A DNA stretch of 64,000 nucleotides, from IMG/VR virus record IMGVR_UViG_3300033121_001713, positions 35,475 through 99,474 of that record; one strand, 5' to 3'. This stretch comes from a virus (lineage: Duplodnaviria; Caudoviricetes). Made by a program: the position numbers and the translations under genes. This document shows, piece after piece, positions 1-64,000 of this stretch; position 1 is the first letter of the stretch; the number at the start of each line of letters is the position of its first letter. Under the pieces are notes generated by a model, which saw nothing but the letters and a program-made list of their open reading frames with translations, had not been told where the DNA came from and searched no databases.

Positions 1-2
1 AT

Positions 3-518
3 ATTGACGAGAACATCGATCAAATCCTCAACGAGAACAACACATCTGCTAAGGAGCAAAAGGCAGACAACTCCAAATACCCATTCTACTCGTTCCTGAG
101 CAAGGAAAATCGCGAGAAGTTTGACTCCCTCGAAGAGCAGGAGTTGGCCAGGGTCGTGGAGGCTTTCAAGAAAAACAAGTACTTCGGTTCCATCGACGTC
201 GAGCGGATCTGGGAGTCGGCTATGAATCCGGCACCAGCTAAGCTTGATTGGATCAAGGACATGCCGAGCGAGTATCGCCCAATCTGGGAGAGCCTCGATC
301 CCGGTGCTCAAAGAGCCATCAAGGCGCAAGCCTCGATGCGTGCCCTAGACACCGAGTACAAGATCGCAAACTTCTGGCAAACCAGAGACCTGCGAGCTGT
401 TCGAATGAGTGCCCCAGAGATTCAACCAATTCCAATCAACGAAAGTTCTAACTTCACCAGCGACGATTCTTACATGGAATCAGTGAAGGCTGGGTTGAAG
501 AGGCGCTTCAACAAATAA
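3..518 (+). CDS. 3' part of prohead scaffold/core (or protease-scaffold) protein; runs off the window start
   Basis: Frame is open from nt 3 (IDENIDQILNENN...) to the TAA at 516-518; acidic and helical; INES motif; lies immediately before the major capsid gene like T4 gp22. Confidence 0.6.
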   Translation: MDENIDQILNENNTSAKEQKADNSKYPFYSFLSKENREKFDSLEEQELARVVEAFKKNKYFGSIDVERIWESAMNPAPAKLDWIKDMPSEYRPIWESLDPGAQRAIKAQASMRALDTEYKIANFWQTRDLRAVRMSAPEIQPIPINESSNFTSDDSYMESVKAGLKRRFNK

Positions 519-526
519 CACTTCTG

Positions 527-2185
527 ATGAAATTCATCAACGAAGCGGAGATTATTTCGAAGTGGGCTCCTATCATTGAGTCTGCCACCGAAATCCGCGA
601 CAGAAACAAACTGACGTGGATGTCGAAGATGTGCCACGTCCATGAGCTGTTCGAGAACGGTCTCCTCCTGGAGAACAACTCGTACTCTCAGCTGACGGCC
701 GTCAATGGCATGGGTGATACCAGGTTCCCTGGCAACCCGACCACCCAGGCTAACTTCCGCAACCAGACCCCTGGTTCCGGTGATAAGGCAACCCTGTTGC
801 CTCTGGCGATGCAGGTAGCTGCACAAACGATCGGCTTGGACCTCGTTCCAGTCGTTCCGATGGCATCTCCTATCGGCATCCACACCTACATGGACTATGT
901 CTATTCTGGTGGTAAGACGGCTGGCACTGGGACCGACATCCCACTGATGATCAAGCTGAACTACGGCACGACCGCCACTCCTCCGACCTTCACGGTTGGT
1001 GCGACCTCGGCCACGTCGAACGGCGTTAGCTTCTCGGTCATCGGCACTTCGAGGATCGACGGTTTCCCGATCCTGCACGTCCGTGGTTCTTTGACCTCTG
1101 GCACGCTGCTTTCCAACGCACAGTCCATCCTGAACTCCGGTCCTGGTATCGGCGTCGGTGGTGCTACTGGTACGACCGGTGGTAACGCCTTCACGGTGGA
1201 ACTGGTCAAGGCGCTGGAAGATCACGTCACCGGTTTCTCGGGCGACGCTCTTGCTAACCTGACTTACACTGGTGAGACCTTCACCCCGTACAGCAGGACA
1301 CAGGGTGAGAGCACGATGGACAACGTGATGAACCTGCAGCTCTTCAACAAGTCCGTCGAAGCTAAGACCTTCCAGGTTGCGGCTGCCGTGACTCGTGAGC
1401 AGGTTCAGGACCTCAAGCAGTTCGGTATCGATGCTATCGCTCAGGTGGAATCGGTCCTGATCAATGAGGTGACCCAGTCCATCAACAAGAACATCCTCGG
1501 CAGGCTGTTCGAACTCGGCGAAAGGAACCACGTTAAGGTCATCCGCACTCAGGGCACGAACTTCTTCGTGAACCTTGGCGCCACGGCCCTCACGGTCACA
1601 GCGTCGGCTTCTGCGAACACCGCTACGGCGTTCGGTAGCTACATCAACGACAGCACTCTGCTGGCTACGACGATGGCAGCTACGGAAAACGTGAACTCTG
1701 CTTCCGAGAACCTCCACACCCGTCAGAGGAAGATCATGTCGAAGATCCTCGCGATCTCGAACATGATTGCTACCCGCGGCAGGCGTGGACCTGCTACGTT
1801 CGTCGTGACGAACGCCCAGGTGTGCTCGGCTCTGCAAGATTGCGCAGGCTTCGTTGCGGCTCCAATGGCCAACACGATGAACCAGATGGGCGGTTCCCTC
1901 TACCCAGTGGGTACCCTCGCTGGCCTCGCGGTCTACAGCGACCCGAACATGGCATGGAACGATACCCGCTTCTGCGTCGGTAGGAAGGGCACTGGCGATG
2001 AGCCTGGTGTGATCTTCATGCCGTACCTGATGGCGGAAAGCGTGCAGGCCATCGTTGAAGGTACCATGAGCCCGAAGCTCGCCGTCAAGTCGAGGTACGC
2101 CCTCGTTGAGGCAGGCTTCTTCCCTGAGACTATGTACCTCACCTCCGGTGTGTACATGGGAGCTCAGTTCGGCGCACTGGTCTAA
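527..2185 (+). CDS. gp23: Major capsid protein (T4 gp23-like)
   Basis: KWAPII start, LVPVVPMASP, QDLKQFGIDA, RRGPATFVV, FMPY...SPKLAVKSRYAL C-terminus typical of gp23; strong codon bias. Confidence 0.95.
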   Translation: MKFINEAEIISKWAPIIESATEIRDRNKLTWMSKMCHVHELFENGLLLENNSYSQLTAVNGMGDTRFPGNPTTQANFRNQTPGSGDKATLLPLAMQVAAQTIGLDLVPVVPMASPIGIHTYMDYVYSGGKTAGTGTDIPLMIKLNYGTTATPPTFTVGATSATSNGVSFSVIGTSRIDGFPILHVRGSLTSGTLLSNAQSILNSGPGIGVGGATGTTGGNAFTVELVKALEDHVTGFSGDALANLTYTGETFTPYSRTQGESTMDNVMNLQLFNKSVEAKTFQVAAAVTREQVQDLKQFGIDAIAQVESVLINEVTQSINKNILGRLFELGERNHVKVIRTQGTNFFVNLGATALTVTASASANTATAFGSYINDSTLLATTMAATENVNSASENLHTRQRKIMSKILAISNMIATRGRRGPATFVVTNAQVCSALQDCAGFVAAPMANTMNQMGGSLYPVGTLAGLAVYSDPNMAWNDTRFCVGRKGTGDEPGVIFMPYLMAESVQAIVEGTMSPKLAVKSRYALVEAGFFPETMYLTSGVYMGAQFGALV

Positions 2186-2202
2186 TCGACCTACACAGAC
2201 AC

Positions 2203-2240
2203 AAAGAAAGCGGCGGCCTTTTGGTCGCCGCTTTTCTTTT
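2203..2240 (+). terminator. Rho-independent terminator after the capsid gene
   Basis: aaagaaagcggcggcc-tttt-ggtcgccgcttttctttt: GC stem plus U tract. Confidence 0.9.
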
Positions 2241-2257
2241 GTGCATAGAGATTGATT

Positions 2258-2614
2258 ATGGGAGTATTCAAGATCGGATCGGTATCGAAGTTCGACAATT
2301 CGGCACATTCGAATCCTAGGCCTAGGCCGAAAGGGAATGGACAACCGAATCCTAGCCGTTGGAAGCTCAAGCGTCACTTGACGATGAATCACTACCTGAT
2401 CATCGAAATCACTTATGATGATTGCATCAACTTCGAAGGCAGAAAGATCCTGATGTTCGATAAGGGCGTGACCCTCAAGGACATCACTAGGCAAAAGCTG
2501 ATCGATCCACATTTCTCAGAGTCAAAGGACTTCTTTCATCCGATCGCTAGGTTTGTGCCAACTCAGCGCGGTTGGGAAATGGCCATAGATTTAGCCATTT
2601 CGATGCGCGGATAA
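2258..2614 (+). CDS. Hypothetical phage protein
   Basis: ORF filling the gap; YDDCINFEGRKIL...IDPHF...PIARFVPT. Confidence 0.7.
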   Translation: MGVFKIGSVSKFDNSAHSNPRPRPKGNGQPNPSRWKLKRHLTMNHYLIIEITYDDCINFEGRKILMFDKGVTLKDITRQKLIDPHFSESKDFFHPIARFVPTQRGWEMAIDLAISMRG

Positions 2615-2624
2615 CATCCCTGAC

Positions 2625-2633
2625 AATAGATAG
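2625..2633 (+). promoter_or_regulatory. Putative phage late promoter AATAGATAG
   Basis: Member of the recurrent NATASATA motif; 3 nt before ATG 2637. Confidence 0.65.
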
Positions 2634-2636
2634 GGT

Positions 2637-3137
2637 ATGTCAATGCAGCTAAGGCCAAGCGTGCGTGTAGCTATTGTGGATGAATGGAACGAATACATTC
2701 GTCTATGCAATAGATTCAAACATGTTCCAACTAGAGAGCAGCAGGAGGAGATCCTGAAGTTCATGCTTCTGATGAATTCTTCTGGAACTGCTACACTCTG
2801 TGAATCTGAGATCCAGGAAGCCAAGGGCTTTATCACTGAGGGACACGGTGAGGATTACAAGTTCTTCGATTCGGAAGGCCATGGACATGGAGATGGTTCT
2901 AAGATCGAGATCGGTAAATACATCTCATACATCTTCAAGAGGCCTAGGATCATGGGACTGTTTTCGGAGGAGATGCGTGACGAGTTTTCGAAGATCCGAT
3001 CTTGGGTAGCATTAGTCGAGAAGAAGAAGCAATTGGCCGAGTTGAATGGCGAGGCCCCATCATCAGGATCGAACTATCCGAAGCTATATTCCTCTTCGAA
3101 GAGCTATAGCCCAGCTAGAAAACCCAGCCATCACTAA
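2637..3137 (+). CDS. Hypothetical protein (possible head-associated late protein)
   Basis: ORF coupled to the next gene (TAATG); IQEA and ITEG motifs. Confidence 0.7.
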   Translation: MSMQLRPSVRVAIVDEWNEYIRLCNRFKHVPTREQQEEILKFMLLMNSSGTATLCESEIQEAKGFITEGHGEDYKFFDSEGHGHGDGSKIEIGKYISYIFKRPRIMGLFSEEMRDEFSKIRSWVALVEKKKQLAELNGEAPSSGSNYPKLYSSSKSYSPARKPSHH

Positions 3138-4087
3138 TGAACGACAAGGAAAGGGTCAACTCTCAAATAGAAAAGCTTAAGGCTCAGCGAAAAAAGGTTG
3201 AGGAAGCTATCAGGCGATATGAGGATGCGATCGAGGCTATGAAGGGCCGAACCGACGATGCTTCTCATAACAAGCGACAGGCCATCAATGCTGCACTAGA
3301 AAAGCTCAGATCCCAAAAGGAGGAGATCAGTGCAGAAATCAACAAGCTAGAGGATGAGGATCCGGGCGCAGACGCTGATAAGCTGAAGAAAGAGATTGAG
3401 GCTCTTGAGGATCGATTGGAGCAACAGACAGAGGCTATCAACGACAAGATCGAGGCCATTCAGGAGAGGATCGATCAACTGGTCGATGGAAACGATCTCC
3501 TTGAACATCTCATCGCTAAAGAGAGACTCAAGCTCAAGATCAGGTTCAATAGGGAAATCGTTAAGCATTTGACAGGCAAGAACGATAGAACGGAGATCAC
3601 TAATCGTCTTGCTGAAGAAGACAAGAAGCTCAAAGACTGGAGCGAAAAATTCAACATTCTGATCAAGGAGGTCGATGATAAACATGGCGACGATCCTGAA
3701 GTCAAGAAAGCTAAGGAGAGTTCAGCCAAGGAGATGGAATCCGAAAAGGAACGCATCGCTGAGCTGACTCGCCTACACAAGGAGTTAGAATCAGCGCAAA
3801 GCGATCAAGCGAAGGAAGGCATCCAATCCAGGATCGATAAGCTCGAAAAAGAACAGATCGATGCTGAAGTAGAATCTGGCAAGAAGAGCAAAGAAGAGGC
3901 CAAAGGCGATAAGGAGCAGATCGAGCTCGAAAAGAAGATCAGCGACCTCGAAGATGCAAGATCCGAGCTCGAGAAATCGGATTCTAAGGAGAAGAAGGAT
4001 AAGCTAGAGATGGTAGACACCATGCTTTCGAACTATAGGAAGAGGCTTAGCGCACTGAAAGGCAAGAAGAAGGAGGAGAACCGATGA
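3137..4087 (+). CDS. Highly charged coiled-coil protein
   Basis: K/E-rich heptads across 316 aa; overlapping start and stop with neighbours. Confidence 0.8.
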   Translation: MNDKERVNSQIEKLKAQRKKVEEAIRRYEDAIEAMKGRTDDASHNKRQAINAALEKLRSQKEEISAEINKLEDEDPGADADKLKKEIEALEDRLEQQTEAINDKIEAIQERIDQLVDGNDLLEHLIAKERLKLKIRFNREIVKHLTGKNDRTEITNRLAEEDKKLKDWSEKFNILIKEVDDKHGDDPEVKKAKESSAKEMESEKERIAELTRLHKELESAQSDQAKEGIQSRIDKLEKEQIDAEVESGKKSKEEAKGDKEQIELEKKISDLEDARSELEKSDSKEKKDKLEMVDTMLSNYRKRLSALKGKKKEENR

Positions 4088-4575
4088 GGAAACCGATGCG
4101 CAGTTTTGAGGTGAGGCGTAAAACTGCGCCATGGCAGAAAGGCCGTTGGGGCTTCAGGACCGATGGCCTCGATGCTAGGCATCGTGAGCTCTTGGAAAGG
4201 AATTCAGAGATGGGTTCTTGGGATGTTGCAGATGTTTCATGTGCTTTCATCTTGAGGGATGCTGAAGTCACTCTGAAGCTAGGCAAAAGATTGGCGTTCC
4301 ATACGACGGACGGCGAAAACTTTACGCTAGATCGAACGGAAAAGCCAGAAGAATTGGTATCGTGGAAGTGTGCGTATTGCACAAAGGCCATACTCTCTAG
4401 GATCGGAATTTCTAGCGCCGCTAATCTCACGTGCAGAAGATGCGTTGATAGGGCTAAAGAGGACGAAGGGCCGCTGATCGAATCCTCCGTGGATTTCCTA
4501 GACAAGAGTAAAGGCATCATGATCAGGAGGAAAAGATACATCCTCCGCTACATAAAGAAGAACCGAAAGGGATGA
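4084..4575 (+). CDS. Hypothetical Zn-finger protein
   Basis: CAYC...CRRC; ATGA overlaps on both sides. Confidence 0.7.
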   Translation: MRKPMRSFEVRRKTAPWQKGRWGFRTDGLDARHRELLERNSEMGSWDVADVSCAFILRDAEVTLKLGKRLAFHTTDGENFTLDRTEKPEELVSWKCAYCTKAILSRIGISSAANLTCRRCVDRAKEDEGPLIESSVDFLDKSKGIMIRRKRYILRYIKKNRKG

Positions 4576-6014
4576 ACGAATTGCTCCTCAACGAAGCCAA
4601 GGGAAAGGGTGTCCAGCTTGTGGTGCTCTCGAATCTCAAATCGACATCTACTACGGTAGAATCGATCAAGAAGGAATGCTCGAAGAGAGGCATCAAGCAT
4701 CGCATCATCAATATCAACCGGTTCAAGATCAAGCCACTGAAAGGAGGATCGAGCTTCAGCCTGGATGACGATAATGAAGACCCTATCATCATTCATCCGG
4801 ATAACACGGTCGTTCTCTGTCGAGCTGCAGTTGCACAGAACACGAAGTCGATGTCTCTGGTATCGCTCCTTGAGGACAACCGATTCTTCGTAGTCAACTC
4901 TCTTTCTTCGATAACGGCATGTCGGAACAAGTATGTGACATCGAAGATCTTGCAAGACAACAAGATCCCTGTCCCAAAGATGGCATTGCTGGTCAATGAA
5001 GATCAGATTGACGATGCGGTAGAGGATATCGGCGGCAAGTTTCCTCTCGTGATGAAATTGCTGGATGGCACCCATGGCATCGGTGTCTCTGTGGTAGAAT
5101 CTGCATCATCTCTTCGATCCATCCTTCAGACGATCTGGAAACTCACTCCTAACACTGAGATATTGCTCCAAGAGAAGATAGAGTCGAGCTACGATCTTCG
5201 AATACACGTTCTTGTCAGGAATCCAGATTCCAATGATCCGAAGGACGCCGAAGTGATAGCGTCGATGAAAAGGAGCAAGGTCAAAAAGGATTTCAGGACC
5301 AATTTCTCATTGGGAGGCAAAGTATCCGATGTCAAGATCACGCCAGAACAAGAGAAGATGGCTATCATCTCCGCTAGGGCAATTGGGTGCCAGTGGTGTG
5401 GCGTGGATATCATCGTAGATGAGAAAACTGGGAAGAATTTCGTGTTAGAGATCAACTCTTCACCTGGCACAGTAGGGATCACTAAGGCTTCTGGCATCGA
5501 TGTTCTTGGTGCCGTTCTAGATTTCATCTTCGAGAAGTCCAACTGGATGTCTTCTAAAATGGTAGCCGGATTCAGGGAATCCATCGAGATTCCAGGGATC
5601 GGTAAGTTCGTCGCTAAGCTTGATACTGGTAATGGGTCTATTGCATGTTCGATCACATATGATGATATGAAGATCGATGGGAAGAATGTCACATGGAGAC
5701 TTGGCAAGAAGACCATCAAGAGCAAGATAATGGGAGTGGCCAAGACTGAGGTCGGAACCGAGATCCAAGAGAGAAAGTTCATCGAGCTTGACATCATTTT
5801 CGCTGGCAAGAAATACGAGAAGGTTCAGGTAGCACTAGTAGATCGATCGGACAAGAGCACCCCTTTCCTCATCAACAGGCAATTCCTACAGAGGATCGGA
5901 TGCACAGTAGATCCGCTCAAGACCTTCCTGCTTTCAGAGAAGCCAGAAGGCTATAAGCCACAAGACGCTAGGGGCGAGCCACACGCTGGCATTGAGTTCC
6001 ATGAGGAGGAATAA
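4572..6014 (+). CDS. rimK: RimK-family ATP-grasp ligase fused to a C-terminal retropepsin-like (RimB/Zn_protease-type) domain
   Basis: CRNKY, FPLVMKLLDGTHGIGV, LLQEKI, DFRTNFSLGG, GVDII, LEINSSPG; then AKLDTGNG...DRSDKSTPFLINR. Confidence 0.88.
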   Translation: MNELLLNEAKGKGVQLVVLSNLKSTSTTVESIKKECSKRGIKHRIININRFKIKPLKGGSSFSLDDDNEDPIIIHPDNTVVLCRAAVAQNTKSMSLVSLLEDNRFFVVNSLSSITACRNKYVTSKILQDNKIPVPKMALLVNEDQIDDAVEDIGGKFPLVMKLLDGTHGIGVSVVESASSLRSILQTIWKLTPNTEILLQEKIESSYDLRIHVLVRNPDSNDPKDAEVIASMKRSKVKKDFRTNFSLGGKVSDVKITPEQEKMAIISARAIGCQWCGVDIIVDEKTGKNFVLEINSSPGTVGITKASGIDVLGAVLDFIFEKSNWMSSKMVAGFRESIEIPGIGKFVAKLDTGNGSIACSITYDDMKIDGKNVTWRLGKKTIKSKIMGVAKTEVGTEIQERKFIELDIIFAGKKYEKVQVALVDRSDKSTPFLINRQFLQRIGCTVDPLKTFLLSEKPEGYKPQDARGEPHAGIEFHEEE

Positions 6015-6043
6015 CCTAGCCTGGCCTTCTTTTTGACATAGAG

Positions 6044-6072
6044 TTTGGGCCAATCGCCTTATGTTACATTTG
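6044..6072 (+). promoter_or_regulatory. Bacteroidota-type housekeeping promoter (TTTG...TACATTTG)
   Basis: TTTG 6044-6047, 17-nt spacer, TACATTTG 6065-6072; ATG at 6076. Confidence 0.65.
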
Positions 6073-6075
6073 TCG

Positions 6076-6231
6076 ATGAAGAAGAGGCTCCTATCGCTAT
6101 GCTGGTCCGTCTGCTTTCTCATGGCCTCGGCCATGGTAGCGTTCGCATCAGAAGGCCTTCGAGGTCTCTTCTGGACATTGGCCTTGGCGATCATTGGGAT
6201 CTCTGGGGCGGTTAGGGCGATCAAGAAATAG
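6076..6231 (+). CDS. Small two-TM membrane protein (51 aa, not in the ORF track)
   Basis: MKKRLLSLCWSVCFLMASAMVAFASEGLRGLFWTLALAIIGISGAVRAIKK*; sits between the promoter and the next ORF. Confidence 0.6.
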   Translation: MKKRLLSLCWSVCFLMASAMVAFASEGLRGLFWTLALAIIGISGAVRAIKK

Positions 6232-6235
6232 AGAC

Positions 6236-6454
6236 ATGGATCATCTAAGTCAACTGAAACTCGAACAGAGGATCAGGCAGCACGCGGAACAGTTCAGGGA
6301 GGCCAAGAAGATAGCTGTCAATGAGGTTGCCGAAATGGCCAATGAATTTGGGCCTCGGTATTTCGATGCGCTCAAGAGATTCAACGAAAGCTACAGGCAG
6401 CTCAATGAACCCGATCACATGTACCATTTCAACGTCGATGATGTGGTGACATAG
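6236..6454 (+). CDS. Hypothetical protein
   Basis: ATG 6236 (MDHLSQLK...), 72 aa. Confidence 0.65.
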   Translation: MDHLSQLKLEQRIRQHAEQFREAKKIAVNEVAEMANEFGPRYFDALKRFNESYRQLNEPDHMYHFNVDDVVT

Positions 6455-6463
6455 AAGATCGAG

Positions 6464-7414
6464 ATGAGCATGACCAATCTGATCTGGACTGAGAAATACA
6501 GGCCAAAGAGCGTAGATGAGCTGATCCTTCCAGCGAGAGTCCTCGACAAGCTGAAATCTGGGCCATACCAGAATTTCCTATTCTACGGCTCCGCTGGTTC
6601 AGGGAAGACTAGCGCCGCAAAAGCCCTTGCGCAAGGGCGCCCGAGCAAATTCATTAACTGTTCGCTGGAAACTGGCGTAGATTCGGTCAGGACCATCATA
6701 ACCGATTTCTGCTCTTCCGCTTCCGTCTTCTCTGAGGAAGGAACTCATAAGGTCATCGTCCTCGATGAGGTCGAAGGAGTCAGCGAGCAGTACTTCAAGG
6801 CCCTTCGTGGAACGATCGAACAGTTTCACAATGTCGCTAGGTTCATCGCCACTACCAATCACTTCGCGAAGATCCCAGACGCCATCCAATCGAGGTTCGA
6901 ATGCATCAGCTTTGATTTCGATCAAGAAGAGATCAAAGAAATGGAAGGTAGATGCTTCAAGCGCATCTATGAGATCATCAAGGCCGAGGGCATGGAGACG
7001 ACGAAGGAAGCCCTAGTCGAGCTGGTCAAGCGAAACTTCCCAGACATACGAAGGATCGTCAGTTCACTCCAAGGCCTGAAACAAGAGGGCGTCACGAAAC
7101 TATCAGTTGATGACGTCTCAAGGTATCGAGGAGCATATCGAGCCCTTTTTGAACACCTCCTGACTGTCAACGACACAGTCAAGAATTATCAGCTCGCGGT
7201 TGGATCGTATTCCAACCAGGTAGATGAAGTGATAGTGGCGCTGGGACGGGAGTTCCTGGAGTACATCGAGACCAATAAAAAAGATCTGGAGCCGCGACTC
7301 GGCGAGATACTTTATGAGGTAAATTTGCACTCGTACCAGTCTCGGTTTGCCCTTGACCCAATGGTGACCTTGCTTTCTTTGATGCACAGGATCCAAACGA
7401 TCATACACAAATGA
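6464..7414 (+). CDS. gp44: Sliding clamp loader large subunit (T4 gp44/RFC-like)
   Basis: WTEKYRPKS, Walker A GSAGSGKTS, VIVLDEVE, AIQSRF, FPDIRR. Confidence 0.95.
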   Translation: MSMTNLIWTEKYRPKSVDELILPARVLDKLKSGPYQNFLFYGSAGSGKTSAAKALAQGRPSKFINCSLETGVDSVRTIITDFCSSASVFSEEGTHKVIVLDEVEGVSEQYFKALRGTIEQFHNVARFIATTNHFAKIPDAIQSRFECISFDFDQEEIKEMEGRCFKRIYEIIKAEGMETTKEALVELVKRNFPDIRRIVSSLQGLKQEGVTKLSVDDVSRYRGAYRALFEHLLTVNDTVKNYQLAVGSYSNQVDEVIVALGREFLEYIETNKKDLEPRLGEILYEVNLHSYQSRFALDPMVTLLSLMHRIQTIIHK

Positions 7415-8637
7415 GCTACACGCTCGTCTTCGACGGTAACCATTTCTTGCACAAGACGCTGCATGTTGCATCGCGCATCAAGGAATCGTTTTCGCGAGTG
7501 CCTATGGATTTCAAGGGAGATCCAGACACTGATCGCAACGTCCTCCTCCATAAGCTGGCTACCGACTTCGTCTCCGAGGTCAAGAAGTTTTCGCCGGTTG
7601 CCGATCAGGTCGTTTACTGCATCGACTCCCAGTCATGGCGAAAGCTTGCCTTTCCGTTGGAATCGTACAAGGGCCATCGTAAGAAGGAATCTAGCATCTC
7701 CTGGGACCTGGTCTTTGCCGCCCACGAACAATTCGTCTCCTCCATCGCTAAGCAGGGAGTTCACATCTCTCGGGCCTATGGGGCCGAGGGCGACGATTTG
7801 ATCTTCAACTGGTCTAACCACCTCAATCACTGGGGAGATCGCAATTGCATCATCATCTCCGGCGACAACGACCTCTTGCAACTGGTCTCAAGGGACGATT
7901 CAAGCGGCAGGTTCACCATCTTCCATAACAAGTTCGACAAGCAGCTCAAGGTCTTCCCAGGATTTGAAGCCTGGCTCTCTGAACAATCCGAGGCAGGCAC
8001 CCTATTCGACCCCGGAACATCCTTCATCAAGGACGATCGCGAGGATCTGGCGTTGATCATCAAGCAGAGCGGCATCGAGCTAGACCGGATCAATTCTACC
8101 GAGTACATCTTCGTCAAGATTCTGATTGGAGACTCTGGAGACAATGTGCCACCGGTCTACCAACGTAAAAAGCAGACCAAGAAGGGCGAGCTCACATATC
8201 GGTTCTCCGAGAAAATGGCCCGAACGGTCCTCGACCGATTCAAAACTGCGTCATCGATCGTCTATGTCAACCAGTTTCATCTGTTCGACGAGACCAGCAT
8301 TTCTAAGATCTGCTCCTTGGCCATGGAGGAGATGTCCGTCGATGACAAGCTTATCGAGGAGATCATCGAACGCTGGAAAATCAACCGCGACATGCTTTAC
8401 CTGCACAGGGATTGCATACCTTCCTATGTGATCGATAACATGTCCAAGGACTATGAGTCCGGCAAACAATCGAGGCACAACAAAGCCATGACCAGGGAGC
8501 AGATCCTGGCCGACACGGATTGGTTCGATTGGCAGCAAGTTGGAGGCCAGATCAAGACGAATGGCGAACCGGATGTTGTCATAAAAGACTCTCCGAAAGG
8601 CGGTTTTGATGCGAATCGCTGGAAGAAGTTTCGATGA
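7411..8637 (+). CDS. 5'-3' exonuclease / T4 RNase H-like flap endonuclease
   Basis: FDGNH, SWRK...YKGHRK, EGDDLI, ISGDNDLLQL, GDSGDNVP. Confidence 0.9.
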   Translation: MSYTLVFDGNHFLHKTLHVASRIKESFSRVPMDFKGDPDTDRNVLLHKLATDFVSEVKKFSPVADQVVYCIDSQSWRKLAFPLESYKGHRKKESSISWDLVFAAHEQFVSSIAKQGVHISRAYGAEGDDLIFNWSNHLNHWGDRNCIIISGDNDLLQLVSRDDSSGRFTIFHNKFDKQLKVFPGFEAWLSEQSEAGTLFDPGTSFIKDDREDLALIIKQSGIELDRINSTEYIFVKILIGDSGDNVPPVYQRKKQTKKGELTYRFSEKMARTVLDRFKTASSIVYVNQFHLFDETSISKICSLAMEEMSVDDKLIEEIIERWKINRDMLYLHRDCIPSYVIDNMSKDYESGKQSRHNKAMTREQILADTDWFDWQQVGGQIKTNGEPDVVIKDSPKGGFDANRWKKFR

Positions 8638-8885
8638 TGACAGACAAAAGAGTAGACGAGCTGCGACCGTTGGTCGAACAGCTGAATAGCGCCGTCACTG
8701 TGCTGGCTAAAGAGATGCAGGCCCTGATCAAGGAGCTCAGGCTCAACACCAAGGCGGTAAACGAGCAGAATTTGATCGAGAAGAGGGGCCATCTGGCGCT
8801 TTTGGCCGAAATGGGGATGAAGATTGACGAAGATCAGGCCGAAGATCAGGCCGAAGATCAGGCCAATCCTGAGGAGGAAGAATAG
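8634..8885 (+). CDS. Small acidic-tailed coiled-coil protein
   Basis: Ends DEDQAEDQAEDQANPEEEE. Confidence 0.7.
   Translation: MMTDKRVDELRPLVEQLNSAVTVLAKEMQALIKELRLNTKAVNEQNLIEKRGHLALLAEMGMKIDEDQAEDQAEDQANPEEEE
8829..8864 (+). repeat. Three perfect tandem copies of a 12-mer (GAAGATCAGGCC)
   Basis: Seen directly; encodes EDQA x3. Confidence 0.95.
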
Positions 8886-8907
8886 TAGCATAAGGCCAAT
8901 TCGAAGC

Positions 8908-9315
8908 ATGCAGCTGTTTGATCTTATCAAGATCATGTTCTCGGATCCACAGGGGTACTCTGGGACATCCTGGAATGATCGAGCCAAGAACGTCTTCATG
9001 GTCCAGCGCATTATGGCCATCAAGCAGCCTATTCGAGCTCAGCTTTTCAATCGAGTTGGAGTTAATCCAGCTGCAGTAGTCGACCAGTGGCAACGGTCCA
9101 CTAGGACACTCGGTAAATCTCCTGGCTGGATCTTCACAAAGACGACCAAGAAGGCCGTCGAATCGAAGAGTCCAGCCTATGACAAGGAAGCTGCCATCGA
9201 ATGGATGCGTTTCAATGGCCTTGGCCAGCGTGACCTGGATGCCGTCTTGCAAGAGGATCGGGCCTCGATGCTAGACGAGCTCAAGCGCATTGCAAAATCG
9301 ATGTCTTCGGACTGA
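8908..9315 (+). CDS. Probable clamp loader small subunit (gp62-like)
   Basis: MQLFDLIK...FMVQRIMA...AQLFN...GWIFTK pattern and size resemble gp62; close to gp44. Confidence 0.5.
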   Translation: MQLFDLIKIMFSDPQGYSGTSWNDRAKNVFMVQRIMAIKQPIRAQLFNRVGVNPAAVVDQWQRSTRTLGKSPGWIFTKTTKKAVESKSPAYDKEAAIEWMRFNGLGQRDLDAVLQEDRASMLDELKRIAKSMSSD

Positions 9316-9965
9316 TGGAGTTCACCCTGATCAACCCTATTGTCCTTAAGGTCTTCCTTTACAGGAATGATTACACGGATCGGCTGATTCTTGACGAGCT
9401 CAAGAAGATGAATTGCATCTACACCGATCCTAAGACCTTTGGGTCCTTCTACGTGAAGCGCGAAGAGATGTCCCATGTGGTTAGGGGTGTCTTTGAGAAG
9501 GAGTTAGCCATCCAGCGTGCCTTGCCATTGAATCGGCTCTCCGTTTCTGCGTCATCGCTTTTCTTCATCGATAGCCTGATAGAACAGTATCACAGGCTGA
9601 AGCACTTTCATGTCCTCACGATCGATGACGAGCAGTTCTCGAGGATGATAGATGGTGAGATCAACTTTGACTATCGGATCGATCTTTCGAAGATCGATCT
9701 CTCGATAGCCATTGAGACTCAATACCTACACCACTTCAAGAACGCTTTCAAGGCAATCGAAGTCTACGATCACACTCAGCCATACTACAACCGAGCCCCT
9801 TACTTCGAGATCTTTACCAGGGATTTGATCCAGAAACTTGAGCTCTATGCGACTGAGTTTCCTGAAGATTCCGACGAGCACAGCAATATCAAATCCATTC
9901 TTTCTTACTTCACAAACAAGCTCCAACAGGACAATTCGCAGCTCCTGATCATCATGGAGAGATGA
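9315..9965 (+). CDS. Hypothetical protein
   Basis: 216-aa ORF, TGATG coupling. Confidence 0.75.
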   Translation: MEFTLINPIVLKVFLYRNDYTDRLILDELKKMNCIYTDPKTFGSFYVKREEMSHVVRGVFEKELAIQRALPLNRLSVSASSLFFIDSLIEQYHRLKHFHVLTIDDEQFSRMIDGEINFDYRIDLSKIDLSIAIETQYLHHFKNAFKAIEVYDHTQPYYNRAPYFEIFTRDLIQKLELYATEFPEDSDEHSNIKSILSYFTNKLQQDNSQLLIIMER

Positions 9966-9973
9966 CTCCGGGC

Positions 9974-10000
9974 GATACATAGGCCTAAACGGCTTAGGCC
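9974..10000 (+). promoter_or_regulatory. Putative late promoter GATACATAG followed by a 7-bp hairpin
   Basis: GATACATAG 9974-9982; ggcctaa-acggc-ttaggcc 9982-10000; GTG at 10003. Confidence 0.6.
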
Positions 10001-10002
10001 CA

Positions 10003-10590
10003 GTGGATTTCCAAACTGTCGCTACAGTCATCTCAACCGCAGGTACCTTAGGGCTTGGCGGTTGGTTCATCAAATACAGAGCTGATTCCAGGAGGGCCAA
10101 GGCTCTTGATCACGAGAGCCTGATAGCAGAGCTTACTAGGATCACCGAAGAGAGGGAAAAGGACTGCGATCGCAAGCTCAAGTCTCAGCAGGAGCAGATA
10201 GACCTGCTAAGGGCTCGCGTAAACATCCTCAACTTTACCACCGCGGTCTCTTCGCTTCCACACTGGTGGAAAGATATCGAAGGCCGATACCTAGAGGTCG
10301 ATCGGGCATTCGAGGTCTCTATCGCTGCTCCGCTTGGCAAGAAGCGCGAGGATTTCATTGGACACCTAGACGAGGAGATTTTCGAGAACAAGGACCTTTC
10401 GAATGAGCTTCAATCAATCGACCTGGATGCACTGATGAGCTCTTCGAAAGCGACCGTCAGGAAGAACGTTCGATTCCATGAGAGCTTGCCTCTCTACACG
10501 ATCCTCAAGGAAGTGCTCACATTCGATCACTTGGGCGGCCGCGTAGGTTACGCCGGAATCGCATACCCTCAGACCGATGACCAAGACTGA
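10003..10590 (+). CDS. Membrane-anchored PAS-domain protein (holin/antiholin-like candidate)
   Basis: N-terminal hydrophobic segment, coiled coil, then HWWKDIEGRYLEVDRAFE...GKKREDFIGH (PAS_4-like). Confidence 0.65.
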   Translation: MDFQTVATVISTAGTLGLGGWFIKYRADSRRAKALDHESLIAELTRITEEREKDCDRKLKSQQEQIDLLRARVNILNFTTAVSSLPHWWKDIEGRYLEVDRAFEVSIAAPLGKKREDFIGHLDEEIFENKDLSNELQSIDLDALMSSSKATVRKNVRFHESLPLYTILKEVLTFDHLGGRVGYAGIAYPQTDDQD

Positions 10591-12383
10591 TGCGCTATCG
10601 AGTTCAGATCACAGGCAACAATTCTACCAGGAACTCTGGTGACACTCTCGTCATAGAGTTCAACAGCGCCCTTGCGTCCGTTTCATCGGTAGCTTCGGTT
10701 GACGTAGAGTTCGAGCCATGGCCGCTTCCATCCAATGCGTGGCATGATATCGAGCTGAGATGGTCACATGACAAGATGTCATGGTCAGCGTGGGCCCCTT
10801 ACATTACCAATAACTCAAGGGACTCTGCGATCCTTCAAAAGGTAGTCGATACGGGTAGGGACTTCTTCATTCAACTCAAGGCGATCAGGGCTGGGGTCGA
10901 CACGACTGAGCTCAACGCTACGGCGGCTACGATCATCTACTCAGAAGGAGAAGAGCCAGAGGAGGCCCTGGAATCGCCGTTCAACGAGAGCAATTGTTCT
11001 GCCTCTTCGTGCTTGTCTACCAATTACTGCAACGGCTTCAATCTGTCATGTGATCCTTCTGCCCTGTTTCGGCCATACGACTCGATGGGTCCAGCGATCA
11101 AGATGTTCCATGATCTCAATTGCGTGGCAGCTGAGATCTATGGGATCTGTGTTCGCTATTTCAGGGTAGAGCCGCTTGAGGAGTCGGCCGATGCCGTATT
11201 GAAAGAGTACTCGATCTTCGATGCAACCGATGTCAAGGACATCAAGGTCATGGTCCCAAACAACGAGATCCCAGATAACCGGTTCACTTACACTGAGCTG
11301 GACATGGATTTCATGGTGGATGGATTCGAGATCCAAATCGTTCCACAGCATTTCGAGAGAGCATTTGGCAAGGGAAAGTTTCCACAGGAGAACGATTTCA
11401 TCTACATACCCATCATAGATCGGCTATTTGAGGTGAACTCATCTTATCTCTTTAGGTCATTCATGGCGGAGCCTGCTTATCACAAGGTGATGCTATACAA
11501 GGCCAATGACAAGACCAACGTCCTCAAGGATCGAGCGAGGCCGGAGATCGGTGAGGCCGTCGAAGATATGACTGTCAGCTTTGAGGATATCCTCAGAAAG
11601 GATATCGACGAAGAAGCTGATCGGATAACAAAGCCTCTACAGTACAAGACGATATCGATCGGTGGCTATGACCACGTAAGGTCGGCGATCAACGAGACTC
11701 TGGAGATAAAAGAAGAGGACGTCTATAACTACTTCACGCTGATATCGAAGTATCGCTATGATATGTCAAGCGTTGAGCACGATCAGTTAGCAGTCAGGTA
11801 CAAGGCCAAGGTGCCTTCCACAGATAGGGTCGCTTTCTCTTTCTGGATTCAGCCTACAAAGTCTACGCTCGATCATCCTACCGACATCATCTTGACTAAT
11901 GCCACTGGTGCATCTGGGATGTCTCTTTCCCTCGACTATGGCCTTACCGGTCCAACTGGATCGCAGATCATCGCTCCAGTATCAGCGAACCTTACGATCG
12001 GTGCTTCTTCCTTTGCATTCGATAACCTAACAACGGTTGCAGGCCAGTGGTATGGATTCGTTCTCAATGTGATGCCATCATTCGGACAAGTGGAACTCTC
12101 GATCTGGGAAATGAAACCTGCGAGCGAGAAGACTACTGCCCTCAGATTGGCATATCACAGGGTCAGAGACTGTGATCCAACGACAACAATAACTTCCGAA
12201 GATTCGATCTCACTCCCTGGATCTGATTGTCTTCTTACGAGCATCAGGCTTTGGAAGGAGAGCATCGAGGAGGAGAAGCAACCGACCATCCTTAACCAAT
12301 ATGTGGTCAAGGATTCCCACCTAAGTTCAATGATAGATGACTGCATCCCGCCGCTTAGGATGCACAAACAGTACAACAGATGA
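10590..12383 (+). CDS. Neck/head-completion protein (gp14-like core) with extra N- and C-terminal beta domains
   Basis: YGICVRYF...DAVLKEY...FEIQI..HFERAFG...PQENDFIYIPIIDRLFEV; C-terminal LamG-like pattern (FSFWIQP, QWYGFV, SIRLW). Confidence 0.7.
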   Translation: MRYRVQITGNNSTRNSGDTLVIEFNSALASVSSVASVDVEFEPWPLPSNAWHDIELRWSHDKMSWSAWAPYITNNSRDSAILQKVVDTGRDFFIQLKAIRAGVDTTELNATAATIIYSEGEEPEEALESPFNESNCSASSCLSTNYCNGFNLSCDPSALFRPYDSMGPAIKMFHDLNCVAAEIYGICVRYFRVEPLEESADAVLKEYSIFDATDVKDIKVMVPNNEIPDNRFTYTELDMDFMVDGFEIQIVPQHFERAFGKGKFPQENDFIYIPIIDRLFEVNSSYLFRSFMAEPAYHKVMLYKANDKTNVLKDRARPEIGEAVEDMTVSFEDILRKDIDEEADRITKPLQYKTISIGGYDHVRSAINETLEIKEEDVYNYFTLISKYRYDMSSVEHDQLAVRYKAKVPSTDRVAFSFWIQPTKSTLDHPTDIILTNATGASGMSLSLDYGLTGPTGSQIIAPVSANLTIGASSFAFDNLTTVAGQWYGFVLNVMPSFGQVELSIWEMKPASEKTTALRLAYHRVRDCDPTTTITSEDSISLPGSDCLLTSIRLWKESIEEEKQPTILNQYVVKDSHLSSMIDDCIPPLRMHKQYNR

Positions 12384-13081
12384 CCGGTAGCACAGGGGCA
12401 AATACACAGAAGCAGCAGCTGGACGATGAGATCGATGCTCTGCTCAAGGATTCAGCAGCGGTCGTGATGTCGATTGGGCCTGACGATATCGCCCAAGGCC
12501 CAAGCGCCGGAACACTTCCGGCGTTTCTTCAGATCAATCCGATCGACGCTTCGCTCGAAGAGAAGAGGGCGAGGAAATCGGCGGCCAAGGCCATAGACTC
12601 GCTCCTGAGATTCTATCTCAGCGAAGATGTCATCGATCAGAACGATTACATCAAGGCCAAGGCCAGGTTGGCCTCCATGCAACTCTCGACGTTGGTATAC
12701 CAGCTCAAAGTCGCAGAAAGCGCAATCACAACCCTCTATAAGGAGATCCATTCCGGTAACATGGGGCCTCGAATGTTTGAAGTCTTGGCTACCATGCAGA
12801 GGTCTGTCATCGACATACTCAAGCTACAGACGCTGCACATGATCGCTACGGAGGAAGGCACGAAGAAACTCAAGGCAGATCTCGATTTCGGTCGAGAGAA
12901 GGGAACTGTCACCATCGAGGGAACTGGATCGAGGCTCACTAGGGGATCCAGGGAATTGATGCGTGGGATCCAGGCAGAGCTATCGAGGGACGAGTCTTTC
13001 GACGAAGGAGAAAGCGCAGTTGACGACTCAGATATAGCTGACATTCCTGGAGACGAAGAAATGGACGATCTCGATAGCTGA
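12380..13081 (+). CDS. Terminase small subunit (gp16-like)
   Basis: GPRMFEVLATM motif as in T4-like gp16; directly upstream of the large terminase. Confidence 0.65.
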   Translation: MTGSTGANTQKQQLDDEIDALLKDSAAVVMSIGPDDIAQGPSAGTLPAFLQINPIDASLEEKRARKSAAKAIDSLLRFYLSEDVIDQNDYIKAKARLASMQLSTLVYQLKVAESAITTLYKEIHSGNMGPRMFEVLATMQRSVIDILKLQTLHMIATEEGTKKLKADLDFGREKGTVTIEGTGSRLTRGSRELMRGIQAELSRDESFDEGESAVDDSDIADIPGDEEMDDLDS

Positions 13082-14925
13082 TGTACGATAAGGCCAAGAA
13101 GAAATCAGTCGACGATGATTCAGGCAGAGTAATCTGGACCAGTGAAAAGGTCGAGAAGGCTCTGAAGGCGTTCGATGAGGGATATGACCTCAAGGACAGC
13201 CCATTCTATGAGAAGAAGACAGTCTATCGCAAAGGTAACTTAGTCTACGAATACACGGATCTCGAGATCGCAGAGATCAAGCGCTGCGCCAAGGACATCA
13301 TCTATTTTGCCAACACCTATTGTCAGGTGATGACAGACGATGGGTACCAGAAAGTAGTTCTGCGCGATTACCAAGAGGAGATCCTGAGGAATTACAAGGA
13401 TCATCGTTTCAACATCCTACTGGCTTCTAGGCAGATTGGCAAGACCATCACCACTGGCATTTTCCTTGTTTGGTACATGCTCTTCAATATCGACAGGAAT
13501 GTGCTATTGATGACTAACAAGGGTGAGACCACCAAGGAAGTCATCGATAAGATCAAGGCTATCGTTGAAGGCCTTCCGTTCTTCATGAAGCCCGGCATAC
13601 TCAAGCTCGACGTCATGTCGATGAGGTTCGATAACGGATGTAGGCTGATTGGCCAGAACACGACCAAGAGAGGAGGTATCGGTTTCACCATTCATCTTCT
13701 CTTCCTGGACGAGTTCGCCCACATCCATGAAAGCATCAAGGATGAGTTTTACGAGAACGTCTATCCGGTGTTATCCTCGTCGAAGGTCTCAAAGATTGTC
13801 ATAACTAGCACTCCTAACGGCGAGGACAAGTTCCATGACATTTACATGGCGGCCACAGAGGGCACCAACGAGTATCACTCATATCGAGTGGACTGGTGGC
13901 AGGCCCCTGGGCACGACGAGGAATGGAAGCGAAAGCAGATTCTCAATCTCGGCTCCGAAGAGGCCTTCAACCAGCAGTTTGGCAACATGTTCCTCTCTTC
14001 GGAGAGGCTGTTGCTTTCATCGACCGAGCTCAAGAAGATTATGTCGGATCAGGTCCAATTCGAGTTCAGGGAGTTCGAAGACCTGGATGACCTTGGCCTC
14101 GATTATAGCAGCCTCAAGTGGTTGCCTAGCTTCGACGAAAGCGAGTTTCAGACTGGCTTCTTTGCTGTCTCGGTCGATATAGCAGAAGGCATAGGCAGAG
14201 ATCACAGTGTCATCAACATCTTTAGGATCAAGCCGATGGATGACGATGACATAGACAGGATCGAATCACCGGCATCCATTTACGAATTCTTCACGCTCGA
14301 GCAGATCGGCGTGTTCAGGAGCAACACATTGGATCCGGACGATTTCGCGAAAGTGCTCTACACAATCCTTGTCAAGATCCTTAACCAGGACAATACGAGG
14401 CTTGTCATCGAGTACAACACGTATGGCAGGGAGCTCATCAAGAACCTCTTCACAATCTATCCATCATCCAATCAGCTAGATGATGAGGTGCTCGTCAAGT
14501 ATCTCCATACTGTCTCTGGCGTCAACAAGAAGGTCGGCGTCAGGCTGAATGCGGATAACAAGAAGGTGTTCTGTGAAAAATCCAAGAGGGCCATCAGGGA
14601 TGGAAAGCTCAGGATCCACGATAAGTTCACCGTCGACGAGTTCAAGACGTTTGCTAGGTCGAAGAATGGCACGTATTCAGCGCAAGGCAAGCGCCATGAT
14701 GACCTTGTGATGACATGCGTCGAAGTTGTCACCTTCTTAGATACAGCCGACTTCAAGGAGATCGCTGAAGACATGCTAGAGACGATCGATGAGGAGAAAA
14801 GGGCCAAGATCGAAAGCCTAGTGGATCAGTTCGATCACGAAGACGAAGACTCGGATTCTCCAGACATGAAGGATTTCTTTGGCTTTCAATCGGGTTTGCC
14901 AGACGACAGTTTTGGAATTGTCTGA
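13081..14925 (+). CDS. gp17: Terminase large subunit
   Basis: LRDYQ, SRQIGKT, LFLDEFAH, ITSTPNG, VDIAEGIGRD, HDDLVM. Confidence 0.97.
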   Translation: MYDKAKKKSVDDDSGRVIWTSEKVEKALKAFDEGYDLKDSPFYEKKTVYRKGNLVYEYTDLEIAEIKRCAKDIIYFANTYCQVMTDDGYQKVVLRDYQEEILRNYKDHRFNILLASRQIGKTITTGIFLVWYMLFNIDRNVLLMTNKGETTKEVIDKIKAIVEGLPFFMKPGILKLDVMSMRFDNGCRLIGQNTTKRGGIGFTIHLLFLDEFAHIHESIKDEFYENVYPVLSSSKVSKIVITSTPNGEDKFHDIYMAATEGTNEYHSYRVDWWQAPGHDEEWKRKQILNLGSEEAFNQQFGNMFLSSERLLLSSTELKKIMSDQVQFEFREFEDLDDLGLDYSSLKWLPSFDESEFQTGFFAVSVDIAEGIGRDHSVINIFRIKPMDDDDIDRIESPASIYEFFTLEQIGVFRSNTLDPDDFAKVLYTILVKILNQDNTRLVIEYNTYGRELIKNLFTIYPSSNQLDDEVLVKYLHTVSGVNKKVGVRLNADNKKVFCEKSKRAIRDGKLRIHDKFTVDEFKTFARSKNGTYSAQGKRHDDLVMTCVEVVTFLDTADFKEIAEDMLETIDEEKRAKIESLVDQFDHEDEDSDSPDMKDFFGFQSGLPDDSFGIV

Positions 14926-14945
14926 GTAGATCGGCGCCCCGGGCA

Positions 14946-14954
14946 GATACATAC
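14946..14954 (+). promoter_or_regulatory. Putative late promoter GATACATAC
   Basis: Intergenic, 22 nt before the sheath ATG. Confidence 0.7.
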
Positions 14955-14976
14955 GTCAAACAAATAGTGGCGCTTC

Positions 14977-17900
14977 ATGGCAATCTCACCTAGCCTGTCA
15001 AAGTTCGTTTCGAGCGGAGTCTACAGGCTCGTCATCGATCGAAGCCAGGTCATCAACAACATCTCCCAGACCCTGAGGCTGATAATCGGCTTCTCGAAGA
15101 AAGGTCCTTTCAACACCCCAGTGTTCGTTCAGGATTCGGTTTTCTTCAAGGCGATCTTCGGAGAAATTGACCTGCAGCTCGAAAGAAAGGGTTCGTTCTT
15201 CCATAGGACGGTCCTAACCTGTCTCGAGCGAGGCCCTGTCGTAGTCTTGAACCTGTTGAATCTTGACAACGATGTCGACAAGGCTGACTTCCGTTCGGTC
15301 TCTACCGCAGCATGGCAAGCCAACTCGAGCAGGGTCAATACCGCAGTCTCGAATTTCTTCAACAAGGACAAGTTCTGGTTCTCCGATCCTAAGGCCTTGA
15401 TCGCTACCGCGGCTGATACCGATGTACAGAGCGCAGTGGCCAATAGGCTCCTGAACATCGCGAATACCGGTCGCAAAACGATCTCGGTCATCACCAAGAA
15501 GTCAGACATCCTGGGCTTCGATGCCATCGCCAAGGATTACTTCGGTGCTGGTAAGGTGCCAGAGTTCATGAAAGACAACGACTACATCTACGATTACCTC
15601 GTAGACGTCATCGTCGTGGAAGGAGATTTCTCCGACTACACCGCTCTCTCATTGGATCCGGTGTTCGGCCCTTATTTCGATTCGACCGGTCTCAAGAAGA
15701 CCTATGTCGATCAGTTCGGATTCGAGAGGGACGGCCTCGATGCATTCCTCTCCCTCGAGAACGTCAACGTGCTCGGCGTTTACACTGGCGCAATGATCCC
15801 TGATTTCATCACGAAGTCCGGTGAACCAATCTATATCGAGGACATTGTCAACCGCGAGACCAGCAAGACTGGCCTCCTGCTCTCTATCGATCGCCAGGTC
15901 TTCGACGATGAACCAGAAACTATCTCTGGAGACAGGCTTGATCTGGTCGGTCATACGCTGGAATCCGAACAGCCTGCTCTGCTAGATTTCATGTCCTACT
16001 ATGGGACCATTTCTGGAACCTCCGGTTTCACTGGTTCAACCGGTATCACTTCTCTGATAGTAGCTGCTACTGCCGGCGTCGCAGGAGCCCAGGCCCTTCT
16101 CAGCGCATCTACTGCCCTCCAGGCCGCAGCCGGTTGGACGAACGGTAGGTACGACACGATGACGATCTATGGTCCGTCGGCCACTTTGCCTTCCGGATTC
16201 ACGTCGGCATTCATTTCAGCTGCCGAGATGGCCGCATTCGTCGCCGATATTTCGACGAGCACCTCCTTCGTGAAGGTTGGAGCATCGGCCACCACCGGTT
16301 CGTCTGCCAACTATTCCGACGTCAGCTCCGCGGTTTACTCTTCCACGACCGACACTCTCACGGTGAAAGTGTCCTATCTTGTGAGCGCGAGCGAAGGCGT
16401 CACTGGCCCGACATCGAACTCGAACGGCTTCCTGCATATCCTGGCAACTGGCGCAACGCCTAACGGTGGAACTGCATCGGTTCCGATCATCAAGAAGCTC
16501 GATTTCGTCTTCGCTGCTGGTGGTTGGATCTACGCTGGTAAGGACAGCACCCTCTATCAACAGAATCTGGCCGGTACTTTGACCGATGGCGATGGCGTCA
16601 TCGTGAGCGGCGCCTCATATGGTTACGCTCAGTTCAATCGAGTGCAGACCTTCGATTTCTCTGGCGCCACGTTCTCTGGGGTCTCTTCCTTCGGTTCAGA
16701 GACGCCAACTCTCACCAAGCAGAAGAACTATGTCACCGTCAGGGCTTATGACAACAACGATTTCACTGGTGCGACTTCCATCGCTGCTGCGACTTCGTAT
16801 GTCTTCAGGAGCTTCACTGGCGATCTGAACGAGTCCTTCGAGGTCTGGGGCGGTACTTCCTACCCAACTCCTACGAACACTGTCTACTTTGACAATGGAT
16901 CTACTGGCCCTCTGGGTCTTGATGGATTCACAGGAGAGATCAGGAAGGGCCAAGGCCTGGTCATGAACTTCGGCGGCACCGGTGGAGCTACATCGATCGA
17001 TCCATTGACTGGAAAGTCAAGGCTCACGAAGATCGTCTCTGTTACGGAGTACACCGATCCTACTTCGCCTCTTTACAAGAAGATCAAGGTGGTCACAGTG
17101 GATCCGATCTTCATCAATGGCAACGAAGTTGAGCGCTACAAGAACATCGTCGATTTCGTCGAGCACTACAGGTTCCATGTTCTCAGAGGATACACTCTAA
17201 GGACGGAGCAGATGCCTGACGGCACGGCCACCAGGGAGAATGAAATCCTCCAAGTCCTCTACGACACTGGAATTGCCAACGCATTGGCTGACCGCGAGGT
17301 GGTGCAGTTCAGGTACCTGGTCGACTCTTTCCAAGGCACCATCGAGCCAGGCACCAAGGTTCGCCTCTCGAGGCTGGCCATGAACAGGCAAAACGTCTTG
17401 GCGATCGCTAACATGCCTTCTGTCGAGCAGTTTAGGGAGAGCAAAAACCCGCTATTCAAGTTCGACTCTGCATCTGGTTTCGATGCTCGATACATCAAGG
17501 ATGGCGGTAATCTCGACCTGAATCCGACCAATACGTTCAGCCTACCTGGCATCAACGATGGATCGAATTTCATCGCTTTCTACGGGCCTAACCTCTTGGT
17601 TCGTGAGAGCGGAAAGACGATCTCGATCCCACCGGCTGGACATGTGTCTAACCTGTACATCGACAAATACAACCTCGCCCTGCCATATGCGATCGTCGCC
17701 GGCCCAAGGAGAGGCGTCGTTACTGGCACCGGCCTACAAGGCGTCGAATACAACTTCGATAGGACAGACCTCGATTACATCGAGCCATTCGGATACAATG
17801 CGATCCTCAACAAGAGAGGATTTGGGTTGGTCATCAATGCTAACCAAACTGCCCAACAGAACGTGCTCTCGGCCCTCAGCCAGATCCACGTTCGCGAGTT

Positions 17901-18204
17901 GGTGATCTATGTTCAGGAAGGCATCGAGGCTATTCTCAAGAACTACGTGTGGGAGTTCAATACTCCACAGGTTCGCCTTGAGATCAAGACCCTTGCAGAT
18001 GGTTTCATGAAAGGCATCCTGGCGGATCAGGGAGTATATGACTTCCAGAACGTAATGGATTCCTCGAACAACACCGACGAGGTCATCCAGGACAATAAAG
18101 CCATCCTTGACACCTACATCGAGCCGGTCCGTGGCATGGGAGCTATCATCCATAGGACCATTCTGCTCAAGAAGGGTGTTATAAAAACGGGGAATTTCTT
18201 GTGA
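14977..18204 (+). CDS. gp18: Contractile tail sheath protein with a large Ser/Thr/Gly-rich insertion
   Basis: SSGVYRLVID, GFSKKGPFNTP, PPAGHVS, VAGPRRGV, IHVRELV, WEFNTPQVR, VMDSSNNT. Confidence 0.95.
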   Translation: MAISPSLSKFVSSGVYRLVIDRSQVINNISQTLRLIIGFSKKGPFNTPVFVQDSVFFKAIFGEIDLQLERKGSFFHRTVLTCLERGPVVVLNLLNLDNDVDKADFRSVSTAAWQANSSRVNTAVSNFFNKDKFWFSDPKALIATAADTDVQSAVANRLLNIANTGRKTISVITKKSDILGFDAIAKDYFGAGKVPEFMKDNDYIYDYLVDVIVVEGDFSDYTALSLDPVFGPYFDSTGLKKTYVDQFGFERDGLDAFLSLENVNVLGVYTGAMIPDFITKSGEPIYIEDIVNRETSKTGLLLSIDRQVFDDEPETISGDRLDLVGHTLESEQPALLDFMSYYGTISGTSGFTGSTGITSLIVAATAGVAGAQALLSASTALQAAAGWTNGRYDTMTIYGPSATLPSGFTSAFISAAEMAAFVADISTSTSFVKVGASATTGSSANYSDVSSAVYSSTTDTLTVKVSYLVSASEGVTGPTSNSNGFLHILATGATPNGGTASVPIIKKLDFVFAAGGWIYAGKDSTLYQQNLAGTLTDGDGVIVSGASYGYAQFNRVQTFDFSGATFSGVSSFGSETPTLTKQKNYVTVRAYDNNDFTGATSIAAATSYVFRSFTGDLNESFEVWGGTSYPTPTNTVYFDNGSTGPLGLDGFTGEIRKGQGLVMNFGGTGGATSIDPLTGKSRLTKIVSVTEYTDPTSPLYKKIKVVTVDPIFINGNEVERYKNIVDFVEHYRFHVLRGYTLRTEQMPDGTATRENEILQVLYDTGIANALADREVVQFRYLVDSFQGTIEPGTKVRLSRLAMNRQNVLAIANMPSVEQFRESKNPLFKFDSASGFDARYIKDGGNLDLNPTNTFSLPGINDGSNFIAFYGPNLLVRESGKTISIPPAGHVSNLYIDKYNLALPYAIVAGPRRGVVTGTGLQGVEYNFDRTDLDYIEPFGYNAILNKRGFGLVINANQTAQQNVLSALSQIHVRELVIYVQEGIEAILKNYVWEFNTPQVRLEIKTLADGFMKGILADQGVYDFQNVMDSSNNTDEVIQDNKAILDTYIEPVRGMGAIIHRTILLKKGVIKTGNFL

Positions 18205-18220
18205 CTGTAAGTAATTGAGG

Positions 18221-18937
18221 ATGAACGACTTCTACGTCTACATTCACATTCACCACAGCCAAGGCTACCCGGTGATCTTCTACGTCGGAAAGGGCTTGCG
18301 AAAGCGAGCCTTTTCTGACTTAAGGAACATCTTCTGGCATCGAACTGTGGCCAAATATGGTCCACACGAAGTGATCATCCACAAGGAGAACCTGACCGAA
18401 CAGGAAGCCTTCGATCTCGAAGTCTCCTTGATCAAATCCATCGGCCGTCGAAACAACGGAACTGGCACTCTCGTCAATCTTACGGATGGCGGAGAAGGAT
18501 GTTCTGGTTGGATTCCGACTGCTGAAACCCGGGCCAAGAGGTCTGCTTCGATGATGGGTAAGAACACAGGCCCTAGAGGACCTCTCTCCGAAGCGCACAA
18601 GGCCAAGATGTCCAAGTCAACCAAAGGCCGCAAAATGCCGCCCGAATTCGGCGAACACCTCTCCAAGGTCAAGAAGGGCAAGCCATCCCCGCTCAAGGGC
18701 CGCGAGCGCAGCCCAGAGACGGTCGCCAAGATGAAGGCCGCCTGGGCCAACCGCGAGCGCACCCACAAGCCGCTCTCCGACGAGCAGAGAGTCAACCTCT
18801 CCGCCTTCTGGAAGGGCAAGCCCAAGTCCGAGGATACCAAGGCAAGGATGCGCAGGCCAAAGTCGCCGGAGCACATCGCCAAGATCCAGGCCACTCGAAA
18901 GAGAAACAGGGAGGCCAGGCTGGCCCTTCAACCATGA
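18221..18937 (+). mobile_element. Free-standing GIY-YIG-like/NUMOD3 homing endonuclease
   Basis: FYVYIH...FYVGKG..RA...NLTDGGEG, then NUMOD3-type repeats (ETRAKRS, SEAHKAKMS, ETVAKMK). Confidence 0.88.
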
Positions 18938-20397
18938 GGAACATCCCAAAATACGACGAGTTCGTGAGCGAGACCAAGCTCAGGGTGGAGAGGATCAAGG
19001 TGGTCTTCAAGGGCAATCTGCCGCCTCGACTCGTGGCGCACGCCGAGAGATGGGACCTTGAGTATGGCGACAACTGGATCCTCTTCACCGGAAAGCCAGG
19101 CGAGCTCAGAAACACCGAGCCAAACGTCCTAGACGGCATCCCGAAGCAAGATTACCGGATGATCGAGCTAGACGACGATGACAACGAGGTGAACGAGAGC
19201 TACGGCGGCAAGCTGAATGATGTTTCCGACGACATCATTACCGCCGCGATCTCGATCGGCCTCAAGCCGCACCTCTTCGTCCACACCATCCATGGCGATG
19301 GCGTGCATGTCGAGTTCGGGGCCAACGTCAAGCTCGAGACGATCGAGCGGCTCTCGAAGGAGCTCGGCAAGATGGGCCGGGACGTCAAGGCAACGCGGAG
19401 CGGCGAGAGGAGCGAGCTCGTGGTGAACGAGAGCTCAATCAACGAAAGCTTGACATCGTTTCCGAGCAAGATCAAGATCCTTAGGGATGTTCAGCTTTGG
19501 AAATCGGCCAATGTCCAGCCGAGGATAGTATACGCTTCAACAAAACCTGGAAAGGAATATCGATCCGATGGGATAGTATGGAGGGCTGGTTCAGTCCCAT
19601 TCGCTCAGTCGACCGCGGATCAATCCGGAGGCGTGAGCTATAAGGTTTCCAGGTTTCAAAAGCATCAGGGCTATGTGAAGTTGCAAGATCTGGATGCCCT
19701 AATTTCGAGCGGTGATATTCTACCTTACAGCGGTGATCAGGAACTTGATGATTACATCAGAGACAAGGGCCTCGAAAGCGCTTCGAGGAAATTCGCCCAC
19801 ACCAAAGGCGATAGAGTGTACATTCGTTGGAGGGCCGAACAACTCGGTAAATCTGGATCGATCCAAGAATCAATCGAATCCGGGATGTCGGATGACCAGA
19901 TCATCCGATGGATCAACGACCTCGACATGCCAGAGTCGAAGACGAACGAGGTGATCGGCCATGCGCTAGAATATCATCCAAGGCCAAAGGATACTAAAGA
20001 GCTCAAGGAAATCGTCGATGACGTCTTAAAGAGAATGGGCGTCAAACAGTTTGAGTCCCTCCGAAATCTGCCTAGCTATGAGCTCCTTGAGGCTAATGGC
20101 CCGCATTGGATCAGGACATCCTTCGGCATCGAGATCGATGGAAATAAGTTCGAACTTCGTGGAGACCAGAATATGGGATACACTGATCTCGGTAAGAACA
20201 AATTCGACAAGAAATACAGCTATACCGGACCAAAAACCAATCTAAGAGATCTTCTTGCAAAGGCTGAGCAGATCTGCGATCAGTGGAACGAGGCCGGAGA
20301 TGGCCAATGGTTTGTCGATGCTGGAAGGTTTGGCGATCTATCGATCTACTATCGAAAGAAGATTGGGCCTGTTTGGCCAGAAGAGATCAGGGAATGA
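18934..20397 (+). CDS. Putative internal head protein / polyprotein with capsid-targeting leader
   Basis: MRNIPKYDEFVSE leader; internal VNES/INES/IQES/FES motifs and a second leader-like LRNLPSYELLEA. Confidence 0.7.
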   Translation: MRNIPKYDEFVSETKLRVERIKVVFKGNLPPRLVAHAERWDLEYGDNWILFTGKPGELRNTEPNVLDGIPKQDYRMIELDDDDNEVNESYGGKLNDVSDDIITAAISIGLKPHLFVHTIHGDGVHVEFGANVKLETIERLSKELGKMGRDVKATRSGERSELVVNESSINESLTSFPSKIKILRDVQLWKSANVQPRIVYASTKPGKEYRSDGIVWRAGSVPFAQSTADQSGGVSYKVSRFQKHQGYVKLQDLDALISSGDILPYSGDQELDDYIRDKGLESASRKFAHTKGDRVYIRWRAEQLGKSGSIQESIESGMSDDQIIRWINDLDMPESKTNEVIGHALEYHPRPKDTKELKEIVDDVLKRMGVKQFESLRNLPSYELLEANGPHWIRTSFGIEIDGNKFELRGDQNMGYTDLGKNKFDKKYSYTGPKTNLRDLLAKAEQICDQWNEAGDGQWFVDAGRFGDLSIYYRKKIGPVWPEEIRE

Positions 20398-20410
20398 TGC
20401 CGGTCCGACT

Positions 20411-20419
20411 AATAGATAC
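20411..20419 (+). promoter_or_regulatory. Putative late promoter AATAGATAC
   Basis: Intergenic, upstream of the tail tube gene. Confidence 0.7.
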
Positions 20420-20472
20420 AGCTAGACCAGCCAGCCAAGTTTGCTGATTGGACAAACAAAACAGAAACGCCA

Positions 20473-21027
20473 GTGCCAGGGCTACCACACTTCCTCAACA
20501 ATCGTGCGGCTACGAAGCACTTCGAACCGGTTTATCAGAACCACTTCGAGGTGACCATTATCCCGCCTTCCCAGGTAGCTGGCGGCGAGATCCTTCTGGA
20601 GCACGTTAACAAGATCGGCGGACTAGAATCCGACAAGGGTTCCGCTGCGATCGATCAGAAATACAAGTTCGCCAAGCGTTCGTACGCCAGCGGTGAGCCC
20701 ACCGACACTGTCGTGGACCTCACGATCGATTTCTCGTTGAACCTGAACAACAACAACGAGATGTACGTCTACAAGACGCTGCGTGACTGGTCGAGATTGA
20801 TCTACAATCCTCTTACCGGCGCACAGGGCCTCAAGAAGGACTACGTCGGAACCATCATCGTCCAGAACTACACCAGGGATGGCAACATCTTCTGGCAGAG
20901 GACATTCCACGACGCTTTCATCACCGGTAACATCCCAGCTCTTGAACTCAGCTATGAGGGCGGCGAGAAGCTCGACCTGACGGGCGTAACGTTCCGATGC
21001 GATTGGTGGGAGGAGGCAATGATCTGA
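20473..21027 (+). CDS. gp19: Tail tube protein
   Basis: EPVYQNHFEV, LRDWSRLIYNPLTGAQGLKKDYVG, FRCDWWEE. Confidence 0.9.
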   Translation: MPGLPHFLNNRAATKHFEPVYQNHFEVTIIPPSQVAGGEILLEHVNKIGGLESDKGSAAIDQKYKFAKRSYASGEPTDTVVDLTIDFSLNLNNNNEMYVYKTLRDWSRLIYNPLTGAQGLKKDYVGTIIVQNYTRDGNIFWQRTFHDAFITGNIPALELSYEGGEKLDLTGVTFRCDWWEEAMI

Positions 21028-21071
21028 AGGTCAATTAGTTATGAGCCTTCAGTTAAACTAACTTAGATGAT

Positions 21072-21103
21072 CAGCCTCCAGCAATGGAGGCTGGTTACTT
21101 TTG
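21072..21103 (+). terminator. GCAA-tetraloop terminator overlapping a Bacteroidota-type -7 promoter element (TACTTTTG 21096-21103)
   Basis: cagcctcca-gcaa-tggaggctg followed by gttacttttg; ATG at 21108. Confidence 0.7.
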
Positions 21104-21107
21104 CACC

Positions 21108-21767
21108 ATGTCCAATTTCGTAAAGTTGGGTCACCCTGGCGATGAGCCAATCTTCTGTGTGTACTTTCATCTGAAAGAGGGTGTGGCCGAAGTCTTCTAC
21201 GTCGGGATCGGAAGTGAAAAGCGAGCCTTTTCCAGGGCCAATCGATCCAAGTTCTGGCATCACGTCGTCGAGAAACACGGATATGATGTTCTCATTGAAG
21301 ATGATGGTTTGACTTGGGCCCAAGCATGTGAGCTTGAGAAGAAGTACATTGCTTGGTTCGGACGTCGGATCGATAACAGCGGCACATTGGTGAACCTGAC
21401 ACCCGGTGGAGATGGAGTGGTGGGAATGGTACGTTCCGCCGAGTACCGCGCCAAGATCTCGGCCCATCGGACCGGGACACACTGCTCGTCAGAGACGAAG
21501 GCCAAGCTGTCAGCCGCCAACAAGGGCAATCAGAAGCTCATCAAATCACTGACAGGCCGCAAGATCTCCGATTCTCACAAGGAGAACATCTCGAAGGCCA
21601 ATGTCGGCAAGACCCTGACATCAGAACACCGAGCCAAGCAATCCACCGCCTTAATGGGCCGAAAGTTCAATGATGGCCGAGGCAAGAAGATCTCCGAGAG
21701 GTTGAAAGCCTACAACGCCCAGAAGAGAGCGGAGAGGGCCATTGCCGACAGCATAGAGCCGGCATGA
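21108..21767 (+). mobile_element. Free-standing GIY-YIG-like/NUMOD3 homing endonuclease
   Basis: FCVYFH...FYVGIG..RA...NLTPGGDG; HCSSETKAKLS and SDSHKENISK repeats. Confidence 0.88.
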
Positions 21768-21985
21768 ACATGTACCTTCTCATCGGTCCCAAAGATTGGA
21801 TGCGCTGTCCTGTTTGCGGCGACAAAAGCGCGCCAGCCAAGTATCGAGGCAAGATGAGTTTTGATGAGAAGAGAGGGAAAATGGCCTGCAATCGGTGTGA
21901 CTTTTCCTTCGCTCTCGGTGACCTCAAACCGAAACCGGAGCTTACTCGGGCGGTCGAAATGATGCAGGCGATTTCCGATAGATAG
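21764..21985 (+). CDS. Small Zn-ribbon protein
   Basis: CPVC...CNRC, 73 aa. Confidence 0.7.
   Translation: MNMYLLIGPKDWMRCPVCGDKSAPAKYRGKMSFDEKRGKMACNRCDFSFALGDLKPKPELTRAVEMMQAISDR
21977..21985 (+). promoter_or_regulatory. Putative late promoter GATAGATAG
   Basis: 6 nt before ATG 21992. Confidence 0.65.
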
Positions 21986-21991
21986 CATCCG

Positions 21992-22558
21992 ATGAAGAAC
22001 ATTCCTACGTTCGAAACCTTTAACCCGGAAGCGCCTCTGTTGGAATCTGCTGGGGTTGGGACGATCACATTGGTCCCGATGAAGGGAGCCGGAATGTATG
22101 GCGATGATCATCCTGAAGGAACAATGGAAGCCGATGGCCTAAGCTTCGAACAGGCCAAGGCGATTGAGAAGCTGTTCAGCTTGAAGACCGGTAACGCGCC
22201 GGATGGATATGATGTTACCAAGATCGAAACTGACAAGGACGCTCATCATGGAGGCGCCGACATGTCGGTTGCAATAAGGTACAATCAGCCAAACCATTTC
22301 ATCGAGCTCACCAAAGAGATGGATGGATCTTGGACTCTCACATGCGGTCCAAAGGCGGTCGAGAGGATCAGAAAGGCCCTTGGGATGGACGAACAGTCTA
22401 TCTGGCCCAAGATTCAATCTGACATCATCAAGGCTGAGGATGGCCTTAAAAAGGCTATGAGTACTTTGGGATCGATCGATCCAAAACATGGCGCATTGCA
22501 ATCGATGTCAGAGGCCACCAGTGCTCTCGAGGTCGTTAGGCGCTATTTCAAGCAATGA
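21992..22558 (+). CDS. Putative internal head protein
   Basis: Leader MKNIPTFETFNPEAPLLES. Confidence 0.7.
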   Translation: MKNIPTFETFNPEAPLLESAGVGTITLVPMKGAGMYGDDHPEGTMEADGLSFEQAKAIEKLFSLKTGNAPDGYDVTKIETDKDAHHGGADMSVAIRYNQPNHFIELTKEMDGSWTLTCGPKAVERIRKALGMDEQSIWPKIQSDIIKAEDGLKKAMSTLGSIDPKHGALQSMSEATSALEVVRRYFKQ

Positions 22559-23022
22559 AGAACATTCCAACATACGACGAGTTTGTCAACGAGTCGTTCT
22601 GGCTTTCTACTACAGAGTACAAATCGTCTGACGATAACGGTACCTCCTTTCTGAATGTTTCTGGCGTGCCGGGTTATAGGCCTAGCGCCTTTCTTGAACC
22701 TATTGAAGCAGCCCTCAAGAAGACGAACGGCCTGATCACTAAGGAGATCGCTGAACTGGCGAAAAGCCTTGCGAATAAAGTGAACCGGACCAAAACATCG
22801 TTGGATAAGGACCTAGCGTTCGATCCGGCCGATTTTTGGCTTGAGAATCGAAGACAGGAAGGAAAGCCCTATGGCAAATTCAGGAAATCCGTCTCTGGGT
22901 TCGATTACGTAGATGCCGCTTACTCTTCTCCTGGAACTTTTTGGGTGGCACGATGGATGTCCCTCAATATTGGAAAAACTCTCCATCGCGACACTCCAAA
23001 CAGCAATTTCCTCTCTTACTGA
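22555..23022 (+). CDS. Putative internal head protein
   Basis: Leader MKNIPTYDEFVNES. Confidence 0.7.
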   Translation: MKNIPTYDEFVNESFWLSTTEYKSSDDNGTSFLNVSGVPGYRPSAFLEPIEAALKKTNGLITKEIAELAKSLANKVNRTKTSLDKDLAFDPADFWLENRRQEGKPYGKFRKSVSGFDYVDAAYSSPGTFWVARWMSLNIGKTLHRDTPNSNFLSY

Positions 23023-23024
23023 CC

Positions 23025-23660
23025 ATGAAGAATCTTCCATCGTACGATTCCTATCGGCTCCTTGAGAGCGCCGGTCCTCTTGCATCTAGCTTCAAGAGAG
23101 TTGGATTCAAGGAGATGACGCGAACTGATTTCGAAGGGTTTGGCGGTGTTCAGGAAGGAGGCCTCATATACGATGGAGGCGAGAACTTTATCGTTCTGTA
23201 TGGGCTAGCAACAGACGATTCGAAGCCAGTTGTTTGCGTGATGTTCGCCTTCCACAACACCGTAGCCCAGGTGATGTATGGCAACGATCCATACGACCAG
23301 GTTGAGGCTCACATCCTCAACCAAGCCGAGCAAAAAGCTTTCATCTCCAAGCTATCCTCTTTCACAAAGGAGATGGATCGTCTCTGTGCATTACCAGCCG
23401 GGACGGAGAAGACGGATGGGATCAAGGCATGGCTTCGCAGGTTTGGCTTTCAAGTGATCAGCGGGGCTTTGGTGGAATCTCAAACTGATATGCCCGACGA
23501 TTTGAGATTGTCAGCGGTGTTAGATGATCTCACGATCGTAATGAAAGCTCTTGAGTCTAAGGATTACAAAAGCTCGGGTATGAAAAGGTTTGTTGATAAG
23601 ATGCAGAACAAACTCTCTGACGTATACAACGAGATCGAGAGATTCGAAGATAGCAAGTAA
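23025..23660 (+). CDS. Putative internal head protein
   Basis: Start more likely ATG 23025 (MKNLPSYDSYRLLES); internal LVES. Confidence 0.7.
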   Translation: MKNLPSYDSYRLLESAGPLASSFKRVGFKEMTRTDFEGFGGVQEGGLIYDGGENFIVLYGLATDDSKPVVCVMFAFHNTVAQVMYGNDPYDQVEAHILNQAEQKAFISKLSSFTKEMDRLCALPAGTEKTDGIKAWLRRFGFQVISGALVESQTDMPDDLRLSAVLDDLTIVMKALESKDYKSSGMKRFVDKMQNKLSDVYNEIERFEDSK

Positions 23661-23684
23661 AGCATTCCCACATACACCGCTGAT

Positions 23685-23712
23685 GGCCCACTCTCGTGGG
23701 CCTTTGGCTTTT
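23685..23712 (+). terminator. Probable terminator after the internal-protein cluster
   Basis: ggcccac-tctc-gtgggcc-tttggctttt. Confidence 0.65.
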
Positions 23713-23732
23713 ACCCGCTTGCAAGCATATTG

Positions 23733-23764
23733 GATCCAACCACATCAACAAAGATGTTGACAGC
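23733..23764. repeat. 32-bp direct repeat, copy 1 (contains palindrome TCAACA-N4-TGTTGA)
   Basis: gatccaaccacatcaacaaagatgttgacagc; 30/32 identical to 24181-24212. Confidence 0.9.
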
Positions 23765-23768
23765 GGAA

Positions 23769-24014
23769 ATGAACAAGAACGTCAAGTACTTAGACAAGGA
23801 CGCGCGCATCGTGTTTCGTTTTCTGTTTCAGGCGATCGGGTACGCTCATGTTTTGGAGCGCCGCAAGCGATGGTGGATATTTGAGTGGTGGACTGTCCGC
23901 GCATGGATGTATGATGACATCATATCTGGCAAGACAAGGTTCGGTGAACTGGTCAGTTGGCTGCTTTGGAAAGAGTCGACAGACTATAACAGCTTTGATG
24001 GCTATCCAAAGTAG
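23769..24014 (+). CDS. Small Trp-rich hypothetical protein
   Basis: MNKNVKY...RRKRWWIFEWWTV. Confidence 0.6.
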   Translation: MNKNVKYLDKDARIVFRFLFQAIGYAHVLERRKRWWIFEWWTVRAWMYDDIISGKTRFGELVSWLLWKESTDYNSFDGYPK

Positions 24015-24180
24015 ATGCCCAAAGTGTAATAACCCGCGCGGGATGCTTGCGCCTGACCTGCTTTCAGCGTGTGGGAGGACATTGTTATGTCCCATGTGGC
24101 GGACGTGTCCTTTTACCATGACACGAATAGGTTGCTTGACCGTGCCGAAGATCACCGACATCGCTTCCAGGTCGTTACTA

Positions 24181-24212
24181 GATCCAATCCCATCAACAAA
24201 GATGTTGACAGC
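24181..24212. repeat. 32-bp direct repeat, copy 2
   Basis: gatccaatcccatcaacaaagatgttgacagc. Confidence 0.9.
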
Positions 24213-24235
24213 TGATCCGGATTCGCCGAGTTTGT

Positions 24236-24243
24236 TATTTTTG
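24236..24243 (+). promoter_or_regulatory. Bacteroidota-type -7 element TATTTTTG
   Basis: GTTATTTTTG, 8 nt before the topoisomerase ATG. Confidence 0.65.
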
Positions 24244-24251
24244 CGCACCGA

Positions 24252-26096
24252 ATGACACCCAAAGCACACGATTCAGAGAAGTTCCAGCTGCTCGACGAGA
24301 TCGAGCACTGTCTTCTGCGGCCAGGCATGTTCATTGGATCTCCGAAGCCACACCCTTCAACGGAATATCTGCTTCGAGACGGAAAGTTCCAGAGGACGGA
24401 GGTCCAGTTCGTCCCAGGCTTGATGAAGCTGTTCGACGAGATCATCACCAACTCCGTAGACGAGCACAAACGCACAAAGGGCAAGCTCAATCAGATCAGG
24501 ATCACCGTCGATCGCTCAAGTGGAGAGATCACCATCCTCGACAACGGTGGCATCCCTGTGATCGAGCACGTCAAGCACAAGGTCATGGTGCCGGAGTTGA
24601 TCTTCTCGAACCTACGAGCTGGATCCAATTTCAACGACAGCGAGAAGCGCCATGTGGCAGGTACCCACGGGTACGGCTCCACGCTCACGAACATTTTCTC
24701 CATCCGCTTCTCGGTAGACACATGTGATGGAAAGCGCCGCTTTCGCCAGGTCTTCACCAACAACATGCGCGATCGCAAAAAAGCGGTCGTGACTGACGAC
24801 TCGAGCAAAGGATACACCGAGATCTCTTTCATCCCAGACTTCAAGCGCTTCGGCATGGATGGATGGGACGACATCCACATCGAGATGATGCGCAAACGCT
24901 GCATCGATCTCGCTGCGTGTAACCTCGGCCTCCAGATCCGTTTCGACGAGGAGAAGTTCAAGTTCAACAGCTTCAAACAGTACGCCGAGCTCTACGTCGA
25001 TCAGGTCTTCTTCGAGGAGGACGATCGATGGCAGATCGCCTTCGGCCATTCGACAGACGGCCACCAAGTGGTATCGTTCGCAAACTCCGCCGAGACCAAG
25101 GAAGGCGGGCGACACGTCGATTACATCGTCTCCCAACTGGTAGACCAGATCAGGGAGATGATCCGCAAGAAGCATCGAGTTGAAGTCAAGCCCGCCGAGA
25201 TCCGCAATCACATGTTCGTCGTGATGAGCGCGGTGATCGACAATCCCTCGTTCTCGTCTCAGACGAAGGAGAAGCTTGTTACAGAGACCAAGGACTTTGG
25301 CACCACGTTCGAAGTCAGTCAGAAGCTCGCCAAGCAGGTCTTTGGTTCGGAGATCATTCAGTCGATCCTCGATTGGATCCAACAGAAGCAGGATGCGGAG
25401 GAACGAGCTCAGCTTCGAAAGCTCAACGCTGGGCTCGGAGGCGCGAGGGTCGAGCAGCTCGACGATGCTAAGGCCAAGGGTCAGAGCGAGCGACTCAAGT
25501 GTTCGCTTGGCATCTTCGAAGGGATGTCGGCGAAGAGCGCCGTCAAAAAGTTCAGAGACGCCAATTACTTTGGAGCCTTCCCTCTGCGAGGCAAGTTCAT
25601 CAACGTCTCTGAGATGAGGCCATCCGAGATCATCAAGAACAAAGAGGCCGTGGATCTCATGGCTAGCATCGGACTCAAGCTAGGCGAGGTACCAGAGAAC
25701 TTGCGTTATGGCAAGATCATCGTCTACACCGATGCTGATGTCGATGGACAGTCCATCTTCTGCCTGCTTCTCAACTTCCTGGCTAAGTTCTGGCCCGAGC
25801 TCTTCGATCAAGGTCGAGTCTATCGAGCCATGACGCCGATCGTTGTAGCTACGAAGGGCAAGGACGTGAAGTACTTCTACACTCAGGAGGACTATGATCA
25901 ATGGGCCAACAAGCGAGAAAGGGGATGGGAGATCGAGTACAAGAAAGGCTTGGCGGCCCTAGAGGACTTTGATTATCAACGGATCATACAGGATCCTGTC
26001 CTCGTGAAGATCACAAGGGACGAAGCGTACAAACAGACGCTCGATGCCTGGTTTGGTAATGATTCAGAGAAACGTAAGGAAAAGATGCTTGCCTGA
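24252..26096 (+). CDS. gp39: Type II DNA topoisomerase ATPase/TOPRIM subunit (gp39+60, GyrB-like)
   Basis: EHCLLRPGMFIGS, FDEIITNSVD, AGSNFND, EGMSA, FPLRGKFIN, TDADVDG, YKKGLA. Confidence 0.96.
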   Translation: MTPKAHDSEKFQLLDEIEHCLLRPGMFIGSPKPHPSTEYLLRDGKFQRTEVQFVPGLMKLFDEIITNSVDEHKRTKGKLNQIRITVDRSSGEITILDNGGIPVIEHVKHKVMVPELIFSNLRAGSNFNDSEKRHVAGTHGYGSTLTNIFSIRFSVDTCDGKRRFRQVFTNNMRDRKKAVVTDDSSKGYTEISFIPDFKRFGMDGWDDIHIEMMRKRCIDLAACNLGLQIRFDEEKFKFNSFKQYAELYVDQVFFEEDDRWQIAFGHSTDGHQVVSFANSAETKEGGRHVDYIVSQLVDQIREMIRKKHRVEVKPAEIRNHMFVVMSAVIDNPSFSSQTKEKLVTETKDFGTTFEVSQKLAKQVFGSEIIQSILDWIQQKQDAEERAQLRKLNAGLGGARVEQLDDAKAKGQSERLKCSLGIFEGMSAKSAVKKFRDANYFGAFPLRGKFINVSEMRPSEIIKNKEAVDLMASIGLKLGEVPENLRYGKIIVYTDADVDGQSIFCLLLNFLAKFWPELFDQGRVYRAMTPIVVATKGKDVKYFYTQEDYDQWANKRERGWEIEYKKGLAALEDFDYQRIIQDPVLVKITRDEAYKQTLDAWFGNDSEKRKEKMLA

Positions 26097-26099
26097 ACC

Positions 26100-26693
26100 A
26101 TGGTTTGTTACCGCGACATGACTTTTTGCCCATTCCATGGGGATTGTACACACGCCCCTGACTGTCATCGACCTCTTACCGAAGAAGTGATGGCAAGGGC
26201 CGCTGCGGCAAAAATGCCGATCTGCAGGTATGCCGATAAACCGAGATGCCATAGCGACAAAGATGGACAGAGTAAAGATTCTGCTCCACGCAAGCTCAAT
26301 GCTAACATGACCAAGCCCTGGTACAGATACAACAGGAATTATGGCCTGCCAGGCAGCATCGTTCTCGAAGGCACGCCAGTCGGCAAGGAAGGAAACGAGA
26401 TCACGGTGGAGATGGTCATCCTGAGCAAGTTCATCTGGGGCAGGGGAGCTAGCGCAAATTCAATCTTTAACACCGGAGCGGCTACTCTCAAGTTTCAACA
26501 CACTGACCCCAGTGTGAATGCTAGCCGAGCCAAGCTGGTGGCCAAGGTCTGGAGGCTTTGCAAGATCAATGGCTTCAGGATCCATGGCCTTCCCGTGAGG
26601 CGACCTTCCCAGTCATACACGGAGGACTTGACACAGATCATCGATGCCATCTCGGCTTTCAATTCAACAGCGAATGGAAACCAGCCTGTATGA
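26100..26693 (+). CDS. Hypothetical protein with Cys-rich N-terminus
   Basis: MVCYRDMTFC...C...C...; may be a fusion of two small domains. Confidence 0.6.
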   Translation: MVCYRDMTFCPFHGDCTHAPDCHRPLTEEVMARAAAAKMPICRYADKPRCHSDKDGQSKDSAPRKLNANMTKPWYRYNRNYGLPGSIVLEGTPVGKEGNEITVEMVILSKFIWGRGASANSIFNTGAATLKFQHTDPSVNASRAKLVAKVWRLCKINGFRIHGLPVRRPSQSYTEDLTQIIDAISAFNSTANGNQPV

Positions 26694-26970
26694 TCTGATC
26701 GCCGAGGAGATATCTTCAATCATAGGAAGATTCTCGTTCAATGTGGAAGATCGAAAGCCAATTCCGGCAGACATCTGTGCACAGATCGTCTCATCGCTTC
26801 AGGAGATGGATGAATTCGGGCCATGGTATCACCAGATGCCAAAGCCATGCAGGTCGGCCATCTTCTATTACATCCTCGATGGCGCTCTTCCTCGAACCAC
26901 CCTTGCGAAGTGTAAGGTTGCATTCGATAGGGCCAAAGAACGGCACTCCGGTTTCACCGAGTCCGACTAA
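26674..26970 (+). CDS. Hypothetical protein
   Basis: METSLYDLIAEE...; fills the gap. Confidence 0.55.
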   Translation: METSLYDLIAEEISSIIGRFSFNVEDRKPIPADICAQIVSSLQEMDEFGPWYHQMPKPCRSAIFYYILDGALPRTTLAKCKVAFDRAKERHSGFTESD

Positions 26971-26975
26971 AGTGT

Positions 26976-26983
26976 TATGTTTG
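26976..26983 (+). promoter_or_regulatory. Bacteroidota-type -7 element TATGTTTG
   Basis: GTTATGTTTG, intergenic, upstream of gp52. Confidence 0.65.
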
Positions 26984-27002
26984 ACCACACAATCCACATA
27001 GA

Positions 27003-28343
27003 GTGAAGGAAAGCAAGAGCATCACGGAGACCCTCGACGACGAGTACCTCGGATATGCGATGTACACGATCGAGAACAGGGCGATCCCATCCGCAATAGA
27101 CGGCTTCAAGCCTACTCAGCGGAAGGTGATCCACATGGCCAGCAAGATCTGGAAGAGTGGAACAGAGAAGCCTATCAAGATCTTCCAGCTCTCTGGCAAG
27201 ATGGCGGCCGAATGCGCTTACCACCACGGCGATGGATCAGCCAGCTCGGCAGCGATCAACCTTGCACAGAAGTTCAAGAACAGCATGCCTCTGCTCGAGG
27301 AGATCGGGCAGTTCGGATCGATGCGATCGCCTGAACCTGGCGCCGCTAGGTACATCTCCACCAGGCTCTCGGAGAACTATCGCCTCCTTTACAAGGATCA
27401 GGAGCTCACCGAACCCAAGTTCGAGGATGGGTTGGAGATCGAGCCGAAGTTCATGCTGCCGATCGTTCCGACCGTTCTGTTGAACGGATCCTCAGGCATC
27501 GCAGTCGGTTTCGCCACGAACATCCTCAATCGAGATCCAAAGGTCCTCATCGAGAGCTGCCTCTCGGTCTTGAATGGAAAGAAGTTCATCGATCCTTTAC
27601 CTTGGTGGAAGGATTGGAATGGCATCGTGACCAAGACCGGTCCCAGCTCTTTCCAAGTCTCTGGCACCTGGCGCCAGCTCGACACGAGCACGATCGAGAT
27701 CACCGAGCTGCCTCCATCCATGACTTTCAGCAAGTTCGACGACCTGCTCGAACAGCTGATCGAGAAAGGAGTCATCAAGTCCTATGAGGACAACTGCGGA
27801 AAGCAGATCTCTTACAAGATCAAGCTTGCGAGGGAGATCTTGCGAAACCTCATGACTCAGGGCAAGGTTGAGTCTACATTCAGGCTGGTCACTAACGAGA
27901 GCGAGAACCTGACCTGCCTCGACCAACACGGAAAGCTTCGAGAGTTCGAGACCGCCGAGGAGATCGTGCGCTTCTTCGTCGACTTCAGGCTCGGCTATTA
28001 CAGCAAGCGAAAGGACCTCCTGATCTCGAAACTTTCGGCTCGACTCGCCTACCTGAATAACCGGGCACGGTTCATCAAGTCGATCATGGATGGCCAGCTC
28101 AAAGTCAACAGGAGGCCTAAGGCTGACATCCTCGAAGACATCGTCAAGCTTCGCTTCGACAAGCACAACGATGGATACGGCTATCTGTTAGACATGCCGA
28201 TCCATTCCTTCACGAAGGAGACCTACGAGTCCCTGATCAAAGAGGCCAATGAGACTACGGCCGAGCTCGAAACGGTGAAAGCGACCGAGCCCATCGACAT
28301 GTACAGGACTGATCTCAAGCAGCTCCTGAAGTCGCTGAATTGA
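27003..28343 (+). CDS. gp52: Type II DNA topoisomerase breakage-reunion subunit (gp52, GyrA-like)
   Basis: RAIPSAIDGFKPTQRK, YHHGD, AARYI (catalytic Tyr), LLNGSSGIAVGFATNI. Confidence 0.96.
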   Translation: MKESKSITETLDDEYLGYAMYTIENRAIPSAIDGFKPTQRKVIHMASKIWKSGTEKPIKIFQLSGKMAAECAYHHGDGSASSAAINLAQKFKNSMPLLEEIGQFGSMRSPEPGAARYISTRLSENYRLLYKDQELTEPKFEDGLEIEPKFMLPIVPTVLLNGSSGIAVGFATNILNRDPKVLIESCLSVLNGKKFIDPLPWWKDWNGIVTKTGPSSFQVSGTWRQLDTSTIEITELPPSMTFSKFDDLLEQLIEKGVIKSYEDNCGKQISYKIKLAREILRNLMTQGKVESTFRLVTNESENLTCLDQHGKLREFETAEEIVRFFVDFRLGYYSKRKDLLISKLSARLAYLNNRARFIKSIMDGQLKVNRRPKADILEDIVKLRFDKHNDGYGYLLDMPIHSFTKETYESLIKEANETTAELETVKATEPIDMYRTDLKQLLKSLN

Positions 28344-28403
28344 TCCAGGACCACTCGAATAGTTCGTCTGATATTCTACTCAGGCGACGGGCATAGGATC
28401 CAC

Positions 28404-28526
28404 GTGGTAATCATTCTGCTGAATCTAGCCCTACCGATCATCTTGACTCTCGTTGTGTTCAGAGCAATGGAGGCGTCGATGAATGACACTAACTTCTGGA
28501 CAGGTAAACCGAACAAGAAGAAATGA
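28404..28526 (+). CDS. 40-aa single-TM protein (not in the ORF track)
   Basis: GTG start, MVIILLNLALPIILTLVVFRAM...NKKK*; stop overlaps the next ATG. Confidence 0.5.
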   Translation: MVIILLNLALPIILTLVVFRAMEASMNDTNFWTGKPNKKK

Positions 28527-28954
28527 AAGTCTCGCACACCAGGGAAAGCGATTTCCACACAGTCGAGGTTGACGTAGACGTAGACGAGGCCGTCTTTGAT
28601 GCTATCCATCGAGCGGCCACTGAGATATCGGATGCCACTAGCCATGTGATGACCGATGAGTCAGGCACTAAGATTTTCATCGGCATTGCTACTCCGAAGG
28701 GTAGGAAGCCCGGAGATCCGTTCTATACGATGCATCGGATCACGATCGAGAAATTGCCAGCAGAGGGCGCCGAAAGAATCGATCACATCGCTTACGCCAC
28801 ACAGGCCCTGTTAGGCGTCATCAGGGAGATCAATACCTCAACGCTCCATTCTAGCCCCACATCGCAGTTTGAATGCCTCGATCGTGCTCTAAAGAACGCC
28901 AAGTTTGCCATCGATCATCTCAAGCTATCCAAGGGCCAGCTTCCCGATACATAG
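28523..28954 (+). CDS. Hypothetical protein
   Basis: 143-aa ORF. Confidence 0.65.
   Translation: MKVSHTRESDFHTVEVDVDVDEAVFDAIHRAATEISDATSHVMTDESGTKIFIGIATPKGRKPGDPFYTMHRITIEKLPAEGAERIDHIAYATQALLGVIREINTSTLHSSPTSQFECLDRALKNAKFAIDHLKLSKGQLPDT
28946..28954 (+). promoter_or_regulatory. Putative late promoter GATACATAG
   Basis: Upstream of the baseplate hub/tape measure operon. Confidence 0.65.
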
Positions 28955-29048
28955 AGCTCCATGCTAAAGAGAGTCAGAGAGTCATCGGCTGCGACATCCG
29001 AGCGAGAGCATAAGATGGTGCCATACGCCGAAACAAAGACAGATTGGA

Positions 29049-30032
29049 ATGACAGATCGCATGGAGGAAGCTATGAGCTCGGACCTCGAGAAGAGGGAGC
29101 ATCAAACAAGTGAGCCAAAACCACAGGCTCAGGCCCAACAACAGACGGAGGCGCCCAAGCAGACGTCCTTAGGCAAAGCCACCCATTTCCAGGGTGGAGA
29201 CAACGAGCCTTCGAACGTTCCGCACGGTTACATCGAAATCTGGCCTGACGCATTTCCGACTAGGGGAATGTTCTATCCTGCTGGAACGAGGTTCTTCGTC
29301 AGGGCCGCGACCGTCGATGCGATAAGGCATTTCTCGACAATCGATGAGACTTCGCCTTTCTCGGTTAACGAGGGCCTGGTCGACGTGATCAAGATGTGCT
29401 TGCTCGTGAAGACGCTTGGGAAGCCTCTGACTTACAAGGACATCAAGGATGAGGATCGTATCCACATCATTCTCGCCATCCGTGAGGTGACCTTCGCTAA
29501 GGGCGAGAATCGATTGGCGGTCAAAGTCGAGTGCGGCTGTGGCACGGAGAACGAGATCGAGGTTAGGAATTCGTCGTTCAGGCGAGCTGATCTCGACGAG
29601 GATGTCATGCGTTACTACGACGAGGAAGGCAGGCGGTTCGTCTTCAAGACGAAATCTTTCGGCGACATCATCATTTCTCCTCCATCGATCGGTATCGCAA
29701 CAGTCGTGACGGACTATGTCCAAAGGCTGGGCGCCGAAGGAAAGGCCAAGCAGATCGACAAGGCATTCGTGAGAATGCTGCCTTTCATCATCCATGACTA
29801 TAGGACCACTGACGAGAAGGCCATCAAGAGGTTGCATGTGGACTTCCTCAGCTGGAGCAAAGAGAAGTTCCAACTGATGAATAACCTGATCGATAAAGTG
29901 AAGCTAGGGGTGAAGGAGACCCTATTCTCTGCATGTGCGAACTGTGGCGAGGAGATCGCCACTCCGATCACGTTTCCCGGAGGATTCAAGTCTCTTTTCA
30001 TTGTTTCAGATATCTCTGGAGAGCTCCTTTAA
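29049..30032 (+). CDS. Baseplate hub assembly/tail chaperone (T4 gp26-like)
   Basis: FPTRGMFYP, DRIHIILAIRE, CGC...CANC, FPGGFKSLF. Confidence 0.75.
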   Translation: MTDRMEEAMSSDLEKREHQTSEPKPQAQAQQQTEAPKQTSLGKATHFQGGDNEPSNVPHGYIEIWPDAFPTRGMFYPAGTRFFVRAATVDAIRHFSTIDETSPFSVNEGLVDVIKMCLLVKTLGKPLTYKDIKDEDRIHIILAIREVTFAKGENRLAVKVECGCGTENEIEVRNSSFRRADLDEDVMRYYDEEGRRFVFKTKSFGDIIISPPSIGIATVVTDYVQRLGAEGKAKQIDKAFVRMLPFIIHDYRTTDEKAIKRLHVDFLSWSKEKFQLMNNLIDKVKLGVKETLFSACANCGEEIATPITFPGGFKSLFIVSDISGELL

Positions 30033-30300
30033 GAATGATGTGTACCTTGCGTATCACATCAGGCTCCAGCCATCCGAGATCGATCGGATGCCTTACTACC
30101 GGTACGAGTATTACGTGCAGCACCTGACATCCATTTTGCAGGAGAAGAAGGACGCGGAAGAAGGGACGTCAAAGTCATATCAACAGGACCAACCATCGAT
30201 AAATAAGGCGATGGGAGATATGCGCAAGATGATGCCTAACCTTCCCACTGGCCAGGCGCCAAAGTTCCCAGGTCTTCCGCCAGGTCTCAAACTGACCTGA
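30001..30300 (+). CDS. gp51-like hub assembly protein; TTG start or expressed by a +1 frameshift from the upstream ORF
   Basis: LAYHIRLQPSEIDRMPYYRYEYYVQHL resembles gp51; no ATG before the conserved-looking region. Confidence 0.6.
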   Translation: MFQISLESSFKNDVYLAYHIRLQPSEIDRMPYYRYEYYVQHLTSILQEKKDAEEGTSKSYQQDQPSINKAMGDMRKMMPNLPTGQAPKFPGLPPGLKLT

Positions 30301-30306
30301 TGATGG

Positions 30307-33300
30307 GTGGCCGCACGAAATCAAACCTCCTCAATTGACTCGCTCAAGTCGGTCCTAGATCGACTTGAGCGCATGGTCGATTATGCAGCCGATGCCTCGG
30401 ATGAGTCATCCAGGCTGCTGACCAGCCTGGAGGCACAAGTCAAGGTCACAATTGGCGTCGAGCTAAGGAAGCAGACCAAGCTCCTTGAAGGGATAGAGGC
30501 TAGACTCGGTAAGCTCTCGATGGAATCTGGGTTCAGGGCCCTCAGGGCTGACCTTGCGGTTGGGGCGCAGCTCCAGGGAGAGGCCATAATGGAACAGGCC
30601 AAGCTGGAACAGGCCCAAAGTTTGATCCTGGGGTCCATTCGAGACGGGCAGAATGCGTACTTTGACCTTGCAATCGACCAATCCCTGGAGCAAACCCAGA
30701 CCCTCCAGGATATACAGTTGGGTCAGTCTGCTAGCGTTCTAGCAACTCGAGAGATCGGCCAAAAGCTTGCCGAGATGGCTGCGTCACAGGCCGCCATTTC
30801 GATGATGACCGATAGGATGGTTCAGTCCATCTCTGTCCTGGAATCGAAGATCTCGGAACAGACTTCTGCTATCAATGCTGCATTCAAGGGCAATTCTCCA
30901 GACGAGCAATTGAAGCAGAGGACCGGTTCGAAGGACGCGGAAAAGTTCGCCAAGGCGTTTGGATCCCTCTCCAAGGCAATAACCAGTTTGGTGGAGGCCA
31001 CCTCGGCATCCGGCAACAGTTCTGAACAGATCAAAAAATTCCTTCTCTCCTTCGCCGAGGGAATCATAGCCTTTTCGGATAAGGTCGATCCGAAAAAGAT
31101 GGAGTCGGTTCAGAAGCTGATCGAATCGTTCAGCCGCTTTGCGATCGGTTGGAGCCTCTCGTTCGCGATGGCTATCCCGATCCTGAAGCTCAGCGTGATC
31201 GGAGCAGAGCTGTTCGCCTCAGCCCTGAATGCGCTCATCAAGGGAGTCGAACAGGTCGATGAACAGAAGGTCAAGTCGATAGCTTCGCTTGTCGTGCTCG
31301 GTAGATCGGCGTTCCTCTTTGGCCTCAGTCTAGCCGGATTTGCTTTGATCGGTAGGCTAGCGATCACCGGTGCAAGTCTGTTCAACAGAACGGTAGAGAC
31401 ACTCATCAAGGGAGTTCAAGAAGGCAAGGATCCAAAATCGATCGAGTACGTCGAAAGATTGCTAGCGATAGGCAGAGGATCCTTCCTCTTTGGCCTTAGC
31501 CTAGCAGGATTCGCGATCGTTGCACCGATTGCTATCATCGGAGCTGGTCTCTTCGCCTTGACGGTCAAGACGATGCTCTTCGCATTGAGCACTATCGACG
31601 ACAAAAAGGTAGAAGGCGTCAGGAACCTCATGTCCCTAACTAAGGGCATCATCTGGTTCGCTGTCTCGCTTGCCTTGACCTCGCTGGTTTGGAAGGAAGT
31701 TCTCATTGGCGCAGTCGCATTCGCTGGCACTGTTGCCCTCTTGGGCATGGCCTTAGAATTCATCTCCACCAAGGATGTCAAGGAAGGAGTTGGATCCCTC
31801 TTCAAGCTATCGTTGGGATTGGCATCGCTAGGACTTGGCCTGCTAGCATTCTTCATTCTCGCTCCTCCAGAAGTTACCATTCACACGGTCCTATCGGTAG
31901 GAGCCATCGCCCTCACATTCTTCCTCGTAGGTAAGGTCTCCGAAGAAATAACGCAGGGCGCAATTGCGATGGCGTTTGTCTCGTTCTCCTTGCTCACGAT
32001 CTCCCTTTCGTTGCTCCTGTTCAGGGCCACTGGCCTTAATGCTGGAGATGGACTGAACGTGGCCATCACTTTAGGGTTGCTAGCCCTACCGTTCATGATC
32101 GCTGGCATCAAGCCGATATCGAAATGGATCGCCTATGGCGCGATCGCTTTGACATTGGCTGCAGTCTCGCTCTCTGCTATCTCTATCGGGTTGCTGATAT
32201 TCAAGGCATCCGAGTTCACCACCGACGATGCGCTCGTATTGGCCAGCACTATCGGCGGATTGGGTGTGGTCTTCGCGTTGGCTGGAATTCCTCTGGTAGC
32301 CGCAGCCATTCTGCTAGGTTCTGTCGCATTGGGTGTTGCCGGATTTTCTTTGGGCATCATCAGCATCGGCATGATGCTCTTCAAGAAGGCTGATTTTGGT
32401 GAGGAAGATGGAGAGAATTTGAAGGTGGCGCTGGGATCCCTTGTTACTGGATTCTTGGGTGGAGAAATTCCAGGCGGAATACTGGCAGGAATATCGTACG
32501 CTGCTAAGCTAGCTGCAAGGACCGCTCTGATGAGGTACGTTGTGCCGCCAATGGTCTTGGCAGCTGGCGCCCTTGGCCTCATCAGCGTTGGCCTCATGGC
32601 ATTCAAGAAAGCCAATTTCAATCAATCCGACGCAGAGAACATGGAGTATGCGATCGGATCGCTTGTCAAGGCGTTCTCGATAGTGGTTGACAAGAAGAGG
32701 CAAGAGGAACTAGGGATCGATATCAACCCAGTGACGATGTTCGCCTCCGTGGCGGCTCTCTCTGGATTGGGCAACGTAGTTTTCGAGCTAGGCCGAGGCA
32801 TCCAGTCGATCGCCAACCTCGAGATAGTAGAATACGGCATCAAGGACGGTAAGCTTGTTCCGAAGTCGGTAAGGAAACTCAACGATTCCGATTTCACTGC
32901 AGCTGGAGAGAACATAGGCAGGATCCTTAGCGCCCTGGCCGAACCGTTGGCCCAGATCGGGATGTTAGAGAAAGAGGGATCTTCTGGTAACCCTATTTTC
33001 GATGCGATCTTCTCTAACGGTTACATCAGCACCGGGATCGAGTCTATCTCTGATCTTGGAGAGACCATAGCTAATCTCGGTCGTGGGATCAAGGACTTTG
33101 CTAATCTTCAGATCGTCGAGTACGGCGTCAAGGACGGAAAGCTGGTACCGATCAAGGTCACGAGAATGGCTGAGACCGACTTCGTCTCCGCCTCATTGAA
33201 TATCGGCAAGATCACCGGCTTCCTGGCCAACGAGTTCTATAAGATCGGCAAGATGGAGGACGAGAGCGATGGATGGTTCTCCGACGGGTATGTCACCAAC

Positions 33301-34491
33301 GGAGTAGAAGCCATCGCTGGAATGGGCGACAACCTTGTCGCATTAGCGAAGGCCATCACTGCCATGGCTAGGCTAGAAGTGGTTGAGCACGTCATCAAGG
33401 ACGGTAAGCTCGTTCCTAACCGAGTAATCGCTATCGGACAGGATCAATTGGCATCCGCGTCCCTCAACATTGGATTGATCCTTGGATTCCTTGCCAGCGA
33501 GTTTGCCAAGATCGGCAAGATGGAAGATGAGGGAAGCGGCTGGTTCTCAGATGGCATGGTCACCAAGGGCCGTGATGCCATTATTGGGATGGGCAAGGAC
33601 ATCTCGTCCGTTGTCGATGCGATACTCAAAATTTCGACTTCGGAGTTCACGACCTATCGCGTGGAGAACGGACAGCTAGTCCCGGTTTCTACTAGGAAGA
33701 TCAATTCGGATGATCTCAAGCTGGCGTCGGAGAACATTGGCCTAGTTCTTTCGCTGTTCGCTACAAGATTAGCTTCTGTTGGAGAATACATGGCCGATCG
33801 CGAAGACAAGATCAAGCTAGCGACCAAGTATCTGCCAAAGATGTCTGCCTTCGTTGGAAGCAGCGCTGATGCATTGACAAAGTGGTCACAGGTGCCAGAT
33901 CCGAAGGCCAATATGATGTCCTTGACGGAATTCCTATCTTCCACCGTGGATGTCTTCGATCCGACCAAGGATAGAGATCTTCCGATGAAGGTCGGATATT
34001 TCGCTCTCTTCTCGAAGAACATGGCTGCGTTGGCAGCTGCTGGAGACGGATTGGACAGATCGGCCAAGAACCTTGAGAGGATCGAGAAATCGATGAAGGC
34101 GATCAAGGAGAGCATCAATGGCACCGATCTCAAGAAGCTCACGACCACAGACTCTTTGGTCAAGTCATTGGCTATTCTCTCGAAATCGCCAGAGATGACT
34201 GCAAAGGCGTTGAAAGAATCGATTCACGATGTCTTCGAACGGTTCATAGAATCACTGAAAGAAGCAGTAGGCGACATGAGAGAATCGTCAGTCACGGCAT
34301 CGTCGCAGGCGCCAGTTATCATTCAACAGCAGGCTCCGCAGCAGATTACGCCTGCTGCCGCCATCCAGGCACAGGCCCAACAGTCAAGGACTGATGTCGT
34401 CAAGATGGTCGAGTCGCTTCGTGATCAGATCCTCGATGGCTTGAGCACCATCGAGATGAAAGTTAGGGTAGTCAACAACAACACGTTCTAA
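30307..34491 (+). CDS. Tail tape measure protein
   Basis: 1394 aa, Ala/Gly/Leu-rich helical repeats, long hydrophobic middle; follows the gp26/gp51-like genes. Confidence 0.8.
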   Translation: MAARNQTSSIDSLKSVLDRLERMVDYAADASDESSRLLTSLEAQVKVTIGVELRKQTKLLEGIEARLGKLSMESGFRALRADLAVGAQLQGEAIMEQAKLEQAQSLILGSIRDGQNAYFDLAIDQSLEQTQTLQDIQLGQSASVLATREIGQKLAEMAASQAAISMMTDRMVQSISVLESKISEQTSAINAAFKGNSPDEQLKQRTGSKDAEKFAKAFGSLSKAITSLVEATSASGNSSEQIKKFLLSFAEGIIAFSDKVDPKKMESVQKLIESFSRFAIGWSLSFAMAIPILKLSVIGAELFASALNALIKGVEQVDEQKVKSIASLVVLGRSAFLFGLSLAGFALIGRLAITGASLFNRTVETLIKGVQEGKDPKSIEYVERLLAIGRGSFLFGLSLAGFAIVAPIAIIGAGLFALTVKTMLFALSTIDDKKVEGVRNLMSLTKGIIWFAVSLALTSLVWKEVLIGAVAFAGTVALLGMALEFISTKDVKEGVGSLFKLSLGLASLGLGLLAFFILAPPEVTIHTVLSVGAIALTFFLVGKVSEEITQGAIAMAFVSFSLLTISLSLLLFRATGLNAGDGLNVAITLGLLALPFMIAGIKPISKWIAYGAIALTLAAVSLSAISIGLLIFKASEFTTDDALVLASTIGGLGVVFALAGIPLVAAAILLGSVALGVAGFSLGIISIGMMLFKKADFGEEDGENLKVALGSLVTGFLGGEIPGGILAGISYAAKLAARTALMRYVVPPMVLAAGALGLISVGLMAFKKANFNQSDAENMEYAIGSLVKAFSIVVDKKRQEELGIDINPVTMFASVAALSGLGNVVFELGRGIQSIANLEIVEYGIKDGKLVPKSVRKLNDSDFTAAGENIGRILSALAEPLAQIGMLEKEGSSGNPIFDAIFSNGYISTGIESISDLGETIANLGRGIKDFANLQIVEYGVKDGKLVPIKVTRMAETDFVSASLNIGKITGFLANEFYKIGKMEDESDGWFSDGYVTNGVEAIAGMGDNLVALAKAITAMARLEVVEHVIKDGKLVPNRVIAIGQDQLASASLNIGLILGFLASEFAKIGKMEDEGSGWFSDGMVTKGRDAIIGMGKDISSVVDAILKISTSEFTTYRVENGQLVPVSTRKINSDDLKLASENIGLVLSLFATRLASVGEYMADREDKIKLATKYLPKMSAFVGSSADALTKWSQVPDPKANMMSLTEFLSSTVDVFDPTKDRDLPMKVGYFALFSKNMAALAAAGDGLDRSAKNLERIEKSMKAIKESINGTDLKKLTTTDSLVKSLAILSKSPEMTAKALKESIHDVFERFIESLKEAVGDMRESSVTASSQAPVIIQQQAPQQITPAAAIQAQAQQSRTDVVKMVESLRDQILDGLSTIEMKVRVVNNNTF

Positions 34492-34493
34492 CA

Positions 34494-35207
34494 TTGTCGA
34501 AGAAGAACAGGAAGTTTGAGGAGTGGGAGCAACCGGCGCCAACCTCGCCGTTGGATGGGGTCAAAGTCGATCTCAAGTACAAGAATCAATCACAGAAGGA
34601 GTTCGCTAGCCTGATCAAGAACAAGGAGATTGTCATCTGTAGCGGCTCTCCAGGAACAGGAAAGACGATAGTCTCCTGTTTCGAAGCGCTCAGGCTTCTG
34701 AAAGTCGATCCTACTATCAAGGAGATTGTCTTGGTCAAATCTGTGACGCAGCTGAAGGAGGAGGATTTGGGATACATGAAAGGAACGTTGAAGGAGAAGA
34801 TGGAGCCATTCGTCCATTCGTTCATCTACAACTTCGAGAAGATCGTTCCTAAAGACGTCGTCAGGCGTTTGCGTGACAGCGAAATCATCAGGGTCATGCC
34901 AATCGCGATGATGCGCGGAATCAACCTTGACAACTGTGTCGTATTGGTGGATGAGGTTCAAAACATCTCGATCCAGAACGCTCATACGATTTTAACCAGG
35001 ATCGGTTTCAATTGCAAGATGATCCTGTTGGGTGACGCAAATCAATCTGACTTGAAAGACAAGAAGCAGTCGTCCCTGAACGTCCTGATAGAGATGTTCA
35101 AGGATGACGGCGATGTTGGCACTATACATTTCGGCGATGACTGCATCGTTCGCAATCCCATAATTGCGAGGATCGAAGAGAAGTTCAGGGATCGCGAACG
35201 ATCCTAA
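34494..35207 (+). CDS. phoH: PhoH-family ATPase
   Basis: GSPGTGKT, LGYMKGTLKEKM, MRG, DEVQN, TRIG, LGDANQSD, VRNPI. Confidence 0.95.
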   Translation: MSKKNRKFEEWEQPAPTSPLDGVKVDLKYKNQSQKEFASLIKNKEIVICSGSPGTGKTIVSCFEALRLLKVDPTIKEIVLVKSVTQLKEEDLGYMKGTLKEKMEPFVHSFIYNFEKIVPKDVVRRLRDSEIIRVMPIAMMRGINLDNCVVLVDEVQNISIQNAHTILTRIGFNCKMILLGDANQSDLKDKKQSSLNVLIEMFKDDGDVGTIHFGDDCIVRNPIIARIEEKFRDRERS

Positions 35208-35214
35208 TACATAG
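35206..35214 (+). promoter_or_regulatory. Putative late promoter AATACATAG
   Basis: 10 nt before ATG 35225. Confidence 0.65.
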
Positions 35215-35224
35215 AATTGCTCGC

Positions 35225-35767
35225 ATGAGAGTGTTTGTGACGAGCGACATGTTCTTCGGACGCCAAAAAACGGCCGAAGATCGCGGGTTCAAGACCAGCG
35301 ACGAGATGGAAGACGCGATCATCGAAAGATGGAACCAGAAGGTCAAGGAATCCGACTTGGTGTATCACCTAGGGAATTTTTCCTGGGATCCTATTTCGGG
35401 CGAAACAGTCCTTCCTTACCTGAACGGAAAGATAGTCTTCGGATCTGGCCTCTATGATCGACACCTTGGAGAGCTTTCCAGGATCGTGATTGGCCAGCAC
35501 AGTCTTCTAACACAGAGCATCAATGTCCTAAGGGACATTCCTATCTCAAGGAAGAAAACGGTCGATCTCGTTGTCTCCTATTGGCCTCTCTTAGATTGGC
35601 CAGGAAAAGATGATGGGATCATACATCTTCACGGTGGTAACATCCCTTCGGACCTGGACTCTGGGTCCAGGTTCTGTGTTGGATGCGACAGGTGGGAACT
35701 GAGGCCTATTGAAGTGGATTCGCTCATCGACATTGTCGCTGAACATCGAACAGCATCAAAGAAGTGA
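35225..35767 (+). CDS. Calcineurin-like metallophosphoesterase homolog with degenerate metal ligands
   Basis: VFVTSDMFFG, EMEDAIIERWN, DLVYHLGNF, HLHGG, VGCDRW..RPI. Confidence 0.75.
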   Translation: MRVFVTSDMFFGRQKTAEDRGFKTSDEMEDAIIERWNQKVKESDLVYHLGNFSWDPISGETVLPYLNGKIVFGSGLYDRHLGELSRIVIGQHSLLTQSINVLRDIPISRKKTVDLVVSYWPLLDWPGKDDGIIHLHGGNIPSDLDSGSRFCVGCDRWELRPIEVDSLIDIVAEHRTASKK

Positions 35768-35837
35768 GCGACTTATAGACAAAGCGCTAACTGGTTCAGG
35801 GTTTCGGTTATTTTAGGAACACGCAACTTTTACTGAC

Positions 35838-36476
35838 ATGAGCGAGACGGATAACATCAGGGAGCTTGGGATCGAGTTCAAAGAGACGAGGAGCGAGAAG
35901 TCTTTCGTGAAGTTGTACAACCGCATAGCTCCAGGACTGGAGTTATACCTCATGAAGATCATGAAGGATAGGGATCTGGCTGGTTACATGCTTACGAAGA
36001 CAATGGGCAAAGTCTATCAGAGCATCGATCAGTACAAGACGGAATACCAGATCTCGACTTGGATCTATCGGATCGCGTACATCAATGCCTGCTTCGAACT
36101 TCGAGCCATCAAGAAGAAGAAGATCAGCTACATGAGCGAGTTCGATGGCGAAAACAAGCATCAGCTCTCGAAGCTCGAATACGACCAGGCAGTAGAGAAC
36201 ATGGAGGTCGACGAGACCATCCATGAGCGCCACACCACAGACGAGATCGCGGATGCAGTTCAAAGGCTGCCAGAGTATGAATTCAGGCTCGTGATGGATA
36301 GGTTCTATGAGGGCATGGATTTCAAGACATTGGCTGCTAAGCATGGCATGGATGTGTCATCAGCAAAGCGCGCGGTGAACAAGGCCAAGAAGATGATGAA
36401 GAGGATGCTCGACGGCGAAGAGCCGCTCGAGATGGATGAGGCCTTGATCGAAGAACCGCTCGAGATCGAAGATTGA
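35838..36476 (+). CDS. Phage RNA polymerase sigma factor (sigma-70/ECF-like)
   Basis: FVKLYNR, IDQYKTEYQISTWIYRIA (region 2), LPEYE...RFYEGMDFKTLAAKHG (region 4); preceded by GTTATTTTAG 35807-35816. Confidence 0.88.
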   Translation: MSETDNIRELGIEFKETRSEKSFVKLYNRIAPGLELYLMKIMKDRDLAGYMLTKTMGKVYQSIDQYKTEYQISTWIYRIAYINACFELRAIKKKKISYMSEFDGENKHQLSKLEYDQAVENMEVDETIHERHTTDEIADAVQRLPEYEFRLVMDRFYEGMDFKTLAAKHGMDVSSAKRAVNKAKKMMKRMLDGEEPLEMDEALIEEPLEIED

Positions 36477-36507
36477 TGACAAGCTGGGGCTCGACATAGA
36501 AGCCCCA

Positions 36508-37041
36508 ATGAAGCATCAAGTCGAGCGAGTGGAGCTTGAATCGAGCGAAGCTCCGATAAAGCTCTATGACATTTGGACTGTGCCACTTGGAGTGGTAGAG
36601 GAATTGAGGCTTTGGTGGATATGGCGTCGAGAGGTTCTCAAGCCTATCAACTCAAACAGGCTGAAGCATAACAAGCCAGAGATCAGGATCGACTGGCTTG
36701 GCAGGCTCTACACGGTCATCAATCTCCCAGAGGAACTCTATAGCGATGAGCATGCCTCGATGAGGCACCCCTATGTGGTAGATCAACTGAGTCAGATCAA
36801 CTTCCTTCTCATGGAGATGAGGTTGAACGACATGGTATACCCCGAGGTCATCGAGATCAGCGGCTCATTTTCCTATCTGGTGATCCTCACTCCATTCAAG
36901 GGAGAGTACCTCAATTGGGTTCGATGCCTTGGCTGGGCATTCAGGGCATGCATTTGGTTTGCCGCATGCTTCATCATGGAAAGGCTGAGCCTCAAGTTCA
37001 CGGGTAACGGCATTCTCCATCACATCAAGTCTATCTTCTGA
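36508..37041 (+). CDS. Hypothetical protein with C-terminal TM segment
   Basis: RIDWLGRLYTVINLPEE; hydrophobic C-terminus. Confidence 0.7.
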   Translation: MKHQVERVELESSEAPIKLYDIWTVPLGVVEELRLWWIWRREVLKPINSNRLKHNKPEIRIDWLGRLYTVINLPEELYSDEHASMRHPYVVDQLSQINFLLMEMRLNDMVYPEVIEISGSFSYLVILTPFKGEYLNWVRCLGWAFRACIWFAACFIMERLSLKFTGNGILHHIKSIF

Positions 37042-37787
37042 TGAGGCGTATCAATGGGATAGATGGCACTGGGCGTTATTACGTAGTAGATGAGTCAAGT
37101 GGCCTTGCGCTTCCTTCGGTGACGACCATCCTAGGCAAGATGTCGGAAAAGAAAGGCCTAGAGGAATGGAAGAAGAGGATGGGAGACGAGAAGGCCGCTC
37201 AAGTCTCTCGATTTTCCGCTAACCGAGGAACGTTCATGCACCTGATGCACGAAAAGACGCTCGATCTCAGGTTCAATCAAGGGCTGAAGGAAGGTGCCAT
37301 CAAACAGGCGTATGCAGAGGCCCTGGAAGAGACAAAGGACATGACGACGGAGGAGCAGGAATGCGGAAGAAGGCTCTTCTTCAACTTCTACTCTACCGAC
37401 TTCTACTCGCGCATCTCTCGTGTAGCCCTTCAGGAGAGTCCTGTCTGGTCATCGATTGGCGGTGGATACGCTGGAACGTTGGACCTTCTCGTGGAAGACG
37501 ATTTCGGTAACATAAAGCTCATAGACTTCAAGAGTTCCAAGAAACCGAAGAAGCGCGAATGGATCAGGAATTACGAGATGCAGGCCGCAGCGTATAGCGT
37601 AGCTTGTAACGAGAGGATGGGGATCTTTCCTAAGTCCGCCGAGATCTGGATCTCTTGTGAGACCGGAGAAGTCCAGGAATTCGTCATGTCTAGGGGCCAG
37701 TTGATGGATGCATTCAAGGAATTCCATGGCCTAGTCAAGGAGTATCACAAGAAGTTTCAGTCTCCTACGCCAACCTCGGCCACATGA
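37041..37787 (+). CDS. PD-(D/E)XK exonuclease (RecB/Cas4-like)
   Basis: LPSVTTIL, RGTFMH, YAGTLDL, LIDFKSS, QAAAYS. Confidence 0.9.
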   Translation: MRRINGIDGTGRYYVVDESSGLALPSVTTILGKMSEKKGLEEWKKRMGDEKAAQVSRFSANRGTFMHLMHEKTLDLRFNQGLKEGAIKQAYAEALEETKDMTTEEQECGRRLFFNFYSTDFYSRISRVALQESPVWSSIGGGYAGTLDLLVEDDFGNIKLIDFKSSKKPKKREWIRNYEMQAAAYSVACNERMGIFPKSAEIWISCETGEVQEFVMSRGQLMDAFKEFHGLVKEYHKKFQSPTPTSAT

Positions 37788-38458
37788 AGATCATCAAAGC
37801 ATCGAGCGTGAAGCCAGCACCTACCATTCCAAAGATCATCCATCAGATTTGGCTGGGCCCAAAGAAGATGCCAAGGAAGATGATCGATTCTTGGATCGAG
37901 AAGAATCCAACATGGCAACACTTGCTATGGACCGAAGAGACGCTTCGCGACCATCCGATCAGGAACAGGAGGCAATTCGATGAGATCGAGGAATGGGCTG
38001 GCAAGGCCGATATCCTACGGTATGAACTGCTGCTGGAGTTTGGAGGCTTCTTCTGTGACGCAGATTCCCTGTGTGTCAAGCCATTGGATGATTTCCTCAT
38101 TCAGAACGATTCGTTTGCGGTCTTTGAGAATGAGCAGGTGAGAGCTGGGCTAGTTGCAAACGGTTACATTGGGGCCACTAGAGGCAACAGGCTTATGCAA
38201 GCATTGGTGGATGGCATTTCGATCAAAGAGGTGTCACAGGCGAAGACCGGGAGGATGGCCTGGCAGAACGTTGGGCCTGTCTATTTCACCGAGACTATCA
38301 TGAGGCTATCGTATCCCATTGGGATATACCCTTCCTGGCTCTTCATCCCAGAACACTACACTGGGGCCAGGCATCCTAATCCAGGGCAGCCGTATTGTTA
38401 TCAGTTCTGGGGATCTACCAGGGAACTCAGCGACCCAACCTTCTACGAAAAACTATGA
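37784..38458 (+). CDS. Glycosyltransferase, GT32/OCH1-like (DxD)
   Basis: IPKIIHQIWLG, KADILRYELL..FGGFFCDAD, GPVYFT. Confidence 0.9.
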   Translation: MKIIKASSVKPAPTIPKIIHQIWLGPKKMPRKMIDSWIEKNPTWQHLLWTEETLRDHPIRNRRQFDEIEEWAGKADILRYELLLEFGGFFCDADSLCVKPLDDFLIQNDSFAVFENEQVRAGLVANGYIGATRGNRLMQALVDGISIKEVSQAKTGRMAWQNVGPVYFTETIMRLSYPIGIYPSWLFIPEHYTGARHPNPGQPYCYQFWGSTRELSDPTFYEKL

Positions 38459-39174
38459 GCGTCTCATTCCTCATCCCAGTCTATAGAGTCAATGTAGATT
38501 GGTTCAAGCAGGCTATGAAATCGGTCCAGGCGGAGATGATTTCCATCAATGAGCAATCTGTAGAAACGATCATAGTGAACGATGGATCCGATCAGGAAGA
38601 TCTTCTTGAGTATCTGGATTCTATCGAATCTGAACAGATCAAAGTGATTCACTCACCAGCGAACGTTGGAGTTGCTGGCGCATTGAACCTTGGGATAGGA
38701 TCGTGCTCTAACCGTCTCATCGCTAGGATGGACGCCGATGACATAATTCTCCCAGGCCGGCTCAGGAAGCAAATCCACTACATGGATACGAACCCAGAGG
38801 TTGCGGCCCTCTCGACTGGCCTCAATTACCTGATGTTTCATGAAGGGCAATGGGGAGTAGCCGAGCCACCAGTCATACATCCACCACGAGTGACAATCGA
38901 TCTAGCGAAGAGATCTCTGTGGTTCATGAATCATCCAACGGTGATGTTTCGTAAGAGCAAGCTCATTGAGGCTGGAATGTATGATGATTCCCTCAAGGGT
39001 TTCTCAGAAGACTACGAACTCTGGATCAGGATGCTAAGGCTGGGTATGCGGTTAGATAATCTCCAAGAATCCACGCTCCTGCTTCGTCTAAACCCAAGCA
39101 GCGCCACTAAGAGTTTCAATCAGGCGAATCACGATTTCTTACTGAAGACACAAGCGAGCCTCAATGATCTTTGA
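38455..39174 (+). CDS. Glycosyltransferase family 2
   Basis: VSFLIPVY, IIVNDGSD, IARMDADD, HPTVMFR, EDYELW. Confidence 0.92.
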   Translation: MSVSFLIPVYRVNVDWFKQAMKSVQAEMISINEQSVETIIVNDGSDQEDLLEYLDSIESEQIKVIHSPANVGVAGALNLGIGSCSNRLIARMDADDIILPGRLRKQIHYMDTNPEVAALSTGLNYLMFHEGQWGVAEPPVIHPPRVTIDLAKRSLWFMNHPTVMFRKSKLIEAGMYDDSLKGFSEDYELWIRMLRLGMRLDNLQESTLLLRLNPSSATKSFNQANHDFLLKTQASLNDL

Positions 39175-40000
39175 TCTAGCCGACTCCTCATTTGCGCATT
39201 GCGCGTATAGCAACAATCCGACTCCTCCTCTCCAGGAACCCAAGGAACTCAGGTGGAATAGGGATCTGTCGAACCCAAAATCGGATGCCATCTTCATAAC
39301 TGATCATGCAATCCCTCAGTTAGCTGGATTGCAAGGCCGACGAAAGATAGCGTGGCTGCTCGAGCCCATGGAGATCAATTCTGGTCTCTATCAGTGGGTG
39401 AGGCAGAATCATGCTAACTTCTTCGCTGTGATGTCACACGACATCGAGTATTTTTCCGATCTGCCAAATTACCTGTGGGTGCCTTTCGGTGGGTGCTGGA
39501 TCCCGAAGGATCAGTGGGGATATAGTGGCGATAGGAGTGGCGTGTCGATAGTCGCCTCGGAGAAGAGGATGACATTGGGCCACTGTCTTCGCCATCAGAT
39601 CATCCAGTCTGCAAAATCGCAGGGCCTCGACTTGAAGTGCTATGGGCGAGCCTATCGACGAGTCGAACACAAGATTGAGACGATGGATCGAGGCTTTCAG
39701 GTCGTGATAGAGAATGCGAGCCGAAATGGCTATTTCACCGAGAAACTGATCGACTGCCTTGTCACGGGAACGGTGCCTATCTACTGGGGGTGCCCTAATC
39801 TGGAGGAATATGGCTTCGACGAAAAAGGCATAGTGAGAGTATCAAACGAACTAGAGGCTATCGAAGCCATCAGGCGCTGCTCGGAAGCAGAGCCGGTGGA
39901 TTTCGCTGCCTCGATCACGAACAACATGAACGCGGCCAGGAAATTCATCCTCGCCGAGGATTACATCCATGAACATTACCTCGAATTGTTAAGCAAATGA
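39164..40000 (+). CDS. Glycosyltransferase family 10-like (alpha-1,3/4-fucosyltransferase fold)
   Basis: FQVVIEN...YFTEKLIDCL..GTVPIYWG. Confidence 0.82.
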   Translation: MIFDLADSSFAHCAYSNNPTPPLQEPKELRWNRDLSNPKSDAIFITDHAIPQLAGLQGRRKIAWLLEPMEINSGLYQWVRQNHANFFAVMSHDIEYFSDLPNYLWVPFGGCWIPKDQWGYSGDRSGVSIVASEKRMTLGHCLRHQIIQSAKSQGLDLKCYGRAYRRVEHKIETMDRGFQVVIENASRNGYFTEKLIDCLVTGTVPIYWGCPNLEEYGFDEKGIVRVSNELEAIEAIRRCSEAEPVDFAASITNNMNAARKFILAEDYIHEHYLELLSK

Positions 40001-40698
40001 GCGAAGAGACACAGCAACCAAACGTCGATCATTACAAGATGATCGAGGAGGATCCAATGTCGGTCATGACACCGATGCACGGTCCCATCGACACTTCCAT
40101 TAGGCAGCAGATCGACGAGTATTTCGGCCAAGGAGGCGATGCCAAGAGATACGATTACCCCGAGCTGACGCCGGACTCGATCGTCTTCGACGTTGGTGCC
40201 TTTGAGGGCGAATTCGCTCAGAGGATCCATGACAAGTACGGATCTTTCGTCTACATGTTCGAGATCGCTCCAGAGTTCATCGATACGCTTAACAAGCGGT
40301 ATGGCGATCACGAAAAGATCTGGATCTTCCAGCATGGACTAGGCCATGAGGCAGGGAGTTTCAGCCTTCGAAGAGCAGCGAACGCCACCACCATCCATGC
40401 GCAAGAAGAGGATGGCGAAGCGGAGATCAAGAAGCTCTCAGCGTTCATGGAATCCGAGATGGATGGAAAGGACGTAGATCTCATCAAGATCAACATCGAG
40501 GGCCCAGAATACGATCTGGTCGATCACATCCTAGATAGCGGACTCATCAAGAGGTTCAAGAACCTTCAGGTCCAATTCCACAACTTCGTGCCAGATGCCG
40601 GCAAGCGGTTGCTCGCGATCAGGAAGAGGCTGAAGGAGACCCACGATATGACTTGGTCGTTCGATTTTGTGTTTGAGAATTGGAAGCTTCGAGAGTGA
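39997..40698 (+). CDS. FkbM-family methyltransferase
   Basis: VFDVGAFEG, VDLIKINIEGPEY, QVQFH. Confidence 0.9.
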   Translation: MSEETQQPNVDHYKMIEEDPMSVMTPMHGPIDTSIRQQIDEYFGQGGDAKRYDYPELTPDSIVFDVGAFEGEFAQRIHDKYGSFVYMFEIAPEFIDTLNKRYGDHEKIWIFQHGLGHEAGSFSLRRAANATTIHAQEEDGEAEIKKLSAFMESEMDGKDVDLIKINIEGPEYDLVDHILDSGLIKRFKNLQVQFHNFVPDAGKRLLAIRKRLKETHDMTWSFDFVFENWKLRE

Positions 40699-41270
40699 AC
40701 TTCTGTGTCTACTTGCACGTCCATCACGATGTCGGCTATCCGATCATTTTCTACGTCGGCAAGGGATCTAGAAAACGCTCTACTCTTCGCCAAAGCCGAA
40801 ATGTTCTTTGGAAGCGTATCGTAGCTAAGCATGGCTTCGAGACAATCATTCATCGAGATAATCTGTCCGAAGCCGAAGCTCACCGGATTGAGAGAGATCT
40901 GATTCGATCGATTGGTCGTCGAGATCTCGGAACAGGTCCGTTGTGTAACTTCACTGAAGGAGGAGAGGGATCTAGCGGACGACAGCTTTCGGAGGAATCC
41001 AGGAAGAAGATGTCAATTGCTAAGCGAGGGAAGAAGCTCTCAGACGCTCATCGAGCCAAATTGAAGCATCTTCGTTCTGATCCCGCATATCGACAGAAGC
41101 TTTCAGTTATCAAAAGATCCGATCCAGAATCTAGGAGCAGAGCGATCGATGCATTGAAGAAAGCAAGGTCCGCTCGATCTCCATTTCATCGCCCGGAAAC
41201 GATTGAGAAGATGAAGAAGTCGTCTAAGGAAAGAACCAGAATCAATGGAAGATTTGCCAAAGAAAGCTGA
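40695..41270 (+). mobile_element. Free-standing GIY-YIG-like/NUMOD3 homing endonuclease inside the sugar cluster
   Basis: FCVYLH...FYVGKG...NFTEGGEG; SEESRKKMS repeats; GTG start overlaps the upstream stop. Confidence 0.87.
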
Positions 41271-42378
41271 GAAGATCCTGGTAACTGGAGGTTCCGGTCT
41301 AGTTGCGCATCACCTGAAGCCGCTGCTCCCTGACGCAACGTACGTCTCGAGCAAGGACCATGATCTCACTGAGAAGAGCCACTGCGATCGACTGTTAAAC
41401 CAGGGTTGGGATCGCATCATCCACCTGCCCGCGAGGGTAGGTGGGATCCTGGACAACCAGGCTCGCCCGCTCGATTACCTCGAGGAGAACATCCTCATGA
41501 ACACTTACTTCCTTCGCAAGGCTAGGAAGATGAGAGTGAAAAGGCTGACTGCCATGCTCTCCTCGTGCATCTATCCGATCAACTGGCACGAGTATCCGAT
41601 GCGAGAGGATGTCATCTTCAAGGGAGAGCCTAGCAAATCGAACTATGGATATGCTATTGCCAAGAGGGCGCTCGGCATCCAGGTAGATATGTGCAACGAT
41701 GGCTTCCAGAAGTCTCGAGATCTACGCGACAATGCATGCCACTGGAATTACTTGATCGCATGCAACCTCTATGGAGAAGGAGACAAGGATGGCCATGCCC
41801 AGAGCCACTTCATCACAGCCCTGATAAGGAAGATCTACGATGCCAATCTCTGTGGATCTGGCTTCATCAACCTCTTAGGCGATGGAACGCCTATGCGTCA
41901 GTTCATGCATGCTAAAGATCTGGCCATGGCTATCAAGCGGATGATCGATGAGGACATCACAGAATCGTTCAACGTCACCGTTCCTGAGAACTACACGATC
42001 AGGGACATGGCAGAGATTGGCCTTATGGCCACGGGATCGGGGCATTTGAAGGTTCAATTTGATGAGTCCGAAGCAGAGGCCAAGTTCCGAAACGGCGAGC
42101 ATCGCAAGGACATCAGTAACGAAAAAATGATGTCGTTGATGCCAGGATTCGAGTTCACGAGTCTGGCAGACGGCATAAGAGCCGCGTATGAAGACCTCCA
42201 ACGAATTTGGAAAGAAGGACGTCGACCAGAGAGGACTCTCGACAGCGTCCATAGTGAAGGATTTCGAGGACGGCGGGTTCATCAGAACCTGGTCGATCCA
42301 TATCCCGCCGGAGACGACGGAGGAGTTGAGGAAGACCTTCGAGACGAAATGGATCAACACAGGGAAGAAGGAGCGTGA
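41245..42378 (+). CDS. fcl: GDP-L-fucose synthase-family epimerase/reductase with C-terminal extension
   Basis: ILVTGGSGLV, ARVGGI, LSSCIYP, YAIAKR, NLYG, GDGTPMRQFMH. Confidence 0.88.
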   Translation: MEDLPKKAEKILVTGGSGLVAHHLKPLLPDATYVSSKDHDLTEKSHCDRLLNQGWDRIIHLPARVGGILDNQARPLDYLEENILMNTYFLRKARKMRVKRLTAMLSSCIYPINWHEYPMREDVIFKGEPSKSNYGYAIAKRALGIQVDMCNDGFQKSRDLRDNACHWNYLIACNLYGEGDKDGHAQSHFITALIRKIYDANLCGSGFINLLGDGTPMRQFMHAKDLAMAIKRMIDEDITESFNVTVPENYTIRDMAEIGLMATGSGHLKVQFDESEAEAKFRNGEHRKDISNEKMMSLMPGFEFTSLADGIRAAYEDLQRIWKEGRRPERTLDSVHSEGFRGRRVHQNLVDPYPAGDDGGVEEDLRDEMDQHREEGA

Positions 42379-43390
42379 GTTCAGGCAGAAAGCGGCCTCG
42401 AGGTTCGGCGCTCAGCATGTAGTCGCTTGTAATAGCGGCACATCGGCCCTAGTAGCAGCCCTCAAGTCTATCGGTGTAGGTCCTGGAGACGAGGTGATCT
42501 CGACTCCTTACACTTTCATCGCAACAAACACATCGATCCTTGAGGTCGGTGCAAAGCCGGTCTTCGCTGACATCAATTACTCGACCCTTAACCTGGATCC
42601 AGAATCGGTCAGGTCAAGGATAACCCCAAGGACCAAGGCTATCATCTGTGTTCATTTTGGCGGCTTGCCGGTCGACCTAGATCGAATGAGGGCGGTGGCC
42701 AAGGAACATGGGCTTCCATTGATAGAAGATTCCGCGCATGCGATGGGATCCGCTTACAAGGGAGACCCGATAGGAGCTAAGGGCGACTATGTCACATTCT
42801 CATTCCAGGTCGTCAAGATCGTTACCTGTGGAGACGGTGGATTGATCTGTACTGATGATCCGGAGTCTTACAAACGGCTCAAGCGTTTCGTGTGGTATGG
42901 GATCGACAGGGAGAACAAGGTGGCCGATCCGCTCGACCCTTTGCCAAATGACATCACGGAGCTCGGTCTGAAGGCGAACATGAATGATATCACTGCGACG
43001 ATCGCATGCGTTGCGATGGATAACCTCGATCGCCAGCTGGAAGTGAGAAAAACGGTCGGAGAGAGGTATCGAAAGGACTTAGCTGGGTTGAATAAACTCA
43101 CATTGCTAGACTACGGTCCCAGCGACGTCTACCAACCGAACTATCAGATCTTTCCAGTCCATGTCTCTGATAGAGACGGCTTCGCTAAGTTCATGTTCTC
43201 ACGTGGAATACAGGTGAACGTTAACAATCGGCGAAACGACCGGTATACGATCTTTGGCGGACTGAGAGATGATTTGCCTAACGCTGCAAGGGCAGATCTT
43301 GACACCATACTCCTTCCTTGCCATGGGGATCTCTCCGAGGCCGACATGGATAGGATCATCTCGTCAATTAAGGAGTTCGATGCCATCTGA
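42188..43390 (+). CDS. DegT/DnrJ/EryC1 PLP-dependent sugar aminotransferase
   Basis: NSGTSAL, GPGDEVI, IEDSAHAMG, FSFQVVKIVTCGDGG (PLP Lys present). Confidence 0.92.
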   Translation: MKTSNEFGKKDVDQRGLSTASIVKDFEDGGFIRTWSIHIPPETTEELRKTFETKWINTGKKEREFRQKAASRFGAQHVVACNSGTSALVAALKSIGVGPGDEVISTPYTFIATNTSILEVGAKPVFADINYSTLNLDPESVRSRITPRTKAIICVHFGGLPVDLDRMRAVAKEHGLPLIEDSAHAMGSAYKGDPIGAKGDYVTFSFQVVKIVTCGDGGLICTDDPESYKRLKRFVWYGIDRENKVADPLDPLPNDITELGLKANMNDITATIACVAMDNLDRQLEVRKTVGERYRKDLAGLNKLTLLDYGPSDVYQPNYQIFPVHVSDRDGFAKFMFSRGIQVNVNNRRNDRYTIFGGLRDDLPNAARADLDTILLPCHGDLSEADMDRIISSIKEFDAI

Positions 43391-44156
43391 TTTCCTGGAT
43401 AGCGAATTCACTATCATCGGCAAGGATGGTTTCGTAGGATCGACCCTGATGAAAGGGCTGCCAGGAGCAAATGGATTCGGCTCTAAGGACTCCCATCTGG
43501 CACCATCCATGCCGCATGGCAATGTTGTTATCTGTGGAGCCAGAGGATCCAAATTCGCTGCTAACCAGGACCCAAGAAAGGATGCCCTCGAGATCGCTGA
43601 GCTCTTCTTGACAGTCTCTGACCTTCGACGATACAAGAGGATCATACTAGTCTCCACCATCGATGTCTACGGATCCAAGCATTCGAGGCACGAGGGAGAT
43701 ATCAGGGATGCAGAGACTCCTTATGGGATCCACAGGAGAGAGCTGGAGGATCTGTTGCTAGATCGATTTGACGATAAGTTGTTCATTGTCAGGTTGCCAT
43801 CGATCTTCGGTCCAGGGATGAAGAAGAATCTCCTCTTTGACCTGATCAATAGAAGGCCGATTGGACCGATAAACATCGCTTCGGAGCAACAGTGGTATGA
43901 CATGAGAGATTTCAGCTCTGATCTGATTTTCATGATCAGATCAGGATATAAAGAGCTGAACCTCTTCACGGAGCCAATGACAAACGGCGAACTGTTATCG
44001 ATGTTTGCCGGCATCCAGCACGAGGTCATATTTGATCCGAAGGCAGCAAAGATGTACGATCACAGAACGACATCGACCAAATCTGGATATTGGCAAAGCA
44101 AAGAAGCAGTATCATCAAAGATCATGGACTTCATCAAACCCGGCCAAACCGAATGA
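43380..44156 (+). CDS. NAD-dependent epimerase/dehydratase
   Basis: IIGKDGFVGS, STIDVY, YGIHRRELE, IVRLPSIFG. Confidence 0.85.
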   Translation: MPSDFLDSEFTIIGKDGFVGSTLMKGLPGANGFGSKDSHLAPSMPHGNVVICGARGSKFAANQDPRKDALEIAELFLTVSDLRRYKRIILVSTIDVYGSKHSRHEGDIRDAETPYGIHRRELEDLLLDRFDDKLFIVRLPSIFGPGMKKNLLFDLINRRPIGPINIASEQQWYDMRDFSSDLIFMIRSGYKELNLFTEPMTNGELLSMFAGIQHEVIFDPKAAKMYDHRTTSTKSGYWQSKEAVSSKIMDFIKPGQTE

Positions 44157-44998
44157 TCTCTGCTAGCCTCCTGGGTGGAATGGGCAATAACCTGTTCCAG
44201 ATAGCCAACGCCCTCGCCAGGGCTAAGGAAGCGAATTGCGACGTCAGGATCCCGAAGACAGTCGAGCGTTACCATTTTGGGCCACTGAACGGTTCCTTGG
44301 AAGTTGAGCTCGAAAGGATCTTCGCTGACACCTCTTACCTCAGGGACCTGGAGCCAGCCAGCCAGTGGGTAGGCAATTGGCGGACTTACACCCACCAGGA
44401 CATGGCTGGTGGATTCTTTGGTTATTCTAAGCCAGCTCTTCCTGGACCAGGAGAGGACCTGTGTTACGTTGGATACTTTCAATCACACAAGTATTTCGAT
44501 GGCCTCGAACGAGGTTGGCTTGGTCTTCGGCCTGACCTCCATGAGAAGGTCCTCAATCTCCATAGGCCTCATCCGAAAGATAGCATCGCGATACACTGGC
44601 GAGCAGGCGGAGATAGGAACAGGGCAGACACTTTGCCGTACCATCCAGTGGTGTCGATGGATTTCTATCGGCGTTCGATCGAGCTGATCAAAGGCAAAGC
44701 CGAAATAGCCAACCCATCGATCTACGTGATCAGCCAAGCTCCTGGATCCGTCGTAATGGAGAACTTTGGGAAGCTAGCAGATGATGTCGTTCACGTCGAT
44801 TCGAGCGTAGAGGATTCTTTCGCACTGATGGCGCTCTGTGCGCATGTTATCATTGGGAATTCGACTTTCTCTTGGTGGGGAGCGATGGCAAGCGAAATGA
44901 ATCCGATCGTTGTGGCTCCAAAGACTGAGTGGTTTGGGCCCAGCAACTCTCATCTCTATAAGGAAGACCTCTTTCCAGAAAATTGGATTTGCCTATGA
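44153..44998 (+). CDS. Glycosyltransferase family 11 (alpha-1,2-fucosyl/colitosyltransferase)
   Basis: GGMGNNLFQ, GYFQS.KYF, AIHWRAGGD, NSTFSWWGA, LFPENW. Confidence 0.9.
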   Translation: MISASLLGGMGNNLFQIANALARAKEANCDVRIPKTVERYHFGPLNGSLEVELERIFADTSYLRDLEPASQWVGNWRTYTHQDMAGGFFGYSKPALPGPGEDLCYVGYFQSHKYFDGLERGWLGLRPDLHEKVLNLHRPHPKDSIAIHWRAGGDRNRADTLPYHPVVSMDFYRRSIELIKGKAEIANPSIYVISQAPGSVVMENFGKLADDVVHVDSSVEDSFALMALCAHVIIGNSTFSWWGAMASEMNPIVVAPKTEWFGPSNSHLYKEDLFPENWICL

Positions 44999-45921
44999 GA
45001 GTCCTTATCATCGGATCCGGCTTCATGGGATCCCATCTCAGGTCGATGTTCGAGATCGATGGCTCGTATGAGACTGAAGTTGTCAGCCGAAAGAGTGGCA
45101 TAGACCTCACATCCATCGAATCGACTCGCTTGTGTTTTTCTAGGTTCAAACCGGAGATCATAATCAATGCTGCTGCTCATGTTGGCAACCTGAATTACGT
45201 TTCGGAGAACGCGGCTCAAGTGTGCCACGATAACTCCATGATGTTCATAAATCTCTACAAAGCGGCTTCGATTGAATGTAGAGACGCCGTGATCATCAAT
45301 CCATTGGCCAATTGTTCTTATCCTGGCAAAGTAGACATCCAGAAAGAGGCGAATTGGTGGGATGGCAGGCTCCACATATCGGTGGAGCCATATGGTATCT
45401 CCAAGAAACTAGGGTTCGTCCTGGCGAGCAGCTATTTCAGGAGTTATCAGATGCGCTCCATCAATCTCCTGATGCCTAATGCGTATGGGCCCATGGATTC
45501 CATCGACCCAAACCACACGCATGCCCTGAATGGCCTGATCATCAGGATGATGATAGCCAAGAGGAACGGTGATAGGAAATTCACAGTTTGGGGAACTGGA
45601 AGGCCCATAAGAGAGTGGATCTACATGGGAGACATGGCAAGGGTCATCAAGACGATCGTAGATGAGAGGATCCTCTTCAATGACATCTCGCCCATGAACG
45701 TGAGCGCGAATAATGCCATATCGGTCTCTGAATTGGCAGAAATGGTAAGGTCGACGTTGGATTTTGAAGCGGAGATCGTTTTTGACTCTTCTTACCAGGA
45801 CGGTGCCCCAGTCAAGATCATGAGCAACGCGATCTTCAGGCATTACTTTAAGGGCTTCGATTTCACTGGATTGCGCGATGGCATAGGACGCACAATCGGA
45901 TATTACCAGGGAAAGATATGA
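44995..45921 (+). CDS. Second Fcl-family epimerase/reductase (ColC/GDP-colitose synthase candidate)
   Basis: IIGSGFMG, AAHVG, NCSYP, YGISKK, NAYGP, VWGTGRPIREW. Confidence 0.8.
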   Translation: MRVLIIGSGFMGSHLRSMFEIDGSYETEVVSRKSGIDLTSIESTRLCFSRFKPEIIINAAAHVGNLNYVSENAAQVCHDNSMMFINLYKAASIECRDAVIINPLANCSYPGKVDIQKEANWWDGRLHISVEPYGISKKLGFVLASSYFRSYQMRSINLLMPNAYGPMDSIDPNHTHALNGLIIRMMIAKRNGDRKFTVWGTGRPIREWIYMGDMARVIKTIVDERILFNDISPMNVSANNAISVSELAEMVRSTLDFEAEIVFDSSYQDGAPVKIMSNAIFRHYFKGFDFTGLRDGIGRTIGYYQGKI

Positions 45922-47129
45922 ACGAGATCAGGGTACCGTTGACTTCTGACACTATCACGAATAGCGAAATAGATCAGCTTCGTGATTGGCTCGGAACATA
46001 TCCAAAACTGACTAAAGGAGACCTGACGCTCAAGTTCGAGAGAGAATGGTCGGCCGAAGTTGGCCTTCGATACTCGACTTTTGTCAATTCCGGCAGCTCT
46101 GCGATTTTGCTGACTCTTTCAGCAATGGTTGCGAAGGGTACCCTTCGACCAGGGAAAGACAAGATCGTCGTTCCTGCGCTGAGTTGGCTCACCGATGTCT
46201 CGAGCCCCATCAACCTGGGCTTCGAAGTTGTGCTCTGTGATGCCAATCCAATCGACCTATCATTGGACCTCGATCACCTCGAGCGGATCTTCGAGTCTGA
46301 CATTTCGACTAGGGCGGTCATCGTGGTATCCGTCCTGGGCCTGAGTCCAGACATGGATAGGCTAGTGAAGATGTGTCGGTCCGCTAATGCCACACTCATC
46401 GAGGATGTCTGTGAGTCTCTTGGCACCGACTTCAATGGAAATTGGCTGGGCACGTTTGGAGATGCATCAGTCTACTCCCTCTACTATGGACATCATGTCT
46501 CCACGATCGAAGGCGGGATGATATCCACTGACAATGAGGAACTTGATTCAGTGATCAGGTCCATGAGATCCCATGGATGGAGTAGAGACTGGTCGCATGA
46601 TCGAACAAAGGCTATGAATGAGCTGTATTCGATCGACGATTTCCAGTCGAAGTACGCCTTTTTCTACCCGGGCTATAATCTCAGGTCGACAGATCTTCAG
46701 GCTTTCATTGGTCGCTTGCAGGTTCCGAAGATAAAACGAGTGGCCGATCACAGGCATCAGAATTTCTTGGCGTACAATTCTGTGCTGAGCAATATCAACG
46801 GATTGCGACTCTCCGACGCAATCTCCAGGTCTAATTGCATATCGAATTTTGCTTATCCTATCCTTTTCGATTCATCCGACGAAAGGTCTTTCGCTGCGAC
46901 TCTCCTGGAGTACGCTGGAGTTGAATGCCGTCCGCTGATTGCAGGATCCATGGGTCGCCAGCCTTTCATGAAAGGGCTGACCAGCAATCAACAGACACCT
47001 TTCGCTAACATGATTCACACTCAAGGCATGTACCTTCCGAACAATCATTCGATGGGACAGCGTGAGATCGACATAGTGGCCGAATCCCTTGAACCTATCG
47101 TTCGTCGTCGGGCCTCCAGGAAGGCATAA
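45918..47129 (+). CDS. colD: GDP-4-keto-6-deoxy-D-mannose 3-dehydratase (ColD-like)
   Basis: VNSGSSA, IEDVCESLG, SLYYGHHVSTIEGGM (His replaces the PLP Lys), RSHGWSR, PGYNLR, ECRPLIAG. Confidence 0.8.
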   Translation: MNEIRVPLTSDTITNSEIDQLRDWLGTYPKLTKGDLTLKFEREWSAEVGLRYSTFVNSGSSAILLTLSAMVAKGTLRPGKDKIVVPALSWLTDVSSPINLGFEVVLCDANPIDLSLDLDHLERIFESDISTRAVIVVSVLGLSPDMDRLVKMCRSANATLIEDVCESLGTDFNGNWLGTFGDASVYSLYYGHHVSTIEGGMISTDNEELDSVIRSMRSHGWSRDWSHDRTKAMNELYSIDDFQSKYAFFYPGYNLRSTDLQAFIGRLQVPKIKRVADHRHQNFLAYNSVLSNINGLRLSDAISRSNCISNFAYPILFDSSDERSFAATLLEYAGVECRPLIAGSMGRQPFMKGLTSNQQTPFANMIHTQGMYLPNNHSMGQREIDIVAESLEPIVRRRASRKA

Positions 47130-47161
47130 TATCAATCCAAAGAAAGAACAGTCCATTGACC

Positions 47162-47728
47162 ATGCCAACAGCTAAGATCAAGAAGTTGAAGAGCACTGAC
47201 GTTCCAGCAGCGACAGTCGAGCCAGTTTCCGGTGCTAATCTCGGCGCCAATCCGTCTGGCGTGAATCCAGCTCGAATCAAGGAACTCGAAGACAAGTGGG
47301 ACGAAGTGAGAAACAAGTTGGCCACGAGCGTCTACAAGTTCAAGCTCGAGAGCGATCTTGCCATGCACTTCCGCGATGAGGTCATCGAGAAGATCAGTTG
47401 GAAGAGCTACGAGGCATTCGCGATCGAGAAGATCCTAGAGAAGTTGGACGAGTGCATCGATGGGCAACAGGGCGCCGCTGAGATCGAGTTCGATTTCTCG
47501 AACGATATCTTCGAGGTGACAGTCGTCTACCTAAGGAACTACTACTCCAGCGGTAGGAAGAATGCAGTCGCCTTCAGGAAGATCGCCGACAAGATCGCTC
47601 CTCTCATGAAGGAACAACAGGAGCTCCAGAAAGCTCTTCAGGCTGCATCGGTCGACCTTGAGGCCGCCAGGCATGGACTCTCAACTCAACAATACCTCGA
47701 CCTGGTGAGGAAATCCCAACAGCAATGA
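47162..47728 (+). CDS. Hypothetical helical protein
   Basis: Strong codon bias; coupled to the next ORF. Confidence 0.75.
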   Translation: MPTAKIKKLKSTDVPAATVEPVSGANLGANPSGVNPARIKELEDKWDEVRNKLATSVYKFKLESDLAMHFRDEVIEKISWKSYEAFAIEKILEKLDECIDGQQGAAEIEFDFSNDIFEVTVVYLRNYYSSGRKNAVAFRKIADKIAPLMKEQQELQKALQAASVDLEAARHGLSTQQYLDLVRKSQQQ

Positions 47729-48045
47729 GCGAGATCGATATCAAGACCAGAACGACCTGGGGTTTCATGGGAGCCATAATTCTTCTTCTGGCTCTACAGA
47801 CATGTAACTCCTGTGGCACCTCCACTAAGATTGGCAAAATCAACAGGAGGCTAGATGCGATCGATTCGACCGTGGCCACCAAGCCATCCAAGGCCGAGAC
47901 CGAACGGATCATCAAAGTCGAAGGCCTGAGGATCTCCAAGCGCAATCTCTACGACCAGAATGCCATTGTCAGGACCACTATCCGACCGGATGATCGCATG
48001 AACGATTACGACAGCGAGATCGATTCCCTTTCCAAGGACATGTGA
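47725..48045 (+). CDS. Small membrane-anchored/lipoprotein-like protein
   Basis: Hydrophobic N-terminus ending LALQTCNSC, then a coiled segment. Confidence 0.65.
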   Translation: MSEIDIKTRTTWGFMGAIILLLALQTCNSCGTSTKIGKINRRLDAIDSTVATKPSKAETERIIKVEGLRISKRNLYDQNAIVRTTIRPDDRMNDYDSEIDSLSKDM

Positions 48046-48097
48046 CCCCAACTGGCCAGGATTCTGGCCACTGATTCCGGAGACCTCGCATCCGGAG

Positions 48098-48129
48098 CGA
48101 AAAGGACCTATGGGTCCTTTTCGTTTTTG
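48098..48129. terminator. Likely bidirectional terminator between convergent genes
   Basis: cgaaaaggacc-tatg-ggtccttttcg (11-bp stem) plus tttttg. Confidence 0.85.
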
Positions 48130-48220
48130 TTTCCGGGTAACATCCGTTTTTGGTGTTCCTTGGGTACACGATCAGTATATAGGGAAAACAACCAAACCCA
48201 CTACCGTGAACGAAATACTC

Positions 48221-49048
48221 TTAGCTCGTCATCTGCTTCGATCGAAGCTTATCAAGAGCTCCATATTCAAGTTCTGGTTCCATTGGATTGCGTTTGACGA
48301 TCTGGTGACAGATCCAGACGAACGAATCCAGATCAAGATCCCATTTGATTTGGTTGATGAACTTGTGGACCCATTGGACATTGTCTTTGGTGTATCCCTT
48401 GTTCGAATCGATCCTGTCTATCGAAGCAGTAGATTTGCCTTGGGAGAATTCACGGCAACTATCAGAAACTGAGATTGGAAGTCCTGAGACGGCGCATTTG
48501 CCACACTGAAGTTCGAAGAGCTCACGCATGAACTTCTCATCTATAGCGAATTCCCTTTTGTGTTTCTTGGCTCTGGCAAGAGCGCTTTCAACGTGCTTAT
48601 GGAACGCGTCCTTCTTCCTTGGATCGGTTCGACACGCTTTGCAACCGCTTTCGACGATGTTAGCAAAATCTCTGCCACTCAATAGCTTCTCGAATCCACA
48701 TTCACATCGAGTTCTCCATTGAAGCCGTCTCGAACCATCTTTGAACCGGTGGAACTCATGGCCAATCACCTCCCATTTACCAAATCTCTTTCCTGTAAGA
48801 TCGGATGAGTTCTTGTGTAGCTGATCATCGGGTCTTTTGTTGCTGCATGATCTGCAGGTTTGGCCGGCATGGTTTCCAAAGACTGCTCCACAGCTGTCCC
48901 ATTTTTCCTTACCACACTTACATCGGTAGAGTGCTTTGCGCTTAGCGATTTTGATTTCGATCGCCGTCCATGTTCCGTAGAGATGTCCAATGATAGGCGT
49001 CTTGACTTTGCGATTCGTCTTGGGATTGAGAATGTATTGGTGATCCAT
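48221..49048 (-). mobile_element. HNH-type homing endonuclease with two Zn-binding repeats
   Basis: DLTGKRFGKW..., CKCG/CECG repeats, QCGKCAVSG, ASIDRIDSNKGYTKDNVQWVHKFINQIK; inverted orientation and AT-richer. Confidence 0.88.
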
Positions 49049-49051
49049 GAT

Positions 49052-49060
49052 GTATGTATT
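49052..49060 (-). promoter_or_regulatory. Putative late promoter AATACATAC for the HNH gene
   Basis: Minus strand reads AATACATAC-ATC-ATG. Confidence 0.65.
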
Positions 49061-49111
49061 CGGATGATAGTTGACACAAGCAAACAGATTTTTGCATTCG
49101 ATCGGATCGCC

Positions 49112-49120
49112 TATACATAG
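49112..49120 (+). promoter_or_regulatory. Putative late promoter TATACATAG
   Basis: Intergenic, 20 nt before ATG 49141. Confidence 0.65.
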
Positions 49121-49140
49121 CCAAACAGGTTACCCCGCTC

Positions 49141-50034
49141 ATGTCTCATACCAAACTTTTCTTAGAGGGAGTTTGCGTTTGCGTTAATTATGGCGATTTT
49201 CTCGCTGAGACGCTTCCGCAAAATAAGCAGCACTTCAACCGGTTGGTCGTCGTGACTGACAAGCAGGACACGTGGACGAAGACGGTATGTGAGTATCACC
49301 ACGTCAAATGTGTGCAGACTGATGTCTTCTATGAGAATGGAGATGTTTTCAACAAGGGCAAAGGGATCAATGAGGGTCTCAAGCACCTCTCCAACGAGGG
49401 CTGGGTTGTTCAGCTAGACGCTGACATCTACCTGCCTCCAATGATGAGGGCAATCCTCGAGAAGATCGAGCTCGATCCTCAGACGATCTATTCGATGGAC
49501 AGGGTCATGTGCCCTAACTACGTCGAATGGAGGCGATTCATGAGCAAGCCAAGGCTCATGCACGAGGCACACATCTATGTTCATACCGAGATCGGTGGCT
49601 CAAGGCCATGGCCAATCGGCGTCAGAATAGCCGAGTACATGAACAAGGGATATGAGCCCATCGGTTTCTTCCAGATGTGGAATCCTCAGCACTCTGGGGT
49701 GCACGAATACCCTACCGAGCATGGAAAGGCCGATCGCACAGACGTTCTCCATGCCAAGAAGTTCTCAAGGATTAAGCGACAGATGCTTCCTGAATTGCTC
49801 TGCATACACTTGGATTCGGAAGGATTGAAGACTAATCAGATGGGCAAGAATTGGAACGGTCGCAAGACATTCCCATTCACTGTCGAATACCTGTTGGGCA
49901 CCAAGGGATATGGCCCTTCGTGTTGGACGCTCTTCTGGATGTACATCTGTAGCTGGTTCAGTGGTCCAATCTGGTGTTGGCTGTTTGGATGGACTGGTCT
50001 CTGCTGCGCTAAGCCGCATAAACCAAGCTGTTGA
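49141..50034 (+). CDS. GT-A fold glycosyltransferase with a Trp/Cys-rich C-terminal tail
   Basis: VCVNYGDFL..TLP, FNKGKGIN, VVQLDADI, IGFFQMW, NWNGR. Confidence 0.8.
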   Translation: MSHTKLFLEGVCVCVNYGDFLAETLPQNKQHFNRLVVVTDKQDTWTKTVCEYHHVKCVQTDVFYENGDVFNKGKGINEGLKHLSNEGWVVQLDADIYLPPMMRAILEKIELDPQTIYSMDRVMCPNYVEWRRFMSKPRLMHEAHIYVHTEIGGSRPWPIGVRIAEYMNKGYEPIGFFQMWNPQHSGVHEYPTEHGKADRTDVLHAKKFSRIKRQMLPELLCIHLDSEGLKTNQMGKNWNGRKTFPFTVEYLLGTKGYGPSCWTLFWMYICSWFSGPIWCWLFGWTGLCCAKPHKPSC

Positions 50035-50049
50035 GCATATGATGGGCAA

Positions 50050-51228
50050 ATGTCCCATCATCAACCATCGCTGGCTAGCGGCCAGAGGCAAATCAAGAAT
50101 TTCTCCAGGACTATCGACTCCGAATACAGGAGGCTGCTCAACACGATCATGGAGTTGGGCAGGGAGAAAGATGACCGTACCGGCACAGGCACGATAGCCA
50201 CCTTCGGCCAGATGCTGAAGGTGAATGCTGATCCTGAACAGTTTCCTATCCTCCTTGGCAAGAAGATGTTCTTTCGAGGGATAGTCGAGGAGCTTCTGTG
50301 GTTCATCAGTGGTAGCACCAACATCAAGCCTCTCATCGAGAAAGGCGTGCATATTTGGAACGGCGACGCGTACAAGAAGTACCGAAGCACTCCGATCAGC
50401 CAGATCGATATCAATTTCCTGGCTATCAGGACAAAACCGTATCCTGGTCATGAGAAGGATGAGAAGATCATTCCTCTTGAGACTGGAGAGCTGACACACG
50501 ATTACCTGACAGAGAACGAGTTCATAGAGAGGATCAGGGTCAGCCCAAAATTCGCCGAGAAATGGGGAGAGCTAGGTCCAGTCTATGGGAAGCAGTGGAG
50601 GGAGTGGCCAACATACAAGACGGATGGATTTGAGACCTGGAAAGGCGATTCGATCGACCAGTTCAAGGCTGCGATCGAGACGCTCAAGACGAACCCAGAT
50701 TCCAGGAGGATCATAGTAAACGCATGGAATCCGGCTGATGTCCCATCGATGACACTGCCACCATGTCATTTTGCCTATCAATTCCAGACAGAAGTGCTCA
50801 CTGAATTCGAGCGTAGGGCGACATTCGAAGAGAAGACGAATTCGAGGTTCGATGGTCAATCTGGCCGGCTTGAGATGTTCAGCGATTGGCCGACTCGGAG
50901 GCTCAATCTCGCTATGAGCCAACGCTCTGCGGATTGTTTTCTTGGTGTGCCATTCAACATCACCTCCTACGCTCTTCTGCTCAACCTGGTAGCTAGGGAG
51001 GTGAATATGATCCCGGGTGAATTGACCATCTTCTTCGGTGATCTTCACCTCTACAAGAACCACATGACCTTCGTCGAGGAATTCTACAGCAGGGACACCA
51101 GCTCCATGAAATACCCGAAGCTGTCTATCTCGGCCGGCAAATCGATCTTCGATCTCAAGTCGGAAGACATCTCGCTTATCGATTACCAGGCGCTTCCAAA
51201 TTGGAAGGACGTTCCACTCTCTAACTGA
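50050..51228 (+). CDS. thyA: Thymidylate synthase
   Basis: DRTGTGT, EELLWFISGSTNI, LGPVYGKQWR, LPPCH, QRSADCFLGVPFNITSY, DLHLYKNH. Confidence 0.96.
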   Translation: MSHHQPSLASGQRQIKNFSRTIDSEYRRLLNTIMELGREKDDRTGTGTIATFGQMLKVNADPEQFPILLGKKMFFRGIVEELLWFISGSTNIKPLIEKGVHIWNGDAYKKYRSTPISQIDINFLAIRTKPYPGHEKDEKIIPLETGELTHDYLTENEFIERIRVSPKFAEKWGELGPVYGKQWREWPTYKTDGFETWKGDSIDQFKAAIETLKTNPDSRRIIVNAWNPADVPSMTLPPCHFAYQFQTEVLTEFERRATFEEKTNSRFDGQSGRLEMFSDWPTRRLNLAMSQRSADCFLGVPFNITSYALLLNLVAREVNMIPGELTIFFGDLHLYKNHMTFVEEFYSRDTSSMKYPKLSISAGKSIFDLKSEDISLIDYQALPNWKDVPLSN

Positions 51229-51740
51229 TGATTACCGAAATAAAGCCAAACGAACGAGAGCCGATTGGTTCTAGGTTATTCAGGGTCTTCCTGGCCGGCT
51301 CGATCGAGCAGGGCAAAGCCACGAGGTGGCACAGCTCCGTGGTCAAGGCCCTCGACGAGGCCAAGCTCAACGTGGCGGTCTACAACCCGAGGAGGGAGAA
51401 CTGGGACCCGACCTGGGATCAGAGCCCGGAGAACCCACAGTTCAAGGCGCAGGTCGAGTGGGAGCTATCTAGGATCGAGCGATCGGACATCGTCTTCTTC
51501 TACTTCGAGCCTGGCACCATATCACCAATTACGCTGCTCGAGCTCGGCCTCTGCCTCGGCGCGAGGCGGAGCGTGATCGTTTGCTGCCCAGACGGGTTCC
51601 ACAGGAAGGGCAACGTCCAGGTCACCATGAGTTGGGAGGGCCGAGGGCATCGGCTCCACGACGAGTTCACATCTGCCGTGATGGCCCTGATCGACTCCAT
51701 CAGAGTCCAGGCTAGTGGCCCTAGGATACATAAGAAGTGA
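51228..51740 (+). CDS. Nucleoside 2-deoxyribosyltransferase-like protein
   Basis: VFLAGSIE, YNPRR, QVEWEL, SPITLLELG, RKGNV. Confidence 0.85.
   Translation: MITEIKPNEREPIGSRLFRVFLAGSIEQGKATRWHSSVVKALDEAKLNVAVYNPRRENWDPTWDQSPENPQFKAQVEWELSRIERSDIVFFYFEPGTISPITLLELGLCLGARRSVIVCCPDGFHRKGNVQVTMSWEGRGHRLHDEFTSAVMALIDSIRVQASGPRIHKK
51725..51733 (+). promoter_or_regulatory. Putative late promoter GATACATAA
   Basis: 3 nt before GTG 51737. Confidence 0.55.
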
Positions 51741-52591
51741 TAGGTGAATTTCACTTCTATGTCTACTTTCATCTTAAGCCTGGGACCTCGGAGGTCTACT
51801 ATGTGGGAATGGGCCATGGAGATAGGGCCCATTCCGTTAAAGTCCCAAGGAACCCCTTTTGGAAGGCGGTCTACGACAAGCACGGAGCAGAGATCAGGCT
51901 GATCCATGAAGGCCTCTCTAAAGAAGAGGCCTTTGAGCTTGAGCGTCATTACATCAAGGAAATTGGGCGGCGAGATCTTGGGTTAGGGACGTTGACTAAT
52001 CTCACGGACGGTGGGGAGGGCCTGATTGGGCCATCCAAGGAGACACGAAAGAAAATGTCTGAGAGCGCTAGTGTCTCCGGAAAGAGAAGGTTTACTAGCC
52101 AAGCTGAGCGTGACCGAGCCAAGGAGAGCATGAGAGCGGTTTGGAACAATTTAACCGATGAAGAGAGAGCTAAAAGGCTCAAAAACGTTCAAGATGCTTT
52201 CACTCCGGAAATCGGAGCGAAGATCGCTGCTAAGGTGAAAGCCTACTATGAACAGGACTCAAATCGCGAGGCCCAGTCACAAAGACTCAAGGAAAGTTGG
52301 CAAAAGGATTCGGAACGAAAGGCAGCCATGTCGGTAAGAAGCAGCCAATACTGGGCCAATGAATCTAATCGAAAGGAGCAATCCAGCAAAATGCGCCAAT
52401 TCTATTCTGACGAAGCCAATCGCGAAGCGACAGCCAATTACACGAGGGATCAGTGGAAAGATCCGGCAATCAGAAAGAGAAGATCGGATGGCATCAAAAG
52501 AAAGTACGCTTCGGATCCCGAGTTTCGGAAAAAGATCTCCGAAAGCAGTAAGGCTCGATGGAAAAAATGGAGGGAAGCTAAATCGAAATGA
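51737..52591 (+). mobile_element. Free-standing GIY-YIG-like homing endonuclease with helical repeat C-terminus
   Basis: FYVYFH...YYVGMG..RA...NLTDGGEG; repeated S.....W...E.R units. Confidence 0.87.
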
Positions 52592-53202
52592 CTAAGATCC
52601 AAAAGTGGGTGATCGGCATTTTCATCGCCCTCTACCTCGTGACGGGCGGAATCTCGACAATCCACTCAATCGAATTTTTCAAGCTGGCTAATCCGGACTG
52701 GCTAGCTGTGTCATTAGCCGCTGCATTCGAGATCGGCGCAATGGCATGCTTGGCCGCGATCATAGTCCTGGACAAGACTATCCGATGGATGGTGTGGACC
52801 CTGTTCATTCTAGTCACCGGGGTGCAGATTTTGGGCAACATGTACTACTCGTACTCTCATCTTGCGAATTTCAGCCAGTGGTCAGAACTGTTCGGACTGA
52901 TAGATCAGGACAAGATGCTTCAGAAGAGGATTCTCTCGATCATCACCGGCGGCATTTTGCCTGTGGTTGCGCTTGGATTCATCAAATCGCTTGTGGACGT
53001 GGCTCGTCCGAAGAAGGTAGAGGCTACCTCGGTTTCGGAACTATTGCCAAAGGAAGATGAGACAGCCTCGAACGCCGTTGAAGATCAACCGAACATAACG
53101 CCCGAGCCAACTCCCGTTGAGCCGATCGAGCAGCCTCCGACTGAGCCCCCGGCCGATACATACATAGCGCCAAATCCGCCACAGAGGTTTGGCGCTATGT
53201 AA
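52588..53202 (+). CDS. Four-TM membrane protein with Pro-rich acidic tail
   Basis: Four hydrophobic segments; AAAFEIG, QILGN, GGILPVV. Confidence 0.8.
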   Translation: MTKIQKWVIGIFIALYLVTGGISTIHSIEFFKLANPDWLAVSLAAAFEIGAMACLAAIIVLDKTIRWMVWTLFILVTGVQILGNMYYSYSHLANFSQWSELFGLIDQDKMLQKRILSIITGGILPVVALGFIKSLVDVARPKKVEATSVSELLPKEDETASNAVEDQPNITPEPTPVEPIEQPPTEPPADTYIAPNPPQRFGAM

Positions 53203-53205
53203 AAG

Positions 53206-53730
53206 ATGGCAATCGTCAGAACCGGCGAAACTCAATTCTCCCAGTCATTTCTGGATCTGCAGAAGGACTTCTGCTGCAATGACTCAAACAGCGATAAGCT
53301 TATCCGTTGGATAGGGTGCACGCCAGCGATCTATCGTGGCGCAAAGACCCTGTTCAGTTCTGAGGAGCTTTCTCTGTGCCGATTTTTCCAGAAGATCGAC
53401 ACATACCAGTTCTATGAGTTCGAGCTCTCTCCAGAAGAGACTGCCACTGCTAGCATAGATGCCAGATTCCTCATGATCAGGGTCAAATGGCCAACTGACA
53501 TCGAGGTATTAGAGTCGGAAAAGATCCTTGAGATCGGATTGAATGGCCAAGCTGGTTACGTTGGCATGACAATCCCATTCAACGTTGGCGTTCCTGATCC
53601 AGAGGTCTTCTACTATTCCGTTATCCGAGATCTCTTCATCATGAACTGTGAGTCGAAGCTTACGCCCACACTGAAACTCAACAACATTTCGATCCATCAG
53701 GCTGATGTGGCGGTCTTCGCAGCCAAATGA
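53206..53730 (+). CDS. Hypothetical (possibly structural) protein
   Basis: Preceded by GATACATACATAG at 53155-53167. Confidence 0.7.
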   Translation: MAIVRTGETQFSQSFLDLQKDFCCNDSNSDKLIRWIGCTPAIYRGAKTLFSSEELSLCRFFQKIDTYQFYEFELSPEETATASIDARFLMIRVKWPTDIEVLESEKILEIGLNGQAGYVGMTIPFNVGVPDPEVFYYSVIRDLFIMNCESKLTPTLKLNNISIHQADVAVFAAK

Positions 53731-54272
53731 TAGAGCTTGGAAAAATAGTCCAGCATGAGATGAGAGAAGGTGAAGAAAGTAACAAGGTTCCGTTCCTCCA
53801 CGTTCGGTTTCCATCACAGACTCATCAAACCCTGGATACTGCTCCTGGCACGCGAAACTATCCTATGGGAGACAATGTGTACCTGAAGACTAACTCTCCT
53901 ATCTTTGGCGTCGGTCCAATGGGCCATATCGAGATCAAGAAGCCAGGCACTTACATGCTTCATCTTGATATTCGCATCGACGAAGTAGATGGCGATTGGG
54001 TATGCTCTGGAATGCAGGCTTTCGCCGATATCGAGGAAATAGATGCACAGCCACAATCGCAATCTAAAGAGATCGAACTTATGTGTGAGGCCATCTCCGA
54101 AGATGTCATCGATCTCAGAAAGGCTAGGTTCCATTCTTCTAGCATGATTCACGTTGGAGATGGGACGTTTGGAATCGATGGATATGGGGCAAAAATGATG
54201 CTGAGAATCCTAACCGAGGGCGATTACACGTACAGCGCCGAGATGCAACTCACCGTAACTAAGCTAAGCTAA
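53727..54272 (+). CDS. Hypothetical beta-rich protein
   Basis: Coupled ORF. Confidence 0.7.
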   Translation: MIELGKIVQHEMREGEESNKVPFLHVRFPSQTHQTLDTAPGTRNYPMGDNVYLKTNSPIFGVGPMGHIEIKKPGTYMLHLDIRIDEVDGDWVCSGMQAFADIEEIDAQPQSQSKEIELMCEAISEDVIDLRKARFHSSSMIHVGDGTFGIDGYGAKMMLRILTEGDYTYSAEMQLTVTKLS

Positions 54273-54273
54273 C

Positions 54274-54606
54274 ATGGCCACACAACAGAGATCCGATCTC
54301 TACGATCAATTCGTTTCTGGCACAGCCGCAACGGAGGACAAATTCGTCGATTTGATCGATTCGAGCTACAACAGGAGAGACGATTCGGTTCTCCTTGGAC
54401 CAACAGGCTCCACGGGGTTGAACGGCCTCATTGGCCCATCTGGAGCTACTTTCTATAACGGCCTCTTCCTATCCTCGAGTTCAGTTCCATCCGGCCCAAC
54501 AGCGTCTGGGATGACAGGAGAGGTAGTCATCGACACTGGCAGCGATTTTCTCTACATCTGTGGAGGAAGCTATTGGGTGCGAGTCACTTGCAACTCTTCC
54601 TTCTGA
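54274..54606 (+). CDS. Small putative virion decoration/fibre protein
   Basis: FVSG...TEDKFVDLIDS; GPTGSTG; G..GEVVID.....YIC....WVRV fibre-type C-terminus. Confidence 0.65.
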   Translation: MATQQRSDLYDQFVSGTAATEDKFVDLIDSSYNRRDDSVLLGPTGSTGLNGLIGPSGATFYNGLFLSSSSVPSGPTASGMTGEVVIDTGSDFLYICGGSYWVRVTCNSSF

Positions 54607-54647
54607 CGTCCGATGATCCGATAATCGGACGATCCGATATCCGGCAT

Positions 54648-54884
54648 ATGAGCCAAAAAAGCTCCGAACCGGACATGTCCCAACGCGTAGAAACAATCGG
54701 TCAGGCGATCTCTGTCCTGATCCAGACTGCGAATCTAGCACAGAGCCGAGGCATCCTATCTTTCGAAGATGCAGTCATAGTCAAATCGGCCATAGATTTC
54801 GTTCAAGATCGTATCAAGGAATCGGTTGCTAATCAACCGGCCGTGGTCAGCGGATCTATCGAAACAGACGAAATCACTCAATGA
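54648..54884 (+). CDS. Hypothetical protein
   Basis: QAISVLIQTANLAQSRGILSFEDA. Confidence 0.7.
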   Translation: MSQKSSEPDMSQRVETIGQAISVLIQTANLAQSRGILSFEDAVIVKSAIDFVQDRIKESVANQPAVVSGSIETDEITQ

Positions 54885-56104
54885 TCAAGGGCGCCCCGAA
54901 AAAGCCGATTCCAAGGAAGCCAATAGTACCGGTTCCAATGCCGGTAGTGCCTTATTTTGGCTCGACTCCGAAGATCTCTCTCAGCATCATCGTAAAGAAC
55001 GAAGCCAGGGTTATTGAGCGAATGCTCAACACTGTCTGGCCTATACTTGATTACTACGTCGTCGTAGACACAGGATCGACCGACGGTACCCAAGACATCG
55101 TCAGGAAATTCTTCGAGGAGAAGGGCATTCCTGGAGAGGTGATCGATCATAAGTGGGTCTCTTTCGAGGACGCTAGGAATCGCGCCCTCAACGCGGTAAA
55201 GGACAAGGCCGATTTCGGTTTCTGGATAGACGCAGACGAGACCCTTGAAATCTCCCCAGACACGAACGTTCAGCTCATGAAACGCCGCATGGGCGGATTC
55301 GACGGAGCCAACGTGAAGGTCCATTACGGTGGACAGAACTACTTCAGGATGCAATTCTTCTCGACGAAGAAAGCGTGGAGATGGTATGGGCCTATCCATG
55401 AAGTGTTGGTCTCTGATGAGCCAGTCAATGTGGCTGTCGTCGATGGCCTGATAGTTCGCGTCAATCCAGATGGCAACAGCTGGACTTCACAGACATCTCA
55501 GCAGAAATATGAGGATCACGCTAAGGTCCTGGAAGAGTATGTGAAGAACGATCCTAAGAGGGATCCTCGCTGGCTTTTCTATCTTGCCCAGTCCTACAGG
55601 GATGCGGGCACACCTGAGAACGCGGAGAAGGCGCTTCACTGGTATCGTGAGAGGGTCAAGGTCAACACAGGCTTTTGGGAAGAGGTCTACTACTCCCAAC
55701 TCATGGTGGCTTCATGCCGAGCGAGATTAGGGCATCCTACGCTAGAAGTCCTAGAGGAATATCTCAAATGCACGAAGTTCAATCGTTTGAGGATCGAGCA
55801 TCTGATGCCCCTGATCCAACATTATCATGATGCGGGCGAGTTCGATATCAGCTACATTTACTCTTCACAGGCAATGAAGGTGGCTGGTAATGGCCAGACT
55901 CCATTTCCACAGGTCTCTCTTTTCGTAGACGCAGCGAGCTACGAATGGAGGATCCTTCAATTGCACATGCTCAATTCATGGATGGTCGGTAGGAAGGAAG
56001 AGTCACATGAGACCTACAAGAAGCTGGTTAAGGCAAAGAACGAGGGCAAAGTGCCTCCCGAGCTTCACGCTAACATAGAATCCAATGGGAGATTCTTCAA
56101 ATAG
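54881..56104 (+). CDS. GT2 glycosyltransferase with TPR-like C-terminus (protein glycosyltransferase architecture)
   Basis: SIIVKNEARVIER, VDTGSTDGT, FEDARNRAL, IDADE, GPIHE, RWLFYLAQSYRD. Confidence 0.9.
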   Translation: MIKGAPKKPIPRKPIVPVPMPVVPYFGSTPKISLSIIVKNEARVIERMLNTVWPILDYYVVVDTGSTDGTQDIVRKFFEEKGIPGEVIDHKWVSFEDARNRALNAVKDKADFGFWIDADETLEISPDTNVQLMKRRMGGFDGANVKVHYGGQNYFRMQFFSTKKAWRWYGPIHEVLVSDEPVNVAVVDGLIVRVNPDGNSWTSQTSQQKYEDHAKVLEEYVKNDPKRDPRWLFYLAQSYRDAGTPENAEKALHWYRERVKVNTGFWEEVYYSQLMVASCRARLGHPTLEVLEEYLKCTKFNRLRIEHLMPLIQHYHDAGEFDISYIYSSQAMKVAGNGQTPFPQVSLFVDAASYEWRILQLHMLNSWMVGRKEESHETYKKLVKAKNEGKVPPELHANIESNGRFFK

Positions 56105-56110
56105 GCGCCA

Positions 56111-56383
56111 GTGAAGCTCAAGAGAAACGAGAGGATAGTTCTCAAGGTTTGGATCAATGATGCTGTCTTCGCGGACGAAAAGTGGACCGCGATGACCGCG
56201 GTTGAGGGAGATTCTGCGTATGTTCACATCTCCGATCCAGGATCTTCGAACACAATGAAGATCAAGATCACTGAATTGCCAGAGGCCAAGCGACCGATAG
56301 AAGAAAAGAAGGAGCCTGAGAAGAAGGAGCCAGAAAAGAAGTCCGAAGACGACAAATCAGATCCATCCACATCCGAACTCTAA
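56111..56383 (+). CDS. Hypothetical protein with EKKEP repeats
   Basis: 90-aa ORF. Confidence 0.6.
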   Translation: MKLKRNERIVLKVWINDAVFADEKWTAMTAVEGDSAYVHISDPGSSNTMKIKITELPEAKRPIEEKKEPEKKEPEKKSEDDKSDPSTSEL

Positions 56384-56389
56384 TCCAAG

Positions 56390-57244
56390 ATGAACATCAT
56401 CAATCTGAGCGATCCGGAGTCCTCGCTAGTTCCGATCAAGGTTACGCAGTATCCTGATGGGCAACAAGACCTCCGAATCCTGGCTATGCCTTCTAGGCTA
56501 GAGGAAGAATCGATGATATGCGCTAGGATGAACAGCTTTCGTGACATCGAGCTTATCATCCTTGCGAAGAGGGCACTGGAAAACATGGGCTGGACCAAGC
56601 CGGTCAGTCTGTACTGCCCATACCTGCTCGGTGGGCGATCGGATCGGCTCTTTGCCAGTGGTGGCGTCAGGTACATCAAAGACGTCGTAGCACCAATCAT
56701 CAATTCCCTGGGCTTCTCCAGGGTCACCGTGATGGACCCTCACTCAGACGTGATGGAGAACACCATCGATCGCCTCGAGAAGATCCACTTCCACACGGTT
56801 TTTGCCGGGGAGCTTCGGAAGTTTGACGGTAAGCTGACCCTGGTCTCGCCGGACGGCGGATCTCTCAAGAAGATCTATGACGTCGCATCTTTTATTGGGA
56901 TCGATCGGATCCTAGTCTGTGGCAAACATCGAGACGTCGCAACCGGCAAGATCCTGGCCACCACCGCTCCACCTTGCGATGAAGAAGATAACTTGGTGGT
57001 ATGCGATGACATATGCGATGGAGGTCGAACCTTCGTAGAGCTTGCGAAGGCCATCAGGAATCAGACCATCGCCCCAAAGCTTCACCTGTTTGTGACCCAT
57101 GGGATATTCTCGAAGGGAGTATCTGAGCTCGCGAGCCTCTACTCTTCCATTGTGACCACGAACTCCGTGAGAAAGTTCAATGACGAAGAGATGAAGTCTG
57201 CCGATCTCTCTGGATGTAGGCTGATCCAAATTCGAGCATTCTAG
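56390..57244 (+). CDS. prs: Ribose-phosphate pyrophosphokinase-like protein (NARP1 Adps candidate)
   Basis: YPDGQ, PYLLGGRSDR, DPHS, VSPDGG, KHRD, VCDDICDGGRTF, VTHGIFS. Confidence 0.9.
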   Translation: MNIINLSDPESSLVPIKVTQYPDGQQDLRILAMPSRLEEESMICARMNSFRDIELIILAKRALENMGWTKPVSLYCPYLLGGRSDRLFASGGVRYIKDVVAPIINSLGFSRVTVMDPHSDVMENTIDRLEKIHFHTVFAGELRKFDGKLTLVSPDGGSLKKIYDVASFIGIDRILVCGKHRDVATGKILATTAPPCDEEDNLVVCDDICDGGRTFVELAKAIRNQTIAPKLHLFVTHGIFSKGVSELASLYSSIVTTNSVRKFNDEEMKSADLSGCRLIQIRAF

Positions 57245-57245
57245 A

Positions 57246-58037
57246 ATGTCACAGTATATCGAACGGTTAGTTCGGGAGTGGAAGAAGCACAATGGCATCA
57301 TCATAGCATGTGACTTCGATGACACGATCTATCCATTTCGTTTCAATTCTCCGAACGATATGGATCGGTATTCCAAGACCATCTCGCTCCTGAAGGAATG
57401 CGTAAAGGAAGGATGCACGGTCATCATCTTCACTGCTAGAAACGAATCTGGATATCGCTCGATCGAGGAGTATTGCTCTGATGTCGACTTGCCCATCGCT
57501 GGGATCAATATCAACCTCCCTGGTTTGCCATACGGCAACCACAGGAAGATCTACGCGAACGTCTACCTCGACGATCGATCAGGCCTCGAGCTCTCGCTCA
57601 AAGACCTCAAGACCGCTTACCATGCAATCATCGAGGAGAAAGCTGCCATGACGAAAAACGAGAAGCCTTCGAAGCCGATCGAGCTGGTCTCAGTCGTGCC
57701 GATGAGCGAGCCTCCAAAGGATTCCGTGTTCAGGATCGAGCCTGTCTATCGAAAGGCCGTTGAATGGCCTACCCTAGACGAGCAGATCAGGCCAAAGTTC
57801 GATCATTGGCTCTCTGAGTATGTGCTCGGCAGAATCTGTGTGATCGACGAGGCCAACGTCAATGATTGGAGCAAAAGGATCAAGAATTGGGATCCGCCGA
57901 TCGAAAACATCGTTCCGGGCGATGAAGTCTTCGCATGGGACGCTGGCGGCTGGGAGGCCCTGGCTGGAAGGAGAGGGTTCCTGATCCTTCGCGATCGCGA
58001 GCGCGTCCTCGTCGCGCAACTGACAGCTATGAGCTGA
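57246..58037 (+). CDS. HAD-superfamily phosphatase with an extra C-terminal domain
   Basis: IIACDFDDTI, IFTAR, KIYANVYLDDR. Confidence 0.82.
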   Translation: MSQYIERLVREWKKHNGIIIACDFDDTIYPFRFNSPNDMDRYSKTISLLKECVKEGCTVIIFTARNESGYRSIEEYCSDVDLPIAGININLPGLPYGNHRKIYANVYLDDRSGLELSLKDLKTAYHAIIEEKAAMTKNEKPSKPIELVSVVPMSEPPKDSVFRIEPVYRKAVEWPTLDEQIRPKFDHWLSEYVLGRICVIDEANVNDWSKRIKNWDPPIENIVPGDEVFAWDAGGWEALAGRRGFLILRDRERVLVAQLTAMS

Positions 58038-58053
58038 TAGTCTCCAGCAAACA

Positions 58054-58470
58054 ATGAACTACGCGGTAGCAGCGCATCAGCTTCGTTCCATGCGCCATGA
58101 GCGAGAACACATGCGTGGAGATTGGCTGTGTGCAGCAATGGACCGTTTCGTGGCTAGCAGCAGAATGGAGTTTATCGTGCCTGATGGGCATTATAGAATC
58201 AACAGGCCCATACCAATGAAGGCTGGGTGTTTGTTCGGACCAAAAGCCCATATTCGCGCTATAGCCCCTAGTGAGTCTTGCTTCTCTATTGCACATGAGA
58301 ACGCGAACGGACATATCGACCTTCGTGTCCCTCTGTCGTGCGATGATCATCCGTCATTCATCGCCGCGGTCATCGTTTGTCCGCCAAAGTTAATCGGATC
58401 GTGCTTTCATGCGGCAAAGAATGAGCATGAGCAACAATCTGAGGTTCAATATCCCGAGCGAGCAGCCTGA
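58054..58470 (+). CDS. Possible hypothetical protein
   Basis: Fills the gap, but atypical composition and overlaps the next gene. Confidence 0.35.
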   Translation: MNYAVAAHQLRSMRHEREHMRGDWLCAAMDRFVASSRMEFIVPDGHYRINRPIPMKAGCLFGPKAHIRAIAPSESCFSIAHENANGHIDLRVPLSCDDHPSFIAAVIVCPPKLIGSCFHAAKNEHEQQSEVQYPERAA

Positions 58471-59965
58471 ATCGCTCAAGGACTACTACAAGGCTGACCA
58501 TCGCAATCAGTATCCTTCCGGGACTTCATTCGTCTACTCGAACGGCACCTTCAGGAAATCGAGGATCCCTGGATCGAATGAAGTGGTCTTCTTCGGCCTC
58601 CAATTTTTCGTCAAGCAATTCATTCAGGGAGAATTTCAGCGCGACTTCTTCGAAGTCCCTAAAGAAATCGCCATAGCTCGATACTCGAGATTGATGGATC
58701 ATACGCTTGGAAAGGGCGTCATCAAGACCGAGCACATAGGGAAATTGCACGACCTTGGTTACATGCCGATCAGGATCAAAGCTGTCAAAGAGGGCACGCT
58801 CGTTCCAGTTGGCGTGCCATGCTTTACAGTTTGCAACACACATGGAGATGAATTCTTCTGGGTCACTAACTTTCTCGAGACTCTGATCTCGGCCGAGATT
58901 TGGATGCCTTGTACTTCGGCCACCACCGCTTTCAGGTATAGGGTCATGCTAGACCGATTCTGTGAGGTGACTGGTGGAATCAAGGAGTTTGTGCCTTGGC
59001 AAGGCCACGATTTCTCCTTCCGAGGGATGGCTGGCAGGGACGCTGCCAGGATGTCTGGAGCGGCTCACCTCCTCTCGTTTTTCGGCACTGACACGATCCC
59101 TGCCATCCCTTGGCTGGAGGCCTATTACAACGCGGACGTAGAGAAGGAAATCGTAGGCGGATCGGTATTCGCCACTGAACACTCAGTCATGTGCATGGGC
59201 ACCAAGGAAGCTGAGTTCGAAACCTACGATCGATTGATCAACCGAACTTATCCCAGTGAAGCCATCGTCTCGATCGTCTCAGACACATGGGACCTCTGGA
59301 ACGTGGTGACGAACTACCTGCCGAGGCTGAAGGATAGCATCATGGCGAGGAAGGGCAAGATCGTGATCAGGCCGGATTCCGGCGACCCAGTGAAAATCAT
59401 CGTCGGCGACAAGTCGAAGCCAACAGATTCGCCGGCGTACAAGGGTCTGATCGAGCTCCTCTGGGAGATCTTCGGTGGCACGGAGACCGAACGAGGATTC
59501 AAACAGCTGGATCCGCACATTGGTGCGATCTACGGCGACTCTATCACCGTGGAGCGATGTCACGCGATCTGCAATGGGCTCATGGAGAAGGGCTTCTCGT
59601 CGACCAACATGGTCTTTGGGATCGGGTCATTCACGTACCAGTTCGTCACCCGAGACACGTACGGCTTCGCGATAAAGGCGACCTATGGCGAGGTGAACGG
59701 CGAGGAGATCGAGCTCTTCAAGGATCCGATCACCGACGACGGCACCAAGAGGTCGGCCAAGGGCCTCCTCATGGTGTATCGCGACGAGGATGGCAGGATC
59801 CGGTTCAAGGACCAATGCACATGGGAGGAGGAGCGGCAGGGCATGCTCGAGGTTGTCTACGAGAACGGTCAGCTCGTCCATGAGCAGTCGCTCTCAGAGA
59901 TCCGTGGACTGCTCGAGGAACAGAGGAAGACGAGGAACATGGATGATGTAGTCAAATCAATCTGA
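58421..59965 (+). CDS. nadV: Nicotinamide phosphoribosyltransferase-like protein (NARP1 Namat candidate)
   Basis: DYYKADH, FFGLQ, HDFSFRG, ATEHSVM, SIVSDTWD, VIRPDSGDP, IYGDSIT, GIGSFTYQ, RDTYGFAIKAT, KDPITDDGTKRSAKG. Confidence 0.93.
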   Translation: MSMSNNLRFNIPSEQPESLKDYYKADHRNQYPSGTSFVYSNGTFRKSRIPGSNEVVFFGLQFFVKQFIQGEFQRDFFEVPKEIAIARYSRLMDHTLGKGVIKTEHIGKLHDLGYMPIRIKAVKEGTLVPVGVPCFTVCNTHGDEFFWVTNFLETLISAEIWMPCTSATTAFRYRVMLDRFCEVTGGIKEFVPWQGHDFSFRGMAGRDAARMSGAAHLLSFFGTDTIPAIPWLEAYYNADVEKEIVGGSVFATEHSVMCMGTKEAEFETYDRLINRTYPSEAIVSIVSDTWDLWNVVTNYLPRLKDSIMARKGKIVIRPDSGDPVKIIVGDKSKPTDSPAYKGLIELLWEIFGGTETERGFKQLDPHIGAIYGDSITVERCHAICNGLMEKGFSSTNMVFGIGSFTYQFVTRDTYGFAIKATYGEVNGEEIELFKDPITDDGTKRSAKGLLMVYRDEDGRIRFKDQCTWEEERQGMLEVVYENGQLVHEQSLSEIRGLLEEQRKTRNMDDVVKSI

Positions 59966-59975
59966 TCGAACAGCG

Positions 59976-61199
59976 ATGGGAGCCGGATATGGGCATATCA
60001 TGCATCCTTACGAGGATAAGGAGCTGACATTCAAGGGCCTCGCCGATGTGCTCTCAGCTGCTTCGAATGGGTTTTCGCGTAGCTCTTTCGTCTGGGAGAA
60101 GACGGATGGCATCAATCTCATGATGACTTGGAAGGACGGAAAGCCCCTGTTCGCAAGGAACAAGACGCAGATGTCTGACTTCGGCAACAATGCGCTTGAT
60201 GAAGACGAAATAGGCTCACACTTCTCTTCTCTTCCAGATGTCCAAAGGGTGATATCTCTGGCCGCGGCTCAGCTATCCATGGCCATGAGATCGATCGACT
60301 CGGTCGAGAGTTTTACGTTCTTCCAGGAAGGCGAGAGATTCGCTTCGATCGAAGTCATCCATCCGGACACGCCGAACGTCATCAGATACACGAAGCCTAT
60401 CATTGCGATTCATGGCATTGTGAGGGTCAATGATACTGGCTCCAAGAGTTCGATCTTCCTCGGTCGCACGGCAGAGATCGATAATCTGGTGGATTCGTTG
60501 CAACTGACACCAGGAAAATTCACCGTGATCGGCCAATCAAGGCCAACAATTTCGCCGATCGATGAACATAAGACAGCTTCGCTCATAAAGATTCTCGAGT
60601 CGATGAATGAATCCAACCGAGATGGAGTGCTAGTCTCAGATTGGGCTCGAAAGAAAGTCAAGAGAGTTATCTTAGATCGGATGATCCAAGATTCGATCTC
60701 AATGGACGTCGATGTAGCGACACGGAGGCTTTTCGATGGCGACAAGGACGTAGACCTAAGGACAGTGGCCAGGCTCTATGGCAAAGATGCATCGACGTGG
60801 CTAAAGGGCCTCGATGCATCTAGCACACAGATCAAGCGCCAAGCGATGGCGGAAGTCCATGATATGGTGATCGCGATTGGTTCCAACATCCTCGAGAGGT
60901 CGACCGACCTCATCTCTGGAAAGGATCGTGCAGCGGTGAAACTCGCTACTGCTGATGCATATCGAGATAGCGTAAAAGCCATCATGAACCAAGGGAACTC
61001 TAGCGACAAGGCTCGTTATTTCCGAGAGATGATTACGATACATGATCTCGGAGGAATAGATAGGCTGCCTCCAATGGAAGGAGTGATCTTCGACCACGGT
61101 GGCAAAACTTACAAGCTTACGGGCCTATTCGCTCCAGTTCATCGAGTGAATTCGATCCTGAAGTTCAAAAAGGAGCCAGCGAAAAATGCCCATTCCTAA
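59976..61199 (+). CDS. ATP-dependent ligase/RNA-ligase-like nucleotidyltransferase of unknown substrate
   Basis: GHIMHPYED; motif I EKTDG; ARNK; motif IV EGVIF; motif V YKLTG. Confidence 0.65.
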   Translation: MGAGYGHIMHPYEDKELTFKGLADVLSAASNGFSRSSFVWEKTDGINLMMTWKDGKPLFARNKTQMSDFGNNALDEDEIGSHFSSLPDVQRVISLAAAQLSMAMRSIDSVESFTFFQEGERFASIEVIHPDTPNVIRYTKPIIAIHGIVRVNDTGSKSSIFLGRTAEIDNLVDSLQLTPGKFTVIGQSRPTISPIDEHKTASLIKILESMNESNRDGVLVSDWARKKVKRVILDRMIQDSISMDVDVATRRLFDGDKDVDLRTVARLYGKDASTWLKGLDASSTQIKRQAMAEVHDMVIAIGSNILERSTDLISGKDRAAVKLATADAYRDSVKAIMNQGNSSDKARYFREMITIHDLGGIDRLPPMEGVIFDHGGKTYKLTGLFAPVHRVNSILKFKKEPAKNAHS

Positions 61200-61593
61200 G
61201 GTTCAAACCAGATACAAGGAACAGGATCTCGTCTTTCATTCTAGGAATGGAGTTGGGGTCATCGATCAGGTAGTGGTGGCAGAAGACCTCTTGGTCTATT
61301 ACGATGTCATCTTTCATCGAAATCGCACGATCATCGGCGTGCCAGAAGAAGAGCTCCGCGATCTCACCTTCAAGGAGTTCCTCTGGTACAAGCATCCACA
61401 GCACGGTGGCAGGATGATAGGAAGGAATTCCTGGCTTGCGTTGGGCTTGGCTTTTGCGCTTGCGATGGCGTTCATAGTTTGCGGCTTTTGGGTGGAGGGT
61501 TGGTTGAAGATGGCTCCAATTGGAATAGGGATCGCCATTCCATCTGTGACGATATGGCAGACCTTGAGACAATACAAGAAAAAACAGGTCTAG
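61186..61593 (+). CDS. Two-TM membrane protein
   Basis: SH3-like N-terminus, two C-terminal hydrophobic helices. Confidence 0.65.
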   Translation: MPIPKVQTRYKEQDLVFHSRNGVGVIDQVVVAEDLLVYYDVIFHRNRTIIGVPEEELRDLTFKEFLWYKHPQHGGRMIGRNSWLALGLAFALAMAFIVCGFWVEGWLKMAPIGIGIAIPSVTIWQTLRQYKKKQV

Positions 61594-61598
61594 ATGGG

Positions 61599-62135
61599 AT
61601 GCTGGCCTTCAATCAGCTGAGGCCTCATGTCATACTCTTTCCTGGGAGGTTTCAACCGTTGCACAGCGGCCATGTGTCAGCTTTCAAGGCAGCGCACGAG
61701 GCATTTGGAAAGCCACTGACGCCAGTCGTCGTCTGGAAGAAGCCTACTCCGAATTCGCCATACCCAGCCGATCTGGTATCGAGGATGATAGAATCCCTTG
61801 GATATGATTGGATCACTTCTCCGTTGATAGCCCAAGATGTCAACCTCCCAAGCATTGTCGATCAATGCAGGCTTCTAGGATTCGAGCCAGTGGGATTGGC
61901 CTGTGGCATAGATCGAACCAAATCCTATTCCCAACAGGCCGCTAAACTTGTGTCTGGTCACTACGACGCATGGGTCCTGAAGAGCTTCAAAGTCCATGAG
62001 GTCGACGATCGATCACATGGTATGACGAGCACCATGATCAGGGAGTCTTTGTCCGCGGGCCAGGATTCTGGCTTCTTGGATAACACTCCAGAACAGTTGC
62101 ATAGGTTCCTTGAGGAACTCAAAGGCTATAGATGA
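61599..62135 (+). CDS. HxGH cytidylyl/adenylyltransferase-like protein (NMNAT fold)
   Basis: FPGRFQPLHSGH, CGIDR...Y, TSTMIRE. Confidence 0.82.
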   Translation: MLAFNQLRPHVILFPGRFQPLHSGHVSAFKAAHEAFGKPLTPVVVWKKPTPNSPYPADLVSRMIESLGYDWITSPLIAQDVNLPSIVDQCRLLGFEPVGLACGIDRTKSYSQQAAKLVSGHYDAWVLKSFKVHEVDDRSHGMTSTMIRESLSAGQDSGFLDNTPEQLHRFLEELKGYR

Positions 62136-63217
62136 AGCTGAACATACGTTCCATCGACGATTTTCGCAACGGCTTCGAGCGAGGAACGATCAGCAACGAC
62201 GAGATCCACATCGTCTATCCTGAATCGATGATGTCGCCGATTCCCGAGTGGAATCCTAGCGTCACGGGCCACGACCTCTTTCTTCAACAGGAAGACGTTT
62301 CTAACCCGGACTATGGTTCGGCCATCCAACGGATCAAGAACACCCTGATGTCCAAGATGATCAGGGCTCATTGCCTGAACGAATTTGCCGCCACTGGTTT
62401 GCCACTGGAGCACGCGCACCTCTTCGAGAATCTCGTCCTGGATCGATTCAAAGGAGACGCCAAAGACTTCCTGGAATTCATCTCTTTGTCCAGGTTCAAT
62501 TTCTCTTCAGTCGATAAGACTAGACCAACCTCCCTTGAACCGATCATCCAGGCCTATTCCAGGTTCTTCGACGAGAGGTTCTTTGGCGAGCTGACAAAGA
62601 TGAGCTTGCCGACGACTCCCACCATAGGCCAGCTGGAAGTTTACCTCTGTCTTCTGACGAACTATAGGAAGGCTCCTAGCACGATGCCCTGTGATCTTCT
62701 CAATGACAATAACGGAAGGGTCGAGGTGAAGTGCAGGAATGGAAGGCTGGGCGGCCAGAACGTCGATAACGATGGAATTTCCTCCAAGATCGAGTTCGCT
62801 AGGCTGTTGGGATGCCAAGAAGATCCGCTGAGAAAATGGGGAGTGGCCTCATACAAATACTACCAGGAGATTCTGTCCGACATTCTTCATATCGATAGGA
62901 GACATGCCAGGAGTTTGATCGAATCGCTGATGAACTACAAGATCAAGGTCGATCGATCGATGATCGAATCTTTCCTGACTGACTGTGAAAAGGATCTACG
63001 TGGCTTCCATGGCGCCCTTCAACTCCATTGCTATTCAGTAACCCACGGATTCTCTGAATTGATCTTCCTCCACAAAAACGGCGAATCTGTTGTCTCTTAT
63101 CAAGGCAAAACGTTCCTTGAGGCTCGCGAATTCTTCGCGAGGCACCTTAGGAATCGAGGAGGATGGGGCAGCCAGAATCAGGATAGGTCTGGCCTGCAAG
63201 TCGAATTCTATCGTTGA
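62132..63217 (+). CDS. Hypothetical protein with PD-(D/E)XK-like motif
   Basis: IGQLEV...CDL......VEVK...GRL. Confidence 0.6.
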   Translation: MKLNIRSIDDFRNGFERGTISNDEIHIVYPESMMSPIPEWNPSVTGHDLFLQQEDVSNPDYGSAIQRIKNTLMSKMIRAHCLNEFAATGLPLEHAHLFENLVLDRFKGDAKDFLEFISLSRFNFSSVDKTRPTSLEPIIQAYSRFFDERFFGELTKMSLPTTPTIGQLEVYLCLLTNYRKAPSTMPCDLLNDNNGRVEVKCRNGRLGGQNVDNDGISSKIEFARLLGCQEDPLRKWGVASYKYYQEILSDILHIDRRHARSLIESLMNYKIKVDRSMIESFLTDCEKDLRGFHGALQLHCYSVTHGFSELIFLHKNGESVVSYQGKTFLEAREFFARHLRNRGGWGSQNQDRSGLQVEFYR

Positions 63218-63958
63218 TCAGCGACCAATTGCGGCCATCTTCCACTTAGAATTCAAGTCCTCTATCTCCGATGTCAATTGGCTTGCCATCTCCGAATTGT
63301 GGCGAAGGGCTTCGATCGAGGTCTGAAGATTGATGGCCGTCGACTTGGCTTTTGCCGCGAGCTTGAAGTTCCTGTTCGTCATCGAATCGATCTTCTTGGA
63401 TAGCTGCCTGATTTCCGGATCTGAAGATCCATCGTGGCTAGCATCCACAACTCCATTGTCATCTTGGAATCTGGACGAGAACAGGGATTCGTATTCCAAT
63501 CTGAGTTCGGCCTCCTCCCTCTCGGCTTCGGCCAGGTTGTTCTGCGCGTTTGTATTCGCGTCCTCGGCTTTCATGAAAGCCTTGATCAGATCCTTTCGTT
63601 CCTCTGCTAGCTCGGCTATGGAAGCTTTCCGCTTATTGATCTCCTTGGAGAAGAATCCCATGGAATATCCAGTGGCCTCATTGAGTTCTTCTTTCTCATC
63701 TATGTGATCTGTTCTAAGGCGATCTAAGCTAGATTGGACCTGTTCGAGCAACTGAATGACCGATGAGGCCTCCATGGATAGGTTCCATTCGGCCTTGCTC
63801 GTCGATTTTTTTGCGACCTGTTTGAAATTATCTGCCCGTTGGATCGCCTCATCGATAGACTTTATCAAGAGCTCAAGCGAGACCTTGATGGCCGATGAGC
63901 TAGATTCGTTGATCGGATTCAGGTTGAATTGATCGTAGTCTGGAAGGTTCAGCAACAT
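63218..63958 (-). CDS. Coiled-coil putative internal head protein
   Basis: Leader MLLNLPDYDQFNLNPINES; internal LNEA; preceded by the late motif. Confidence 0.7.
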   Translation of the reverse strand: MLLNLPDYDQFNLNPINESSSSAIKVSLELLIKSIDEAIQRADNFKQVAKKSTSKAEWNLSMEASSVIQLLEQVQSSLDRLRTDHIDEKEELNEATGYSMGFFSKEINKRKASIAELAEERKDLIKAFMKAEDANTNAQNNLAEAEREEAELRLEYESLFSSRFQDDNGVVDASHDGSSDPEIRQLSKKIDSMTNRNFKLAAKAKSTAINLQTSIEALRHNSEMASQLTSEIEDLNSKWKMAAIGR

Positions 63959-63992
63959 GCTCTATCTATTGGCGTTCTATACATAGAGCATG
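63956..63992. promoter_or_regulatory. Back-to-back divergent late promoters, each 3 nt from an ATG
   Basis: Minus: AATAGATAG-AGC-ATG; plus: TATACATAG-AGC-ATG; forms a 10-bp inverted repeat catgctctat/atagagcatg. Confidence 0.75.
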
Positions 63993-64000
63993 GCCAATAA

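Follow-up and report, generated by a model that had tools for sequence, protein, structure and literature searches.

An uncultured phage carries a tail sheath gene in which one long insertion is studded with the tripeptide G-[ASP]-[TS], and the same stretch of DNA encodes glycosyltransferases. The question raised by this locus is whether the tripeptide marks acceptor sites for O-glycosylation of the phage particle, as the initial annotation proposed for the sheath and for several other virion proteins. To our knowledge, glycosylation of phage particles has been documented for very few phages, and we know of no example that concerns a tail sheath or comes with a defined acceptor motif. The window analyzed is the whole stretch of 64,000 nucleotides, taken from a viral contig of 99.5 kb (bases 35475-99474). 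Its + strand holds nearly all genes, and many replication and nucleotide-metabolism enzymes were found in it by PHROG/Pfam scans. The sheath gene and its insertion, together with the terminase and tail tube genes, are located as follows.

13081-14925: terminase (PHROG/Pfam scans)
14977..18204, + strand: tail sheath gene, 1075 aa, T4 gp18 type (PF17482 in homologues; gp18 profile and fold match)
15997..17046, + strand: lineage-specific beta-rich insertion of the sheath, aa 341-690, 350 aa, with all 11 motifs (composition profile, AF2)
20473-21027: tail tube (PHROG/Pfam scans)

Sheath similarity places this phage among T4-like jumbo phages that are uncultured. A 462-kb metagenomic phage, PTm1 (a Tenacibaculum phage), and the Lak phages are the closest records for the sheath (34–42% identity), and IMG/VR relatives of 246–294 kb have sheaths that are 60–61% identical. 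A megablast search with the sheath against phage records returned no match.

The T4 gp18-type core of the sheath was confirmed by several lines of evidence. Positions 873-1066 of a sheath profile (A1) align with residues 446-638 of gp18 (3e-12), the whole-sheath model matches the gp18M structure 3FOA with a Z of 13.6 (VIA-align), and the sheath matches the annotated sheaths of PTm1, PAU, and pT24 in tblastn. The gp18-type sheaths align with the first ~340 and the last ~385 sheath residues together, and gp18 has no counterpart to the 350-aa insertion between them. The insertion has a G/A/S/T content of 51% (40–62% in the composition profile), and charged residues are scarce. When folded alone with 35 homologues, it is predicted to be beta-rich (AF2; pLDDT 83, pTM 0.74). 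No PDB fold match was found for this domain-only model (best Foldseek E 0.12; best VIA Z 5.0), and the fold matches of the whole-sheath model are sheath cores only. Exhaustive searching of 1.84 billion proteins with HMMER recovered only four representatives related to the insertion, which are ~1090-aa sheaths or fragments. Given that the insertion lies between the two gp18-aligning parts and that the conserved core forms the contractile lattice, this domain most likely decorates the exterior of the tail.

All 11 sheath motifs listed in the initial annotation are present and all are inside the insertion, starting at aa 353, 399, 435, 441, 477, 492, 545, 563, 598, 641, and 670 (window 16033-16992), and none occurs in the other 725 sheath residues. 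The enrichment over composition-matched controls held as well. When the insertion alone was shuffled, 3.25 +/- 1.7 motifs were expected (p~1e-4), for a motif definition that was picked after data inspection. Composition alone is thereby ruled out as the full explanation of the surplus. The same applies to loop-versus-strand composition alone, since shuffling coil and strand/helix residues separately gives an expectation of 3.6 (p=4e-4). The longer form [TS]G[ASP][TS] occurs seven times against 0.8 expected. Residue order matters, with 11 occurrences in the forward order and 2–8 in the five alternative orders of these residue classes. Glycine followed by threonine at +2 ranks at the top (z=4.3) when 267 residue pairs at spacings of 1–3 are compared in an unbiased scan. 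This surplus is specific to threonine, with 16 G-x-T against 6.4 expected, compared to eight G-x-S against 5.7, which is not significant. Moreover, G-x-T-[GA] occurs seven times against 1.55 expected. A DNA-level motif behind the peptide motif was ruled out because the codons differ at every site, and the bias therefore acts on the protein.

Mapping of the sites onto predicted structures, as the initial annotation had suggested, puts 10 of the 11 motifs in predicted loops, that is, in hairpin turns or strand-adjacent coil in both AF2 models, and the motif threonines are mostly in coil. Collagen-like G-x-y repeats are not the setting in the sheath. Nine of the 11 motifs are dispersed, and the only two G-x-y runs are short (aa 347-358 and 641-655). 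The individual sites and their retention among 39 database homologues are as follows.

16033..16041, + strand: G353-S-T (FTGSTG), hairpin turn; motif retained in 23/39 homologues
16171..16179, + strand: G399-P-S (YGPS); 33/39 homologues, G399 and P400 invariant
16279..16305, + strand: G435-A-S and G441-S-S, variable loop; 9/39 and 14/39 homologues
16405..16413, + strand: G477-P-T (TGPT), the most conserved site; 38/39 homologues, G477 and P478 invariant, T479 >90%
16450..16458, + strand: G492-A-T (TGAT); 15/39 homologues, others with TG[VLI]T
16609..16617, + strand: G545-A-S, hairpin turn between strands 540-544 and 547-560; 5/39 homologues
16663..16671, + strand: G563-A-T (SGAT); 29/39 homologues
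16768..16776, + strand: G598-A-T (TGAT); 35/39 homologues, and clade B too
16897..16941, + strand: G641-S-T, opening the five-triplet run GST-GPL-GLD-GFT-GEI; low pLDDT (51-68)
16984..16992, + strand: G670-A-T (GGAT); 14/39 homologues

The 39 database homologues, whose insertions are 42–87% identical, have 4–14 motifs each compared to ~2.5 expected. Three sites are nearly fixed among them (TGPT477, TGAT598, and YGPS399), the remaining sites turn over, and motif positions in the loop of G435 and G441 shift among homologues. The third residue at site 399 varies (S/N/A/T/G), so this site looks like a structural Gly-Pro turn. Judging from such conservation, the best-conserved sites with invariant glycine and proline (G399-P400 and G477-P478) may be structural Gly-Pro turns, perhaps purely so. 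Across the 39 IMG/VR sheaths of clade A, the forward order fills 44 alignment columns, compared to 21–38 for other orders. In clade B, where the insertion is only 26–29% identical, the forward order occurs 74 times, compared to 21–47 for other orders. TGAT598 is found there in L075-L083, and the clade B surplus is rebuilt largely at positions different from those of clade A. A more distant clade of sheaths has no forward-order excess. Motif density is also uneven among close relatives, with only two motifs in L050-L052 (core 69% identical) and three in L045.

Outside the sheath, the pattern is weaker. The capsid and the neck protein, which the initial annotation also described as studded with the motif, are encoded at the following positions.

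527..2185, + strand: major capsid protein (phrog_138); 3 motifs against 1.99 expected, P=0.32
10590..12383, + strand: neck (head-closure-like) protein (phrog_679, 9e-6); 3 motifs against 0.81 expected, P=0.05

The strings quoted earlier for these two proteins and for the 54274 protein all exist. Nevertheless, the capsid count is not above chance, and the enrichment of the neck protein, with all three motifs within aa 440-473, is borderline; neither is significantly enriched. The whole contig minus the sheath has 54 motifs against 43 expected, without order bias. Rarity of the motif in enzymes, another part of the original observation, depends on how it is counted. Raw density per 1000 aa is 8.7 in structural proteins and 1.7 in 31 enzymes, a fivefold gap. 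After composition correction, the enzymes are not depleted (17 against 14.1 expected), and the structural proteins minus the sheath and the 110-aa protein encoded at 54274 have six motifs against 3.0 expected (P=0.09). The original observation thus holds up in the sheath insertion, and it overstates the case in the remaining virion proteins.

The glycosyltransferases invoked by the initial annotation are indeed present, as a GT2 gene with a TPR-like C-terminus and as members of a glycan gene island.

37784..47129, + strand: glycan gene island (Pfam)
49141..50034, + strand: additional marginal GT2 (PF00535 6e-5, 23.4 bits against a cutoff of 23.3)
50050-51228: thymidylate-synthase-family gene with an insertion, near glycosyltransferases
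51228-51740: nucleoside 2-deoxyribosyltransferase-like gene, near glycosyltransferases
54274..54606, + strand: 110-aa protein with a six-triplet collagen-like run, best candidate substrate of the adjoining enzyme (sequence, neighbourhood)
54881..56104, + strand: GT2 glycosyltransferase with a TPR-like C-terminus, GmaR/SunS type (PF00535 5e-10, TPR_14 0.0045)

The island includes genes for a GT32-like DXD enzyme, a GT2, a GT10-like enzyme, a GT11, an FkbM methyltransferase, three epimerase/dehydratases, and two DegT aminotransferases, and it is interrupted by a NUMOD3 endonuclease gene. The combination of GT10-like and GT11 families with DegT sugars typifies glycan chains rather than known DNA glucosylation.

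The enzyme encoded at 54881-56104 has more than 2000 homologues. Its GT2 domain is above the Pfam cutoff (PF00535, 5e-10), and the DXD residues D117 and D119 are invariant in 17 homologues. The TPR assignment is less firm, given that the TPR_14 match (E 0.0045) is below the Pfam cutoff and only two of the 17 members have any TPR match. Designed consensus-TPR chains match positions 225-319 of the enzyme-family profile at 2e-4. With a profile of the 17 family members, the nearest solved relatives are GmaR (1e-19), SunS (1e-18), and the 7MSK enzyme (1e-16), which we take to be the glycocin transferase ThuS. Generic GT2 enzymes such as chondroitin synthase and TarS are weaker (4e-5). By these profile comparisons, the enzyme groups with protein/peptide glycosyltransferases rather than with polysaccharide GT2 enzymes. 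Flagellin receives GlcNAc from GmaR, in which a TPR domain follows the GT domain (PMC9638930). SgtA of Clostridioides difficile, which has a GT-A domain followed by four TPRs and whose gene adjoins bclA3, O-GlcNAcylates Thr and also Ser residues in peptides that include TGATGLIGPTGATGA and SGASGLIGPSGAGASGA (PMC7157674). The acceptor peptides of SgtA contain G-P-T, G-A-T, and G-A-S (PMC7157674). Because G-P-T and G-A-T of BclA3 are glycosylated by SgtA, a G-[AP]-[TS] acceptor has a real precedent.

The gene neighbourhood of the enzyme also includes motif-rich proteins. The 110-aa protein has five motifs against 0.8 expected, an excess that results from one uninterrupted run (GPT-GST-GLN-GLI-GPS-GAT). 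This protein has no Pfam (PF01391 included) or PHROG match, and its six G-x-y triplets were recognized by eye; its long relatives (an ORF in L001 and fibres in G002) do match PF01391. Homologous small collagen-like proteins are encoded upstream of the enzyme in L004, L005, L116, and L117, and a 419-aa G-P-T/G-S-T collagen-like protein is encoded upstream of it in L001. More distant lineages have motif-rich ORFs of unrelated families directly next to the enzyme gene, among them an 80-aa protein with GSTGSTGVAGSTGSTG at its end, a Cys-rich protein of 354 aa with eight motifs against 1.2 expected, and two collagen-like ORFs. Motif-rich neighbours that are not collagen-like occur in L121, L144, and L155 (the 354-aa protein). 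Overall, motif-rich neighbours of the enzyme are found in ~6 of 79 IMG/VR loci compared to a background of ~2% per gene, which is not clearly above this background and not significant. The association between motif-rich ORFs and the enzyme is thus suggestive. In the complete relative G002, the proteome has 362 motifs against 143 expected, and this surplus comes from six proteins. Four of the six motif-richest proteins are Pfam Collagen or PHROG tail-fibre proteins (114, 41, 24, and 16 motifs). Such collagen-type tail fibres would appear to be more obvious substrates of the enzyme than the sheath.

Comparisons among relatives provide no evidence that the sheath motif density co-varies with the presence of the enzyme, and having the enzyme is no predictor of a sheath rich in motifs. 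Five genomes have the enzyme and a motif-rich sheath (G002, G003, G005, G008, and G009), and eight have the enzyme and a motif-poor sheath (G018, G010, G012, G013, G014, LR756501, LR756502, and LR745206), with motif-poor counts taken from the insertion only for the G records and from the whole sheath for the LR records. In relatives with a 39–70% identical enzyme, the homologous insertion has two to four motifs; the example with the 70% identical enzyme (G018) has just two. The three huge LR-series phages have the enzyme and sheaths that are not enriched. Strong excess is absent in six phages without the enzyme (PTm1, LR756500, Lak-A2, PAU, pT24, and MaF61), among which MaF61 alone is marginal (5 against 1.9, p=0.04). 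No motif-rich sheath without the enzyme was found among the records compared.

With Gly-x-Thr at about three times the chance level and an enzyme of a fitting kind in the same phage, a sugar-coated tail is plausible. The sheath Gly-x-Thr motifs may be acceptors at which the GT2(+TPR-like) enzyme of this phage O-glycosylates the sheath in the cytoplasm, a reading that ranks first among those considered and is held tentatively, at somewhat less than an even chance. The enzyme would prime Thr, and Ser less frequently, in flexible segments flanked by Gly. Its primary substrates would probably be collagen-like G-x-T proteins, namely the 110-aa neighbour in this phage and the fibres in its relatives, and the island at 37784-47129 could extend the sugar. 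In mycobacteriophages, virion proteins are modified in the cytoplasm by glycosyltransferases that the phages encode (Freeman et al., 2023, summarised in PMC12619734). Alternatively, Gly-x-Thr may be a structural signature of tight turns and loop-to-strand junctions in a G/A/S/T-rich beta domain, with nothing attached. This explanation is a real possibility, even if it is improbable on balance. It accounts for the location of 10 of 11 motifs in turns or strand-adjacent coil, for the invariant G399-P400 and G477-P478 with a variable third residue at 399, for the two or three motifs in close relatives that have the enzyme, and for the distant relatives whose insertions have no surplus whether the enzyme is present or not. 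It does not account for the persistence of the surplus in the secondary-structure-preserving shuffle. A fixed structural role also does not predict gain and loss at ~44 alignment columns or the rebuilding of the surplus elsewhere in clade B. The preference for Thr over Ser is likewise unexplained by beta propensity, given that the motif threonines are mostly in coil.

Two further explanations assign other targets to the sugar genes. The GT2-TPR enzyme may act only on collagen-like proteins, with the sheath motifs being unrelated or a by-product of sequence style. This is unlikely, even though a small collagen-like protein is conserved immediately upstream of the enzyme, most (4/6) of the motif-richest proteins of G002 are collagen or tail-fibre proteins, the known SgtA substrate is a collagen-like repeat, and the presence of the enzyme is independent of the sheath motif count. 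SgtA accepts short free peptides, and a triple helix is therefore not required; the substrates of GmaR and SunS are not collagen; and non-collagen motif-rich neighbours of the enzyme exist. It is very unlikely that the glycosyltransferases and sugar genes of the phage are used for DNA hypermodification or remodelling of the host envelope rather than for virion proteins, considering that the 54881 enzyme groups specifically with protein/peptide glycosyltransferases and that the GT10-like, GT11, and DegT genes are of kinds generally associated with glycan chains. Nonetheless, the thymidylate-synthase-family and nucleoside 2-deoxyribosyltransferase-like genes are close to the glycosyltransferases, and DNA glycosylation and serotype conversion are the best-known roles of phage glycosyltransferases (PMC12619734).

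A broader form of the glycosylation reading would be that uncultured T4-like jumbo phages of one widespread clade have everything needed to O-glycosylate their virions. The Thr of Gly-x-Thr would be primed by a GT2-TPR enzyme resembling SgtA and GmaR, the sugar island would elaborate the sugar, and sheath sequons that are gained and lost would form a tunable glycan shield, in addition to glycosylated collagen-like fibres. In this full form, the proposal is rather doubtful. Should the motif prove to be a genuine sequon, it would be possible to predict from sequence which virion proteins are glycosylated in a large group of aquatic jumbo phages, with a bearing on particle stability, adsorption, and recognition, and the phages would provide a small enzyme and a matching tag for glycosylating proteins in the cytoplasm. 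If the glycosylation reading is wrong, the order- and Thr-specific bias of this tripeptide, in a decoration domain of the sheath that is new, is still a useful result.

Among known systems, the sheath resembles T4 gp18-type sheaths with extra outer domains, in that both have a common N- and C-terminal core with an added domain between the two parts. In contrast to those sheaths, the insertion in this phage has no detectable structural counterpart in the PDB, and only members of the clade have related sequences. For glycosylated virions, the comparison is with mycobacteriophages, whose capsid and tail-tube subunits bear their glycans C-terminally according to the summary in PMC12619734. Compared to the sites given in that summary, the candidate sites in this phage are internal loops of the sheath, and its capsid is not enriched. 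For the enzyme, the closest solved sequences are GmaR, SunS, and the 7MSK enzyme (PDB 22AO, 7MSP, 7MSN, and 7MSK; 1e-16 to 1e-19). All three are GT2 enzymes of the cytoplasm whose substrates are folded proteins or peptides, and their GT domain is followed by a TPR or helical-repeat domain. The differences are that sequence identity is low, that their substrates (flagellin and glycocin peptides) lack a shared G-x-T sequon, and that GmaR has an additional antirepressor domain.

The SgtA/BclA3 pair differs from the phage system in that it belongs to a spore, and the likeness drawn between the phage enzyme and SgtA is one of domain architecture. Moreover, unlike in BclA3, the sheath motifs are dispersed in the loops of a globular domain and not in a triple helix. 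The similarities concern both the enzyme and the putative acceptors. Both enzymes have an N-terminal GT-A/GT2 domain, C-terminal TPRs (putative in the phage enzyme), and a similar size (358 and 407 aa), and in both systems the gene for a collagen-like G-x-T protein is located beside the enzyme gene. The SgtA acceptor TGATGLIGPTGATGA, in which Ser is tolerated, closely resembles GLIGPSGAT of the 110-aa protein as well as TGAT, TGPT, and SGAS of the sheath.

Two short runs of G-x-y triplets are located inside the insertion of the tail sheath protein:
16015-16050, run GTS-GFT-GST-GIT
16897-16941, run GST-GPL-GLD-GFT-GEI
In the predicted model, the former run forms a beta hairpin. The latter has the conserved form GPLGLxGFxG, and its pLDDT is low.

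Genes related to glycan biosynthesis and homing endonucleases were also found in the window:
37784-47129, dense glycan-biosynthesis island
18215-18937, 21084-21767, 40680-41270, and 51737-52591, four homing-endonuclease-like genes (phrog_314, NUMOD3)
The island, which includes several overlapping open reading frames, encodes a GT32-like DXD enzyme, a GT2, a GT10-like enzyme, an FkbM methyltransferase, and a GT11, as well as three NAD-dependent epimerase/dehydratases and two DegT aminotransferases. It is interrupted by the NUMOD3 endonuclease gene at 40680-41270. The four homing-endonuclease-like genes are dispersed, with essential genes on either side, and one of them directly follows the sheath gene.

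Other enzyme genes and large open frames include the following:
50050-51740, thymidylate-synthase-family protein (392 aa), then a nucleoside 2-deoxyribosyltransferase-like protein
56390-62135, NAD salvage set (PRPP-synthetase-like, weak; NAMPT; NMNAT-type cytidylyltransferase-like)
4572-6014, RimK-like ATP-grasp protein (ribosomal protein S6 glutaminyl transferase; phrog_2599)
30307-34491, Ala-rich (11.8%) protein of 1394 aa, the largest open reading frame of the window
470-2512, minus strand, 680-aa open frame antisense to the capsid gene
Compared with the Pfam model, the thymidylate-synthase-family protein carries an insertion of ~100 aa; together with its neighbor, it may constitute a base-modification module. 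NAMPT matches PF04095 at 1e-40. The 1394-aa protein has no match in Pfam or PHROG. The antisense frame scored below the capsid frame in codon usage and is probably not a real gene.

Among the relatives, the complete genome G002 encodes a collagen-like tail-fibre protein of 3175 aa (L022:87-9614) that contains 114 G-[ASP]-[TS] motifs, where 23 would be expected, and matches Pfam Collagen in nine stretches. G002 also encodes two motif-rich proteins that lack G-x-y runs; one (1295 aa) has a weak, sub-cutoff PKD match at its end, and the other (594 aa) has no family assignment. The GT2-TPR glycosyltransferase homolog at locus L122 (G012:C1:20896-22086) contains two in-frame TAG codons, which could reflect stop-codon reassignment or a broken gene. 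At three other loci (L121:165-1229, L144, and L155), a Cys-rich 354-aa protein, unrelated to the small collagen-like protein, has seven or eight motifs (~1.1 expected), and a GT2-TPR homolog with 36-39% identity is located directly downstream.

Follow-up and report, generated by a model that had tools for sequence, protein, structure and literature searches.

A predicted programmed +1 frameshift in a gp26/gp51-family tail assembly chaperone gene of a Caudoviricetes virus

Introduction

Tail assembly chaperones of the G/GT type arise through -1 slippage at an X XXY YYZ heptamer, with a fixed ratio between the short and the long product; neither is dispensable, and neither is found in virions. 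A shift in the other direction is found in E. coli prfB, the gene of RF2, where a +1 shift takes place at CUU UGA C with a Shine-Dalgarno (SD) sequence 3 nt upstream.

The chaperone frameshift of lambda gpG/gpGT is conserved among long-tailed phages (Levin 1993; Xu, Hendrix & Duda 2004; both cited in PMC5009743). Frameshifts of the +1 type at CCC_UGA and ACA_CCC_U have been described for the Listeria phages PSA, A118 and A500, and a probable +1 chaperone frameshift for the haloarchaeal myovirus HSTV-2 (PMC5009743). In phage T4, gp26 (208 aa) and gp51 (249 aa) are hub assembly chaperones (Leiman et al. 2010, PMC3004832, Table 2), and gp51, although essential for hub assembly, is still listed with its function unknown (PMC3004832). 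Here, we analyzed a tail gene locus in a 64-kb stretch of viral DNA (64,000 nucleotides, referred to as the window), for which an original prediction, made from the letters alone, had proposed a programmed +1 frameshift between two overlapping reading frames, ORF1 and ORF2.

Results

Organization of the locus

The positions of the relevant features are collected in Table 1. The bounds of the reading frames, their +1 overlap, both candidate slip motifs, the TTG at 30001 and the presence of an ATG only inside the ORF2 core were all found as originally described. Gene callers place the start of ORF1 at Met9 (29073), which is preceded by GGAGGA. The +1 frame at the ORF1 3' end is open from 29935 to its TGA, and its earliest ATG (30088) lies within the conserved core (RMPYY). 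In ORF2, a helical core that is Gp51_C-like (LQPSEI..MPYY..) precedes a tail rich in Lys, Pro and Met, and the ORF2 stop is followed by a second in-frame TGA. The 1394-aa ORF, which lies 6 nt past the double TGA and shares its frame with ORF2, matched no Pfam or PHROG family; an Atlas match to T4_Tape_measure (0.89) serves as a lead only. The tail tube gene is located ~9 kb upstream of ORF1 with the topoisomerase genes intervening, and no tRNA genes were found in the 64-kb window. The gene order in MA9V-1 and PAU is sheath, tube-region genes, ORF1, ORF2 and, further downstream, a large protein.

Table 1. Features of the locus, in window coordinates.
Feature	Position	Strand	Details
Tail sheath	14977-18204	+	PHROG match 5e-138
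Tail tube	20473-21027	+	PHROG match 4e-13
Topoisomerase II genes	24252-28343		PHROG matches 8e-198 and 1.5e-141; between tube and chaperone gene
ORF1	29049-30032	+	327 aa, stop TAA 30030-30032; ends ...SDISGELL; predicted short product, gp26/gp51-family (PF12322-related) hub/tail assembly chaperone
ORF1 N-terminal domain, gpG-like tail-assembly-chaperone fold	29202-29552	+	residues 52-168; structure model
TTT_CCC, best candidate +1 shift site	29973-29978	+	codon enrichment at homologous junctions
ORF2, trans-frame part	29977-30300	+	107 codons, +1 frame; stop TGA 30298-30300
Dual-coding overlap	29986-30032	+	frame-0 tail and frame +1 motif both conserved
CTT_T site (TCT CTT TTC A)	29991-30000	+	CTT_T at 29994-29997; possible, less likely shift site
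TTG, proposed ORF2 start	30001-30003	+	behaves as synonymous Leu codon of the +1 frame
prfB-like site (GGA GAG CTC CTT TAA G)	30018-30033	+	rejected as shift site
Tape-measure-like protein	30307-34491	+	1394 aa; repeated hydrophobic segments; identity inferred from size and position

ORF1 is related to the PF12322 family and has a chaperone-like domain

ORF1 had 316 homologues, many of them tagged PF12322. The window ORF1 alone gave no PF12322 match at E 0.01; 9 of 25 aligned homologues matched the family (best 1.3e-8), and the orthologues from PAU and LR756500 scored 33.7 and 30 bits (cut-off 24.5) over the N-terminal half only. ORF1 is PF12322-related by transitive homology and by structural matches to models annotated as gp26/gp51. 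As for the latter, the AF2 model of ORF1 (pLDDT 80.8) matched BFVD entries named 'baseplate hub subunit', 'T4 gp51-like' and 'hub assembly chaperone'.

The model of the N-terminal domain (pLDDT 84.8) was compared with 48,161 chains using VIA-align. The HK97 tail assembly chaperone 2ob9 was found to be the top match (Z 6.6, rmsd 3.4, 78/104 residues aligned), followed by 3fgx (Z 6.1) and YqbN 3klu (Z 5.8), while the fourth match showed a Z-score of only 3.6; the chaperone scores of 5.8-6.6 are below the tool's comfort level of 8. The whole ORF1 model gave the same order of top chaperone matches. Foldseek with this whole model against the PDB gave nothing at E<=0.001, a search of the PDB with the ORF1 sequence gave no match, and hhalign of ORF1 against T4 gp26 was weak (35%). 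According to the model, the N-terminal domain folds like the tail assembly chaperones of HK97, of the XkdN type (YqbN) and of their relatives.

The +1 arrangement is conserved and the ORF1 3' end is dual coding

A locus search of IMG/VR with a single-protein query gave nothing, and an alignment query was used to obtain relatives. Relatives numbered ~470 in IMG/VR and ~200 in metagenomes. The comparison set comprised 109 distinct junctions homologous to that of the window, with IMG/VR, JGI/ENA metagenomes and cultured phages as sources. In all 109 distinct overlapped junctions, from the window to PAU (28% identity), ORF2 was adjacent and in the +1 phase, which was the phase conservation sought by the original prediction, and the ORF2 similarity continued straight past the ORF1 stop. 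Judged from these sequences, the ORF1/ORF2 arrangement is far beyond chance.

By the same comparison, ORF1 is dual coding over its last ~44 nt, since the +1 reading there corresponds to the N-terminal sequence of ORF2 homologues that stand alone. Frame 0 of the overlap encodes the conserved ORF1 tail ...KSLFIVSDISGELL, which ends at the stop codon, and frame +1 encodes the conserved ORF2 N-terminal motif S-x-hydrophobic-F-S-L-F-Q-I-S-L-E-x-x-F-K, in which F6, I8, L10 and K15 are (nearly) invariant. Stand-alone ORF2 proteins, which have their own ATG, aligned gap-free with the +1 reading of the ORF1 3' end. Lineages that gave ORF2 its own start also lost the overlap, and their ORF1 retains the frame-0 tail (...ILDDELI before the stop).

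The nucleotide pattern revealed the same double constraint (negative positions are counted back from the ORF1 stop, so that -29 is 30001 in the window). The entropy of frame-0 third positions fell from ~1.4-1.9 bits upstream to ~0-0.8 from -43 on, and +1 third positions were variable over the same stretch, as in +1 codon periodicity. At -45, ATC was used in ~95% of junctions, compared with 24% in the background, and ATA, which would make a +1 TAA, was never used. The T at -37 was invariant although frame 0 varies there between Ser, Gly, Ala and Asp, and C was preferred at -43.

ORF2 has no conserved start codon

A conserved ORF2 start codon was sought over the 109 junctions, and none was found. 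At -29, TTG was present in 61/109 junctions and the synonymous TTA in most others; relatives with a frame-0 ATT read TTA there. These counts speak against initiation at this TTG, and no other start was conserved. The combination of a conserved start at 30001 with a variable phase, which the original prediction had set against its own reading, was not seen, the phase being constant throughout. Both this TTG and a GTG at -53 switch on and off between close relatives through synonymous or conservative frame-0 changes, the GTG alternating with GCG among near-identical relatives. Between the opening of the +1 frame and the conserved motif, 27/109 junctions contained no ATG, GTG or TTG; 20 of these 27 were also without a near-cognate start, and ~7-9/109 had no canonical start anywhere before the ORF1 stop. 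Where GAT would create a +1 ATG, GAC was used instead (54 vs 3), with GAT at 73% in the background.

These observations bear on the possibility that there is no recoding and that ORF2 is an ordinary overlapping gene with lineage-specific or non-canonical starts in the ORF1 3' end, perhaps translation-coupled. The window offers TTG 30001, GTG 30040 and GTG 29935/29944 as candidates, and some +1 ATG, GTG or TTG is located upstream of the motif in 82/109 junctions. One clade keeps GGT GGA, and with it a GTG at -50, in about 15-20 loci; a few junctions have an ATG at -50, and one gene-called representative begins MESKVFSLF. Stand-alone ORF2 with its own ATG occurs in other lineages, and T4 gene 26 has an annotated internal start (26'). 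However, no start position is conserved, the 27 startless junctions and the preference for GAC both speak against initiation within the overlap, and a 44-nt dual-coding stretch kept over deep divergence lacks a rationale for independent genes. We consider independent initiation unlikely.

TTT_CCC is the best candidate shift site

For a +1 frameshift, the location of the slip is bounded on both sides. On the upstream side, 17 relatives do not open the +1 frame until -59, a single codon before the TTT_C site, and the +1 constraint visible from -44 provides the other bound. TTT_C was found at the homologous position in 98/109 junctions, and also in PAU and the L026 lineage. This TTT was followed by CGT, CGC, CCC or CGG in 86/103 loci (83%), compared with 3/1343 (0.2%) of the other Phe codons of the same genes. 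Where Arg followed the site (61-62 cases), its codon was always CGC or CGT; AGA, which makes up 71% of background Arg codons, was not used at all. Where Pro followed, the codon was CCC in 25/40 Pro cases vs 3% in the background. In the window, TTT accounts for 15% of Phe codons and CCC for 12% of Pro codons. On this codon evidence, TTT_CCC is the best candidate for the shift site; it lies just outside the region 29985-30300 to which the frameshift had originally been assigned.

In principle, the C at -54 and the conservation of TTT could instead reflect Phe coding in the +1 frame. No slip motif was universal: the other motifs (CCC_G, AAA_A/G, GGG_A) were present in 16-31/109 junctions, MA9V-1 has no Phe at the position homologous to TTT_C, and five loci carry TTC_CCA at the site, together with a GTG at -50 and AAA_A at -42. 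No base pairs were predicted when 17 junctions were analyzed with RNAalifold, and an upstream SD was not conserved.

Other proposed sites

A +1 shift at the downstream CUU_U, giving ...GGFKSL-SLFQISL..., was one of two sites named by the original prediction. The expected conservation is there in the counts, with CTT_T in 93/109 junctions and TTA, TTG, TTC, CTC or ATC as variants. It carries no independent weight, since CTT is the only Leu codon compatible with a +1 Phe (TTT), and Leu in frame 0 with Phe in frame +1 explains it. CUU_U is the classical prfB/Ty1 slip pair, and the single in-frame database fusion, P0271, has this junction (...GIKSL-SLFKISL) but looks like a 1-nt deletion. Furthermore, the lineages with variant codons keep the whole arrangement, TTC, which frame 0 reads next, is a common codon at which the ribosome would not stall, and the +1 codons upstream of the site are already constrained (T at -37, C at -43, no ATA). 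A slip at a site that is forced by dual coding and lies downstream of constrained +1 codons seems quite improbable.

The site favoured by the original prediction, a prfB-like +1 shift on CUU UAA G (30027-30033) at the ORF1 stop, in which GGAGAG would act as internal SD and ...ISGELL-KNDVY... would be the product, is very hard to sustain: although the motif is present in the window and CTT TAA R is nearly invariant in relatives, CTT-TAA is fully explained by Leu-stop in frame 0 and Phe-Lys in frame +1 (the +1 codons TTT AAG / TAT AAA, F/Y-K, dictate the TAA and are shared with stand-alone ORF2), variants such as TTA TAA, GTA TAA, TCT TAA and CTT TGA exist, GGAG is not conserved (e.g. ACT GAC GAA, TCT TCA GAA), and the +1 coding signal from -44 to 0, including the stand-alone ORF2 homology, would be left unexplained.

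Homologues of ORF2 and similarity to gp51

ORF2 had 608 homologues; the best 150 of these 608 were 61-180 aa long, and no natural fusion to an ORF1-type protein was among them. A search of longer proteins for ORF1-ORF2 fusions gave only two, P0271 and P0272, and neither was accepted as natural. P0271 (399 aa) is probably a 1-nt deletion or a sequencing error, because three 100%-identical contigs carry the normal four-T run, and P0272 has an odd internal deletion in a 1.4-kb contig. Since ORF2 is free-standing in several lineages, a covalent fusion is not obligatory for function. An 'ATPI' likeness shared by ORF1 frame 0 and the N-terminal end of stand-alone ORF2 might have been a relic of a hard-wired fusion, but it was too weak and was dropped.

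The ORF2 HMM matched the C-terminus of gp51 from phage GAP161 (residues 197-246) with 9.2 bits and p of about 6e-5 (HMMER). Using trimmed profiles, hhalign aligned 63 collinear columns of ORF2 and the gp51 extension (P 8.5e-4), a score reached by 0/300 column-shuffle controls. The Atlas lead for ORF2 was Gp51_C (0.90), with a cluster in which 30% of members carry Gp51_C. No significant match was obtained by hhalign of ORF2 against full-length T4 gp51, its last 62 residues, T4 gp28 or a 10-member gp51 alignment; the Gp51_C signal came from trimmed profiles and HMMER only, and the similarity is weak to marginal. Pfam and PHROG gave nothing beyond a sub-threshold DUF6760, on which no literature was found. 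Thus, the original description of ORF2 as gp51-like applies to the ~48-residue C-terminal extension of gp51 and not to gp51 as a whole; ORF1 is the part that resembles gp26 and also the gp51 body.

Discussion

A programmed +1 frameshift is the best reading of this locus because the +1 phase is constant, the overlap is dual coding and no start is conserved. We consider it very likely, whichever site is used, that such a shift makes the short and long chaperone that were originally predicted. It is also reasonably probable that a single recoded chaperone gene slips at UUU_CCC to give the predicted 416-aa fusion. In the proposed mechanism, most ribosomes would read frame 0 to the ORF1 stop and make the 327-aa short form, composed of the gpG-like N-terminal domain, a Zn-ribbon/helical domain and the tail ...GELL. 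A fraction of the ribosomes would slip +1 shortly upstream of the dual-coding overlap, where the P-site tRNA-Phe would move from UUU, on which it is wobble-paired, to UUC during the slow decoding of the rare A-site codon CCC; a tRNA-Pro slip on CCC_G would yield an identical protein. The shifted ribosomes would read to the ORF2 stop and produce the long form (P0279), in which the last 18 residues of ORF1 would be swapped for the 107-residue Gp51_C-like domain. The predicted junction is ...ATPITF-PEDSSLFSLFQISLESSFK..., and the junction peptide for a UUU_CCC slip would be ...ATPITFPEDSSLFSLFQISLESSFK. If lambda G/GT is taken as the model, binding to the tape measure or the hub would fall to the part common to both forms, and the C-terminal extension would recruit another tail component. 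We found no paper reporting the ORF1/ORF2 frameshift system in the literature.

The ORF1/ORF2 system would work like G/GT but as a variant in mechanism. As in lambda, two overlapping frames are located just upstream of a tape-measure or tape-measure-like gene, the downstream frame lacks a separate start and the phase is conserved; the shift would likewise fall some codons before the upstream-frame stop, giving a short and a long product that share the N-terminal part. The modelled fold of the ORF1 N-terminal domain, at a modest Z-score, is also that of the HK97 gpG-type chaperone. In contrast to lambda, the direction here would be +1 (or -2) with no X XXY YYZ heptamer, and ORF1 is much larger, with an extra Zn-ribbon/helical domain and a PF12322 relationship. 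Additionally, the overlap spans ~19 codons and is dual coding with both readings conserved, and topoisomerase genes part the tube gene from the chaperone gene in the window.

As in prfB, a P-site tRNA would slip +1 onto an overlapping codon while a slow A-site codon waits, and the window even contains a look-alike CTT TAA G after GGAGAG. Unlike in prfB, the comparison puts 44 nt or more between the probable shift and the stop downstream of it, no conserved SD stimulator was found, and the slow codon would be a rare sense codon (CCC/CGY) rather than a stop, as in yeast Ty1. The Listeria phages share +1 frameshifting in structural or tail genes that involves the rare CCC, and HSTV-2 is similar in having a probable +1 shift at the G/GT position of a myovirus. 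In PSA, however, the genes concerned are those of the capsid and tail shaft, and tRNA-Pro slips on CCC at a stop or a pseudoknot, whereas the general motif here would be UUU_C plus a rare codon, with no structure found.

The original link to lambda G/GT and to T4 gp26 and gp51 held. The two T4 proteins are paralogues that match PF12322 over their full length; gp51 consists of PF12322 plus Gp51_C (PF28602, ~48 aa), while gp26 is PF12322 alone. T4 has two PF12322 genes, and PAU and LR756500 have one each. Because both T4 proteins carry PF12322 and only gp51 adds an ORF2-like extension, their sequences suggest that the short form has its equivalent in gp26 and the long form in gp51. The proposed equation of gp26 with G was therefore retained, and that of gp51 with T was replaced by GT, the whole fusion. 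The end of gp26 (...GLKEFFELL) is similar to that of ORF1 (...GFKSLF..GELL), which is ~120 aa longer than gp26, and the ~48-aa extension of gp51 is collinear with the ORF2 N-terminus at marginal similarity. In T4 the two proteins come from separate genes that are transcribed divergently, and recoding is not involved.

That T4 makes the matching pair from two genes (26 and 51) would explain why this phage was regarded as lacking the chaperone frameshift common to other long-tailed phages. The wider view is, in our judgment, evenly balanced: the chaperone frameshift may be universal in long-tailed phages including the T4 type, the ancestral gp26/gp51 gene having been single and recoded, as here (+1), and T4 having duplicated it into 26 (G) and 51 (hard-wired GT). 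If true, this would provide a concrete role for the long-enigmatic 'catalytic' gp51, and UUU_C plus a rare codon would be a new natural bacterial-type +1 signal without a stop codon, SD or RNA structure. In more than 100 related metagenomic and cultured jumbo-phage genomes, ORF2 is annotated with arbitrary starts or its N-terminus is missed. As a natural case, the locus cleanly illustrates an extended dual-coding overlap kept over deep divergence, and a likely +1 signal in which a wobble-paired Phe codon is combined with a rare one. It also bridges the two systems: a single PF12322 gene of gpG-like fold precedes a +1 frame that lacks a start and is similar to the extension of gp51. On this view, gp26 and gp51 would be the T4 counterparts of G and GT, which is testable in T4 genetics and in cultured relatives with the same overlap, namely Sphingomonas phage PAU (gp93/94), Chryseobacterium phage MA9V-1 (006/007) and Tenacibaculum phage PTm1.

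Tail assembly chaperone-like features of ORF1

ORF1, a gp26-family (PF12322-related) chaperone-like gene, is followed by ORF2, a small +1-frame ORF that overlaps its 3' end, and by a tape-measure-like ORF. Terminase and two topoisomerase II genes were also found upstream of ORF1, and no tRNA genes were found in the window. The 99-kb record containing the window was estimated to be 35% complete (IMG/VR).

Positions of ORF1, ORF2 and neighboring tail genes in the window
Feature	Position	Strand	Remarks
Tail sheath	14977-18204		upstream of ORF1
Tail tube	20473-21027		upstream of ORF1
ORF1	29049-30032	+	327 aa; TAA at 30030
+1 frame (ORF2)	open from 29935 to TGA 30298-30300	+	overlaps the ORF1 3' end
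Tape-measure-like ORF	starts 30307	+	1394 aa; after ORF2

ORF2 ends in two in-frame TGA codons (30298 and 30301; region 30298-30309), and the GTG start of the tape-measure-like ORF lies 6 nt past this double TGA in the same frame as ORF2, an arrangement suggesting that translation of the tape measure is coupled to that of the trans-frame product by termination-reinitiation. In the Atlas record, the underlying gene caller begins the tape-measure-like ORF only at residue 23.

The AF2 model of ORF1 was confident (pLDDT 80.8). Foldseek revealed no match to this model in the PDB, and the BFVD matches were PAU gp93-type proteins as well as models annotated as 'baseplate hub subunit', 'T4 gp51-like' and 'baseplate hub assembly chaperone'. 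In the full VIA-align scan, the top three matches of ORF1 were tail assembly chaperones. When the N-domain model alone was used (residues 52-168, pLDDT 84.8), HK97 TAC (2ob9), 3fgx and YqbN (3klu) showed Z-scores of 6.6, 6.1 and 5.8, respectively, which were modest yet well separated from the next best score of 3.6 and covered most of each chain.

ORF1 homologues were found in huge phages, including LR756500 (39% identity), Lak megaphages, Chryseobacterium MA9V-1/2, Sphingomonas PAU (gp93), Tenacibaculum PTm1/5 and Flavobacterium MaF61, and a large protein collection contained 316 homologous protein clusters, many tagged PF12322. All inspected homologue sequences shared the C-terminal end ...GGIKSLFVVSDISGELL. 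In LR756500.1 (L003:7132-7300), the closest database phage, another ORF with its own ATG directly follows ORF2 and again reads ...LFKLLDGQFKLMKYLNFTNSEINNLPYYEFEYYVDQI...; it looks like a tandem free-standing ORF2 paralogue.

The overlap is coded in two frames

Eighty IMG/VR loci obtained with an ORF1 alignment query, 80 metagenome loci obtained with a related-protein query and phage records yielded 109 distinct overlapped junctions and seven separated loci. The constant +1 phase expected from the original prediction was borne out in all 109 overlapped junctions, in each of which ORF2 similarity started no later than the AA in the ORF1 stop. In the separated loci, ORF1 ended in ...GIKGLFIEDNILDDELI before its stop, and in the six traceable cases ORF2 lay 7-510 nt downstream (seven in L035, 40-510 in the others) without a fixed phase and with an ATG of its own. 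The free-standing N-terminus, M..PIVRLKLSD-IFKSFQIDLRGFYK..., could be aligned gap-free with the overlap read in the +1 frame (SKVFSLFQISLENFFK...), with F6 invariant and I8, L10 and K15 nearly so; none of these positions lies beyond the ORF1 stop. The motif was kept in other stand-alone ORF2 homologues despite unrelated N-termini of 30-70 aa.

Position-wise entropy across 56 junctions (positions counted upstream of the ORF1 stop) revealed that frame-0 third positions were free (1.4-1.9 bits) to about -46, while from -43 on they were nearly frozen and the +1 third positions were variable. Together with the stand-alone homologues, this indicated that ...GAA CTT CTT TAA G is strongly conserved at the nucleotide level because of dual coding.

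Four free-standing ORF2 genes (L032:1185-1224, L034:3854-3893, L042:3876-3915 and L056:3423-3462) lack a Shine-Dalgarno sequence and share an AT-rich element (TTAATTAAATATAGTA...) approximately 10-25 nt ahead of the ATG, reminiscent of a late-promoter motif in these phages. One protein from a 1.4-kb JGI contig (P0272, 234 aa) joins ORF1 ...WSNKKYT straight to the +1-frame NLFSLFKISLENFFK..., with approximately 45 codons absent; this protein reflects either faulty assembly or a genuine deletion variant in which the fusion is hard-wired.

ORF2 lacks a conserved start codon

The TTG at 30001 (-29), from which ORF2 might be initiated independently with no recoding, is indeed present, and the earliest +1-frame ATG (30088) falls within the conserved core. 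This TTG was found in 61 of 109 junctions, and relatives with ATT in frame 0 carried the synonymous TTA. At -53, GTG and GCG were exchanged between near-identical contigs (frame 0 CGT/CGC). No ATG, GTG or TTG occurred between the +1-frame opening and the conserved motif in 27 of 109 junctions, 20 of which also lacked CTG, ATT, ATC and ATA, and about 7-9 junctions were without any canonical start ahead of the ORF1 stop. At the single position where GAT would yield a +1 ATG, GAC:GAT was 54:3, whereas 73% of the other Asp codons in these genes were GAT. The absence of a conserved start, as originally anticipated, and the GAC preference indicated that independent initiation cannot be the general mechanism, and we consider it unlikely here. 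On these sequence comparisons, some form of programmed +1 frameshift very likely joins ORF1 to ORF2 in a predicted long product.

Location and sequence of the candidate shift site

The +1 frame opened only at -59 in 17 lineages, and several +1 codons were already constrained on the 3' side of the site interval. The -44 codon stayed TCA; the frame-0 Ile there was ATC in approximately 95% of cases versus 24% in the background, and ATA, from which a TAA would arise in the +1 frame, was never used. The T at -37 was invariant, although the frame-0 residue varied among Ser, Gly, Ala and Asp. The opening and the constraint on the 3' side place the shift within about five codons, F-P/R/Q-G/D-G-I.

Within this interval, TTT_C was found in 98 of 109 junctions, as well as in PAU and the L026 lineage. 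The residue after Phe varied (Pro, Arg or Gln), but its codon was always C-initial and strikingly rare: Pro was CCC in 25 of 40 cases, against a 3% share among the Pro codons of these genes, and each of the 61-62 Arg codons was CGC or CGT, with no use of AGA, which makes up 71% of background Arg codons. TTT followed by CGT, CGC, CCC or CGG occurred at 86 of 103 loci, compared with 3 of the remaining 1343 Phe codons. The genes of the window use TTT for 15% of Phe and CCC for 12% of Pro; nonetheless, the site reads TTT CCC (29973-29978).

At known +1 sites, the P-site tRNA re-pairs better one base downstream while the A-site codon is slow, and the candidate UUU_CCC site follows this logic. The tRNA-Phe in the P site, wobble-paired on UUU, would re-pair one base downstream on UUC during the time given by the slow A-site codon, and the predicted product would be 416 aa with the junction ...ATPITF-PEDSSLF.... 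Judged from codon usage, the shift probably occurs at this site. Five loci carried TTC CCA, with GTG at -50 and AAA_A at -42, and MA9V-1 had no Phe at the homologous position; the site may thus differ among lineages, as slippery sequences vary among G/GT chaperone genes. A conserved RNA structure was looked for at the junction but not found.

The original prediction of a programmed +1 slip is therefore favored by the constant phase, dual coding and lack of a start, but the proposed CTT positions are less likely than UUU_CCC. Both quoted strings, TCT CTT TTC A (29991-30000) and GGA GAG CTC CTT TAA G (30018-30033), are at their given coordinates, and the conservation at both CTT codons follows from dual coding and gives no independent evidence for a slip. 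Slippage at CTT_T (29994) is quite unlikely; CTT, the sole Leu codon giving a +1-frame TTT, is forced by Leu in frame 0 and Phe in the +1 frame. A shift at the ORF1 stop is highly improbable; its TAA is dictated by the +1 F/Y-K codons (TTT AAG or TAT AAA).

Elsewhere in the ORF1 body, TTT occurs just once, likewise as TTT_C (TTT CCG, 29253-29258), and the +1 frame, read by eye, shuts approximately 22 codons downstream of it. This TTT_C could be due to chance or could allow abortive shifting at a low level. In AT-rich relatives, the frame-0 codons equivalent to 29976-29984 were unusually rich in rare C-ending codons (CGC GAC GGC ATC), and the window's clade has CCC GGA GGN, which holds a perfect GGAGG. 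This patch may act in ribosome slowing or 16S rRNA pairing.

Comparison with T4 gp26 and gp51

PF12322 matched T4 gp26 (residues 1-206) and T4 gp51 (residues 1-201 of 249) over its full length, and the gp51 homologues found contained PF12322 plus PF28602 (Gp51_C). The T4 gp26 C-terminal end, ...GLKEFFELL, resembles that of ORF1. The closest named ESM Atlas clusters to ORF2 were DUF6760 (0.91) and Gp51_C (0.90). The ORF2 HMM matched the C-terminal end of gp51 from GAP161 (ELNEFFKTNYLL..., 9.2 bits, p about 6e-5), and hhalign of the trimmed ORF2 and gp51-extension profiles aligned 63 collinear columns (P 8.5e-4), a score reached by 0 of 300 column shuffles. Since full-length comparisons of ORF2 with gp51 gave no signal, homology to the gp51 C-terminal extension is probable, not proven; the earlier label 'gp51-like' suits the extension but not gp51 as a whole.

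The most ORF2-like gp51 was that of the group of Cronobacter phage GAP161 and Klebsiella phage KLB25, where gp54, gp51 and gp26 lie in this order on one strand and gp51 and gp26 overlap by a few bases; the T4 counterparts are divergently transcribed. Another long +1 overlap is present in the same T4 hub gene cluster, where gene 28, whose N-terminus was experimentally determined according to the record, starts 56 nt within gene 27 (L084:10349-10404). In one GenBank record, a homologue of gp51 (H64) is named 'tape measure protein assembly chaperone'.

Atkins et al. (2016; PMC5009743) described G-T frameshifting as conserved in long-tailed phages 'except T4', with Listeria PSA and probably HSTV-2 as +1 precedents. 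We found no published account of frameshifting in genes of the gp26 family. PF12322 is encoded by two genes in T4 and by one each in PAU and LR756500. Most simply, gp26 would correspond to the short form, and gp51 would be a long form that is hard-wired.
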